A DNA stretch of 32,000 nucleotides from an uncultured Chloroflexia bacterium (GTDB lineage Bacteria; Chloroflexota; Ktedonobacteria; Ktedonobacterales; JADMIN01). The stretch lies in contig CAVRAI010000003.1 of the NCBI GenBank assembly GCA_963718915.1, positions 330,001 through 362,000 of the forward strand, in the 5' to 3' direction. The notes beneath the pieces were generated by a model. The model was not told the origin of the DNA and made no database searches. It saw only the letters and a program-made list of their open reading frames with translations. The translations under genes and the position numbers were made by a program. This document shows positions 1 to 32,000 of the stretch, piece by piece. How positions within the stretch are numbered: position 1 is the first letter of the stretch; every line of letters starts with the position of its first letter.

Positions 1-752
<752 letters not shown>

Positions 753-760
753 TCACAAAG

Positions 761-789
761 AGTATAGCATCGCTATTACACTAATGCAA
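761..789 (-). promoter_or_regulatory. Sigma70-type promoter for the pyrR leader
   Basis: Minus strand reads TTGCAT (comp. 784-789), a 17-nt spacer, then TATACT (comp. 761-766). The predicted TSS is about 3 nt before the PyrR-binding hairpin. Confidence 0.55.
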
Positions 790-853
790 AGAAGCGGTAC
801 CTATAAGCAGTGACTATACGAATATACACTTCGGTTGCTATTGTTATGTCTAC

Positions 854-882
854 TTGACGCGGTGAGTGAGGCTGGCTATAGT
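854..882 (+). promoter_or_regulatory. Sigma70-type promoter for the aroH-tyrA leader
   Basis: TTGACG (854-859), a 17-nt spacer, then TATAGT (877-882), in an AT-richer divergent intergenic region. Confidence 0.55.
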
Positions 883-888
883 GCTGGC

Positions 889-981
889 ATGATGAGATAT
901 CCCTCACAATATGCGGATAGCTATTACCGGCGGCCCTCTGGCACGGTGGATCGGGGTATTCCCGTGCGCGCGATGAGGTGA
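889..981 (+). CDS. Candidate 30-aa Tyr-rich leader peptide ([30 protein letters not shown]), possibly leaderless
   Basis: The ATG at 889 is 7 nt downstream of the -10 hexamer. Tyr codons start at 898, 910, 922 and 925. The ORF lies between the promoter and the intrinsic terminator, upstream of tyrosine-branch genes. There is no homology support. Confidence 0.35.
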
Positions 982-1017
982 TAGATCGCCGCAAGGTGTA
1001 ACCGCCAGCCAGAGGGT

Positions 1018-1047
1018 AAGCAGAAGCGAGAGTGCTTCTGCTTTTTT
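1018..1047 (+). terminator. Intrinsic terminator in the aroH leader
   Basis: Perfect 10-bp stem AAGCAGAAGC / GCUUCUGCUU with a 6-nt loop (GAGAGU), running into a U6 tract (1042-1047). Confidence 0.8.
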
Positions 1048-1117
1048 GTTGTCCTCTGCTTCCCTCTCTCCTGTGGGTGAGGGGGTGAGGGGGCGAGGTC
1101 AGGGGGAGTCAATACTG

Positions 1118-1957
1118 ATGGAAAGCTCATCGACCGTGCGCTGCCGGGGACTGCGCGGCGCGACCACCGCCGCCGATAACAGCGCCGAAGCGATTCTCGC
1201 CGCCACCCGCGAGCTACTCGAACGGCTGGTGGCGCGCAATGCCCTCGATGTCGCGGATATCGCCAGCGCGTTCTTCACCGTGACCGACGACCTCGACGCC
1301 GCCTATCCCGCCCTGGCCGCGCGCGAGCTGGGCTGGAACGAGGTGGCGCTGCTCTGCGCCCGCGAGATCCCCGTCCCCGGTAGCATCTCTCGCTGCATCC
1401 GCGTGCTGCTCCACATCAACACGACGAAGGGACAGGGCGACCTGCGCCACGTCTATCTGCGCGAGGCGGTGGCGCTGCGGCCTGGCTTCGCCGACACTGC
1501 CACCACCAGCTACTATGCCCGCCGTAGAGCGCGTCGCCATCATCGGTCTGGGGCTAATGGGCGCGTCGCTCGGCCTGGCGCTACGGGAGCGGGGAGAGGC
1601 GCGGCAGGTAGTGGGATTCGACGTCGATCCTGGCGTGACAGCGCGCGCCCGCGAACGCGGAGCGATCGACGTTGCCTGCTCATCGGTCGCGGAGGCGGTG
1701 ACTGGCAGCAATCTGGTAGTGCTGGCCACGCCGCTGCTGGCAATGCGCGATCTGCTGGCGGAGATGGCGCCACTGCTGGCCGAGACGACGATTGTCACCG
1801 ACCTTGGCAGCGTCAAGGCGGAGGTCGTCTCATGGGCGGAGTCGCTCGCTGCCCGCCCCCCGCCAGTTCGTTGGGGGACATCCGATGGCGGGCAGCGAGC
1901 AATCAGGCATCGAGGCAGCTACTGGCGCTCTATATCACGACTGCGTCTGGTGTCTGA
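1118..1957 (+). CDS. aroH: AroH-class chorismate mutase. The conserved domain ends near 1500, and the frame has no stop codon until 1957.
   Basis: [123 protein letters not shown] matches the AroH family pattern (IRGIRGATT ... CIRV ... RHVYL..A..LRP). RBS GGGGGAG lies 9 nt upstream of ATG 1118. The tail after about residue 130 is Arg/Gly-rich off-frame read-through of tyrA. Confidence 0.8.
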
Positions 1958-2397
1958 CGCCCACCGATGACACATCCGTCGCCGCGCTCCACCGCGTCGC
2001 ACAAGTAGTAAAGGCAGTAGGCGGCCACCCGCGCATCATGCCGCCGGAGCAGCACGACCGGGCGGTCGCGCTGGCGAGCCACCTGCCACTACTGGCGGCA
2101 AGCGCCCTCACACTGACCGTCGCGCAGTCGCCGGATGCCACGGATGCCACGGACGCCCTTACGCTGGCGGCGGGTGGATTCCGCGATACGACGCGCATCG
2201 CCTCGGGCAGCCCGCGTATGGCACGCGACATCTGCCTGACCAACGGCGCCCCGCTTATCGCCTCACTGGACGCTTATATCACGACGCTGCAAGCGCTCCG
2301 ACAGCAGATCGCCGAGCAGAACCCAACGCTTGAAGGCACATTCACCACAGCCAAAGACGCGCGCGACCACTGGGTATCGGGCCAGTCAGAAATGTGA
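1515..2397 (+). pseudogene. tyrA: Prephenate dehydrogenase (TyrA) split by a +1 frame change (real frameshift or single-base assembly error)
   Basis: The N-terminal part in the frame of 1515 reads [17 protein letters not shown]...LVVLATP...[19 protein letters not shown]. The C-terminal part in the frame of 1792 reads [20 protein letters not shown]...PEQHDRAVALASHLPLL. The two halves overlap around a C6 run at 1856-1861. Deleting one C there would give ...[17 protein letters not shown]. Confidence 0.8.
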
Positions 2398-2407
2398 GAA
2401 AATGTTC

Positions 2408-2436
2408 TTGACAGGCGGTTTAGAGCGATGTATCTT
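2408..2436 (+). promoter_or_regulatory. Sigma70-type promoter upstream of the Lrp/AsnC gene
   Basis: TTGACA (2408-2413), a 17-nt spacer, then TATCTT (2431-2436). RBS GGAGGTGAGG precedes ATG 2460. Confidence 0.5.
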
Positions 2437-2459
2437 CTTCTCAGTGGAGGTGAGGCCGA

Positions 2460-2948
2460 ATGATTGACGATATTGATGGCAAAATACTGTCCATTCTTCA
2501 AAACGACGCGCGAACATCCAACGCCGAGATTGCGCGGCGGCTGGCCATGGCGCCCTCCGCGATTTTAGAGCGCATCCGCAAACTCGAGACGCGCGGCCTC
2601 ATCGAGGGCTACGAGGCGCGGCTGAATCCCAAGGCGCTCGAAGTGGGGCTGCTCGCCTTCATCTACGTCCGCGCCGAAGAGCGTATTGGCTCGCGCGAGA
2701 TCGGCGACGAGCTGGCAGCGTTTCCCGAGGTGCAGGAAGTGCATCACATCGCCGGAGAAGACTGTTATCTCTTAAAAGTGCGCGTTGCCGACACCAACGC
2801 ACTGAGCGACCTGCTCCGCCAGCGGCTTGGCCCCATAGACGCCATCCGCTCCACGCGCACCACCATCGTGCTCTCGACGATCAAAGAGACAGCGCAGATC
2901 CCGCTGCCATCATCACTGCAGAAAGAAGACCTTTCCGATGCTGGCTAG
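2460..2948 (+). CDS. Lrp/AsnC family transcriptional regulator
   Basis: MIDDIDGKILSILQNDARTSNAEIARRLAMAPSAILERIRKLETRGLIEGY... is an N-terminal wHTH followed by a C-terminal RAM/AsnC-type ligand domain (VQEVHHIAGEDCYLLKVRVADTNAL). Confidence 0.9.
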   Translation: MIDDIDGKILSILQNDARTSNAEIARRLAMAPSAILERIRKLETRGLIEGYEARLNPKALEVGLLAFIYVRAEERIGSREIGDELAAFPEVQEVHHIAGEDCYLLKVRVADTNALSDLLRQRLGPIDAIRSTRTTIVLSTIKETAQIPLPSSLQKEDLSDAG

Positions 2949-3912
2949 TCGCACAAGTCCCCGCACACAGATCATTCTCGCGTTCACCTCCGTCTATATC
3001 ATCTGGGGTTCCACCTATCTCGCCATTCGCTTCGCTGTCGCGACGATGCCGCCGTTTCTGATGGCGGGTGTGCGCTTCCTGATTGCGGGCGCGATCCTCT
3101 ATCTCTGGATGCGCTTGCGCGGGGGCGAGCGGCCCAAACTGGTCCACTGGCGTTCCGCGTTGATCGTCGGCGGGCTGTTGCTACTGGGAGGCAATGGCAT
3201 CGTCTCATGGGCAGAGCAGCAGGTGCCTTCGGGGCTGGCGGCGCTGCTGATTGCGGCGGTTCCACTCTGGATGGCGCTCTTCGACTGGCTGCGGCCTGGC
3301 GGCGTGCGTCCAACCGGTCTGACGGTGGTCGGACTGGTGATTGGCTTCGCGGGCGTCATCCTGCTGGCCAGTCAGGCCGAATCATCGGGCGCCGGTCCGC
3401 ACCTTATTGGCATCCTGGCATTGCTGGTGGCGGCCATAAGCTGGGCGATTGGCTCGCTCTACGCCCGGAGCGCGCCCTTCCCCGGAACGCAACTGCTGGG
3501 CACCGGGATGGAGATGCTGGCCGGTGGCGCACTGCTGATCGTGATCGCCACCGCGACCGGCGAGTGGAGCCAGGTCCACCTCGAAGCCATCTCGCTCAAG
3601 TCGGCGCTCGCTCTCGCCTTTCTGATCATCTTCGGCTCGCTGATCGCGTTCTCGGCGTATGTCTGGCTGCTGCATCATGTCTCGGCGGCGCGCGTCTCAA
3701 CCTACGCCTATGTCAACCCGGTCGTGGCGGTCTTCCTTGGCTGGGCATTCGCCAGCGAGGCGGTTACCTGGGTCACGATAGCTTCCGCCGCGATCATCGT
3801 CTCCGCCGTCGCGCTGATCACTGTCGCAAGGACGCGGAGCGCGAAGCCACAGGTCGTGGCGGTCGCGGAGAACGATTCCCCGACGCCACAGGAGGCGATA
3901 GTGCGACGGTAG
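2938..3912 (+). CDS. EamA/DMT-superfamily transporter (drug/metabolite exporter)
   Basis: A protein of about 10 TM segments with two EamA-like halves (FTSVYIIWGSTYLAIRFAV...; ...IFGSLIAFSAYVWLLHHVSAARVSTYAYVNPVVAVFLGW). Its start overlaps the Lrp stop by 11 nt. Confidence 0.85.
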   Translation: MLASRTSPRTQIILAFTSVYIIWGSTYLAIRFAVATMPPFLMAGVRFLIAGAILYLWMRLRGGERPKLVHWRSALIVGGLLLLGGNGIVSWAEQQVPSGLAALLIAAVPLWMALFDWLRPGGVRPTGLTVVGLVIGFAGVILLASQAESSGAGPHLIGILALLVAAISWAIGSLYARSAPFPGTQLLGTGMEMLAGGALLIVIATATGEWSQVHLEAISLKSALALAFLIIFGSLIAFSAYVWLLHHVSAARVSTYAYVNPVVAVFLGWAFASEAVTWVTIASAAIIVSAVALITVARTRSAKPQVVAVAENDSPTPQEAIVRR

Positions 3913-4060
3913 ACGTTCGTGGTAATCCAGCGTCGCGGCATGAATGAGGTTTTCACTATTTATTCCGAACACCGTACGTCGTGGCGGGCGAGGCAGGCCG
4001 TGGCATAAACGCTACGGCGAATTTTCCTCTCTCACGCCCTGGCCCATTCGCCGGAGGAGC

Positions 4061-4242
4061 GCGGGCGGTTAGAAACCGCGCCTGAGAGGCCTCGCGTGCT
4101 GCGCACGCTCCGCCACAAAACCCGCCGTCGCGGGTTCCTCCCGACTCGACCAGCGTAGTTAGGATTGGGGGCGAGATCTGGGCAGTCCGCGCAGGCGGAC
4201 TTCGTGGCCGCAGGCCCTTCAGGCGCGGTTTTAACCGCCCGC
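4061..4242. repeat. 182-bp inverted-repeat element packed with GC-rich hairpins (REP/MITE-like or structured RNA)
   Basis: Arm 4061-4092 pairs with arm 4212-4242 at 29 positions (one 1-nt bulge, two adjacent mismatches). Internal 6-bp hairpins: GCGTGC-tgc-GCACGC (4094-4108), ACCCGC-cgtc-GCGGGT (4120-4135), GTCCGC-gcag-GCGGAC (4185-4200). Confidence 0.6.
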
Positions 4243-4366
4243 TATGACATAGCCGCGCTATTGCGCATGCCCGCCGCGCCCTCATGTTGCCTCAGATGGC
4301 CTCGTAATCGTGCTATACTTCCCAGAGAGAAGCTATGGGGTAATCACTGGCTTCCGGGAGGCGCAT

Positions 4367-5257
4367 ATGTATGGCGAGATCGCGGCGGCGCTGGCGCGTG
4401 GCGAGGCTGGCACGCTTCTGACGGTGGTAAAGATCTATGGCGCGGCCCCCTGTGCGCCGGGAACCAAGATGTTCGTCCGCGACGATGGCAGCGCGCTCGG
4501 CACATTTGGCGGACGGCAGACCGATGCCCGCGCACGCGCCGATGGACTCGAGGCGCTGGCCTCCGGGCAGACCACCCTACTGACCTACCATCTCGATCCT
4601 GAGGGCGGCGAGAGCGTCGGCAGTTGCGGCGCGACCCTGGAAATCTTTGTCGAGCCGATACGCCCGGAGCCACGGCTCATCATCGCCGGGTCCGGCTATG
4701 TGGCCCAGGCGCTGACACGGCTAACCACCGCTATCGGCTGGCGCGTCAGCCTGCTGGACGACCGCTCCGAATTCGTGCAGTCGGCAGCGCTGCCCGACAA
4801 TGTCACACTCACCGTTGGCGACATCCCCGAACTGCTGCCCACCCTCGCGCCCGACACGATGACGGCGCTGGTGATCGTCACGCGCGGCCACAAGGTTGAC
4901 CAGGACGCGCTCGAAGCGGCGCTCGGCACGGGGGCTGGCTACGTCGGTATGATCGGCAGCCCCGGCAAGGTGCGCACGATCTTCCGCAAGCTGCTGCGCA
5001 AAGGCATCGCGTCCGAGTCGCTGGCGCAGGTACACGCGCCGATTGGGCTGGACCTGGGCGCGCGGACACCTGACGAAATCGCGCTCAGCATCGCCGCCGA
5101 ACTGCTGGCATGGCGGCGCGGCGGCAGCGGCGAACCCCTCCGCGAGCATGCGGCCATCCTGGCGAAGGTGCAGACCGAATCAGAGAGCGAAGCCGAGACT
5201 GAGGTGGATACAGAGCCAGAAACTGAGCCAGAAACTGAGCCAGCCGTTCAGGGATAG
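4367..5257 (+). CDS. xdhC: XdhC/CoxI-family molybdoenzyme maturation (accessory) protein
   Basis: N-terminal XdhC_CoxI-like region (GEAGTLLTVVKIYGAAPCAPGTKMFVRDDGSALGTFGG) and a Rossmann-like C-terminal part (RLIIAGSGYVAQAL...VIVTRGHKVDQDAL...YVGMIGSPGKV...HAPIGLDLGARTPDEIALSIAAEL). RBS GGGAGG precedes ATG 4367; the ORF is open from 4310. It has an acidic TEPETEPETEP tail. Confidence 0.85.
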   Translation: MYGEIAAALARGEAGTLLTVVKIYGAAPCAPGTKMFVRDDGSALGTFGGRQTDARARADGLEALASGQTTLLTYHLDPEGGESVGSCGATLEIFVEPIRPEPRLIIAGSGYVAQALTRLTTAIGWRVSLLDDRSEFVQSAALPDNVTLTVGDIPELLPTLAPDTMTALVIVTRGHKVDQDALEAALGTGAGYVGMIGSPGKVRTIFRKLLRKGIASESLAQVHAPIGLDLGARTPDEIALSIAAELLAWRRGGSGEPLREHAAILAKVQTESESEAETEVDTEPETEPETEPAVQG

Positions 5258-5283
5258 GCAGCCACGAACCGAAGCATCTACGG

Positions 5284-7245
5284 CTACGGCGTTCGCGAGC
5301 GGGACGGGCGCTGGATCCAGACGGCAATCGTAAACATGAGTCCCAGTAGCGCCAGGATGGGCATAATCGCCCATGACGCCCATACCAGCACGCCAGAGCT
5401 ATCAATGCGAAGCGGGTACCAGCAGAAGAGCCAATTGAGCAACGCCAGCGCCACAATGCCACCAGGCAGCGCATACAGGGTAAGCCAGAGGCCCGCTTCT
5501 TTGTCGAGAATTGAAGGTATGCTAAAAGCCAGGACAATCAGGCCAAAGAGCGCGCCACAAATAAGTCCGCTTACCTCCCAGCCAAAGAAACCAACAGTGA
5601 GGCCGATAACTGCGCCAGCAAGCCCCACAAGCGCGCCTATCCCCAGCGTTGAGGCCAGGGACCCAAAGAAATACTTGGCGGCACGGCCATCGACTACCTG
5701 AGATATGATCATGATCACCTCACCAACGGCAATGAAGAGCAGCCCGTACGCCGCGCCGAAAAGCCCGCCAAATGCCCAGGGAGTATTCGTGGTCAGTTGC
5801 AATGTTCCCAGATACGGAAAGTCGTAGGCGCGGATTGCTGGCGCGGCGGGCAAGACGTTGGCAATGACAAACGTCACCGTGGTAGCAACGACGATTGCGC
5901 AAAGCGCCATGGCAGCCATGTCGAACGGGCTGGCGACACGACGATATCCCAGATAATAGCCCGCGACCGAGAAGAGGGCGACAAGCACGGCAATCACGAT
6001 GGCCGATTCTATCAGTTTTTCCAGGCCACTCGCGCTCACAACGTTTGACGCAATGGGACGCCCCGTCGCCACCAGGCCGCCGAGCACACCAATCGCGCTC
6101 AGCATAACAAGGATGTAGGGCAAAAGCGCTACTGGATACCGTGTTGAAAACTTCTCTTTGCTATAAACCGCCCGCGCCTCCTGTTTCTCGGTAGCCGCCT
6201 CCTGTTTCTCCCTTTCCGCTACTGCCGCTTCGTATGACTGCGGCACGCTCAGGTGAAGCTGCGAGGCGAGGTTCTCGGGGTCACCATAAAAAGGCGCTTC
6301 GGCCCATAAATCGCGCAACTTTTGGCGGGCGAGGTCAAGCTCGTGGCGTTTGACCCGATCACCTACGATGGCATACATATCCTCGTATTTCTGGTTATGT
6401 GTGGCCACGCCAAGCGCATCCTTCGCGCCACCATTTTTGGAATCCAGGACAAGAATTGCCTGCCAGTCGGTAATCTCGCGTCGCCATTCGCCGTTCTGTC
6501 TCGCCCGGCGAGCATCGGCGCGCAGGTCGTCAATGCGCATGTCCTGGAGCCTTTGCCGTAATTGCTTCAGGTCTCTGGCGACACGACCATTGAGATAGTC
6601 TGGACTCTCATCCACGATCTGCTGAAAGAATATCGCGGCCTGCTCAAGCTCTCCCCGCACATAGGCGGCATCTCCTTTATCGTAGAGTTCTTTGAGGCTC
6701 AGGGCGGGAGAAGGCGGCAGTGGTTGCGGCGGAACGAGTTCTGGCTCCGTCATCGCGGGCGCACCGGACGAACCGCCTGGGTGCGGCGCTTCAATCGGTC
6801 TTGATTGATGGGACAGGCTTGTCGAATCAATGGGCGTCACTGGCGGCGCCAAGCGCGCAAGGGTATTGACAAGGTTTCTCAGCGCATCATCATACGATCC
6901 CTGAAAATCCACCCATTGAATGTCATTTAAGTCGAATGGGACTTTCTCAACAGGCTTATAGAGCACAGGAATGACTACCAGACCCAGCGTATTGAGCGCA
7001 TAGCGATACTCAAGCTTGACGTTCCGCGAAGCGACGGCGTCGGGCGAGAGGATAACAACCACGACCTGACTGCGCTCAATCGCGCCCTGTATCGCATCTT
7101 GAAAATCCTGGCCGCCTTCGAGCTTTCGCCGATCAACCCACGTATCGAATCCACGCGCTTTCAGGCTCACGTCAAGTCTGTCGGCAAACGATGTGTCTTT
7201 ACGGGAATAGCTGATAAAGACGCGGATTCGTGTCTGCTCTCTCAC
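5284..7245 (-). CDS. TIR domain protein with a helical/TPR-like linker and a C-terminal polytopic membrane domain
   Basis: The N-terminus reads RIRVFISYSRKDTSFADRLDVSLKARGFDTWVDRRKLEGGQDF...VVVVILSPDAVASRNVKLEYRYAL, a TIR_2-type pattern that includes the conserved Glu position. The middle region is helical, e.g. LKELYDKGDAAYVRGELEQAAIFFQQIVDESPDY. The last ~300 aa contain roughly 8-9 hydrophobic segments. I place the start at GTG 7245 (GAGGG 7 nt upstream); the ORF is open to TTG 7326. Confidence 0.8.
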   Translation of the reverse strand: MREQTRIRVFISYSRKDTSFADRLDVSLKARGFDTWVDRRKLEGGQDFQDAIQGAIERSQVVVVILSPDAVASRNVKLEYRYALNTLGLVVIPVLYKPVEKVPFDLNDIQWVDFQGSYDDALRNLVNTLARLAPPVTPIDSTSLSHQSRPIEAPHPGGSSGAPAMTEPELVPPQPLPPSPALSLKELYDKGDAAYVRGELEQAAIFFQQIVDESPDYLNGRVARDLKQLRQRLQDMRIDDLRADARRARQNGEWRREITDWQAILVLDSKNGGAKDALGVATHNQKYEDMYAIVGDRVKRHELDLARQKLRDLWAEAPFYGDPENLASQLHLSVPQSYEAAVAEREKQEAATEKQEARAVYSKEKFSTRYPVALLPYILVMLSAIGVLGGLVATGRPIASNVVSASGLEKLIESAIVIAVLVALFSVAGYYLGYRRVASPFDMAAMALCAIVVATTVTFVIANVLPAAPAIRAYDFPYLGTLQLTTNTPWAFGGLFGAAYGLLFIAVGEVIMIISQVVDGRAAKYFFGSLASTLGIGALVGLAGAVIGLTVGFFGWEVSGLICGALFGLIVLAFSIPSILDKEAGLWLTLYALPGGIVALALLNWLFCWYPLRIDSSGVLVWASWAIMPILALLGLMFTIAVWIQRPSRSRTP

Positions 7246-7436
7246 GACTTTGCCCTCAATTGCATCTGTAACCAAATCGAACACGATGTAGCAGTGGACG
7301 GTAGTTTTGAAGTGTTTTCGACGCAAGAACTCCTCGATGAAGATACTGAACTAGCCGCTAGTCTAGCATGCAGCCAAACTTACGGCAAGCACGAGAAAGC
7401 TGGCTTCTCTGTGGGCGGCCAATGAAGACCCACCGA

Positions 7437-7471
7437 TTTTCACCCTTTTCACCCTTTTCACCCTTTTCGCC
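7437..7471. repeat. 9-bp tandem repeat TTTTCACCC x3 plus a degenerate fourth copy, in a divergent promoter region
   Basis: Perfect copies at 7437-7445, 7446-7454 and 7455-7463, then TTTTCGCC. It lies just upstream of the extended -10 promoter TGtTATACT (7494-7502) of the antiporter gene. Confidence 0.8.
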
Positions 7472-7545
7472 GATTTTCCGCTCCATAGAGCCATGTTATA
7501 CTGGTTTACATCATGTGTCCGGCGGCGTAGCTGAGGAGGGTTCGG

Positions 7546-8664
7546 GTGGCGAAACAGGCGAGCGGCGGCATCAACATCTCCCAGGCGCTCGGTATGCTGA
7601 CCCGGCGGCAAATCATCACGCTAGGCATCGCCGTCGTGGCAACCGCGCTGGCGGGCATCCTCCATTTCGCGGAGGCAAACGCCGTGCTGACGTTTGTCGT
7701 CGCGGGCGTGGCGCTGGCGACGCTGGCCGCGCTGGTTGGCGACGCCACCGAGCAACTGGGCACGCGGCTCGGCCCCGGCGCGACGGGAGTGCTGCAATCC
7801 GCGCTGGGCAACCTGCCCGAACTCTTCGTCGGCATCTTCGCCCTGCGCGCTGGACTGGTGGATGTGGTGCAGAGCGCGCTGATTGGCTCGATTCTGGGCA
7901 ATAGCGTGCTGGTGCTGGGGCTGGCCTTCCTGGTGGGTGGCTTGCGTCACGGCGAGCAGAAATTCTCCTCGGATCCGCCGCGCATGATGGTCACACTCAC
8001 CTTGCTCGCGGTGGCGGCGCTGGCCATCCCGACGTTGGCATCCCTGCTACATACTCCTGCCCAGCCGCACAGCGAGGGGTTGAGCATCGCCTGCGCCATT
8101 ATCTTGCTGCTCGTCTTCCTCGCCAGCATCCCCGTCTCGCTGGCGGGTGGTCCGGCCAGTCTGCCTGGAGAACCGCCAGAGGCGGTCGAGGCCACCAGCC
8201 ACATCTGGCCGGTCTGGCTCGCCGTCGCCATCCTCGTCGTCGCGGCGCTGGGCGCGGCGTTCGTCTCCGAATGGTTTATCACGGCGCTGGAGCCGACGAT
8301 AGCGGTCCTCCATCTCTCGCAGACGTTCACTGGTCTGGTGATCGTCGCCCTCGCGGGCAACGCCGTCGAGCATGTCGTCGGCATCCAGTTGATGGCGGCG
8401 AACAAGCCCGATTATGCCATCAGCGTCATCATGAACAGCTCGCTCCAGATCGCGCTCTTTCTGATCCCCGTGCTGGTGCTGCTCAGCCTGGTGCTCGGCG
8501 GCGCATACCTGACGCTGGTGGTCTCGCCGCTGCTGCTGGTCGCGCTGGGGCTGGCTGCGCTGCTGGGCACGATCATCATCTACGACGGCAAATCCACGTG
8601 GCTGGAGGGCCTCGCGCTCGTCGGCCTCTACTGCATCATCGCCATCTCGTTCTGGTGGGGCTAG
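7546..8664 (+). CDS. cax: Ca2+/H+ antiporter (CaCA/CAX family)
   Basis: Two alpha-repeat signatures: GNLPELFVGIFALRAGLVDVVQSALIGSILGNSVLVLG and GNAVEHVVGIQLMAANKPDYAISVIMNSSLQIALFLIP. About 11 TM segments. GTG start with GAGGAGGG 5 nt upstream. Confidence 0.9.
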   Translation: MAKQASGGINISQALGMLTRRQIITLGIAVVATALAGILHFAEANAVLTFVVAGVALATLAALVGDATEQLGTRLGPGATGVLQSALGNLPELFVGIFALRAGLVDVVQSALIGSILGNSVLVLGLAFLVGGLRHGEQKFSSDPPRMMVTLTLLAVAALAIPTLASLLHTPAQPHSEGLSIACAIILLLVFLASIPVSLAGGPASLPGEPPEAVEATSHIWPVWLAVAILVVAALGAAFVSEWFITALEPTIAVLHLSQTFTGLVIVALAGNAVEHVVGIQLMAANKPDYAISVIMNSSLQIALFLIPVLVLLSLVLGGAYLTLVVSPLLLVALGLAALLGTIIIYDGKSTWLEGLALVGLYCIIAISFWWG

Positions 8665-8847
8665 AGCAGTTAGACTGAACTCGTCGCTGGCCGTCTCTAA
8701 TCTGCACACGCCATCTCCCCTACACTGACGCCGCCGATGGCTATCAGCACGCACGCGCATGCGCTCAATACACCATCAACGCTACGGTTTCTGCCTGTCT
8801 CTGTGTCATCGCGCGATACCCTCGATCACCTTCAATTACGCTAACTA

Positions 8848-8876
8848 TTGACAATCACTGATAATTCATGATAATA
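8848..8876 (+). promoter_or_regulatory. Sigma70-type promoter of the XRE gene with overlapping TGATAA repeats
   Basis: TTGACA (8848-8853), a 17-nt spacer, then ATAATA (8871-8876). TGATAA hexamers start at 8859, 8869 and 8883, the last within the perfect palindrome TGATAAcTTATCA (8883-8895). Confidence 0.5.
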
Positions 8877-8996
8877 AATTGGTGATAACTTATCAGCTCT
8901 CGTGACACTTCATGAAAAGAAAATAGCAACATATTGCGATAAGCTATGATAGAAAGGGGATTACTCATGATTGCTACTGGATGAAGAGAGAGTGTT

Positions 8997-9224
8997 ATGC
9001 CAACTCCAAAGAGCCGCATCTATCTTCCATACTTGCAGGCATGGCGACTCCATGCGCTGTTGACTCAGGACCAACTAGCGGAGGCGTCAGGCGTCGGGAA
9101 GGCCACGGTGGTACGTGCCGAGGGAAATAGCCTTGTCAACGCGCTCACGGCAGCGCGAATCGCCAGAGCATTGAACATCACCCTAAAGCAATTGGAGATG
9201 ACAGAGCCAGAGGGCGGCGAGTAA
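8997..9224 (+). CDS. XRE-family helix-turn-helix transcriptional regulator (phage repressor-like)
   Basis: LTQDQLAEASGVGKATVVRAEGNSLVNALTAARIARALNITLKQL is a typical HTH_3/XRE motif in a 75-aa protein. Confidence 0.85.
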   Translation: MPTPKSRIYLPYLQAWRLHALLTQDQLAEASGVGKATVVRAEGNSLVNALTAARIARALNITLKQLEMTEPEGGE

Positions 9225-9283
9225 AAGGGAAAGATTTACCTTGAAGAAAGTCAGGTAAATATATTGCATTGTGAGGAAGGGGT

Positions 9284-10180
9284 GTGACACACCCCCCTAT
9301 GGGAAAGGTCGAAATCATGGGCGATGACACCGGGCAGGCGTTAAAGCCAGTGGAGCAGGATACTATCATGTTCTACGGCCATGAGCTAGTCGCCGTGCGC
9401 CTGGCAGATGGGCGGATCGCGGCGGTACTCCGCTGGCTCTTTGAGAGTCTGAATCTGGAGCGTAGAGGCCAGATGCAGCGCATCGAACGCAAGACAGCGT
9501 TGCGCAAGGGTTTGATTAATGTGGAAGTGGACACGCCCGGCGGCCCACAAATTATGTCCGCCCTGACGTTACAGGTATTGCCCGGCTACCTCTTCACAAT
9601 TGACGAAAGCCGCGTCAAAGAGGAAGCCCGCGCCGATGTGATTCTGTTCCAAGAGGAATGCGTTGCGGCGCTCGCCGAGCATTTCACCCGCAAGCATCCA
9701 CCAGCCCTCCCGTCGGCAACAGATGCCACAGCGGCAACGGTCATCATCGAGCAGATCGCCGACTTAACCGGTGTTATCAACCTATTGCGCGAACATTTGG
9801 AGATGCTGTTGGTGTTGCCCAGCCAGGTGGCCGAACTCTCGGTAGAGGTCAGTGAGACACGGGTATTGGTCGAGTCACTAGCAACGCGGCAAGACGCCAC
9901 GGAAACGCACCTGGCAGCAGTCGACGCGCGCACCCAACGCCTGACACCAGCGCATGCGCGGGCGGTACAGGAGATGGTGAATCGTATGGTGCGCGAGACA
10001 AGACACAGCGCGACGCCATTCACCTATGCCATCATCTACGGCAAGTTGAAGACACGCTTTCAGGCAGGCAGCTACAATGAGATCGCAGATAGTCGCTTCG
10101 ACGATCTGATGGCATGGCTACGTGAGGCGCTCAACAACGCGACGAGCGGAGAAGCGCCTGAGCAGGGGAGTCTGTTCTGA
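9284..10180 (+). CDS. Phage antirepressor-like protein (P22_AR_N-like N-terminal domain plus ORF6C-like C-terminal domain)
   Basis: IMFYGHELVAVRLADGRIAAVLRWLFESLNLERRGQMQRI...GGPQIMSALTLQVLPGYLFTIDESRVKEEARADVILFQEECVAALAEHF fits the P22 antirepressor N-terminal pattern (F.G..L...G...V......LGL....Q...I......G.Q.M..L.L..LPGWLF.I....V....R..L..YQ.EC). The C-terminus (LTPAHARAVQEMVNRMV...YGKLKTRFQAGSYNEIADSRFDDLMAWL) is ORF6C-like. The start is uncertain: GTG 9284, ATG 9299 or ATG 9317. Confidence 0.7.
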   Translation: MTHPPMGKVEIMGDDTGQALKPVEQDTIMFYGHELVAVRLADGRIAAVLRWLFESLNLERRGQMQRIERKTALRKGLINVEVDTPGGPQIMSALTLQVLPGYLFTIDESRVKEEARADVILFQEECVAALAEHFTRKHPPALPSATDATAATVIIEQIADLTGVINLLREHLEMLLVLPSQVAELSVEVSETRVLVESLATRQDATETHLAAVDARTQRLTPAHARAVQEMVNRMVRETRHSATPFTYAIIYGKLKTRFQAGSYNEIADSRFDDLMAWLREALNNATSGEAPEQGSLF

Positions 10181-10210
10181 GAAGAAGCGCACACATCCGC
10201 GCCCGCTGCA

Positions 10211-10293
10211 CTGCTGCTTGTCGCGCTGGGGCTGGCCGCGCTGCTGGGCTGTATTGCATCTGCATCATCGCCGTCTCGTTCTGGTGGGGATGA
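10211..10293 (+). pseudogene. Displaced, internally deleted fragment of the cax 3' end (right-hand repeat of the insertion)
   Basis: It encodes ...LLLVALGLAALLG and ...CIIAVSFWWG* (the intact gene has ...LLLVALGLAALLG...YCIIAISFWWG*). About 62 nt between the two blocks are replaced by tgtattgcat. Confidence 0.75.
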
Positions 10294-10300
10294 GACCAGG

Positions 10301-11089
10301 TCAGTTCGCTCCCAGATCAGCTTTCTGTTCGGCTTCCTGCTCCACCTGCTCCATCTTCTTCACATCCGCTTTCGCCTTTTCAAGCAACGTTTGCTCCGCT
10401 TTCATGCTGAGCGTCCGGCGATAATAGCGCACAGCCCAGGCCATCATGATGACGAAGGCCACAAAAGCCGCCGCCGCCGACTGCCAGATACCGAGCGTGG
10501 CGATCCGCGTACCAGGAAAGTTGGCGATGAGCAATTCGTCAGTCATGAAGGCGCTTCCTCCGAAGCAGAGCGCGCCGATAAACCCCACCATGTAGCAAAC
10601 AACGAATGTTGCGCTGCCTCGGCGATCACCTTTCGGTATCCCCTTGAGCCGCCAGCGAAAGACATACTGGACAGCAGGTATCTGCTCCTCGAACTCCTGA
10701 ATATAGAACTCTTTGATGACATTCATCGCGATCAGACTCTCGCGGAACGCCTGTCGCAGCCGAATCAGCAGCACAAAGAAGGCGACGCCCGCCACCCCCG
10801 CCGCGAGCATCACAACAGCGGCAATCGGCTGGATGAAGCTGCGCGCCCCACCCAGCGGATAGACTGCGCCAAAGGCCGAGCCGAGGATACCGACCACCAG
10901 CAGATACATGTTGAACATGCGCGCGCGATCTTCCATCGCCTGATATGCCGTCGTCGAGGCGTAGTTGAACTCCTCCAGCAGCATGCTCTCAATCTTCAGC
11001 CCGCTGTCGCGCTTCCCGCCACCGTCTCCATCGTCCTTACGGTACGATGGAGTTCGCTGCGCTGGCGGGTTGGTCATATCCATCGGCAT
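10301..11089 (-). CDS. Uncharacterised 4-TM membrane protein with a charged coiled-coil-like tail; paralogue of the C-terminal half of the adjacent NUDIX protein
   Basis: LKIESMLLEEFNYASTTAYQAMEDRARMFNMYL...LIRLRQAFRESLIAMNVIKEFYIQEFEEQIPAVQYVFRWR aligns with LKLESIMLAEFNYASSTAYQALEDRGRMFNFYL...IVRIRQAFNDSLLTMNVIKDRYIGEFKASIPDVEKIFRWR in the upstream gene. RBS GAGGAG lies 8 nt before ATG 11089, and a 45-nt gap separates it from the upstream gene. Confidence 0.75.
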   Translation of the reverse strand: MPMDMTNPPAQRTPSYRKDDGDGGGKRDSGLKIESMLLEEFNYASTTAYQAMEDRARMFNMYLLVVGILGSAFGAVYPLGGARSFIQPIAAVVMLAAGVAGVAFFVLLIRLRQAFRESLIAMNVIKEFYIQEFEEQIPAVQYVFRWRLKGIPKGDRRGSATFVVCYMVGFIGALCFGGSAFMTDELLIANFPGTRIATLGIWQSAAAAFVAFVIMMAWAVRYYRRTLSMKAEQTLLEKAKADVKKMEQVEQEAEQKADLGAN

Positions 11090-11134
11090 CGCGCACGCTC
11101 CTCATCATCATTCGAGACATCAGGCTGAAAGACC

Positions 11135-12454
11135 CTACGCATCCGTCTTTTCTTTCGCCTGCTTCGCAGCCGCGTCCGCGCCAGTCTTCCGCAGCATCCC
11201 CTCATAGAAAATGGTCTGAATCAGCCACGCCAGCGCCAACGCGCCTCCGCCAATAAGGTAGGTGACCAGATTTGTGGAGAGATGCAGGGTATCCGTGTTC
11301 GCATCACTCGTGATAAGTTCCGTGACGACAACGGCAGCAAGGCCGATTGCGACACTATCAATGAATGACACACCAAAACATACGAGAAAGGTCAGGCTGC
11401 CAAAGCGCCGACCAGAAGGCATGGTCATTGTGCGCCAGCGAAATATCTTCTCGACATCGGGAATGCTCGCCTTGAATTCGCCGATGTAACGGTCTTTAAT
11501 GACGTTCATCGTCAGCAGGCTATCGTTGAATGCCTGGCGAATGCGAACGATCTTGAAGAAGAAGATGATACCGATGAACCCCGCCAGCACGAGAAGCGCA
11601 AGGGCGAGGTATTCGGAGTGATTGACTTTGCCGCCAAACCCATAGAGCGCGCCCAGACCGCTCGCCAGCACGCCAGTGATGCCAAGGTAGAAGTTAAACA
11701 TGCGCCCGCGATCCTCCAGCGCCTGATACGCCGTCGAACTGGCGTAGTTGAACTCGGCGAGCATGATGCTTTCGAGTTTCAGCGTCTGGTCGGTATTGGT
11801 TGCCGGGTCATGCTGACCAGCGGTGGGCGGTTGCATCGGATACTGGTTACTAGGAGAAAATGGCATTGCGGCTCCTCCAGGTATATCAGAAGATTGCGCC
11901 AGCGCATTCCGCGCCAGCAACAGTCCGAGCACAGTTTTGCTGTCGTCAATCTCGCCTGACTGGCATCGCGCCAGCGCGTCACTCAATGACACCCAGGCGA
12001 CGCCACTAATCTCCGTGGGATCTTGCGGACCAGATTGGCCCGGCGCCGACCGCAGATCGGTCGCGAGGTAGAGCGAAATCGTCTCGTTGGTGAATCCCGG
12101 CGAGGTATAGGTGCGCACCAGGAAGCGCATTGCCCCGGCGTCGTACCCGGTTTCCTCGCGCAGCTCGCGGCGAGCGGTCTGCTCTGGCTGGCCTGCCTCG
12201 GCAGGATTTATCAGCCCGGCGGGAAGCTCCCAGGTGCTGCGGTCGATCGCTGGACGCTCCTGCTGCACCAGCGCCACCAGTTGCGCGTCCGCATGCGCGG
12301 GATCGGCCCGCAGCGCGACAATCGCGACGGCGCCGGGATGCTCGACCACGTCGAACTGCGTGCGGCCACCACTGGGCGCGGGAAGTGTCCGTCGTAAGAC
12401 CCGTATCAGCGAGCCGCGATAGACCTCTTCGTCGGAGTATTGCTGTGGCTGCAT
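11135..12454 (-). CDS. NUDIX hydrolase (ADP-ribose pyrophosphatase/NudF-like) fused to an uncharacterised 4-TM membrane module
   Basis: The N-terminal half reads YSDEEVYRGSLIRVLRRTLPAPSGGRTQFDVVEHPGAVAIVAL...WELPAGLINPAEAGQPEQTARRELREETGYDA, with the NUDIX box core RELREETGY intact. The C-terminal ~220 aa are paralogous to 10301..11089. I chose ATG 12454 as the start (GGGAGGGGG upstream); the ORF is open to 12565. Confidence 0.8.
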   Translation of the reverse strand: MQPQQYSDEEVYRGSLIRVLRRTLPAPSGGRTQFDVVEHPGAVAIVALRADPAHADAQLVALVQQERPAIDRSTWELPAGLINPAEAGQPEQTARRELREETGYDAGAMRFLVRTYTSPGFTNETISLYLATDLRSAPGQSGPQDPTEISGVAWVSLSDALARCQSGEIDDSKTVLGLLLARNALAQSSDIPGGAAMPFSPSNQYPMQPPTAGQHDPATNTDQTLKLESIMLAEFNYASSTAYQALEDRGRMFNFYLGITGVLASGLGALYGFGGKVNHSEYLALALLVLAGFIGIIFFFKIVRIRQAFNDSLLTMNVIKDRYIGEFKASIPDVEKIFRWRTMTMPSGRRFGSLTFLVCFGVSFIDSVAIGLAAVVVTELITSDANTDTLHLSTNLVTYLIGGGALALAWLIQTIFYEGMLRKTGADAAAKQAKEKTDA

Positions 12455-12654
12455 AGCATTCCCCCTCCCTCGGCGGCAGGTTGCACGCCAAGTGGTTCGC
12501 TTGTTGTTGTAGTCGAGGTGCAGCATAGCATGTTTGGCCGCCTGCGTGAAGCCCCTGGCCCGCAAGTGGTTAAATGTGGAGGACTATGGCGCCCTAGCAA
12601 ACGGCCTTGAGAGCGCTGGGAGACAGGCAAAATTGGCGCACTATTCAGGAGCTT

Positions 12655-14946
12655 ATGACAGAGGGCATCACTTCGGCAAAAGAGACCAGGCGCCTGGAGC
12701 AATCCAGTGACGCGAAGGCGAGAACTCGTTCCTGGCTCGCGCGGTTCACCTGGGCGCGCTATCCAGAGTTTTGGATCATCGTGCTGGTCGCGGCGTTTCT
12801 GCGGCTGTGGCAGCTAGACCACTCACAGTGGCTCGACGACCAGGCGCAACTGCTGACGATGGCCCGCGACGCCTGGCTGCATGGCGCGCTGCCCATCACC
12901 GGGATTCGCTCCTCGATTGGCACGCTCAACCCGCCGCTCAGCGTCTACATGCTGATGCCGTTCTTCCTCTTCACCAAAAGCCCGCTGCCCGCGCTGATCG
13001 GGCTGGCGCTCTGGAATATCTTCGGCGTCGCGCTCTGCTATATCTTCGCGCTACGCTTTTTCTCACGAAGGGCCGCGTTCTGCTCAGCGCTCATCTTTGC
13101 CTGTTGTGGCGCGGCCATCAACTATAGCCGCTTCATCTGGCAACAGAACTACCTGCCGCCGCTGCTGCTGCTCTGGGCGTTCACGCTCTACGCCGGGGTC
13201 GTGCGCGAGCGGCGCAACTGGCTGGCGCTCCATCTGCTGCTGCTGGTCATGATTATCTCGCTACACCCCACCGGGCTGACGCTGCTGGCCGTCACCGCCG
13301 TCGCGCTGCTCATCGCGCCACACTGGCCGACCCGCCGCGACACACTGCTGGGCGTTGGCCTGGTCATTTTGCTGCTGCTGCCCACCATCCTCTGGGAACT
13401 GATGAGCGGCTTCTCTGACGCACAACTCTTACGCCAGTTCACCCAGCAGTCGCCCGTCTTCAATAGCGATGTCTTTCACGCGCTCTACCATCTGCTCGGC
13501 GCGCCCGCCTATCCTGGCCCCGGAACCAATACGCCCTATCCCGCCATCCTCGACACCGCCCTCTACGCCCGCATTGGCGGCATGAACATTGCCATTCAGA
13601 ATGCGGCGATGGCGCTCTATATCACCTGCTACCTGGTGCTGTCGATCCTGGCGCTGGCCCCGTTGCGGCGCGTGCGCGTTGGGGGAGTTGCGACTGGCTG
13701 GCGGCGCGTGTGGGGATGGCTGGTGGCGCTGCGGGCGGCGCTCCAGGCGGATGCGCGCTGGCGTTCCTATCTCCTGCTCTGGGTCTGGCTGACCATTCCG
13801 CCGCTGACGATGCTGCGCCACGGCAAGACAGTGCAGCCGCACTATCTGTTCATCCTTTATCCTGCCTTCTTCCTCTCCATCGGCGTCGCGGTTGACGCCA
13901 TCATTCGCGAGGCCCCGCGCGTGCTATCCGCGCTTCACATCCAGCTACGCCAGGCACAGCGGGCCGTCGCCGGGGGAGCGCTGGCGGTCGTGCTGCTGGT
14001 GGCGCTGGGACAGGGTGCGCAGTCCGCCCTCTTTATCGCGGCGGTCGGCGGCAATCAGGTCAGCACGGTCAACTTTGGCTACCCGCTGAATCAGCTCCTC
14101 GCCGCGGATAGCGCGCTCGCGACGATCCAGCGAGAACAACACGCGGGCAGCATCTTCGTCAGTATGCCCTCGCGCTACACCGCCTCGGCGATGGACTCCA
14201 CGCTCATCCGCGAGGAGGCCGACCGCACTGGTGTCACGGGCGACTGCCTCGCGCTACCCGACGCGCAGGCTGGCCCGACGCTGGTGGTCTCGACACGGGC
14301 GGCCAGCCCGCAGGGACAATTGCTGGCGACGCTGCCCAACGCTACGCGCGTTCAGGATATTGCTATGCCAGGGGATGAGCCGCTGGTCATCTATCGCCTG
14401 AGCGGGCCAACGCCGCTGCTATCGGATGAGCGCGCACTGCCCTCCGCCACCTGGCAGGATGGAAGTGGCGATACACTGCGTCTGGTGGCTGGCGCGCGCG
14501 TAGCGCCTGGCGTTATCCGGCTGCGCTGGGTCGTCGGAAATTGGACAATTCCTCATGATGTGAATGGCGAAGACACCACCGCGATGCCGCAATTCGAGAT
14601 ACAACTTCGGCGTGCCGGGCAGGGCGACGCGCAGGCGAACGCTCCGGTGGCTCGGGCCACCTGCCAGCCGACGCGCTTGCAGCCGGGCGAAACGCTCTTC
14701 ACCTGGGTCTCGACCGCATGGAACGCCAACGGAACCAGCCTCACCGCCGTCGCGCCGCCGCTGCCAGCCTCGCTGCTGACGTTATCGGCGCTGCACGGGG
14801 AGCCGTCACTCTGGCAGGGTCGGTTTGGGCCGCTGCGGGTATTCTCGGCGGCGCCGGTGGGGGGGCCACTCACGCCGATGTCCACCACGAGCGCGAACGG
14901 CGTCTATCAACTACCCGACGCCCTTACGAGGAGCAGCGCGCCGTGA
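12655..14946 (+). CDS. GT-C fold glycosyltransferase, family 39/83-like (ArnT/PMT-type), with a large extracytoplasmic C-terminal domain
   Basis: WARYPEFWIIVLVAAFLRLWQLDHSQWLDDQAQLLTMARDAWLHGALPITGIRSSIGTLNPPLSVYMLMPF...ALCYIFALRFFSRRAAFCSALIFACCGAAINYSRFIWQQNYLPPLLL is a typical ArnT/PMT_2 N-terminal membrane core. It is paralogous to 16438..18957. The ORF is open from TTG 12607. Confidence 0.75.
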   Translation: MTEGITSAKETRRLEQSSDAKARTRSWLARFTWARYPEFWIIVLVAAFLRLWQLDHSQWLDDQAQLLTMARDAWLHGALPITGIRSSIGTLNPPLSVYMLMPFFLFTKSPLPALIGLALWNIFGVALCYIFALRFFSRRAAFCSALIFACCGAAINYSRFIWQQNYLPPLLLLWAFTLYAGVVRERRNWLALHLLLLVMIISLHPTGLTLLAVTAVALLIAPHWPTRRDTLLGVGLVILLLLPTILWELMSGFSDAQLLRQFTQQSPVFNSDVFHALYHLLGAPAYPGPGTNTPYPAILDTALYARIGGMNIAIQNAAMALYITCYLVLSILALAPLRRVRVGGVATGWRRVWGWLVALRAALQADARWRSYLLLWVWLTIPPLTMLRHGKTVQPHYLFILYPAFFLSIGVAVDAIIREAPRVLSALHIQLRQAQRAVAGGALAVVLLVALGQGAQSALFIAAVGGNQVSTVNFGYPLNQLLAADSALATIQREQHAGSIFVSMPSRYTASAMDSTLIREEADRTGVTGDCLALPDAQAGPTLVVSTRAASPQGQLLATLPNATRVQDIAMPGDEPLVIYRLSGPTPLLSDERALPSATWQDGSGDTLRLVAGARVAPGVIRLRWVVGNWTIPHDVNGEDTTAMPQFEIQLRRAGQGDAQANAPVARATCQPTRLQPGETLFTWVSTAWNANGTSLTAVAPPLPASLLTLSALHGEPSLWQGRFGPLRVFSAAPVGGPLTPMSTTSANGVYQLPDALTRSSAP

Positions 14947-16400
14947 GTTCCCAGGAGAAACCCGCCGCGATGGCCGGAGAGCCTGCCACCCCTTCAGGGC
15001 AAGACCACACGCCGGATACGAATACGACCGCCGATGCCCCATCAAGGTACGCGCCCACCACGCCGCGCTATCGCAAGCCCTGGCTCGATGCGCTGTTGCT
15101 TCTGGTCGCGCTGATCGAGTTGCTGGCGCTCTTTCCGCACAACCTGCGCGGCGATGGCGGGCCACGTTTCGCCGCGCTCTCGCAACTTCTCGAAGGTCAC
15201 GGCCTCCCCGCGATTAAATATTCGCTCATCGGGCCGCTCTTTTCCGCGCCGCTCTGGCTGCTGGGCAAAGCCACCTCCACGCCGCAGACGCTGGTGGAGG
15301 TCTACAACTGGCTCGTCTTCGCGATGGGCCTGCTGGCGCTCTATCTGCTCTTGCGCAATGTGATGGACCGCCGGGTGTTGCGGACGTTTCTGCTGCTGCT
15401 TGTAGCCGCCTCGATGTTTCCCGCGCACACGCTCTCGTTCTACGCCGAAACGTTCACGGCGGTCGCTGTGGCTATCGGCTCGGTGCTGGCGGTCTTTGGC
15501 AAACGGCTTGCCGCCCTCGGCGGATGGGCGCTGGCGGCGCTTGGCGTGGCCAATATCCCCGCGAGCATCCTGGGATTCGCGAGCATGGCGCTGCTCTATG
15601 CGCTACGCCGACGGCGGTTGCGCTATCTGGCCGCCGTGCTGGCAGCCGTCGCGCTGATCCTCGCGGAGGCGTGGCTACGGCGTGGCAATCCGTTCGCCAA
15701 TGGCTACGCGGGCGACTCCGGCTTCCATACCGTCATGCCCTACTCCGGCGGCCCCGGCTTCAACTATCCTATCTTCTTCGGCATCCTCGCGATCCTGCTC
15801 TCCTTCGGCAAAGGGCTGATCTTCTTCACGCCGGGACTCTTTCTGCCCGCGCGGCGCTATCTGCTGGCGCAGGGCGCGGAGAACGGAGCAAAGCTCTACA
15901 CGCTCTATCTGCTCTGGCTGGCGTTTGTCGGCGGCATGCTCCTTGTCTATGCGCACTGGTGGGCGTGGTATGGCGGCTGGTTCTGGGGGCCACGCTTCTT
16001 CCTCTTCGCGTCGATTCCCGCCGCGCTGGCGCTGGCCGTTCGGCTACATGCCCGCGACGCCGGGCTGGGGGCGAATCTGCTGACGCTCGTCGCACTCGCG
16101 CTCTCATTCTGGGTAGGCATCAACGGGGTCGTCTTCGAGCAACAGGGACTATCCGTCTGCACGGCGCACAACTACGCCCAGGAGTTTCTCTGCCAGTTCA
16201 CGCCGGAATTCAGCGCGCTCTGGCATCCATTCATCGTCTTTGAGCCTCTTTCCTCTGGCGCTATACTATACACTGCCACCAGCAGCGCTATCTTTCTTTA
16301 TCTCACGCTGCCGTTGCTCATACGCATGACGCGCCAGATCGCGGACTGGCTTCGTGGTACGGCGGCGGTGTACCTGCGCCGGGAAGCCTGGCGTCTATGA
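14943..16400 (+). CDS. Polytopic membrane protein, probable GT-C-type glycosyltransferase or accessory protein
   Basis: About 11 hydrophobic segments, with the motif HWWAWYGGWFWGPRFFLFASIPAALALA resembling the PMT_2/GT-C pattern. The GTG start overlaps the upstream stop (GTGA), which suggests translational coupling. An alternative ATG lies at 14970. Confidence 0.55.
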   Translation: MSSQEKPAAMAGEPATPSGQDHTPDTNTTADAPSRYAPTTPRYRKPWLDALLLLVALIELLALFPHNLRGDGGPRFAALSQLLEGHGLPAIKYSLIGPLFSAPLWLLGKATSTPQTLVEVYNWLVFAMGLLALYLLLRNVMDRRVLRTFLLLLVAASMFPAHTLSFYAETFTAVAVAIGSVLAVFGKRLAALGGWALAALGVANIPASILGFASMALLYALRRRRLRYLAAVLAAVALILAEAWLRRGNPFANGYAGDSGFHTVMPYSGGPGFNYPIFFGILAILLSFGKGLIFFTPGLFLPARRYLLAQGAENGAKLYTLYLLWLAFVGGMLLVYAHWWAWYGGWFWGPRFFLFASIPAALALAVRLHARDAGLGANLLTLVALALSFWVGINGVVFEQQGLSVCTAHNYAQEFLCQFTPEFSALWHPFIVFEPLSSGAILYTATSSAIFLYLTLPLLIRMTRQIADWLRGTAAVYLRREAWRL

Positions 16401-16437
16401 GCCGATCCTGTGTCACTGTGGGGAGATGACAAATTAG

Positions 16438-18957
16438 ATGGAACCGAATGAGGATATCGCCGCGCCAGATATGGATACCGTCGAGATGCCCGCGGCAGCG
16501 CCCAGCCCGGCGCCGGAGCAGCCCGATGCGCTCGCGGACGATGTGGTCGATACGGCGACGATTGAAGATGCCGAGACGACTATCCTCGAAGGCGTGGGAG
16601 CGACCAATAGATCTGATATATCGAGCGAGGACACGATCCAGTTCGCCGCCATGAAGCCCGACGTCGAAACAGCCGAGCGCGTTGATGATGATGTGGCCCT
16701 GGCTGATACGATGGTGGAGACGCCCGCTGTGCTCATGCCAGTCGTGCGGGGCACGCCACGCGCACAGTCCACCACGCACGCGCAGTCCATCCGAAACCGT
16801 ATCGCCCAGATTCCGTGGCTGCGCTATCCCGAGTTCTGGCTGGTGGTGGCGCTGGCGGCGTTCCTGCGCCTCTGGCGTATCGACCTGACAGAAATCCTGA
16901 GCGATCAGGTTCAACAACTGATTCTGGCGCGCGGCGCATGGCTCCATGGCGCGCTGCCCGTCACTGGCATTCTGGCGTCTATCGGCAACATGAGTCCGCC
17001 ACTGACCATCTACACATCCGTACCGTTCGTGGCGCTCAGCAAAGACCCGCTGCTCGCAACTATCGCGAATGCGCTCTGGAACGTGCTCGGCGTCGTAGTC
17101 TGCTATATCTTCGCCAATCGTTATTTCGGGCGGGTCGTCGCTGTGAGTGGGGCGCTGCTCTTCGCCAGTTCGGGCATGGCCGTCTACTATAGCCGCTCGA
17201 TCTGGGTACCGAACTACCTGCCGCCCACACTGATCCTGTGCATGCTCATGCTCTTCCTCGGCTGTGTTAGCGGCCGACGCGGCTGGTTCGCACCCCATGT
17301 CGCGCTGCTCATCATGGCGATTCAAATACAGCCGGCGTCCGCGCTGCTAATCCCTGTCTCGGTGGTGGGCTTCCTGCTTACCCCGCGCAAGGCGTGGCCG
17401 TCACGACGTGAGTGGGCGCTGACCATCGGGCTGGCTGCACTGCTGCTCGCGCCAACACTGCTCTGGGAGTCGATCAGTTCATTCCACGATATCCGCAGCA
17501 TTGGGCACTATCTCCTGAATACTAAGAGCACGTTCAGTCTCGACGTGTTTCGCCTGGTTGCGCAGATGCTCGGGGCGCCGAATCCAGGCGAGCTTGGGGC
17601 GAATAGCCTCTATGCGCAGACCGGCTCCTGGTCTGGCATCGTCAACGTCGCGGCGGTCGTCTGTTTTATCGTCGGATTGGCTGTGTTGACGGTGCGCCTG
17701 GGGCGTGTTGGGCTATACGTCTGGCGTGAGGAGACCGTTTCAGCGACTGGCTGGAAAGCGCGCGTGCGGAGCGGAGCGCTGGCCATCTGGCGCGGATTGC
17801 GCGCCGAGCCGGTCTGGCGGGCGCATCTGCTGCTCTGGCTCTGGATCGTTGTCCCGATTGTGCTGCTCCTGCGGAACAGTGGTACGCTCTATAGCCACTA
17901 TATGCTCGTCCTTTACCCGGCCATTTTCATCGCGGGCGGTTTCGCCTTTCAGGCTGCTTTCCGCATGACCGAGCAGTGGATACCGCGGGCGGCGTTCGCG
18001 CGCCAGGTTGCCCCTGCCGTCATCCTCACGGCGCTCACGGCGCTGGTGCTTGCGCAGGCCTTCCAGTCCGTGCTCTACCCGGCGGCGCTTGCCAGTGGCT
18101 CCTATAACGCATTCGAGAGCGCCTCCCCTGACCCCGGACGCGGCTATCCGCTGGCCGAGTTGGAGCAATTAGATACCACCCTTGGCACGCTCCAGGCCGA
18201 ACAGCACGCGCGCACCGTTTTCGTCAGCCTGCCTACGTACTCCCTTTACCACGACCCCATCCAGTACATGACGGTCTCCGAGCACAGCGACCGCGTCGGC
18301 TCCGCCGCCGATTGTCTCGTGATGCCCACGCCGGATGAGGAGCCAGCGCTGGTGGTGGCCACACAACCCGTGGGGCCAGCGAACAGCCTGTTGAGCAGCC
18401 TGCCTGAGCTGACACCAGTCGCGAGCCTGGCGATGGCGGGCAGCGCCAATATCGCGGTCTATCAGATGTCGGGCAAGTTGCCGCCATTGATCGGCGAACA
18501 GGCGCTATCGCCGATCACGTTTGCCGATGCGGCGGGCAATGGGCTACGTCTGGACGCAATGGCAATCCAGCCTGATGGTCAGATACGCCTGCGCTGGGCG
18601 GTGCTTGGCTCGGCAACAACCAGCCACGGCGTGCCCTGGTATCACATCGTGCCGTCGATGCGCTCAGCCAGTGGCGCTACCACCGCGTTGCCCGCCACCG
18701 ATTGCCAGCCGACCCGCTGGCGTGCTGGCGAAACAGTTTTTACCTGGGTATCCGGTAAGGGCGCGGCTACCGCGCAATCGCTTTTCCTCCAGGTGAGCGG
18801 CAGCGCGCGAACGGATAACTATACGTTGCGGTCCGCCGGTCCGCTACGGGTGTTGTCTGGTCAAACCAATAGCACGCCCATCAAAGTGCTGCGTCCATCA
18901 TCAGGCACAGTCGGAGCTGATGGCTCGGTCACCATCCCACTCGCGGCAACGCCATAA
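16438..18957 (+). CDS. GT-C fold glycosyltransferase, family 39/83-like, paralogue of 12655..14946 with an acidic N-terminal extension
   Basis: WLRYPEFWLVVALAAFLRLWRIDLTEILSDQVQQLILARGAWLHGALPVTGILASIGNMSPPLTIY...VVCYIFANRYFGRVVAVSGALLFASSGMAVYYSRSIWVPNYLPPTLIL. The C-terminal domain shares CQPTRWRAGETVFTWVS with its paralogue (CQPTRLQPGETLFTWVS). Confidence 0.75.
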   Translation: MEPNEDIAAPDMDTVEMPAAAPSPAPEQPDALADDVVDTATIEDAETTILEGVGATNRSDISSEDTIQFAAMKPDVETAERVDDDVALADTMVETPAVLMPVVRGTPRAQSTTHAQSIRNRIAQIPWLRYPEFWLVVALAAFLRLWRIDLTEILSDQVQQLILARGAWLHGALPVTGILASIGNMSPPLTIYTSVPFVALSKDPLLATIANALWNVLGVVVCYIFANRYFGRVVAVSGALLFASSGMAVYYSRSIWVPNYLPPTLILCMLMLFLGCVSGRRGWFAPHVALLIMAIQIQPASALLIPVSVVGFLLTPRKAWPSRREWALTIGLAALLLAPTLLWESISSFHDIRSIGHYLLNTKSTFSLDVFRLVAQMLGAPNPGELGANSLYAQTGSWSGIVNVAAVVCFIVGLAVLTVRLGRVGLYVWREETVSATGWKARVRSGALAIWRGLRAEPVWRAHLLLWLWIVVPIVLLLRNSGTLYSHYMLVLYPAIFIAGGFAFQAAFRMTEQWIPRAAFARQVAPAVILTALTALVLAQAFQSVLYPAALASGSYNAFESASPDPGRGYPLAELEQLDTTLGTLQAEQHARTVFVSLPTYSLYHDPIQYMTVSEHSDRVGSAADCLVMPTPDEEPALVVATQPVGPANSLLSSLPELTPVASLAMAGSANIAVYQMSGKLPPLIGEQALSPITFADAAGNGLRLDAMAIQPDGQIRLRWAVLGSATTSHGVPWYHIVPSMRSASGATTALPATDCQPTRWRAGETVFTWVSGKGAATAQSLFLQVSGSARTDNYTLRSAGPLRVLSGQTNSTPIKVLRPSSGTVGADGSVTIPLAATP

Positions 18958-19088
18958 GTCACGTAGGCGAGCAGAAGATCACTGGTTTGAAGAAGAGGCC
19001 GAAACACGACGACCTCACATTTCGTCTTGACATTAGAGAAGACGCTGCTCTGAGGCATCGGTCAACCTGGCACTTCAGGGCGTATTTG

Positions 19089-19117
19089 TTGCAATGCGAC
19101 GGTGGCGTCTGTAGAAT
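19089..19117 (+). promoter_or_regulatory. Sigma70-type promoter upstream of the small membrane protein gene
   Basis: TTGCAA (19089-19094), a 17-nt spacer, then TAGAAT (19112-19117). Confidence 0.5.
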
Positions 19118-19261
19118 ATTGTAGTTGGCGTTGCGCCCAGTTCGGCCTGCGTCTTCTCCGAACATCATCCTGGACAACATCCCGAAGAAGTTTTCGCCAG
19201 TCGCCGAGAATCCACCGGCGCCGGGCGCGTTCGAGCGTATCCGCGGGAAAGGATTGAGGCT

Positions 19262-19651
19262 ATGCTATCCTCGCGTGGGGCGAAACCGCTTGTGAGCATT
19301 TTTCTCGCGCTGCTGCTGGTGCTGGCATTTGTGTTGCCGTTCCTCCAGTACAATTTCCTGGCTGGCCCAATTACACCCTTCGACAAGGTGCAGGCCGGCG
19401 CAATTCGCTTCGGCATCATCATGGCGCTCGCGCTGATCTGGCTGGGTGTGCAGCTTTTCTGGAGGGCGCCCTCCGAGGCGACCAAACTTGGTATGGCTGC
19501 CTCCGCCACGATCATCTGGCTGGCGCTGGTATTCTTCTTCAATTTCGAGGTGGAGGGCATTGGCGGCGCAATGGCCTTCTTCGTCCTGATGGGCGGCCTG
19601 GCGGTTACGCTGATGTGGACGCGCTTTCTTGCGGACGAAATCAACTTCTAG
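19262..19651 (+). CDS. Small hypothetical membrane protein (about 4 TM)
   Basis: 129 aa with hydrophobic segments (VSIFLALLLVLAFVLPFL, IRFGIIMALALIWLGVQLF, ATIIWLALVFFFNF, AMAFFVLMGGLAVTLMW). A purine-rich RBS (AAAGGATTGAGG) precedes the ATG. The antisense ORFs here look like artefacts. Confidence 0.6.
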   Translation: MLSSRGAKPLVSIFLALLLVLAFVLPFLQYNFLAGPITPFDKVQAGAIRFGIIMALALIWLGVQLFWRAPSEATKLGMAASATIIWLALVFFFNFEVEGIGGAMAFFVLMGGLAVTLMWTRFLADEINF

Positions 19652-19994
19652 CGGATGTTTTGGCGGATGTTGGGGACGATGAGGATGATGAAGCTGGCTC
19701 CCAGGATGGCCACACGCGATGCGGGTCTTCATCTCCCAGTGATGTGACAGGGACAGAGACATTCTCGTTGTCCACTATGCAGACTATGATCCTGTGGCAG
19801 ACCCTTCCGTCTCCCACGGCTCGCCAGGCGCCACCACCCAATGCAGTGTCACCTGGAGTCGTAGGTAGCAGTGAGCGTCTCGTAGCCACGGGCGCTTGAG
19901 TACGTAAGGATTCATACCCTATTTTTGCTGGTGGCGTGATAATGGTGACGTGGATGCGGCTGTTTGGAAGCATCCGTTAAGGTAGGCAGCAAAT

Positions 19995-21972
19995 ATGTGG
20001 CAACGGTTCGTGAAATGGTTCTCGCCCCCGAAGCGCTCTCAGCGCGCATGGCACATTGGTGTGACGGCAATAGGGCTTATTGTCATTCTTGTTCTTCTGG
20101 GCGACGGATTGTACGGCCTCTTCACGCATATCAATCAATCGAATGCGCTCAATGCGAAGGCAACTCTCGACTCATCACTGACTGACGCCACGACACGCCT
20201 GAACGCGCCTGCTTCCATGCTGCAACCCATTCGCGACCAGGAACAGCAGGTGACCAAAACAACCGATGGATCGCTGGCGGGCTGGCAAAACGCCTCCCAG
20301 GAGTACACGCGGTTGAATGGGCAGGTTCAGACGATCATCGCGATGCCCGTATCTCAGGCGCGCGCCCTGGCACAGAAAGACCTGGATCAGTTCCAGACCT
20401 CCGTTGCCACGCTGGTGCAAGGCAAATACGTCGAAGCGCCGGGCTACCAGGGTCGGTTCCAGCAGGCGCAGACATCCTTCCAGAGCGCCAAGACGACCCG
20501 CGACTACTTCCTCGTCGATGGCTTCGCACAGGATCAGGTGGCCGCGCTAACCGCGTTTAAGCCTACCTACGACCGCCTGCAAGAGTTGACCACGATGGTC
20601 ACCTCCGAGCAGAAGCTGCTCTCGCAGATCACTGGTTCGCCGCAGTCCGCGCCGCTCCTGTGCGCCGATGGCGTTGGCTCGACGCCCGAAGAATACTGGA
20701 CCACCTACTACGATCTCATCGCGCATCCAACCGCGCGCGCCGGCTCGACGCCCGTGGAATCGCAATGGCTCAACCAGGATCTGACTCTCTTCCGCGCGGC
20801 GAGTTCGTCCAACGATTATGTGACGCTCAACCAGCTGCTCGATGGGCAGATTGCCCAGGTGCAGGCGACGAACGCCACGCTCGTTCCCGCTACGGCGGCC
20901 AGCTATCTGGCGGGGTTCAAAGCCGATATCCAGACCATCCAGGACTACACGACCAATGCCCAGGCCATCAAGGACTCCTTCGGCAGGATCCAGGGTCTGT
21001 CTACATTCTCGTCCCTCGGCATTTCGGGGTATAGCGTCAACGCGCCCTCAATGAAGGATCTGAGCAAAGATCTCACGTCCTTCCAGAGCCTGTACGATCA
21101 GGACGCGCAACTGCTCGCCAGCCAGACCTTTGGAGACTATAGCAAGGCGATCCAGCAGATACAGAAGCATCGTAGCAGCATGGCGTTCGATGTCACCTAC
21201 GCCAAGACCTTCCTCGACATCAAGACCTTTGTCGACCTGATCGCCCAGGGGCAGGCGCGTACAACCCTGAACAGTCAAAAGACCGGGGACAACAAGAAGT
21301 ATCCCGACGCCTACGAGTACGTCTATCGAGGGCACAGGCATCGGCGATGTGATCAATCCGGCTGCGACGAAAATATTCGGTGTCGGTCGTTTGTACAGCG
21401 CGAAGACTCTCACTGACTACCGGTATCTCGACACCGAGTTGCAGATGTTCATCCACAACATCCAGGCGATGTTGACGAATCTGGACGACAAGACCCCCTA
21501 CAACCAGCCGCACCAGACCGACACGGATCTGATGCAGTACTACGGCATCATGCAGGGCAACGTCATGGTCGTCTCGCTGCGCGAGCAGGTGGCGCGTTTC
21601 TACACAGACGGGAAGCTGGTCAAGGCGATCTATCTGACGACGGGCGCTCCCGACCTCCCCTCGGCGCCAGGTATCAACTGCGCCTCGCATGCGGTACAGA
21701 ACCAATTGATGGTCTCGCCCGACCCGCCTGGGTCTCCCGATTACTATCAGCCGACGCCGGTCAAGTTCGGCATCTACTACCACAACTATGGGCTGGAGAT
21801 CCACGACGCCTGGTGGCGCAACCAGTTCGGCCCACTGACGAACCTGCCGCACTATGACCCCGCCGCGTTCAACGGTGGCTCGCACGGCTGCATCAACATC
21901 TCGAAAGAAGACATGCCGTGGGTCTACTTCAATTTCGTAAACATGAAGAACATCCCGGTGGTAGTCTACTAG
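19995..21972 (+). pseudogene. Membrane-anchored L,D-transpeptidase (YkuD domain) split by a +1 frame change. Track ORFs 19995..21416 and 21349..21972 are its two parts.
   Basis: The first ORF has an N-terminal TM anchor (WHIGVTAIGLIVILVLLGDGLYGLF) and a long Gln/Thr-rich extracytoplasmic region. Its last ~30 aa (RGHRHRRCDQSGCDENIRCRS...) look off-frame. The second ORF carries the YkuD catalytic region (VVSLREQVARFYTDGKLVKAIYLTTGAP...GLEIHDAWW...GGSHGCINISKEDMPWVY) but has no export signal of its own. The second frame is open from 21271. Confidence 0.75.
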
Positions 21973-22019
21973 TCCAGGCTAGACCGCAAGCCTGACAGTC
22001 GCGAGCACAAGCACACAGA

Positions 22020-22045
22020 ACCCGGTGGATGTCGCTCCACCGGGT
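22020..22045. terminator. Hairpin between convergent genes (possible bidirectional terminator)
   Basis: ACCCGGTGGA-tgtcgc-TCCACCGGGT is a perfect 10-bp stem followed by TCTCTT on the plus strand. It lies between the L,D-transpeptidase stop (21972) and the RidA stop (22075). Confidence 0.55.
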
Positions 22046-22074
22046 CTCTTGCTCTCTGGTGCTCTGGCTGTCCG

Positions 22075-22557
22075 CTAGCTGCGAATAGCTACCTCGGCCT
22101 CGATCTCGACCGGGATATCGAAGGGCAACACCGCCATCCCAACCGCCGAACGCGCGTGGCGGCCAGCCTCCTCGCCATAGAGTTCGAGAATCAGGTCAGA
22201 GAAGCCGTTGATGACGGCGGGCGGCTGGTTGAAGCCGGGCGCCACGTTCACCATCCCAAAGACGCGCAGCCACGCCACCACGCGATCCAGATCGCCCAGC
22301 TCGCGCTTCAGGCTGCCAAGAATCGCCAGCGCCGTCTGCCGCGCCGCCGCGTATCCCTGGTCGAGCGACACCTCCGCGCCGACTTTGCCTCGCGGTTCCG
22401 CAATGGAGCCATCGGGCTCCAGCGGCCCGTGTCCCGCGACATAGGCTCGCCCCTCCCACACCCGTACATTGACAAATGGGAGCCGCGCTCCAGGCGGCCC
22501 CTTCATCGGCTCGGGCAACACCAGGCCCAGCGCCTCCAACCGCTTCTCGATTTCCAC
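22075..22557 (-). CDS. RidA/YjgF/TdcF-family protein (reactive intermediate deaminase family)
   Basis: IEKRLEALGLVLPEP...VRVWEGRAYVAGHGP...LDQGYAAARQTALAILGSLKRELGDLDRVVAWLRVFGMVN...RHARSAVGMAVLPFDIPVEIEAEVAI fits the RidA family. I chose GTG 22557 as the start (AGGAGG 9 nt upstream); the ORF is open to 22602. Confidence 0.85.
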   Translation of the reverse strand: MEIEKRLEALGLVLPEPMKGPPGARLPFVNVRVWEGRAYVAGHGPLEPDGSIAEPRGKVGAEVSLDQGYAAARQTALAILGSLKRELGDLDRVVAWLRVFGMVNVAPGFNQPPAVINGFSDLILELYGEEAGRHARSAVGMAVLPFDIPVEIEAEVAIRS

Positions 22558-22667
22558 GTGCAAGACCTCCTCTGTGGAACAGTCCACCATCCCCTGGCAC
22601 ATCTGCCACAGATGTGCGCCAATGATACAACGTGGTAATGGGTCGCGGCGTGCTACCAGCGCCGCAG

Positions 22668-22696
22668 TTGCCGAAATGCGCGCATATGCGTATAGT
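22668..22696 (+). promoter_or_regulatory. Sigma70-type promoter upstream of the APC permease gene
   Basis: TTGCCG (22668-22673), a 17-nt spacer, then TATAGT (22691-22696). Confidence 0.5.
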
Positions 22697-22780
22697 TTGT
22701 AGGTATTTCATCGGCAGGCGCCAGCAGGCGCTGAAGACCGATATCGTCTCATCATACTGATGCTGGAAGGGTATAGAGAA

Positions 22781-25027
22781 ATGGCGGAGGGACAGGGCGA
22801 CGGGAACGAGCCAGAACACTCGTTTATCCAGGAACCACTGGAACCTTCTGATAATCAGCCTGATCTTCGCGATGATCCCCTGTTCGGAGAGATCGTGAAC
22901 CTCCCTGGCGAGGCATCGGCTGACGACCAGACGCGCCGCATGAACGAGGCGCGCACGGGCCTGGAACGTCGCGAGGTTGTGCATGGCAAGCGGCGCAATG
23001 CCGACTATATCCGTGTGCAGTATTCGGGACGACGACAATTCCGCCATACCGGCGGAGGGACGCTTGAAGCCACTCCTGAGGCGCTCACACCTCAGAGCGG
23101 ACCCGGCAGGGCATGGGAACGAGTGCGGCGCGTGCTGCTGGGCGAGCGGCTAAGCAGCGCCGAGCAGGAGGCCGAGCGGCTCACCAAAGTGAAAGCGCTC
23201 GCGATTCTCTCCTCAGACGCCATCTCATCGGTAGCCTACGCGACAGAGGCGTCGCTCAGCGTCCTCATTCTGGCGGGCGCCGCGACACTGCAAATTAATC
23301 TCATTCTGGCGGGCTGTATCGCGCTGCTCATGGTGATCGTCGGCTCGTCGTATCGCCAGACCATTCACGCCTATCCGCAGGGGGGTGGATCCTACATCGT
23401 CGCCCGCGAAAACCTGGGCGTTCTGCCCGGACTGATTGCCGCCGCCTCACTGCTGATTGACTATGTGCTGACCGTCTCGGTGAGCGTTTCCGCCGGCGTC
23501 GACGCGCTGGTATCCGCCGTCAGGCCGCTCATGCCGTATAGTGTCGAGTTGGGCGTCTTCTTCATCGCAATCATTATGATCGTCAACCTGCGCGGTGTGC
23601 GCGAATCTGGCTCAATCTTCGCCGCGCCCAGCTACCTCTTCATCGGCGTCTTTCTGATCATGATCGTGGTGGGCGTTCTTCATGCCGCGACGCTGCCAGG
23701 AGGGCTGACGACGCATATTCCCGCAGTCAAGAGCCCGACGTTGGGCTGGGGATCAGAGCCGCTCACACTGCTGTTGATTCTCACGGCATTCGCCTCTGGA
23801 TGTTCGGCTATGACTGGCGTCGAAGCGATTTCGAACGGCGTTCCGATGTTCAAAAAGCCGGAGCCTCGCAACGCGGCGCGCACGCTGACCTGGATGATCG
23901 CGATTCTGGTCACGCTGTTTCTCGGCACCTCGTATCTGGCATGGCGCCTCGGCGTTGCGCCCTTCAGCACTGGCGAGCCGACGGTGACCTCCCAGATTGC
24001 CGAGAGTGTCTTCACCGGCGCGTTTAGCTGGATGTACTATGTTCTTCAGTTTGCCACCCTGCTGATTCTGGTGCTGGCGGCCAATACCAGCTTCTCAGGC
24101 TTCCCCTGGCTTTCCTCGATTCTGGCGCGTGACGGTTTTCTCCCACACCAGTTCTCGGCCCGCGGCGGTAGGCTGGCGTTCACCACCGGCATTGTCGTGC
24201 TCACGCTGCTCTCGACATCGCTGATGGTGATCTTTCACGGCAATACCGTGGCGCTGATCAATCTCTACGCCGTCGGCGTGTTTACCGCGTTTACTCTCTC
24301 TCAGACTGGCATGGTCGTGCATTGGTGGCGGCAACGAAACGCCGCCGGAAGACACTGGCGTCAATCAATGGCGATCAACTTCGTGGGAGCGATTGCGACG
24401 GGGATTGTCGCGATTGTGATTACACTGACCAAGTTTGTGCATGGCGCGTGGATCGTCGTCGTGCTGGTGCCCCTCTTCGTGCTGCTCTTCAAGGGCATCT
24501 CACGCCACTACGCCAGCGCGCGCAAGCAGATTGCGGACCTCCCGGTGGACGATCTACGGCGACTGCGCCAGATCATGGTAGTGCCAATCGCTCAGTTCGA
24601 CCGTGTGGCGCAACGGAGCATCGCCTATGCGCAGGCACTGGCCAACGAGGTGATCGTCATTCATGTGGCAACCGACTCAGAAGACAGCGCCGGGCTACGC
24701 CGCGCCTGGAACATCTGGAATGCGCGGCAGATAGCGCCGGACGACGATGCGGCGGATTCGGGGCACGCCAGAAGGCTGCCGCAGTCGCCGCCACGGCTGG
24801 TGGTCATCGACTCACCCTATCGCTCGCTGACAGGCCCATTGATCGCCTATGTAGACGCTCTGCGCGACTCACACCCCGAGGCCGTCATTACGGTGGTGCT
24901 GCCAGAATTTGTGCCCGCCCACTGGTGGGAGCGCGCGCTGCATAACCAGACCGCGCTCCGTCTGAAGCTGGCGTTCTACACTCACCCCAATGTGGTAGTG
25001 GCGAACGTACCCTATCACCTCCGATAG
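22781..25027 (+). CDS. APC-superfamily permease with a long N-terminal cytoplasmic region and a C-terminal soluble domain
   Basis: KVKALAILSSDAISSVAYATEASLSVLILAG...SSYRQTIHAYPQGGGSYIVARENLGVLPGLIAAASLLIDYVLTVSVSVSAGVDAL is typical of APC family permeases, and there are about 12 TM segments. ATG 22781 has GGAAGGG upstream; the ORF is open from ATG 22760. Confidence 0.8.
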   Translation: MAEGQGDGNEPEHSFIQEPLEPSDNQPDLRDDPLFGEIVNLPGEASADDQTRRMNEARTGLERREVVHGKRRNADYIRVQYSGRRQFRHTGGGTLEATPEALTPQSGPGRAWERVRRVLLGERLSSAEQEAERLTKVKALAILSSDAISSVAYATEASLSVLILAGAATLQINLILAGCIALLMVIVGSSYRQTIHAYPQGGGSYIVARENLGVLPGLIAAASLLIDYVLTVSVSVSAGVDALVSAVRPLMPYSVELGVFFIAIIMIVNLRGVRESGSIFAAPSYLFIGVFLIMIVVGVLHAATLPGGLTTHIPAVKSPTLGWGSEPLTLLLILTAFASGCSAMTGVEAISNGVPMFKKPEPRNAARTLTWMIAILVTLFLGTSYLAWRLGVAPFSTGEPTVTSQIAESVFTGAFSWMYYVLQFATLLILVLAANTSFSGFPWLSSILARDGFLPHQFSARGGRLAFTTGIVVLTLLSTSLMVIFHGNTVALINLYAVGVFTAFTLSQTGMVVHWWRQRNAAGRHWRQSMAINFVGAIATGIVAIVITLTKFVHGAWIVVVLVPLFVLLFKGISRHYASARKQIADLPVDDLRRLRQIMVVPIAQFDRVAQRSIAYAQALANEVIVIHVATDSEDSAGLRRAWNIWNARQIAPDDDAADSGHARRLPQSPPRLVVIDSPYRSLTGPLIAYVDALRDSHPEAVITVVLPEFVPAHWWERALHNQTALRLKLAFYTHPNVVVANVPYHLR

Positions 25028-25080
25028 GTCTGGCGCACAGGTCGCGCAACACCACCATGTACCCCCATTGTCGCCTGCGG

Positions 25081-25109
25081 TTGAAACGCCAGGAGCTACA
25101 GCCTATACT
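25081..25109 (+). promoter_or_regulatory. Sigma70-type promoter upstream of the zinc-ribbon membrane protein gene
   Basis: TTGAAA (25081-25086), a 17-nt spacer, then TATACT (25104-25109). Confidence 0.55.
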
Positions 25110-25211
25110 GAGGGCTAATGGCCTATTTTGAATGTCGCGCTTGGCAAGAGGCTAAACATTCCTGACAGGACGTAGGGTGTGGGGTGCTTGTGGGGAGGAG
25201 TGGCATGACTT

Positions 25212-27885
25212 ATGATCTGTCCCCGGTGTGGAGAATCGCTGGCCACTGATGCGACTGTCTGCTCGTCGTGCGGCCTGACTATCTCGTCCTCTTCGTCGCA
25301 ACGCTGCCCCGTGTGTGGCGCGGGACTGGCGCCAGGTGTCGCCGTCTGCCCGCACTGCGGCACGCCACTGTCGCCGCTGAATCATGCCACGCCCGCCGCC
25401 TACGAGCCGCCACCCGAGGATGAGCAATCTGGCTCCCCCACGACACCCTATGCCAGATCCCGCTATCTGCGCCCGCCCATCATGCGCACGGTGCCACTGC
25501 TGACCACATCCGGACAATCACCCGACGAGGCGCCGACCGTGCTGGCCACGCCCAGTGGCGGCGCGGATAGCGCAGCGGCTGAGTCGGCTGAGGATGAAGC
25601 GCCATGGATAGGCACACCGTCGCTGCTGACGCCCTCCGAGCCTGAAGATATCCCATTCGCTACGACAGCGACCGCCGCTGAGTCGGAGCAGGAGGGACAA
25701 GACACACCAGACGCGACAGCGCCAGAAACACCCGACAAACCGGGCTACGATTCGCCCGATGTCGAGCGTCCTGCCGTTCATGCGCCCAAGCCTTCTCTGC
25801 CTGACTATGACACACCTGATATCGAGCGGCCCGCAGTCCACGCGCCAAAGCCACCGTTGCCCGACTACGATACGCCCGATATCGAGCGTCCCGCCATTCA
25901 CCCAGCGCCAACGAATGGCTTTCGCCCATTCACCTCCACCGATGCTCCGGCTGAGACCGCGGCTGAGACCGCGGCTACGGCTGCGGCTACGGCTGCGGCG
26001 ATATCGGCCAACGGTGTTGTCACGCCAGTCCCCGACACAACCAACCCGATGCCAACATCTCCCGGCGCGTCCGCAAGTTCGCGCGCGGCACGCAGCGCCA
26101 AAGCGGCGAGCGACAGCGCCATTGCGCGTATCTTCGGCGTGCAACCACCACCACGCGAACGCATCGCCAATAATGCCATCCAGAGCTTCTGGCTGCGCTA
26201 CCTGCCACCAGAGTCGGCCGCGGTTCCCTGGCTTTCGATACCAATCGGCGCGTTGCTAGCGCTGATCGCGGGGCTGCTCGTGACGATTCTTGGGCTGGTC
26301 TTCTGGTCGCGCGCCATGGGCTACGTGCTTGGATTCGGCGGCGCGGTCAATGTCAACACCGGTCTCTTTGGATCCGTTGTTTCGCCCAATCTGCTGCAAC
26401 TCTTTCTGCTGGAGCATGGCGTCCCGATGTCGCTGACGCTTGGCTCGCCCGGCGGCACGGGGAGCTTTTCCGCGCTGGTGACTGTGCCGCTCACCGGACT
26501 CTCGCTCATACCCGCCTGCGCGCTGATTTTCGCGGGCTATGTGGCCGCCGCCAGCGACTTTTCGCATCAACTGCGCTACAGTGTGGCGCGTGGGGCGCTG
26601 GTTGGGCCAGTCTATGCGATTCTGCTGCTCCTGGTGGCGCTCTTTGGCTCCAGCGTCATACAACTGGAACAGAACACGACGATCCAGTTGCATCCCTCGC
26701 TCGGCATTGCCGTCCTGGCTGGTCTGGTCTGGGGGACGGCGCTGGGCGCGTTTGGCAGCTTGCTGGCGCTCCGTCGGCATCACCTCTTCACCACGAACCG
26801 CAGCCCTGATCTGCTGGCGGGCGCATCGTGGGGCGCGCTGATCGCTCTCGGCAGTGGGCTGCTGCTGGCGGCGGTCGCCCTGCTGGCGGGCATGGCGGCG
26901 CATGTGATTGGCACAAGCCCCACCATCGCCACGGGAGCATCGGCGAGTGGGATCGTGGAAGCGCTCGGCGCGATCATCACGACGATCTCGCTGCTGATCG
27001 TGGTGGCGCCGGTGGCGGCGCTCTGGCTCTTCACCCTGGGCACGGGCGCGACCATCGATAGCTGGCTCACCACATCCGGCGCGAACCCCAGCTCGGTCAC
27101 TTCCACGTTCGGATTGCTCATCGCGCACCATCATCCATCGAGCGTCGCCTGGTGGTTGCTGCTGCTGATTCCGCTTGCCAGCTATATCATCGGCGGGCGA
27201 GCGGCGGCGCATATCGCACGCGCTGACTCGCTCCGGGATGGTGCGCTCGTGGGCTGGTTGATGGCGGTGGGGCTGACCGTGCTGATGCTGCTCTTCACAC
27301 TGCTCACGCGCGTACTCGTTTCATCCAGACGCAGCGCTCTTCGGGCGAACGGTCGTCACCAGCCTGGGAATCGCGCCTTCGTTGGGAGCGGTCGGGCTGC
27401 TGGCGCTGCTGGTTGGCAGCATCGTCGGCGCGCTCGGTGGCGTCAGCGCGGTGCTGGCGCCGGAGCCAGGCCCAGCGCTCTTCTCGCTAGTGTTGCCACT
27501 GCTCGCCAGGCTTGCTCCAGTGCTGTCCGTTGCCCAGCGACCATGGGATATGCTTGATGCGGCGCGCAACCACCATCCCGCGCGCACGCCCATGCGGGTG
27601 CTGCTCTACGCCGCGGCGCTCTCTGCGGTGGCGCTGGTGGCGCTCTTCGTGCTGGCCGTGCTGATCGGCTGGATCGCCAGCCACGTTGCTCCGGTCAGCG
27701 CCGTACGCGGCTTCGACGGATTCTTCGCGGGCCTCGCAGTGGGCGTGCCGCTCTTGCTGCTAGCCAGCGCGGCGATTCTCGCGATCATGAAGACGCTGCC
27801 GCCACTGTTGACGGCGCACGCCACACTCCGGACGGAGAGGCCAATTATCCCCCGATTCCCCAGAACGGCGCACCGTCACCCATGA
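25212..27885 (+). pseudogene. Double zinc-ribbon / Pro-rich repeat / polytopic membrane protein split by a +1 frame change. Track ORFs 25212..27557 and 27382..27885 are its two parts.
   Basis: The N-terminus MICPRCGESLATDATVCSSCG...QRCPVCGAGLAPGVAVCPHCG contains two CxxC...CxxC ribbons, followed by a Pro/Ala/Thr-rich linker and then many TM segments. The tail of the first ORF (SSRRSALRANGRHQPGNRAFVGSGRAAG...) looks off-frame. The other frame, open from 27286, continues as membrane protein (...FHPDAALFGRTVVTSLGIAPSLGAVGLLALLVGSIVGALGG...). Confidence 0.7.
25745..25910 (+). repeat. 60-bp in-frame tandem repeat (about 2.7 copies) encoding (Y)D(S/T)PD(V/I)ERPA(V/I)HAPKP(S/P)LPD
   Basis: Units start at 25745, 25805 and 25865. 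The protein reads DSPDVERPAVHAPKPSLPDYDTPDIERPAVHAPKPPLPDYDTPDIERPAIHPAP. Confidence 0.85.
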
Positions 27886-29849
27886 AGCTGCGGCTGATAG
27901 GGTGGCGGCAGATCGTAGACGGCGAAGTCATTGAAGACGCCTGTGGTCGTATCGTCGTTGACAAACACGCCAGGATAGCCAAATTTCGGCGATGACGAGG
28001 TCACGGTGGAGTCCACATCGCGCGCCACAAACTGGCCATTGATATAGCAGAGATATTCTGTCCCGCGAAGAACCAGCAGCAGTCTATTGCTCGCATTGTC
28101 GCCCTCATGAATCGCCGCGCTGTCCCCACCATCGAGGTAGTTCCAGTTATCGTTGGAGTCGCTATGCCCTGGCTGATAATGATAGAGACTCCATCCTCCT
28201 CCGGATGGGCTAACGTAGAAGACAATCTCGTCAGATTCTGTCGTGCCATTGGCCAGACTGCGCGCGATCAGGCCGACGCCGTCGCCGTCCGATGACCCCA
28301 TCTGGCGCGCCGTCACCGCAATCGCCGCATCAGCATATTGGGCATCCATCGTCTCTTCGTTCACGTATCCGGTTGGGCCGCCGGTCATCGCGAACCCGCC
28401 ATACAAATACTGGGCCGATGTCGAATCAGTCGTCGTCGGCATTTGAGTATCCCAGGTATAGTCTCGGCTGATGAGCTGATCGCTAAAGAGCGGCGTCTCG
28501 GCGGTGATACGCGCGGGCAGCGCCTGATAGTATGCCGCTAATTGATATTTGTTGAGACCCCACAGGCCGCAAACGCCGGACACCACGAGTAGCATCAGCA
28601 AGACATTCAGCCAGTAGAAGCGCGCGCGCAGCCGTATTGGCCGAATCGGGCTGGCATAGCGGTCAATCTCCTGGAGCGTCGCCTGGTGCAGCGGCGCCAT
28701 CTCGTCCGCCGTCTGCCATCCCGCGACTATCGAGCTGGCGGCTTCCTGCTCTGGCTTGCCCTCCGCCGCCGATGCCTGCTGGATCGTCTGGCGCTTCATC
28801 TCCTCCATACGCTCGCGCAGTTTCCGCTCTAGACCGCGCGCCGTGGAACCCTCGGTGAAATTCGTGGCGCCCGTTGTCCACATGTCTACCGTTTCGACGG
28901 CCCGCGTCATATCCAGCAGTGGCCGTCTGGCGCGGGTGACGACAAGTCGGCACAGGAGTTCACTGGCGGCGCCTGTGGCGCGTTTGCGGCGTGGGGAGAG
29001 CATCCAGCCGAAGCTGACTTCATTGCTCATGACGAGATAGATATACGTGACTTTGGAGCTTGTGCCCGGCGAGAAGCGATAGACGCAGAAGCTGACGACA
29101 TCCTGCCAGGCAAGCGTCTGCTCGCGCCTCCGCCAGCCGCGCCCGCGCCAGCGAATGCTCCAGTCATCCACGGCCAGCAATCTGGGTCGCCGCGTTGGCA
29201 GCAGCGCGCCCCAGCCATCGGCGATGATGTTTGGCCCGCCGCCAATGGTCGAGACCCGTCCGATGGCCAGGACGAATGCCGCAATCTGCAGCACGCTGTT
29301 AAGGCCGGTGAGGCCAGACTCAAATTGCCATAGCCCCACCTGGAGATCAATAAGCGTTATCAGGCCCAGCCCCATCACAAAATACAGTAACAGGACAAGA
29401 TTGCTCGTAGGGGGAAATAGCTTCAGACGCAGAAACGGCTTCATATCGCGCGGAAGTTCGTCACCAGTCAGCGGTGGAGGCTGGTCGAACGCCGCTGGAA
29501 TCTGCTTGCTCTCGCCCGCCAGAACCGACGCACGTAGCGTCTGCGAACCAATCCAGCGGCTTTTGGATGGTGCGAGCGCCGCGGCGGAAATCAGCAGAGC
29601 GAGTGGCAGGATGAGCATAAACGCGATGTTGACTGCGATGCTTACGAGGGTATCATGAACGTCTAATAACGAAGTATCGGATGAGCCTAACGGATTCTTG
29701 ATGAGGATGAAAGCCCCGCCGCCAAGCAGCAGCCAGGCAAACGTCACGCAGAGCCACTGTATGACACGCCCGCGCCGCCACGCCGCCTGGAACTGTGTCG
29801 GGGTCAGGCGCATGAACGTGATCTGCTGAATATCTGAAAGGCTGGACAT
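27876..29849 (-). CDS. Hypothetical membrane protein: N-terminal TM region, PH-like middle region, TM helix, C-terminal concanavalin/LamG-like beta-sandwich-like domain
   Basis: 657 aa and paralogous to 29947..31866, sharing blocks such as WRRGRVIQWL, LLAVDDWSIRWRGRGWRRREQTLAWQDVVSFCVY and RFYWLNVLLML. The C-terminus (...GVGLIARS...DEIVFYVSP..GGWSLYHY...RLLLVLRGTEYLCYINGQFV...GVFNDFAVYDLPPPYQPQLHG) resembles lectin/LamG-like (DUF1080-type) folds. That domain call is tentative. Confidence 0.6.
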   Translation of the reverse strand: MSSLSDIQQITFMRLTPTQFQAAWRRGRVIQWLCVTFAWLLLGGGAFILIKNPLGSSDTSLLDVHDTLVSIAVNIAFMLILPLALLISAAALAPSKSRWIGSQTLRASVLAGESKQIPAAFDQPPPLTGDELPRDMKPFLRLKLFPPTSNLVLLLYFVMGLGLITLIDLQVGLWQFESGLTGLNSVLQIAAFVLAIGRVSTIGGGPNIIADGWGALLPTRRPRLLAVDDWSIRWRGRGWRRREQTLAWQDVVSFCVYRFSPGTSSKVTYIYLVMSNEVSFGWMLSPRRKRATGAASELLCRLVVTRARRPLLDMTRAVETVDMWTTGATNFTEGSTARGLERKLRERMEEMKRQTIQQASAAEGKPEQEAASSIVAGWQTADEMAPLHQATLQEIDRYASPIRPIRLRARFYWLNVLLMLLVVSGVCGLWGLNKYQLAAYYQALPARITAETPLFSDQLISRDYTWDTQMPTTTDSTSAQYLYGGFAMTGGPTGYVNEETMDAQYADAAIAVTARQMGSSDGDGVGLIARSLANGTTESDEIVFYVSPSGGGWSLYHYQPGHSDSNDNWNYLDGGDSAAIHEGDNASNRLLLVLRGTEYLCYINGQFVARDVDSTVTSSSPKFGYPGVFVNDDTTTGVFNDFAVYDLPPPYQPQLHG

Positions 29850-29870
29850 TCCCGCGCTATACCTTCCCCC

Positions 29871-29902
29871 AAAAAACAGCGCCGCTCACCTGGATGGCGG
29901 CG
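29871..29902 (-). terminator. Intrinsic terminator between the two tandem paralogues
   Basis: Minus-strand RNA CGCCGC-CAUCCAGGUGA-GCGGCG followed by CUGUUUUUU (plus-strand A6 at 29871-29876). It lies 45 nt downstream of the upstream paralogue's stop. Confidence 0.6.
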
Positions 29903-29946
29903 TTCCTCGGCTCAGCATAACACTGCTCGTCAACTGCGACGCCTGA

Positions 29947-31866
29947 CTATATACCCAATCCGTGGAAGAGCGGCTGAAAGGGTGGCGGCGCTGGATAGAC
30001 CGCGAAGTCGTTGAAGGTGGCGGCAGTAAATCCCAGCGCGAAGAGGCCCGCGTAGCCGGAGTGTGGCGCGGGCGGAGCGGCGTAGGGATCGTAGACACTG
30101 CCCAAAAACTGGCCGTTGGCGTAGGCATAGTACATTGCCCCAACCACCACCAGCATCAGCCGATTCGGCACACCGACTCCGGTATGAATCGCGGCGCTGG
30201 CACTACTTAAGGTAAGGAGACGCCATCCATCGTCGTTGTTATCGTCCGCGCGTGGGGGCTGTTCATGAGTGAATGACCACGTACCCTTAAGAGGATCGAC
30301 ATCGAGGATAATCTCGTCGACCTGTCTCCCCTGGTCTGCCCCATCCTCAACACGAGCGACCAACCCAACATCGGCGCCATATTCGGATGCGTCTTGCACG
30401 CGCACCGTGACTGCGACTGCCACGTCCGCATAGCGTGCGCCCTGCCAGACAACGTGATCACTGTAATTTGGACCGCTGTTGATGGTGTAGCCGCCATCCG
30501 TGAACGCGAGGCTCATGGCATCTTTGTCCGATGTCGGCGTGTGAACCGGCCAGCCGTTTGTGTTACTGATCAGCGGATCGCTGAAGAGTGGCGTCTCGTT
30601 GGCGACCCGCGCCGACCATGTGCTGAGATATGACTCGGCTTGATGATGCTCGAAGAGCCAGCCACCGCAGAGGCTTAGAATGACGACCAGCAGCGCCAGG
30701 GCATTGAGCCAGTAGAAGCGGGGCCGCAGACGCACCGGTCGCGGCGGCCTGGCGCTCTCGACGCCGAACAGAGAGATAGGGGTGACGGAGCCGCCGTCGC
30801 CTTCGCGCAGCGCAGTGAGCGCGGCCAGCAGCGATTTACGCGGATCGAGATCATTGGAATAGGCTTTCGGCTTTGACGAAATCGGCGCCTCCCACGCGCT
30901 CAGCACATCCGCGCTGGCGGTCACATCGCGTAAAGGGCGGCCAGAGCGCGCTACTACTATCTGGCACAGCAGAGCGCTGGTGGAACGTTCGGCCACTCTG
31001 GCGCGCCAGGGCACTATCCATGCGAACGTCGCATCGTTGCTCAGGAGCAGATAACTATAGGCGGTGCCTGAACTGAATCCCGATTTATGGCGATGGATAC
31101 AGAAAGCCACGACATCCTGCCAGGCAAGCGTCTGCTCATGTCGCCGCCAGCTGCGCGGCTGCCAGCGGATGCCCCACTCGTCCACGGCAAGCAATCGCTG
31201 GCGCCGCATCGGCAGAAACGCGCCCCAGCCGTAGGACATGATCTGCGGCCCGGCGTAGAGGGTGATGATTTTTTCGCAGAAGAAGATGCCATAGACCAGC
31301 TGGAATACGCCCATAACGGTTGAGAGCGAATCGTAGTAGCTCGTCGCGGGCGCTCGGCGCAGAGAAATGACGGTAAGAGTAATCGCTCCGATGGTGAGGA
31401 TAAGGGCAACCACCGTGAAGACGACAGCGACTCTGCTGACACGCGCAAACCGGAGCGGCCATCGCCTCGTCGTGAGATCGGCTGATTGTTCAGGGGTGAG
31501 CGCTGGCGGCTGTTCCAATGCCACCGGCGCGATGGAATCGTTTCCTGCGAGCAGAGCGTTGCGCACGATGCGCGCGCCAAACCAGCGAGCCAGTGGTGGC
31601 GCAAACATCACTGTGAAAAGGACCGTCGTCAACGGCGCGATGATACATGTACAAAAGAAGATGACAAGAGAGAAGGTATCGGTTGGAAATGTGTCAATGG
31701 GCAGCAGCGCGCCATACTGAATGAGAAAGACGAGAAAGACGAGCCAGCCCCACGCCAATCCGATCCCCAGCCATTGTATAGCGCGTCCGCGCCGCCACGT
31801 CGCCTGATACGCCGCTGGCGACATCCCCAGCAGCGCGTTGAACTGGTCGCCCGAGGTTGTGGCCAT
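29947..31866 (-). CDS. Hypothetical membrane protein, paralogue of 27876..29849 with the same architecture
   Basis: 639 aa. Shared blocks include WRRGRAIQWL, LLAVDEWGIRWQPRSWRRHEQTLAWQDVVAFCIH, RFYWLNALALL and the C-terminal ...VGLVARV...DEIILDVDP..GTWSFTH...RLMLVVVGAMYYAYANGQFL...ATFNDFAVYPAPPPFQPLFHG. Confidence 0.6.
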   Translation of the reverse strand: MATTSGDQFNALLGMSPAAYQATWRRGRAIQWLGIGLAWGWLVFLVFLIQYGALLPIDTFPTDTFSLVIFFCTCIIAPLTTVLFTVMFAPPLARWFGARIVRNALLAGNDSIAPVALEQPPALTPEQSADLTTRRWPLRFARVSRVAVVFTVVALILTIGAITLTVISLRRAPATSYYDSLSTVMGVFQLVYGIFFCEKIITLYAGPQIMSYGWGAFLPMRRQRLLAVDEWGIRWQPRSWRRHEQTLAWQDVVAFCIHRHKSGFSSGTAYSYLLLSNDATFAWIVPWRARVAERSTSALLCQIVVARSGRPLRDVTASADVLSAWEAPISSKPKAYSNDLDPRKSLLAALTALREGDGGSVTPISLFGVESARPPRPVRLRPRFYWLNALALLVVILSLCGGWLFEHHQAESYLSTWSARVANETPLFSDPLISNTNGWPVHTPTSDKDAMSLAFTDGGYTINSGPNYSDHVVWQGARYADVAVAVTVRVQDASEYGADVGLVARVEDGADQGRQVDEIILDVDPLKGTWSFTHEQPPRADDNNDDGWRLLTLSSASAAIHTGVGVPNRLMLVVVGAMYYAYANGQFLGSVYDPYAAPPAPHSGYAGLFALGFTAATFNDFAVYPAPPPFQPLFHGLGI

Positions 31867-32000
31867 TCCTGGCTATTCCCTCTTTCACCCGCATACCAGC
31901 GCGCCTGCGTGCAGACCTTCCTTACCGCTAATAGCCCCCTCAGCATACACCGCTCGTCAACTGGAGAGTACGCTGCGCTCACCCGTAAAGTTATCCACAA

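Follow-up and report, generated by a model that had tools for sequence, protein, structure and literature searches.

Transcription attenuation by leader peptides is textbook knowledge for the operons of Trp, Phe, His, Leu, Thr and Ile/Val. In pheL-pheA, pheM-pheST and trpL, a ribosome stalled at hungry codons of the leader selects an antiterminating fold of the RNA (PMC11802643; PMC9413887). The closest aromatic precedent that we found is the aroR leader of Corynebacterium glutamicum, which contains Phe-Tyr-Phe and attenuates aroF (Neshat et al., 2014, cited from PMC11802643); aroR responds to Phe limitation, the availability of Tyr reportedly being without effect (PMC11802643). In mycobacteria, leaderless polycysteine short ORFs are described as cysteine-responsive attenuators of the operons downstream (bioRxiv 10.1101/834739). 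For tyrosine, a survey of the Actinobacteria published in 2005 reported no RNA element for tyrosine genes and named T-boxes as the RNA control known for this amino acid (PMC1262725). Of 12 Chloroflexi genomes, only four were predicted to have leaderless genes, at about 4.7% of the genes (PMC3160421). Full-text literature searches for Tyr-codon leaders, for tyrA attenuation and for attenuation in the Chloroflexi returned nothing relevant and, as the preliminary description of this locus had supposed, we found no report of a Tyr-codon leader for a tyrA operon, nor of one for any other operon. To our knowledge, there is almost no experimental work on gene regulation in the Chloroflexota.

The element analyzed here occupies positions 854-1117 of the window (by which we mean the whole stretch of 32,000 nucleotides under analysis), the interval between a divergent pyrR-like gene, whose ATG is at 530 on the minus strand, and the start, at 1118, of a gene for chorismate mutase. 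A match to a PyrR-binding site, below threshold and on the other strand, was the only Rfam hit nearby. We consider it probable that the interval encodes a transcription attenuator of the ribosome-mediated, leader-peptide kind, which responds to charged tRNA-Tyr and regulates aroH-tyrA. A tyrosine-sensing attenuator had been put forward in the preliminary description, and this reading is supported by a conserved leader ORF with its run of Tyr codons, by mutually exclusive helices that covary, and by a terminator.

The genes presumably controlled (1118..2397, + strand) code for an AroH-class chorismate mutase and a prephenate dehydrogenase, with the Pfam domains CM_1, PDH_N and PDH_C. They had been taken for two separate genes; the domain assignment stands, but the separation does not, since the two are fused in close relatives. 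An intact fused chorismate mutase-prephenate dehydrogenase ORF of 421-431 amino acids is found in L001, L002, L003 and L005, and in the window two frame shifts, near 1497 and 1865, interrupt the fused gene. In L009, aroH and tyrA are separate and adjacent.

The promoter (844..882, + strand) has a −35 box TTGACG at 854-859, a spacer of 17 nt and a −10 box TATAGT at 877-882, as first described; it was found by promoter scan, with 10 of the 12 consensus positions matched, and by alignment. In a 2.2-kb region the scan returned four promoter-like sites, as compared with 0.8 expected from shuffled sequences, and none of them fell in the segment from the terminator to aroH (1047-1118). Alignment of the close relatives showed that the −35 and −10 boxes are nearly invariant and the spacer variable, and that a block flanking the −35 box on its upstream side (844-858; TTATGTCTACTTGAC) is nearly invariant at 14 of 15 positions. 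In the window, the A of an ATG (A889) lies about 6-7 nt past the −10 box. For 15 of the 18 Ktedonobacterales leaders, the scan retrieved a promoter whose −10 box ends 6-9 nt ahead of the ATG; in L019, a GATACT located 7 nt before the ATG was read by eye, having been missed by the TAnnnT filter of the scan. In leaders from the Anaerolineae, the ATG is found 10-11 nt past the −10 box. This geometry fits a leaderless mRNA, without a Shine-Dalgarno sequence, and the transcript is predicted to be leaderless because the ATG follows the −10 box by 6-9 nt. We infer that transcription starts at the ATG, that the ORF is translated and that the ribosome has the geometry used below.

The leader ORF (889..981, + strand), predicted to be leaderless, consists of 30 codons followed by a TGA at 979-981, and was defined by sequence, by ORF prediction and by its conservation in 18 leaders; both the ATG at the predicted start and the extent of the ORF had been correctly described. 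Tyr codons had been noted at 898, 910, 922 and 925 and all four are present, but conservation is restricted to the pair at 922-927 (TAT at 922-924 and TAC at 925-927), which would thus be the regulatory codons: Tyr898 recurs in L003 alone, and Tyr910 lacks conservation. Of 555 leader codons, 9.9% are for Tyr, versus 2.9% of 6,892 codons in 12 ORFs of the window, a 3.5-fold enrichment, and the leaders use TAT 39 times as against 16 for TAC.

The nearest homologues of the chorismate mutase of the window come from the Ktedonobacterales, in the phylum Chloroflexota. A scan of a genome collection based on AroH alignment gave 80 aroH loci, and the leaders of six close relatives (L001-L006) could be aligned with that of the window. 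In the alignment of these seven sequences, CTATTAYCG, CCCTCTGG, CCAGCC(A/T)GAGGG and the entire terminator are invariant or nearly so, and there is little conservation over the approximately 33 nt from the ATG to the Tyr pair. In all seven, the ATG lies 6-7 nt past the −10 box and is in frame with TAT TAY, with no stop codon between. L004-L006 have one additional codon before the Tyr run, and in L005 and L006 a 3-nt insertion converts YY to YYY. Eleven further Ktedonobacterales loci (L007-L012 and L015-L019) show a sigma-70 promoter, an ORF of 29-37 codons, a run of two to four Tyr codons (e.g., ...SFYYYYRQ... in L008 and ...SSYYYRL... in L012) and a terminator. The same layout was therefore found, besides the window, at 17 Ktedonobacterales loci and on one metagenome contig (L174), the ORFs having 25-37 codons. 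A pattern scan of metagenomes was too degenerate to be of wider use, with one true leader (L174) among 120 stretches.

With that of the window included, there are 18 Ktedonobacterales leaders, and every one of them retains the ATG, the frame and a Tyr run two to four codons long. The 11-15 codons upstream of the run are divergent, and their length shifts by multiples of three only. The run itself lengthens by entire TAY codons (YY, YYY, YYYY), TAT and TAC are swapped within it, and in relatives Phe or Trp codons are found in frame beside it; outside the aromatic run, the sequence of the peptide is not conserved across the leaders. A comparison of orthologues had been suggested at the outset, as leaders that keep their RNA helices and lose the ORF or its Tyr codons would speak for a mechanism other than attenuation, and what we see is the opposite. 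Thus, the kept frame, the growth by whole TAY codons, the exchange of TAT and TAC and the in-frame Phe or Trp codons point to selection on codons that a ribosome reads, for which an RNA motif alone would be an insufficient account.

At about 35 loci from the Anaerolineae, including that of Anaerolinea thermolimosa IMO-1, aroH is preceded by a leader of related design in which Tyr and Phe codons are mixed (examples are MQTRPLSPRYYYFYFYGKRTPVAGGGA and MLKSARWFAFYFYYGFRGSVAVGGA; the runs read YYYFYFY or FYFYY). Among the 80 aroH loci, the leader is absent from those of the Acidobacteriota, of the Bacillota (the Desulfofundulus isolates L049 and L059 and the metagenome-assembled genome, or MAG, L045) and of a Planctomycetaceae MAG (L072). 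Where it occurs, the unit is always directly upstream of aroH and co-oriented with it, in two classes of the Chloroflexota, and on sequence evidence the putative attenuator family is conserved across this phylum. Moreover, operons with aroH and tyrA only (the window, L001-L006, L009 and L015) have leaders with pure Tyr runs. In Ktedonobacterales operons that include a DAHP synthase gene, Phe or Trp is found in or beside the run (L008, L010, L011, L016 and L018) or within two codons of it (L007 and L012), L017 being the exception, and in the Anaerolineae, the operons of which contain aroH, DAHP synthase and tyrA, Tyr and Phe alternate in the leader. The composition of the leader appears to follow the content of the operon, as predicted by amino-acid-specific attenuation; this is a trend, not a proof.

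The 162-nt leader RNA (889-1050) is predicted to fold with −67.5 kcal/mol, versus −52.7 ± 4.1 kcal/mol for shuffled sequences (z = −3.65), and none of 200 shuffles was as stable. Its first element, hairpin A (927..954, + strand), is a candidate anti-antiterminator recognized by RNAalifold and by local folds, with an outer stem 927-930:951-954 and an inner stem 933-935:945-947. The first nucleotide of hairpin A is the third base of the final Tyr codon, and the 5′ strand of the helix P1 described below lies within the hairpin. RNAalifold on 17 leaders gave eight pairs, four of which with compensatory changes; in relatives the strands are, for example, CGGCCCGCCC:GGGUGGGCUG or CCGGU...ACCGG. Local folds predict hairpin A in all of the leaders, the 52-nt segment that contains it (along with neighbouring small hairpins) having −17 to −31 kcal/mol, and it is weakest in the window.

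The P1 domain (933..1017, + strand), defined by the minimum free energy (MFE) structure and by covariation, consists of P1 (933-942:1008-1017) and P2 (945-949:1002-1006). The preliminary description had recognized a perfect helix formed by CCCUCUGGC (934-942) and GCCAGAGGG (1008-1016); this helix is present, and the MFE structure extends it by the pair G933-U1017. Two interior hairpins (952-964 and 968-999) are variable in both sequence and length and hold the stop codon of the leader ORF. Because whole-leader alignment with MAFFT misplaced the 3′ strand of P1 in several sequences, covariation was assessed on constructs that we anchored on the conserved CCC/GGG. In these anchored constructs, which are made of phylogenetically related sequences, 94% of the cells of the 10-bp core are paired and six of the ten pairs show compensatory changes; as a control, sliding the partner strand by 1-3 columns reduced pairing to 31-50%. 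The covarying strands are CCCUCUGG:CCAGAGGG in the window, CCCUUUGG:CCAAAGGG in L008, GCCCUUCGA:UCGAAGGGC in L007 and GCCCUCCGC:GCGGAGGGC in L018. Hairpin A and P1 are mutually exclusive, as positions 933-935 are common to both and the 5′ strand of P1 lies inside hairpin A.

The intrinsic terminator (1018..1051, + strand; terminator scan) has a stem 1018-1028/1033-1043, the loop AGAG and a U-run at 1042-1047, followed by GUUG. It had been placed at 1018-1047 with a stem of 10 pairs; the terminator is there, but its stem has 11 pairs, counting one G-U, and then comes UUUUGUUG. The terminator is invariant in the close relatives, and covarying equivalents (e.g., GCAGAGGC:GCCUCUGC) are found in all of the Ktedonobacterales leaders. 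A competing pairing between 927-933 and 1002-1008, proposed earlier, does exist, with six of the seven pairs; it is lost in L004 and was rejected as a conserved part of the switch.

A stable, three-way-junction-like domain directly 5′ of a terminator, with the z value given above and with a conserved and covarying P1, might also be a translation-independent regulatory RNA, the P1 domain of which would bind a metabolite, as a riboswitch for tyrosine, prephenate or chorismate, or else a protein or, in the manner of a T-box, a tRNA, the ORF being incidental; UAUUAY is, after all, a conserved string of nucleotides as well as of codons. We regard this as improbable. The interior of P1 varies in sequence and length without an invariant core, and a metabolite-binding riboswitch in particular was rejected in that only helices, and no invariant ligand-binding core, are kept in the domain. 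The ATG, the frame, the expansion by whole Tyr codons, the TAT/TAC exchange and the in-frame Phe and Trp codons are left unexplained by such an RNA. In addition, Rfam models gave no match on the + strand, either at the gathering threshold over the whole window or at E ≤ 10 over positions 500-1200; this applies to the T-box riboswitch (RF00230) and, at E ≤ 10 over 500-1200, to the Phe, Trp, His, Leu and Thr leaders, all of which were rejected. The leader is therefore neither a T-box nor a member of a curated leader family, and its relationship to the amino-acid leader families is one of mechanism, not of sequence family.

Ribosome-mediated attenuation, the reading that we favour, requires that the position of the ribosome decide between hairpin A and P1. 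The ribosome was modelled as a footprint masking −15 to +12 around the A-site codon and was placed at the first Tyr codon, at the last Tyr codon or at the stop codon. With no ribosome on the leader, the MFE structure comprises hairpin A and the terminator in L007, L009-L012, L016, L018 and L019. Masking at the first Tyr codon abolishes hairpin A and makes P1 the predicted structure in L009, L011, L012, L018 and L019, and with the ribosome at the stop codon, hairpin A and the terminator are still the MFE structure in L007, L010-L012, L016 and L019. The helicase boundary of the ribosome is at about +11 to +15 from the first base of the P site, and in most leaders the core of P1 begins 4-7 nt past the last Tyr codon. 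Hence a ribosome stalled on the Tyr run most likely covers hairpin A on its 5′ side (927-932) and would leave 933-942 just free, so that P1 is favoured by the stall. The preliminary description had a ribosome stalled at YY occlude 934-942; footprint geometry and the masking in relatives argue against this, coverage of 927-932 being more likely and the helix 934-942:1008-1016 being favoured rather than prevented.

How P1 meets the terminator differs among the leaders. At four loci (L007, L010, L011 and L016), 7-9 nt of the terminator stem belong to the 3′ strand of P1 as well (GAAGGGCAG...), which makes P1 a classical antiterminator there. The overlap is of about 3 nt in L012, L019 and L002. 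In the window, L001, L003, L008, L009, L015, L017 and L018 the two are exactly adjacent, with neither overlap nor gap (in the window, P1 ends at 1017 and the terminator begins at 1018), and a gap of 1 nt is seen in L004 and L005 and of 4 nt in L006. The earlier remark that no clean antiterminator could be derived thus holds for the window clade, but not for the relatives in which P1 overlaps the terminator stem. RNAduplex, run against the whole upstream leader, found no conserved alternative partner for either arm of the terminator, and no classical antiterminator emerged for the window clade from folds of the RNA downstream of the ribosome, from footprint masks or from prefixes ending in the terminator loop. 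In this clade, all thermodynamic folds keep the terminator at every position of the ribosome; the 5′ arm stays unpaired, its best partner amounting to 4 bp only (UCUG:CAGA). Furthermore, P1 is the MFE structure of the window even without a ribosome; with hairpin A weak as well, any switch there must be kinetic.

Three other pairings were set aside. The 3′ arm of the terminator can pair with 912-922 (−10 kcal/mol), an interaction that is long-range, of the wrong physiological direction and not conserved. Pairing of the 5′ end of the mRNA with the U-run, present in several MFE structures, was treated as an artefact, since at the point of decision the U-run forms part of the RNA-DNA hybrid. An extension of P1 across an internal loop (C931:G1020 and G930:C1021) was only 45% paired across the leaders and would lie under the stalled ribosome.

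In the model that we propose, transcription would begin at A889 or within one base of it, yielding a leaderless mRNA, and a ribosome would initiate on the 5′ AUG. When tyrosine is ample, the ribosome would pass the Tyr pair at 922-927 and reach the stop codon at 979-981; behind it hairpin A (927-954) would fold, burying CCCUCUGGC, and the terminator (1018-1047) would fold with its 5′ flank free, so that transcription ends upstream of aroH. When tyrosine is scarce, the ribosome would stall with a Tyr codon in the A site, its footprint extending over 927-932 and ending at about the start of P1 (933/934). P1 (933-942:1008-1017) and P2 could then fold once their 3′ strands have been made; P1 would hinder completion of the terminator, and the RNA polymerase would continue into aroH-tyrA. 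That P1 blocks the terminator in the window clade we infer only by homology, because there P1 merely abuts the terminator, while four relatives have the overlap.

What such a block might consist of in the absence of shared bases can be phrased in several ways. The RNA exit channel might not admit a 5′ flank in duplex form, the polymerase might clash with a ribosome that P1 holds beside the base of the terminator, or a weak pairing between the flank and the U-tract might be lost. Antitermination in the window clade could accordingly be described as steric and ribosome-anchored, instead of as competition for base pairs, a proposal that we put forward tentatively and hold to be rather unlikely. 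With P1 formed, the terminator hairpin would have its base next to the stalled ribosome, or would at least be flanked on its 5′ side by a rigid duplex, and within the exit channel of the polymerase its lower stem could then not form completely. In most of the abutting leaders, P1 starts at about the end of the stalled footprint and stops at the start of the terminator, with a gap of 0-1 nt. In the OFF states of riboswitches, an aptamer helix and the terminator downstream coexist, and abutment alone need not, therefore, prevent termination.

A ribosome on the leader could also be arrested by the nascent peptide in response to free tyrosine, as TnaC is to tryptophan, rather than by the charging of tRNA-Tyr. 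The segment around the run, which reads D-S-Y-Y-R-R-P-S-G in the window clade and Y-Y-R-P-A-L elsewhere, does seem conserved, but the residues conserved downstream of the run have their codons in hairpin A and P1, which covary as RNA, and the run itself varies from two to four Tyr and is mixed with Phe or Trp in relatives. Moreover, arrest by abundant tyrosine would favour P1 and hence read-through, inducing the biosynthetic genes when their product is plentiful, and we find an arrest peptide very hard to credit. Least credible of all is that 889-1047, a unit of about 160 nt with a strong promoter and a strong terminator, is an independent gene for a small RNA or a small protein, with aroH expressed from elsewhere, given that the unit is invariably found immediately 5′ of aroH and co-oriented with it in both Chloroflexota classes, that the segment between terminator and aroH is devoid of promoter-like sites and that only the aromatic run of the peptide is conserved.

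A leaderless attenuator sensing tRNA-Tyr would be a natural system in which to study transcription-translation coupling, and attenuation itself, with ribosomes that load on a 5′ AUG. As overlapping and abutting antiterminators occur in one family, there is a built-in comparison bearing on whether antitermination needs base-pair overlap, and antitermination by mere abutment is the part that could prove mechanistically new. The motif can also be used to annotate the regulation of aromatic amino acid genes in genomes and MAGs of the Chloroflexota.

The leader resembles pheL-pheA, pheM-pheST and trpL of Escherichia coli in having a short ORF with codons for the end product, alternative helices and a terminator before a gene of an aromatic branch. 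It differs from them in that its codons are for Tyr instead of Phe or Trp, in having no relationship to them by sequence or in Rfam, in its predicted leaderless mRNA without a Shine-Dalgarno sequence and in its host, the Chloroflexota. Whereas in those systems the anti-antiterminator is a 1:2 pairing, here it would be a local hairpin with the 5′ strand of the antiterminator inside it, and in the window clade the antiterminator adjoins the terminator and does not overlap it. With the tyrS-type T-box the leader would share both input, the charging of tRNA-Tyr, and output, read-through of a leader terminator; unlike the T-box, which reads uncharged tRNA directly and without translation, it shows no match to the T-box model, no specifier loop and no T-box sequence. 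The polycysteine ORFs of mycobacteria likewise combine a leaderless transcript with a first ORF that is short and rich in one amino acid, which is Cys in those Actinobacteria and Tyr in the Chloroflexota. Finally, aroR of C. glutamicum, from a lineage of Gram-positive type, also places an aromatic-codon leader peptide before an operon of the aromatic pathway; unlike aroR, the Ktedonobacterales leaders presented here have a pure Tyr run (two to four codons) and have chorismate mutase-prephenate dehydrogenase as their target, and it is the Tyr/Phe variant of the Anaerolineae that would be nearer to aroR in its logic.

Upstream of the fused aroH-tyrA gene, conservation around the promoter of the predicted Tyr-codon leader-peptide attenuator (854-1047; −35 box at 854-859, −10 box at 877-882) is uneven. 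The segment 844-858 (TTATGTCTACTTGAC), which comprises the −35 box and the 10 nt upstream of it, is near-constant at 14 of its 15 positions among seven close relatives; the spacer between the −35 and −10 boxes, unlike this block, is variable in the same seven relatives. The block may be an operator for a transcription factor, or else an UP-like element, acting on top of the attenuator. Directly downstream of tyrA lies a gene coding for a regulator of the AsnC/Lrp family (2408-2948), which has its own promoter.

At the other end of the leader, the first 8-10 nt past the U-run of the intrinsic terminator (1048-1054 in the window) are semi-conserved: most Ktedonobacterales leaders have GUUG(Y)CC here. 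An insertion of about 40 nt then separates the terminator from aroH (1056-1100), and consists of a C/U-rich arm with G-rich repeats after it (CCCTCTCTCC...GGGTGAGGGGGTGAGGGGG); only the window and the locus L003 have it, and the remaining close relatives lack it. CCUCUG at 1053-1058 of the window could serve as an alternative partner for the 3′ strand of P1, the long-range leader helix (933-942:1008-1017).

The chorismate mutase-prephenate dehydrogenase frame itself (1118-2397) shifts twice, near 1497 and at 1856-1866, and a run of C's is the site of one of the two changes. The fused ORFs are unbroken in the homologues from four close relatives (L001, L002, L003 and L005; 421-431 aa), and the L004 homologue is likewise broken. 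Either the assembly contains indel errors at these breaks, or the gene is a pseudogene.

On the minus strand, the segment 607-752 resembles the PyrR binding site (RF00515), with an Rfam score of 39 bits (E = 9e-4), which is below the gathering score of 54. Its 3′ end is a terminator-like hairpin followed by a U-run; a promoter-like site precedes it (790-761, minus strand), and downstream of it, on the same strand, is a phosphoribosyltransferase/PyrR-like gene with its ATG at 530. The segment is probably a divergent PyrR attenuator, which has its intergenic region in common with the aroH-side leader.

Elsewhere in the window, a minus-strand gene (5284-7326) codes for a protein of 680 aa that starts with a TIR domain; its long C-terminal part is hydrophobic-looking, judged from the translation. 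The N-terminal domain of P22 antirepressors is present in a separate ORF (9284-10180). Both are possibly defence-related or mobile-element genes; they have no connection with the aroH-tyrA leader.

A second leader type was found in Anaerolineae, at L026:2847-2990 and about 35 other loci (e.g., L030, L032-L039, L044 and L051). As in the window-type leaders, no evident antiterminator was seen. Tyr and Phe codons alternate (e.g., YYYFYFY, WFAFYFYYG), the C-terminus of the peptide is conserved (VAVGGA or AGGGA), and the ATG lies 10-11 nt past a −10 box of sequence TAGAAT or TAAACT. A hairpin begins within the last Tyr codon, the two ends of the ORF pair in a long-range helix, and the terminator lies upstream of aroH, DAHP synthase and tyrA.

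Follow-up and report, generated by a model that had tools for sequence, protein, structure and literature searches.

The minus strand of the window (the whole 32,000-nucleotide stretch of DNA analysed here) carries an open reading frame at 5284-7245 (-), with its stop codon at 5284-5286, that encodes a protein of 653 amino acids. From the N- to the C-terminus, this protein comprises a TIR domain, a proline-rich linker, a TPR-like helical domain, a short charged stalk and a membrane domain with eight transmembrane (TM) helices. The reading frame, the predicted topology and two orthologues that align over the full length, with 78% and 72% identity, indicate that the gene is complete. The longest possible reading frame (5284..7326 (-), 680 amino acids) has a TTG start. 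A GAGG lies 8 nt upstream of the GTG at 7245, which leaves eight residues ahead of the first TIR strand, as in distant homologues. This GTG is the probable start of the 653-residue product, with TTG 7275 as a possible alternative.

As the earlier note described, the gene is flanked by a convergent xdhC gene (XdhC, 4310-5257 (+)) and a divergent cax gene (Na_Ca_ex/CaX, 7546-8664 (+)), both recognised by Pfam. The intergenic region shared with cax (7246-7545) is the presumed promoter site. A 9-bp tandem repeat upstream of the TIR gene (7437-7468) was dropped as a regulatory feature, being missing from the orthologous locus, and a promoter and terminator scan gave counts no higher than those in shuffled sequence. 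The GC and GC3 of the TIR gene are the lowest among the 19 open reading frames in the window.

A TIR head and its putative active site

Residues 1-135 (6841-7245 (-)) form the TIR domain that the earlier note had read at the N-terminus. Pfam TIR_2 matches residues 9-126 with an E-value of 2.2e-28 (99.6 bits against a cut-off of 28), and Pfam TIR matches at 6e-12 (46.1 bits against 21.3). With both models above their curated cut-offs, the protein is assigned by sequence to the TIR domain superfamily. Against the PDB, the family profile matches the SPARTA TIR-APAZ protein best (9.5e-12), over the whole TIR domain including its C-terminal helices, and the SARM1 TIR domain at 7e-11.

In the family-profile alignment, Glu79 (codon 7009-7011 (-), checked; motif S-x-x-V-x-x-E) falls opposite the Glu of SARM1 ‘WVHKE’ and of SPARTA TIR-APAZ ‘GVLKE’, which are the catalytic residues of the alphaC region, E642 and E77, respectively. 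It does not vary in two family alignments (A1 and A3, of 19 and 16 sequences), which bears out the initial reading of a Glu at the catalytic position. The BB-loop region (WVDRRKLEGGQD, residues 36-47, 7105-7140 (-)) aligns with SARM1 FIDVEKLEAGK; within it W36, V37, D38 and E43 are invariant in the family and G45 is nearly so. The alignment to characterised TIR NADases, which had been proposed as a check, thus places the putative catalytic Glu and yields a SARM1-like BB-loop. At the position equivalent to SARM1 W638, the protein has an Asn, and most paralogues have Tyr, Trp or Phe.

The best relatives of the TIR domain that have been characterised (SPARTA TIR-APAZ, SARM1, AbTir and Cat1, from a profile search) all cleave NAD+. 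The PADLOC TIR models matched are those of pAgo, SAVED-TIR and ThsB. An aligned Glu is necessary, yet not sufficient, for NADase activity; judged from its sequence, this TIR domain most likely acts as an NAD+ glycohydrolase.

A TPR-like and membrane module with exchangeable ends

The TIR domain is followed by the Pro-rich linker that had been noticed before (residues 136-180, 6706-6840 (-)), which ends in the family-conserved EPxLVxPQPxPP. Because this linker is only 45 residues long, there is no room for a central NTPase, and searches of the protein with Pfam, PADLOC and NCBIfam found no P-loop NTPase domain (NACHT/NB-ARC/AAA_16). A STAND/NLR-like TIR protein (Avs-like, TIR-NTPase-TPR) was rejected on this ground.

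The stretch described as helical and repeat-like in the earlier note corresponds to a domain at residues ∼181-345 (6211-6705 (-)), which AlphaFold2 (AF2) models as seven helices with a mean pLDDT of 93.8. A Foldseek search with this model returned TPR proteins alone, with probabilities of ∼1 but E-values of at least 0.017 and a TM-score of ∼0.25. Pfam TPR recognises one repeat at residues 186-217, below the cut-off (19.8 vs 32.7), and gives weak, sub-threshold matches in 12 of the 20 family members. A helix of 34 residues breaks up the repeat array in the AF2 model, and the modelled domain is best described as TPR-like. Close to its end lies the signature W-x-x-A-P-[YF]-Y-G-D-P. A short, charged (K/E-rich) helical stalk (residues 346-368, 6142-6210 (-)) leads on to the membrane; it is far longer (up to ∼100 residues) in paralogues such as P0014, P0082 and L017.

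The membrane domain (residues 369-653, 5287-6141 (-)) contains eight hydrophobic helices at residues 369-643, at the lower end of the eight to nine counted initially. Under an N-in/C-in topology, 13 Lys/Arg residues lie inside and three outside; this predicted topology places the TIR head in the cytoplasm. A YxLGYRR motif (5938-5955) lies on the cytoplasmic side of the domain, and a conserved beta-hairpin loop (5785-5850) faces outward. TM5/6 (5560-5655) is Gly-zipper-like, with GxxxGxxxG in TM5, and the helices are generally rich in Gly and Ala. An internal duplication was considered and rejected, as hhalign comparisons of sub-alignments were unconvincing (21% probability for the best non-overlapping pair).

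By all searches, this is an orphan domain. Pfam gave no match, and a search of 1.84 billion representative proteins returned only six matches, all of the same architecture. Foldseek against the PDB, as suggested in the earlier note, found no fold match for the membrane-domain model, which is weak evidence because the model is only moderately confident (pLDDT 68.6). No sequence or fold similarity to described transporter, channel or sensor families was found.

The family is small and restricted to Ktedonobacterales-type Chloroflexota. Its members were recovered via pattern scans of genome and metagenome contigs; word-indexed searches that used the middle domain, by itself or in profile form, returned almost nothing. 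Identity to distant members is 43-55% in the TIR domain, 32-41% in the TPR-like domain and 17-29% in the membrane domain, the least conserved part, with only ∼7 invariant or near-invariant positions. Such a gradient would be expected if an enzymatic head stays constant while the sensor or anchor that bears it evolves faster.

Both ends of the protein are exchangeable. Family tails comprise eight TM helices, five to six TM helices, two TM helices, an FHA domain with a zinc ribbon, or a coiled coil; in some paralogues that retain the TIR and TPR-like domains, FHA or a coiled coil takes the place of the membrane part. At the other end, in three metagenomic loci from soil Chloroflexota (L020, L021 and L022, undescribed), an N-terminal Ser/Thr kinase (Pkinase, 6e-46) precedes the same TPR-like and membrane module. 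The module of the window aligns to the kinase proteins at 2e-16 and 2e-14, through the LGYRR motif. The TPR-like domain (with its APYYGDP signature) and the charged stalk are homologous in all three, and in L022 homology runs through the first three TM helices, LGYRR included. Unlike the protein of the window, these relatives carry a Hanks-type kinase head, and L020 and L021 have only one or two TM helices.

Since the module is shared with kinases and its tails are swapped, it looks like a receptor or anchor unit with swappable output heads, and the protein is better framed as a receptor-like module with exchangeable outputs than as a one-off fusion. In conflict systems of multicellular bacteria, TIR, Ser/Thr kinase and FHA domains have been described as displacing one another at either end of a common core (PMC8195603), a pattern that this family fits. 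Module sharing with kinases fits ordinary transmembrane signalling equally as well as immunity. The family thus looks like a small, lineage-restricted set of receptor-like proteins, new in detail, not in principle.

Genomic contexts and known TIR systems

In the window and two syntenic relatives (three related genomes), synteny is kept amid housekeeping genes (xdhC, cax), and the locus is inherited vertically in these genomes. In five of eight independent homologue contexts, defence, mobile-element or other TIR genes lie within about 5 kb. These neighbours include an MmeI-type RM system with GmrSD and an integrase, an SMC-like ATPase operon with Bro-N and HigB, TIR-DnaJ_C, TIR-LGFP, and AAA_16-TPR with a pentapeptide-TIR protein. 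The other three contexts, that of the window included, hold nothing defence-like. No conserved partner was found across the eight. A defence role is suggested by the five contexts. The earlier note had implied a stand-alone anti-phage TIR protein; this view gains from these contexts and the low GC3 of the gene, and it is weakened by the housekeeping synteny in three genomes.

Pfam and PADLOC scans of the window neighbours revealed no cyclase, SAVED, STING, SIR2/Macro, pAgo or NTPase gene, in agreement with the initial statement that no such signalling partner (cyclase, STING, SAVED, ThsA-like or NTPase) is adjacent. A NUDIX gene at a distance of 4 kb, which might act in ADPR metabolism, was considered as a functional partner and rejected, since two oppositely oriented genes separate it from the TIR gene and the contexts of distant homologues contain no NUDIX gene. 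Looking for carriage by mobile elements, we found no relative in a scan of viral contigs and nothing by tblastn against phage genomes; tblastn against plasmids gave TIR-domain matches only, covering ∼20% of the query. A prophage location was likewise rejected, as the window has neither structural nor integrase genes, nor a tRNA; its sole phage-related feature is an HTH and Ant-like pair.

The earlier note could not place the architecture in any described system, and our comparisons agree. Matches in PADLOC, NCBIfam and PHROGs are confined to the TIR part, with the remainder of the protein without a match in these collections, and the membrane domain has neither a sequence nor a fold relative in the searches above. 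The top PADLOC match is Aga_TIR-PNTD (8e-21), and SPARTA shares the aligned Glu. Unlike SPARTA, the protein has no APAZ/PNTD region (the PADLOC match spans profile positions 3-134 of 430) and no pAgo gene nearby; SPARTA or a short pAgo TIR-APAZ system was rejected for these reasons, the adjacent genes being those of XdhC and CaX. Resemblance to the TIR domains of Thoeris ThsB, CBASS and Pycsar is weak to moderate (ThsB models 2e-10, SAVED-TIR 3e-16). Pfam ThsB_TIR falls below its cut-off (20.9 vs 21.2), as does CAP12-PCTIR_TIR, and the NCBIfam ThcB4 match scores 49 where 220 is required. Thoeris was rejected because neither the window nor the homologue loci hold a SIR2, SLOG or Macro (ThsA-type) gene. 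A CBASS or Pycsar effector was also rejected: the SAVED_TIR and PycTIR models match the TIR domain only, the protein has no SAVED, STING or cNMP-binding domain, and no cyclase is nearby.

SARM1 is an animal NAD+ hydrolase whose TIR domain is regulated by a helical-repeat ARM domain and by SAM oligomerisation. The protein of the window keeps the putative catalytic Glu and the D-x-x-K-L-E-x-G BB-loop of SARM1, combines a helical-repeat domain with TIR in one polypeptide and would be expected to depend on oligomerisation for activity. It differs in its N-terminal TIR domain (the order is reversed), in having an eight-helix membrane domain and no ARM or SAM, and in sharing no sequence relation beyond TIR.

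Defence of E. coli by single proteins that join TIR to TPR or TM regions (TIR-II and others) has been shown before (PMC11350192), so that the idea of TIR with TPR or TM parts in a single protein is not new. Like these, the protein is encoded by one gene, conserves the catalytic residue, has TPR and/or TM regions and lacks a signalling partner; unlike them, in a comparison that outside TIR is one of description, its membrane part is polytopic (eight TM helices) and its family is restricted to Ktedonobacterales. No PADLOC 2.0 model spans the protein beyond TIR. By analogy, with homology ending at the TIR fold, it also resembles Toll-like receptors (TLRs) and Dictyostelium TirC, whose membrane anchor bears TIR on its cytoplasmic face; in TirC, the TM tether restrains a toxic TIR NADase (PMC13142454). 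TLRs and TirC are single-pass, whereas here eight helices are joined by outward loops that are short, and the TIR domains of TLRs are adaptors combined with LRR ectodomains.

A membrane-tethered TIR and its possible roles

We propose, with about an even chance of being right, that the protein is a membrane-tethered, NAD+-cleaving TIR protein that is activated by clustering and serves a conflict or cell-death response. The TIR head would sit at the inner face of the membrane, held by the TPR-like domain, the charged stalk and the eight-helix membrane domain. TIR NADases are active only once their TIR domains pack together through the BB-loop; the module would therefore keep the heads separate or in an autoinhibited state. 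Clustering of the protein would be set off by a cue that either is sensed in or at the membrane or binds to the TPR-like domain, and the clustered TIR domains would cleave NAD+. As the neighbourhood encodes no receptor for a signal made by TIR, the likely outcome is depletion of NAD+, with the cell or hyphal compartment ceasing to grow or dying, which would be a response of the abortive-infection or programmed-death type. In this proposal we infer the NADase activity, clustering as its trigger, the kind of cue and the role in the cell.

The same architecture could serve a non-immune transmembrane receptor of Ktedonobacterales, which we consider rather unlikely. It would respond to an envelope, developmental or nutritional cue, and the TIR output (an ADPR-derived messenger or a local drop in NAD+) would regulate mycelial development or sporulation, not phage defence. 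Hanks-type kinases are a classical signalling output in bacteria, and fusion of the module to them fits such a receptor, as do the housekeeping synteny in three genomes, the metabolic genes around some paralogues, the lack of a partner effector, and a family not found on the searched phages or plasmids. However, all experimentally characterised bacterial TIR enzymes known to us serve conflict or abortive infection. Moreover, this family is patchy and highly divergent, with swapped tails, and often lies beside other TIR, STAND, RM or TA genes. The atypical composition of the TIR gene and the lack of a nearby receptor for a TIR product also argue against this reading.

That the membrane domain is the effector seems improbable. 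Once activated, its Gly-rich helices would oligomerise into a pore or otherwise disrupt the membrane, like the TM effectors of CBASS and Pycsar; the main part of TIR would be to trigger or oligomerise the protein, whether or not it also cleaves NAD+. TM effectors are common in abortive-infection systems, and the glycine-zipper-like stretch of TM5, the Gly/Ala-rich helices and a match of the short TM tail of a kinase-headed relative to Pfam Gly-zipper_Omp (4.5e-4) are compatible with a pore. Yet it is the Glu and BB-loop of TIR that are invariant and the membrane domain that is least conserved; paralogues with TIR and TPR-like domains dispense with the membrane part for FHA or a coiled coil, and the presence of the same membrane module behind a kinase would be odd for a lethal pore. 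A non-enzymatic TIR adaptor of the animal TLR/MyD88 kind, recruiting other TIR proteins encoded elsewhere in the genome, is more improbable still. Ktedonobacterales genomes encode many TIR proteins and paralogues often adjoin other TIR genes, which would permit heterotypic TIR-TIR assemblies, and the Asn at the aromatic SARM1 W638 position would suit an adaptor; against this stand the family-wide invariance of the Glu and the nearest relatives with solved structures, which are enzymes (SPARTA, SARM1) and not adaptors.

Beyond the membrane-tethered NADase that we favour, we tentatively, and with considerable doubt, consider that the TPR-like and polytopic membrane module is an undescribed bacterial receptor unit, able to drive a Ser/Thr kinase or else a catalytic TIR domain, with NAD+ cleavage or ADPR-nucleotide synthesis as direct output. 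If the protein is merely an ordinary, lineage-specific TIR fusion, the value is limited to cataloguing one more architecture among very many. The analysis also delimits a membrane domain that is an orphan and a TPR-like domain that folds well, whose signature W-x-x-A-P-Y-Y-G-D-P can serve to find more such proteins in Chloroflexota. If the module is a receptor unit, it would mirror Toll-like receptor logic in a prokaryote and with an enzyme as output, the membrane domain and its conserved, outward-facing beta-hairpin sensing an envelope or extracellular cue. The usual view of bacterial TIR enzymes is of soluble effectors or signal generators that are triggered by a partner or by a soluble sensor fused to them. 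A TIR domain on a kinase-interchangeable membrane module would demonstrate that direct outputs of membrane receptors can include NAD+-cleaving TIRs, and would offer a simple one-gene model of how tethering and clustering control a potentially lethal enzyme.

Gene, topology and TIR domain

The TIR gene (5284-7245, minus strand) is enclosed in a long minus-strand open reading frame at 5284..7326. The GTG codon at 7245, which the earlier note took as the start, follows a GAGG sequence at a spacing of 8 nt and puts the first TIR strand after eight residues, an arrangement shared by all distant homologues. The reading frame is thus present with a plausible start, and our analysis is based on the resulting 653-aa product. 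Hydropathy scan and AF2 model agree on eight TM helices at residues 369-643, which upholds the proposed polytopic membrane part. The Lys/Arg tally (13 on the predicted cytoplasmic side vs 3 outside) is consistent with a cytoplasmic TIR domain and an N-in/C-in topology. GC (0.569) and GC3 (0.625, compared with 0.775 and 0.866 for the flanking xdhC and cax) of the TIR gene are lower than in any other of the 19 window ORFs.

The N-terminal TIR domain is confirmed by Pfam TIR_2 (2.2e-28, residues 9-126) and TIR (6e-12), both of which exceed the curated cut-offs. Matches in PADLOC, NCBIfam and PHROGs are confined to this portion. A profile of 16 family TIR domains, searched against PDB sequences, matched SPARTA TIR-APAZ (9.5e-12) and the SARM1 TIR (7e-11) best, along with Hydra TRR2, Cat1 and AbTir and, lower down, TLRs and plant TIRs. 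Glu79, invariant in the family within the motif S-x-x-V-x-x-E, aligns with the Glu of SARM1 'WVHKE' and of TIR-APAZ 'GVLKE', which we take to be the catalytic residues E642 and E77. This alignment to characterised NADases, suggested previously as a check, therefore supports the earlier note in placing a Glu at that site. The BB-loop also matches that of SARM1: the segment WVDRRKLEGGQD aligns with FIDVEKLEAGK, with W36, V37, D38 and E43 invariant and G45 nearly so. At the position equivalent to SARM1 W638, the window protein and its closest orthologue carry an Asn, and most paralogues a Tyr, Trp or Phe. Judged by sequence, the product is a TIR superfamily member with the hallmarks of the catalytic subset, and we infer that its TIR domain cleaves NAD+.

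The TPR-like and membrane domains

AF2 modelled residues 165-350, using a 20-sequence alignment, as an all-helical domain with a mean pLDDT of 93.8 and seven main helices, one of 34 residues. Foldseek against the PDB returned only TPR proteins at a probability of ~1, with modest E-values (≥ 0.017) and low TM scores (~0.25). Pfam TPR models recognise one repeat, below threshold, and weak TPR matches occur in 12 of the 20 family members. The helical, repeat-like region noticed earlier is hence real, and 'TPR-like' is its right description. Near its end lies the signature L-W-x-x-A-P-Y-Y-G-D-P. Just ahead of the domain, a Pro-rich motif, EPxLVxPQPxPP (6706-6750, residues ~166-180), is conserved in the family alignment A1. 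It is modelled without secondary structure (pLDDT 67-77) and might serve as a docking peptide for the TPR groove.

The AF2 model of the membrane domain is of moderate quality (pLDDT 68.6, pTM 0.63) and comprises eight helices and a beta-hairpin in the outward TM3-TM4 loop. Foldseek on this model, another of the proposed checks, found no match in the PDB (best E 0.44, TM ≤ 0.22). A HMMER search of residues 355-653 against 1.84 billion representative proteins yielded six proteins, four of them fragments from close orthologues. The other two, the family proteins P0082 and P0083, have the identical TIR, TPR-like, charged-helix and TM architecture. No internal repeat was found in the membrane domain, which is an orphan. 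About seven of its positions are invariant or nearly so, including a cytoplasmic Y-x-x-G-Y-x-R after TM2 and the Trp in G-F-F-G-W. Relative to distant members, identity is highest in the TIR (43-55%), intermediate in the TPR-like domain (32-41%) and lowest in the membrane domain (17-29%). Conservation of the membrane domain, weak and poor in motifs, speaks against a transporter for a specific substrate and suits an anchor, a unit for oligomerisation or a sensor that evolves fast.

Family, exchange of heads and genomic contexts

Full-length orthologues, 78% and 72% identical, share the synteny of the window: EamA-AsnC upstream, XdhC, the TIR gene, CaX, HTH, an Ant-like gene, a NUDIX gene and PMT_2 glycosyltransferases. 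Because this order is kept, the sequences place the TIR gene as vertically inherited in the genus-level group. In a 97%-identical, syntenic locus (L013, contig_103517), several genes, among them cax and the TIR gene, are broken up in a way that looks like frameshift errors of long-read assembly rather than pseudogenes. About 20 more distant members (29-44% identity) come from Ktedonobacterales/Chloroflexia MAGs and metagenome contigs. Their C-terminal part is exchangeable and has 8, 5-6 or 2 TM helices; other tails consist of a long K/E-rich stalk and TM, FHA and zinc ribbon, or a coiled coil.

Metagenome contigs were scanned with the middle-domain signature and ORFs were then extracted. In three soil Chloroflexota loci (L020, L021 and L022), the TPR-like domain, stalk and TM segment stand behind an N-terminal Hanks-type Ser/Thr kinase (Pkinase 6e-46 and 6e-44; a partial domain in L022, 1.6e-8). 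The window module aligns with L022 at 2e-16 in a single continuous stretch that takes in the TPR-like domain and TM1-TM3 with LGYRR, and with L020 at 2e-14. These alignments mark the TPR-like and membrane unit as a module that takes alternative cytoplasmic heads. All three are so far undescribed Ser/Thr kinases in which a K/E-rich stalk and a TM tail accompany the TPR-like domain; in L021 the tail has two helices and matches Pfam Gly-zipper_Omp and DUF6861. A MAG with one family member also encodes a second membrane-tethered TIR of reversed order (L004, 1013-1876), in which a Transgly_assoc (GlsB/YeaQ-type) TM region at the N terminus is joined by a Pro-rich linker to a TIR at the C terminus, 56% identical to that of the window.

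Mapping of the homologue neighbourhoods, as had been recommended, revealed no conserved partner gene in eight independent contexts. Five of them have defence, mobile-element or other TIR genes within ~5 kb: an MmeI-type RM, GmrSD, Rep protein, excisionase-like HTH and integrase in one, an SMC/SbcC-like ATPase operon with Bro-N and a HigB toxin in another, a TIR-DnaJ_C gene in the third and an adjacent TIR-LGFP gene in the fourth. The fifth (L017; 1058-3739, 4734-6515 and 6549-8735) forms a putative conflict-gene cluster: the family member is flanked by a STAND-like product of 893 aa that combines AAA_16 and TPR, and 34 bp downstream of the family member follows a 728-aa protein with pentapeptide repeats and a TIR at its C terminus. 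The other three, among them the window, are otherwise of housekeeping type. In the context with the ATPase operon (locus L024), the paralogue P0015 adjoins this set of four genes (1-6516), one for an SMC/SbcC-like ATPase of 1403 aa, one for a Bro-N protein and two for unknown proteins, with the HigB gene downstream (8829-9116); the operon is possibly a Lamassu/Wadjet-like defence system. The viral contigs, phage genomes and plasmids searched contained no relative beyond TIR-only matches.

Within the window, the neighbours are as the earlier note had described them, with XdhC convergent and the Na_Ca_ex (CaX) gene divergent. Its claim that no known partner is adjacent likewise holds: the other ORFs scanned include no cyclase, SIR2, Macro, SAVED, STING, pAgo or STAND NTPase. 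A perfect 9-bp tandem repeat (TTTTCACCC x3.6, 7437-7468) lies between the TIR gene and cax; it looks like a strain-specific expansion, since the orthologous locus L006 has a single copy only. A 12-bp repeat (GAGCCAGAAACT x2.6, 5213-5243) at the 3' end of xdhC gives XdhC an acidic (TEPE)n tail. Some 1.7-2 kb from the TIR gene, a small HTH regulator (8997-9224, plus strand) and a P22 Ant-like antirepressor homologue (9284-10180, plus strand; P22_AR_N 5e-21, phrog_524 5e-21) form a phage-type regulator pair with no other phage genes around; L006 has an HTH and P22_AR_N pair at the corresponding position. Two neighbouring minus-strand genes (10301-11089 and 11135-12565) encode a NUDIX protein of 476 aa, whose long C-terminal half is uncharacterised, and a 262-aa protein weakly matching the octameric membrane protein family 8xMP (E 8e-4). 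This pair is kept in L006, and the analysis could show no connection with the TIR gene. Two or three PMT_2-type glycosyltransferases are grouped at 12.6-19 kb. Large ORFs without clear family lie at 14718-16400, 19995-21416, 25212-27557, 27876-29849 and 29947-31866; several (473-657 aa) have no Pfam match, and a 781-aa protein matches only an N-terminal double zinc-ribbon.

Possible mechanism and alternatives

In SARM1, SPARTA, AbTir and TIR-STING, TIR-TIR assembly via the BB-loop is needed to form the active site. The simplest interpretation that follows, to which we give about even chances, is that the product is a membrane-tethered NADase in which the TPR-like/stalk/membrane module would control the clustering of the TIR heads. 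Activation would deplete NAD+, an outcome favoured because nearby genes encode no receptor for a TIR product. SARM1 and single-gene TIR systems are closest in concept; in topology, the protein resembles a Toll-like receptor, with a TIR predicted to be enzymatic. There are two precedents: TIR systems that consist of one protein and carry TPR or TM regions give E. coli catalytic-residue-dependent protection from phage (PMC11350192), and the TIR NADase TirC of Dictyostelium, otherwise toxic, is held in check by a TM tether (PMC13142454). The protein lacks the features that define Thoeris, CBASS/Pycsar effectors, SPARTA and STAND-type TIR proteins. Very diverse bacterial TIR fusions and TIR+TPR and TIR+TM single-gene systems are already known; new are the orphan 8-TM domain, this TPR-like domain and the use of one module with either a TIR or a kinase head.

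Displacement among TIR, S/T kinase and FHA has been described by the Aravind group for conflict systems of multicellular bacteria (PMC8195603). Such swapping would suit generic receptor signalling equally, and a non-immune receptor, with the TIR as a signalling output equivalent to a kinase, is a possible but unlikely alternative to the clustering-controlled NADase. That the Gly-rich membrane domain is itself a pore effector seems improbable, and a non-enzymatic adaptor role for the TIR, which carries the invariant Glu79, more improbable still. The most novel interpretation, that the protein is a genuine transmembrane receptor directly driving a catalytic TIR, is also doubtful. If true, however, this would be of considerable interest.

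Follow-up and report, generated by a model that had tools for sequence, protein, structure and literature searches.

An ADP-ribose-pyrophosphatase-type NUDIX domain fused to a membrane module with four transmembrane (TM) helices is encoded on the chromosome of a soil Chloroflexota bacterium (Ktedonobacteria), and the gene is followed by a second, co-oriented one for a stand-alone paralogue of the module. The two genes, both on the minus strand of the window (the whole stretch of 32,000 nucleotides analysed here), form a chromosomal operon, and the pairing of NUDIX domain and module is real and evolutionarily old. The pair is interpreted here, with a probability of about one half, as a vertically inherited hetero-oligomeric membrane complex which places the hydrolysis of ADP-ribose (ADPR) or ADP-sugars at the membrane. 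No article describing the module or the NUDIX-module fusion was found in the literature.

Gene pair, NUDIX domain and a putative internal start

The long gene (11135-12454, minus strand) encodes 439 aa from an ATG at 12454, with the NUDIX domain at the cytoplasmic N-terminus and the 4-TM module at the C-terminus. The open reading frame extends upstream to a TTG codon (11135-12565, 476 aa); the ATG is favoured as the start because the Shine-Dalgarno motif GGAGGGGGA lies closely 5' of it and because the N-termini of homologues agree. The short gene (10301-11089, minus strand) encodes 262 aa, namely a stand-alone paralogue of the 4-TM module that carries a C-terminal helix rich in Lys and Glu, and its product is the predicted partner subunit of the long-gene protein. 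The architecture and the 45-nt distance given in the preliminary description were both correct: the spacer (11090-11134, minus strand) is exactly 45 nt long and contains the Shine-Dalgarno motif GAGGAG which precedes the short-gene ATG. A promoter and terminator scan found no terminator-like site in this spacer, which is thus consistent with co-transcription of the pair. The operon promoter is presumably located in the divergent intergenic region 12455-12606, between the pair and a cluster of GT-C (PMT_2-like) glycosyltransferase genes; the promoter scan returned no sigma-70-like match in this region.

The NUDIX domain (11885-12454, minus strand, residues ~1-190) is composed of an N-terminal dimerisation-type beta domain, the Nudix box and the X-loop. 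It matches Pfam PF00293 over residues 42-161 (E 1.8e-17, 64 bits versus a cut-off of 21.1) and, in phmmer searches against the PDB, the Mycobacterium tuberculosis ADPR pyrophosphatase (ADPRase) 1mk1 over residues 6-181 (E 2.2e-25) and Thermus Ndx4 (1v8i, E 2e-21), the homology to solved ADPRases being full-length, N-terminal domain included. The NCBIfam cut-offs were not reached for NudE (54.7 bits versus 169), TIGR00052 (YffH/AdpP, 49.5 versus 79.55) or NudF (36 versus 248); judged by these scores, all under the equivalog or subfamily cut-offs, the Ktedonobacterial NUDIX is a related but distinct lineage. The NudF-like character and the intact core first noticed in the translation were borne out. 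The Nudix box residues are G80, E86, R96, E97, E100, E101 and G103, and the catalytic columns, RELREETGY included, are invariant across 12 aligned fused homologues. The box spacing, G-x5-E-x9-RE-x2-EE-x-G, is indeed non-canonical and represents a two-residue loop insertion in comparison to G-x5-E-x7-RE; since it is common to the whole family, and since the solved M. tuberculosis ADPRase has a likewise irregular loop at that point of the Nudix box, it does not reflect decay. In the X-loop (S118-P119-G120-F121...E124) the SPGF motif is invariant, with P119 lying 15 residues past Y104. A conserved X-loop proline located some 15 residues beyond the Nudix box is a marker of ADPRase specificity (PMC5389931). 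The Ktedonobacterial domain is also far nearer to ADPR-specific enzymes (E 1e-25) than to the GDP-mannose pyrophosphatase NudK (E 1e-9). The NUDIX half is apparently an active, ADPR-splitting enzyme; with catalytic residues that do not vary, this fits better than a pure ligand sensor.

A putative internal translation start (11864-11878, minus strand) was located in the fused gene, where the Shine-Dalgarno motif GGAGGAG (11878-11872) is followed, after a 5-nt spacer, by an in-frame ATG (11866-11864) that begins the dipeptide Met197-Pro198. This ATG sits at the junction between NUDIX domain and module, and the predicted product is the 243-aa module alone. Met-Pro at the junction is found without variation in every fused protein and agrees with the N-terminus of the stand-alone modules, MPxDxTNxP. 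Moreover, a Shine-Dalgarno-like 5-mer is present at the junction in eight of nine loci, while amino acids and codon usage lead to an expectation of 0.11-0.28 per locus and the background is 1.8%. Given the invariant internal Met-Pro and the motif before the junction, the fused genes probably also yield a module-only subunit. Five of the related loci (L015, L023, L034, L036 and L038) carry a fused gene without a stand-alone copy, which is the type of locus where such an internal product would be needed.

The membrane module

The module copy in the fused gene (11135-11866, minus strand, residues 197-439) comprises a pre-TM1 helix, the TM1-TM2 hairpin, a cytoplasmic loop, TM3-TM4 and a Lys/Ala-rich tail. 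Its paralogy with the short gene, proposed beforehand from shared motifs, is far beyond chance in a BLASTP comparison (49% identity over 160 aa, E 1e-53). The conserved stretches are the pre-TM1 helix LKLESIMLAEFNYASSTAYQALEDRGRMFNFYL and the cytoplasmic loop between TM2 and TM3, IRIRQAF...MNVIKDRYI...FRWR, and the motif blocks quoted in the preliminary description proved to be invariant columns of a 39-sequence alignment. The four hydrophobic helices reported there are likewise supported: hydropathy of the short protein gave TM segments at 58-76, 91-109, 160-178 and 196-214, with a positive-inside charge pattern corresponding to an N-in/C-in topology, while TM1 and TM4 of the long protein are homologous to those of the short one, though weaker. 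Two cytoplasmic helices are extremely conserved, one entering TM1, where almost every residue is retained, and one exiting TM2. Such conservation suggests a role beyond that of a passive anchor.

The short protein has 332 homologues, for the most part in Ktedonobacterales; the totals of the exhaustive profile searches (19,514, 6,277 and 124) are inflated by NUDIX proteins, because NUDIX columns were included in the search profile, and do not represent family size. The module had initially been assigned to no named family. This holds to the extent that all scores are sub-threshold and that no structural match was obtained, and it is to be qualified by recurrent weak matches to Pfam PF24838 ('8xMP'). 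These matches span the pre-TM1 helix, TM1, TM2 and the next helix (profile positions ~2-104 of 136) and were registered in 15 of 27 homologues, with a best E of 2.7e-5. The two window copies score 18.3 and 19.7 bits, and the matches overall range from 17 to 22 bits, never at the gathering threshold of 30; 22.2 bits is the maximum for the reverse fusions, a TIR fusion described below also matches weakly, and the distant members give one match at most and no higher scores. A literature search on 8xMP, octameric membrane protein and PF24838 retrieved nothing relevant and no solved structure. An AlphaFold monomer model of the module, based on a cross-phylum alignment of 63 sequences, was all-helical with a pLDDT of 82.6; a first model from 27 sequences (pLDDT 64.7) was discarded as too weak for use. 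Foldseek searches with the better model gave a best E of 0.11 and TM-scores of at most 0.34 against the PDB and no match in BFVD, and PDB sequences compared with the module alignment profile returned only noise (E >1).

Related loci, chromosomal setting and rival readings

The module and an NDP-sugar-type NUDIX domain are associated in three arrangements across two phyla, which makes their functional link stronger than could be known from the window. The NUDIX-module order is that of the Ktedonobacteria, where the 12-member fused family was aligned and a stand-alone module lies 3' of the fused gene in nine of 14 evaluable loci. The opposite order, module-NUDIX, was recovered in ~30 clusters, those with names belonging to candidate division KSB1, and three KSB1 genomes are mutually syntenic at this locus. 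In the split form (L042-L044), a separate NudK/NudF-like NUDIX gene begins directly at the stop of the module gene. The NUDIX partners thus fall into two subtypes, Rv1700/Ndx4-type and NudK/NudF-type, and in the split and KSB1 forms the closest relative is NudK (E 1.3e-28). Sequence comparison characterises the module and its NDP-sugar-type NUDIX as a new, conserved two-part unit. Stand-alone modules also occur without a nearby NUDIX gene (L008-L013, L016, L021, L024-L026), which implies that the module has a role of its own.

A further reading is transport coupled to catabolism, in which the module would conduct a compound derived from NAD, be it NAD+, ADPR or a nucleoside-diphosphate sugar, and the attached enzyme would trap or degrade it on the cytoplasmic side. 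The enzymes that partner the module (two NUDIX subtypes and one TIR) all act on NAD+- or ADPR-type substrates and, whichever the fusion order, are held directly beneath it. However, this reading is very improbable: the module resembles no transporter family, no binding protein or energising component is conserved nearby, and the TIR fusion is a singleton.

The gene order around the pair, namely the GT-C glycosyltransferase cluster, the NUDIX-module gene with or without the stand-alone module, XdhC and EamA-AsnC, is kept in L001-L004 and L006 (67-81% identity) and in L034 (~46%), and the adjacency to XdhC extends to L007, L018, L020, L023 and L038. The divergence of the pair parallels that of the flanking genes. 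Since synteny is retained from 81% down to ~46% identity, and given this parallel divergence, the locus is vertically inherited and is a stable chromosomal one, not a mobile anti-phage island. The genes neighbouring the module at other loci are housekeeping genes, and no recurring partner besides the module paralogue was found in the neighbourhoods compared.

The divergent layout of GT-C genes and pair is shared by the window, L001-L004, L006 and the distant L034, and it raises the question of a membrane-tethered NDP-sugar pyrophosphatase, acting for example on GDP-mannose or ADP-glucose, which would tune the supply for polyprenyl-phosphate-dependent GT-C envelope glycosylation. In agreement with this, the two adjacent window genes are PMT_2-like, three KSB1 genomes have an MptA_B-family GT-C gene 5 kb downstream, a gene for a GMPPB-like sugar-1-phosphate nucleotidyltransferase immediately precedes the split pair in L042, and NudK is the closest relative of the NUDIX in the split and KSB1 forms. 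Nevertheless, the GT-C genes are divergent from the pair and so are not co-transcribed with it, an IS605 element (TnpB) interrupts the layout in L034, GT-C adjacency is lacking in L036 and L038, and homologues of the window GT-C genes are absent from the other related loci compared, L007, L018 and L020 included. GT-C and nucleotidyltransferase genes are also common, and the adjacencies may therefore be due to chance. Together with the proximity of the Ktedonobacterial NUDIX to ADPR-specific enzymes, its ADPRase X-loop proline and the Macro-domain neighbours, which indicate ADPR instead, this makes such an envelope function decidedly unlikely. The Macro gene is directly upstream of the fused gene, at 5 nt, in L028 and L029, and two genes upstream in L038.

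The preliminary description had proposed a nucleotide-signalling conflict system and had placed the pair beside a phage integration scar. The scar itself exists: on both sides of an HTH_3 gene (8997-9224) and a P22_AR_N Ant-like gene (9284-10180), the 3' end of a Na/Ca-exchanger gene recurs as 95-97% direct repeats (8530-8568/10211-10249 and 8631-8660/10260-10289). Its relevance to the pair was rejected, as it is an independent, window-specific insertion into the 3' end of the exchanger gene and is absent from the relatives L002 and L006. A defence-type TIR gene (5284-7326) lies 4 kb from the pair, is likewise an insertion confined to the window and has no homologue at any related locus compared; that it works with the pair was also rejected, since it is missing in every syntenic relative, belongs to a separate transcription unit across another gene and has an unrelated TM region. 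Searches of 50,697 phage records, 72,556 plasmids and IMG/VR returned nothing for the module, and neither did the PADLOC defence models, among which the NUDIX domain weakly matched PDC-S07 (1.5e-4). The conflict reading is therefore not sustained. Where the preliminary description had called for a survey of association with mobile or defence loci, conserved chromosomal synteny was found instead, an outcome which it had itself named as contrary to its proposal. Residual support is thin and consists of a TIR-module fusion adjoining a SLATT gene (L027), a Shedu-like gene at one locus and a STAND NTPase at another. The fusion was down-weighted as evidence for conflict, because it is a singleton protein on one 4.1-kb contig and may be a rare swap or a chimera.

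The same observations bear on a channel or pore regulated by ADPR or an ADPR derivative, in which oligomerised modules would form the conduit and an active NUDIX would bind the ligand, gate the conduit and end its own signal, much as in TRPM2 or in the Macro-TM protein ThsA of type II Thoeris. It could serve physiological signalling or abortive infection. The architecture is in line with it, since a small multi-TM module of oligomer type carries a soluble domain that binds nucleotides, and heteromeric paralogues are typical of channels; a gate could be formed by the conserved cytoplasmic helices that hug the TM hairpin, the likeness to an 'octameric membrane protein' family is weak but recurrent, and Macro neighbours in two lineages, the TIR gene in the window and the TIR-module fusion beside a SLATT gene also speak for it. 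SLATT proteins are predicted membrane effectors regulated by ADPR derivatives (PMC9503650). On the other hand, the core synteny, vertical inheritance and absence of the module from the phage, plasmid, IMG/VR and PADLOC sets count against such a channel, as does the lack of any conserved signal-generating or sensor gene with the pair, the window TIR being absent from all relatives. The catalytic residues are invariant, no pore or channel matches the module in fold, and a lethal ADPR-gated pore would be hazardous because free ADPR is a common metabolite. SLATT/DUF4231 profiles were absent from the Pfam matches of the 27 or more module members, and hhalign of the module against the L027 SLATT protein gave a probability of 0.3%, a weak test with a single SLATT sequence, so that at the sequence level a SLATT relationship is undetected rather than disproved. 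Overall, a gated channel is unlikely, and a more specific version is quite unlikely: a prokaryotic 'channel-enzyme', an oligomeric, possibly octameric conduit of NUDIX-bearing and NUDIX-less subunits, opened by ADPR or an ADP/GDP-sugar and closed by its hydrolysis, with stoichiometry set via internal initiation, as an ancient bacterial counterpart of the TRPM2 logic on an unrelated membrane fold.

Proposed complex and comparison with known systems

In the preferred reading, that of a membrane-bound hydrolase complex, the operon would encode the subunits of a hetero-oligomeric inner-membrane assembly built from the 4-TM helical module with both termini in the cytoplasm. One subunit type bears on its cytoplasmic N-terminus an ADPR (ADP-sugar) pyrophosphatase of the Rv1700/Ndx4/NudF kind, while NUDIX-less subunits would derive from two sources, the duplicated stand-alone gene and internal initiation in the fused gene; on account of these, NUDIX domains would be outnumbered by module subunits in the ring. 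Known ADPRases are obligatorily dimeric. Free ADPR, or a close ADP/GDP-sugar, would be hydrolysed at the inner membrane face, and the complex may be a lineage-specific housekeeping or regulatory part of NAD+/ADPR turnover, a role with which the Macro-domain genes nearby in two lineages are consistent. We infer the substrate, the subunit stoichiometry and the internal initiation from sequence.

If this reading is true, the pair represents an undescribed cross-phylum two-component unit of membrane module and NDP-sugar/ADPR Nudix hydrolase, and NAD+/ADPR metabolism becomes a functional handle on a membrane family with neither known role nor structure. It would also imply that ADPR turnover can be membrane-organised in complex, filamentous bacteria such as Ktedonobacteria, and that a gene fusion which kept an ancestral internal start can provide both an enzyme-bearing and a bare subunit from one gene. 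If instead the channel reading is true, the pair would be the first bacterial Nudix-gated conduit. Caution is advisable, as a nucleotide domain on a small TM module beside a phage scar can mimic a defence effector and yet prove vertically inherited.

Among known systems, Rv1700 (1mk1), Ndx4 (1v8i) and E. coli NudF (1g0s) share with the window protein end-to-end homology, the RE-x2-EE-x-G core and the SPGF...E X-loop, but they are soluble stand-alone dimers of 170-210 aa, whereas here the enzyme is joined to a 4-TM module and co-encoded with its paralogue. PF24838 resembles the module only from the pre-TM1 helix to the post-TM2 helix and below threshold, and the window module has two extra TM helices. 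The Macro-TM protein ThsA of type II Thoeris and the SLATT 2TM effectors likewise place an ADPR-recognising soluble domain on a small TM module with a helix-TM-TM-helix layout, and one relative, the L027 fusion, is beside a SLATT gene; SLATT with TIR is a described pairing (PMC9503650). In contrast to these, the window pair has no detected SLATT sequence or profile similarity and no conserved TIR or signal generator, and it is syntenic and vertically inherited.

The analogy with TRPM2 drawn in the preliminary description stands for the architecture, an ADPRase-type NUDIX (in TRPM2 the C-terminal NUDT9-homology domain) fused to an oligomeric membrane protein, and fails for the membrane part, which has no homology to TRP or other channels (no Pfam channel match; Foldseek against the PDB as above). 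The human TRPM2 NUDIX domain is catalytically dead, whereas the catalytic residues of the window NUDIX are fully conserved. Finally, NrtR is a case in which an ADPRase-like NUDIX was recruited onto a non-enzymatic output domain in NAD metabolism, being fused to a DNA-binding domain and usually having a degenerate Nudix box. It sets a precedent for such a NUDIX as an add-on to a non-enzymatic domain (PMC2330246), while in the window pair a membrane module takes the place of that output domain and the Nudix box is intact.

The gene pair and its NUDIX domain

The taxonomy of close homologues and the related genome loci place the organism in the Ktedonobacterales (Chloroflexota). Two co-oriented ORFs occupy positions 10301-12565 of the reverse strand. 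The long one is open from a TTG at 12565, and initiation at the ATG at 12454 gives a protein of 439 aa (11135-12454); since this ATG is preceded by GGAGGGGGA and agrees with the N-termini of homologues, the coordinates originally assigned to the pair are right. The short gene (10301-11089, reverse strand; 262 aa) has its own GAGGAG and starts 45 nt past the long-gene stop, and a scan of the intergenic region found no terminator-like site.

The N-terminal half of the long protein matches the Pfam NUDIX family (E 1.8e-17), and its residues 6-181 can be aligned over their whole length both to the M. tuberculosis ADP-ribose pyrophosphatase (ADPRase; 1mk1, E 2.2e-25) and to Ndx4 of Thermus (E 2e-21), NudK and NudF being far more distant. 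In an alignment of 12 fused homologues, R96, E97, E100, E101, G103 and S118-P119-G120-F121 are invariant and E124 nearly so; P119 corresponds to the proline in the X-loop by which ADP-ribose diphosphatases are recognised (PMC5389931). The domain falls below the NCBIfam equivalog cut-offs. From the homology to 1mk1 and Ndx4, the invariant residues and the missed cut-offs, it appears to be an active enzyme of the ADPRase type that forms a lineage of its own, its exact substrate being putative. The unusual G-x5-E-x9-RE spacing remarked upon in the preliminary description is real and is a trait common to the whole family; the solved M. tuberculosis enzyme is likewise irregular in this Nudix-box loop. 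In another protein, P0233 (381 aa), an ADPRase-type NUDIX domain is fused to a different, YcxB-like membrane-associated C-terminus (PF14317), and membrane tethering of this NUDIX clade therefore arose more than once.

The membrane module

The module copies of the long and short genes are 49% identical across 160 aa (E 1e-53). Hydropathy and charge bias predict four transmembrane (TM) helices and place the N- and C-termini, as well as the conserved loop between TM2 and TM3, on the cytoplasmic side. Nearly every residue is conserved in the helix entering TM1 (LLEEFNYAS.TAYQAMEDR.RMFN.YL) and in the segment following TM2 (IRLRQA.RES...MN.IKEFYI...FRWR..IP.G). Both window copies and 15 of 27 homologues match Pfam PF24838 ("8xMP, octameric membrane protein family") weakly, at 17-22 bits against a threshold of 30 bits; other module architectures also match it weakly, more distant members score no better, and literature searches found no papers on the family. 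Searching solved structures with the module profile gave no match. An initial AlphaFold model was of low confidence (pLDDT 64.7), and a 63-sequence cross-phylum alignment raised the pLDDT to 82.6 (pTM 0.74), the predicted fold consisting of two long helical hairpins and a C-terminal helix; Foldseek searches of this model against the PDB and BFVD returned nothing (best E ~0.1, TM-score <=0.34). Given the sub-threshold 8xMP scores and the null structure searches, the module represents a separate family whose structure and function are uncharacterised and whose link to 8xMP is remote at most.

The architecture and the very conserved juxta-membrane helices lend some support to a complex acting as an ADP-ribose-gated pore or channel, as does a small metagenomic locus (L027, 275-2951) where the gene for a TIR_2-module fusion, P0147, is preceded at a distance of 385 bp by a SLATT_1/SLATT_3 (DUF4231) gene. 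In this protein TIR appears to have replaced NUDIX within the sub-lineage nearest the window's long gene (52% identity, 232 aa). However, P0147 is a singleton from just one metagenome contig of 4.1 kb, no conserved signal generator accompanies the unit, the NUDIX catalytic residues are intact, and searches revealed no resemblance of the module to SLATT or any pore fold.

All fused proteins carry an invariant Met-Pro in the linker (M197-P198), the beginning of the same MPxDxTNxP...R motif with which stand-alone modules start; a NUDIX gene reading through into a complete module gene therefore gave rise to the fusion. A Shine-Dalgarno (SD)-like 5-mer lies 3-10 nt upstream of the linker ATG in 8 of 9 loci, representing about 8 lineages, against an expectation of 0.11-0.28 per locus when synonymous codons are resampled from local usage (GGA makes up 14.7% of Gly codons). 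Such a motif precedes 3 of 122 other internal ATGs and occurs at 1.8% of in-frame positions. In the window, GGAGGAG at 11878-11872 (reverse strand) is separated by a 5-nt spacer from the ATG at 11866-11864, and the putative product would have 243 aa. We infer that the fused genes may also make a NUDIX-less subunit.

Chromosomal setting

The window was compared with 26 genome loci. In the five closest (L001-L004 and L006), whose long proteins are 67-81% identical, a common block comprises PMT_2-like glycosyltransferases (GT-C) on the opposite strand, the NUDIX-module fusion, the stand-alone module, a Na/Ca exchanger, XdhC, EamA and AsnC, the shorter contig of L003 showing it from the glycosyltransferases to the exchanger only. 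Across these loci the divergence of the pair parallels that of the flanking genes. The more distant L034 (~46% identical, on a 1.63-Mb contig) keeps PMT_2-x-PMT_2, NUDIX-module, XdhC and then EamA-AsnC, and the XdhC adjacency is also kept in L007, L018, L020, L023 and L038. Elsewhere, stand-alone modules neighbour housekeeping genes (M29 peptidase, PNP oxidase, acyl-CoA ligase, CtaG). Searches of phage and plasmid collections, IMG/VR and PADLOC returned no match to the module. Conserved synteny and housekeeping neighbours, with no mobile or defence link, argue against the initial view of the pair as an undescribed nucleotide-signalling conflict system abutting a phage scar, and this framing is not supported; the pair itself is clearly real and more structured than had been seen.

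The PMT_2, MptA_B and GMPPB-like neighbours, together with the NudK-like NUDIX subtype found in some relatives, suggest sugar-nucleotide control of GT-C glycosylation, but these adjacencies are inconsistent and the adjacent genes are not co-transcribed. In L034, an IS605-family OrfB/TnpB (Cas12f-like) element (7775-8938) separates the GT-C cluster from the NUDIX-module gene, which speaks against the two being obligatorily co-regulated from a shared divergent region. Between two PMT_2-like genes of the window lies a 560-aa membrane ORF (14718-16400, forward strand) that has no match in Pfam or PADLOC and is syntenically conserved, its counterpart in L034 being a 472-aa gene; it overlaps the gene at 12607-14946 (forward strand) by 229 nt, so the actual start of this ORF probably lies at a later position.

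Two insertions are specific to the window. The first, of ~1.6 kb (~8665-10300), contains an HTH_3 gene (8997-9224) together with a P22_AR_N Ant-like gene (9284-10180), retains no integrase and has directly repeated copies of the exchanger's 3' end on either side (8530-8568/10211-10249, 95%; 8631-8660/10260-10289, 97%). This att-like scar was left by an element whose integration site was the 3' end of the exchanger gene and, as the HTH_3 and Ant-like segment is absent from L002 and L006 and the repeats are 95-97% identical, is an independent integration remnant. The second is a gene of 680 aa (5284-7326, reverse strand) inserted between XdhC and the exchanger promoter and absent from all syntenic relatives. 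Its product has a TIR_2 domain at the N-terminus (E 2.4e-28), followed by a helical region and then by a C-terminal multi-TM part of ~280 aa that is unrelated to the module found with NUDIX; PADLOC matches this protein through the TIR domain only (Aga_TIR 4e-20, ThsB 2e-9), and the gene is plausibly a stand-alone TIR-TM defence or NADase gene.

At 1046-2397 (forward strand), chorismate mutase/prephenate dehydrogenase is split over overlapping ORFs in different frames (1046-1957, 1515-1970, 1792-2397), where L002 has one 424-aa ORF; this is either a pseudogene or the product of frameshift sequencing errors. In one lineage (L036, 10570-14469; L037, 3073-7804), the gene after the NUDIX-module fusion encodes a protein of ~1,290 aa that matches NPHP3_N (STAND NTPase) faintly, with a DUF4062 protein next in L037; this conflict-system-like neighbour was seen in that lineage only.

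A recurrent NUDIX-module partnership

The totals of the exhaustive profile search are inflated by NUDIX matches and are set aside here. That search and its follow-ups revealed three gene arrangements: NUDIX-module fusions, in Ktedonobacteria; fusions in the reverse order, with extra N-terminal TM helices; and a split form (L042-L044), in which a 276-aa module gene stops right where a separate NUDIX gene of 194 aa begins, the latter having NudK (E 1.3e-28) and NudF as its nearest matches. One reverse-order group has an ADPRase-type NUDIX (SPGFTNE), and a larger one of ~30 clusters has a NudK/NudF-type NUDIX, its named members belonging to candidate division KSB1, where the genes are syntenic in three genomes in a housekeeping context. 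Both fusion orders and the split form are classic Rosetta-stone evidence of a functional partnership, and module and NDP-sugar NUDIX are, on this comparative sequence evidence, an old two-part unit.

Of the 14 evaluable loci, nine have one or two stand-alone module genes besides the fused gene, and five (L015, L023, L034, L036, L038) have the fused gene only. NUDIX and module components have both been duplicated repeatedly in tandem. Three-gene arrays in L018 (8425-11473) and L020 (4779-7650) comprise an additional, unfused NUDIX paralogue (290 or 185 aa), the fusion and a divergent stand-alone module; in L007 the fusion is followed by two stand-alone modules.

Macro domains bind or hydrolyse ADP-ribose, and Macro-domain genes near the unit in two lineages point to ADP-ribose metabolism. 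In L028 (6827-9509) and L029 (1964-4646) the Macro gene lies directly upstream, ending 5 nt before the module-NUDIX start, and encodes 389 aa with a C-terminal Macro domain (239-346) after ~230 unassigned residues; three other KSB1 genomes have no Macro gene at this position. In L038 it lies two genes upstream.

An intact ADPRase-type domain thus lies on the predicted cytoplasmic side of a conserved four-TM module that has a paralogous partner, with deep vertical conservation and a cross-phylum partnership. NUDIX-bearing and bare module subunits may form a hetero-oligomer; ADPRases pair as dimers, and the NUDIX-bearing subunits would do likewise, diluted by bare ones. The complex would hydrolyse ADP-ribose, or a close ADP- or GDP-sugar, at the membrane within NAD+/ADP-ribose turnover, the module serving as scaffold or conduit. 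Transport-coupled catabolism is possible too, though nothing specific points to it. In the literature searched, neither the membrane module nor its pairing with NUDIX hydrolases of the NDP-sugar type appears to have been described; the NUDIX domain is a new lineage within a well-known enzyme family.
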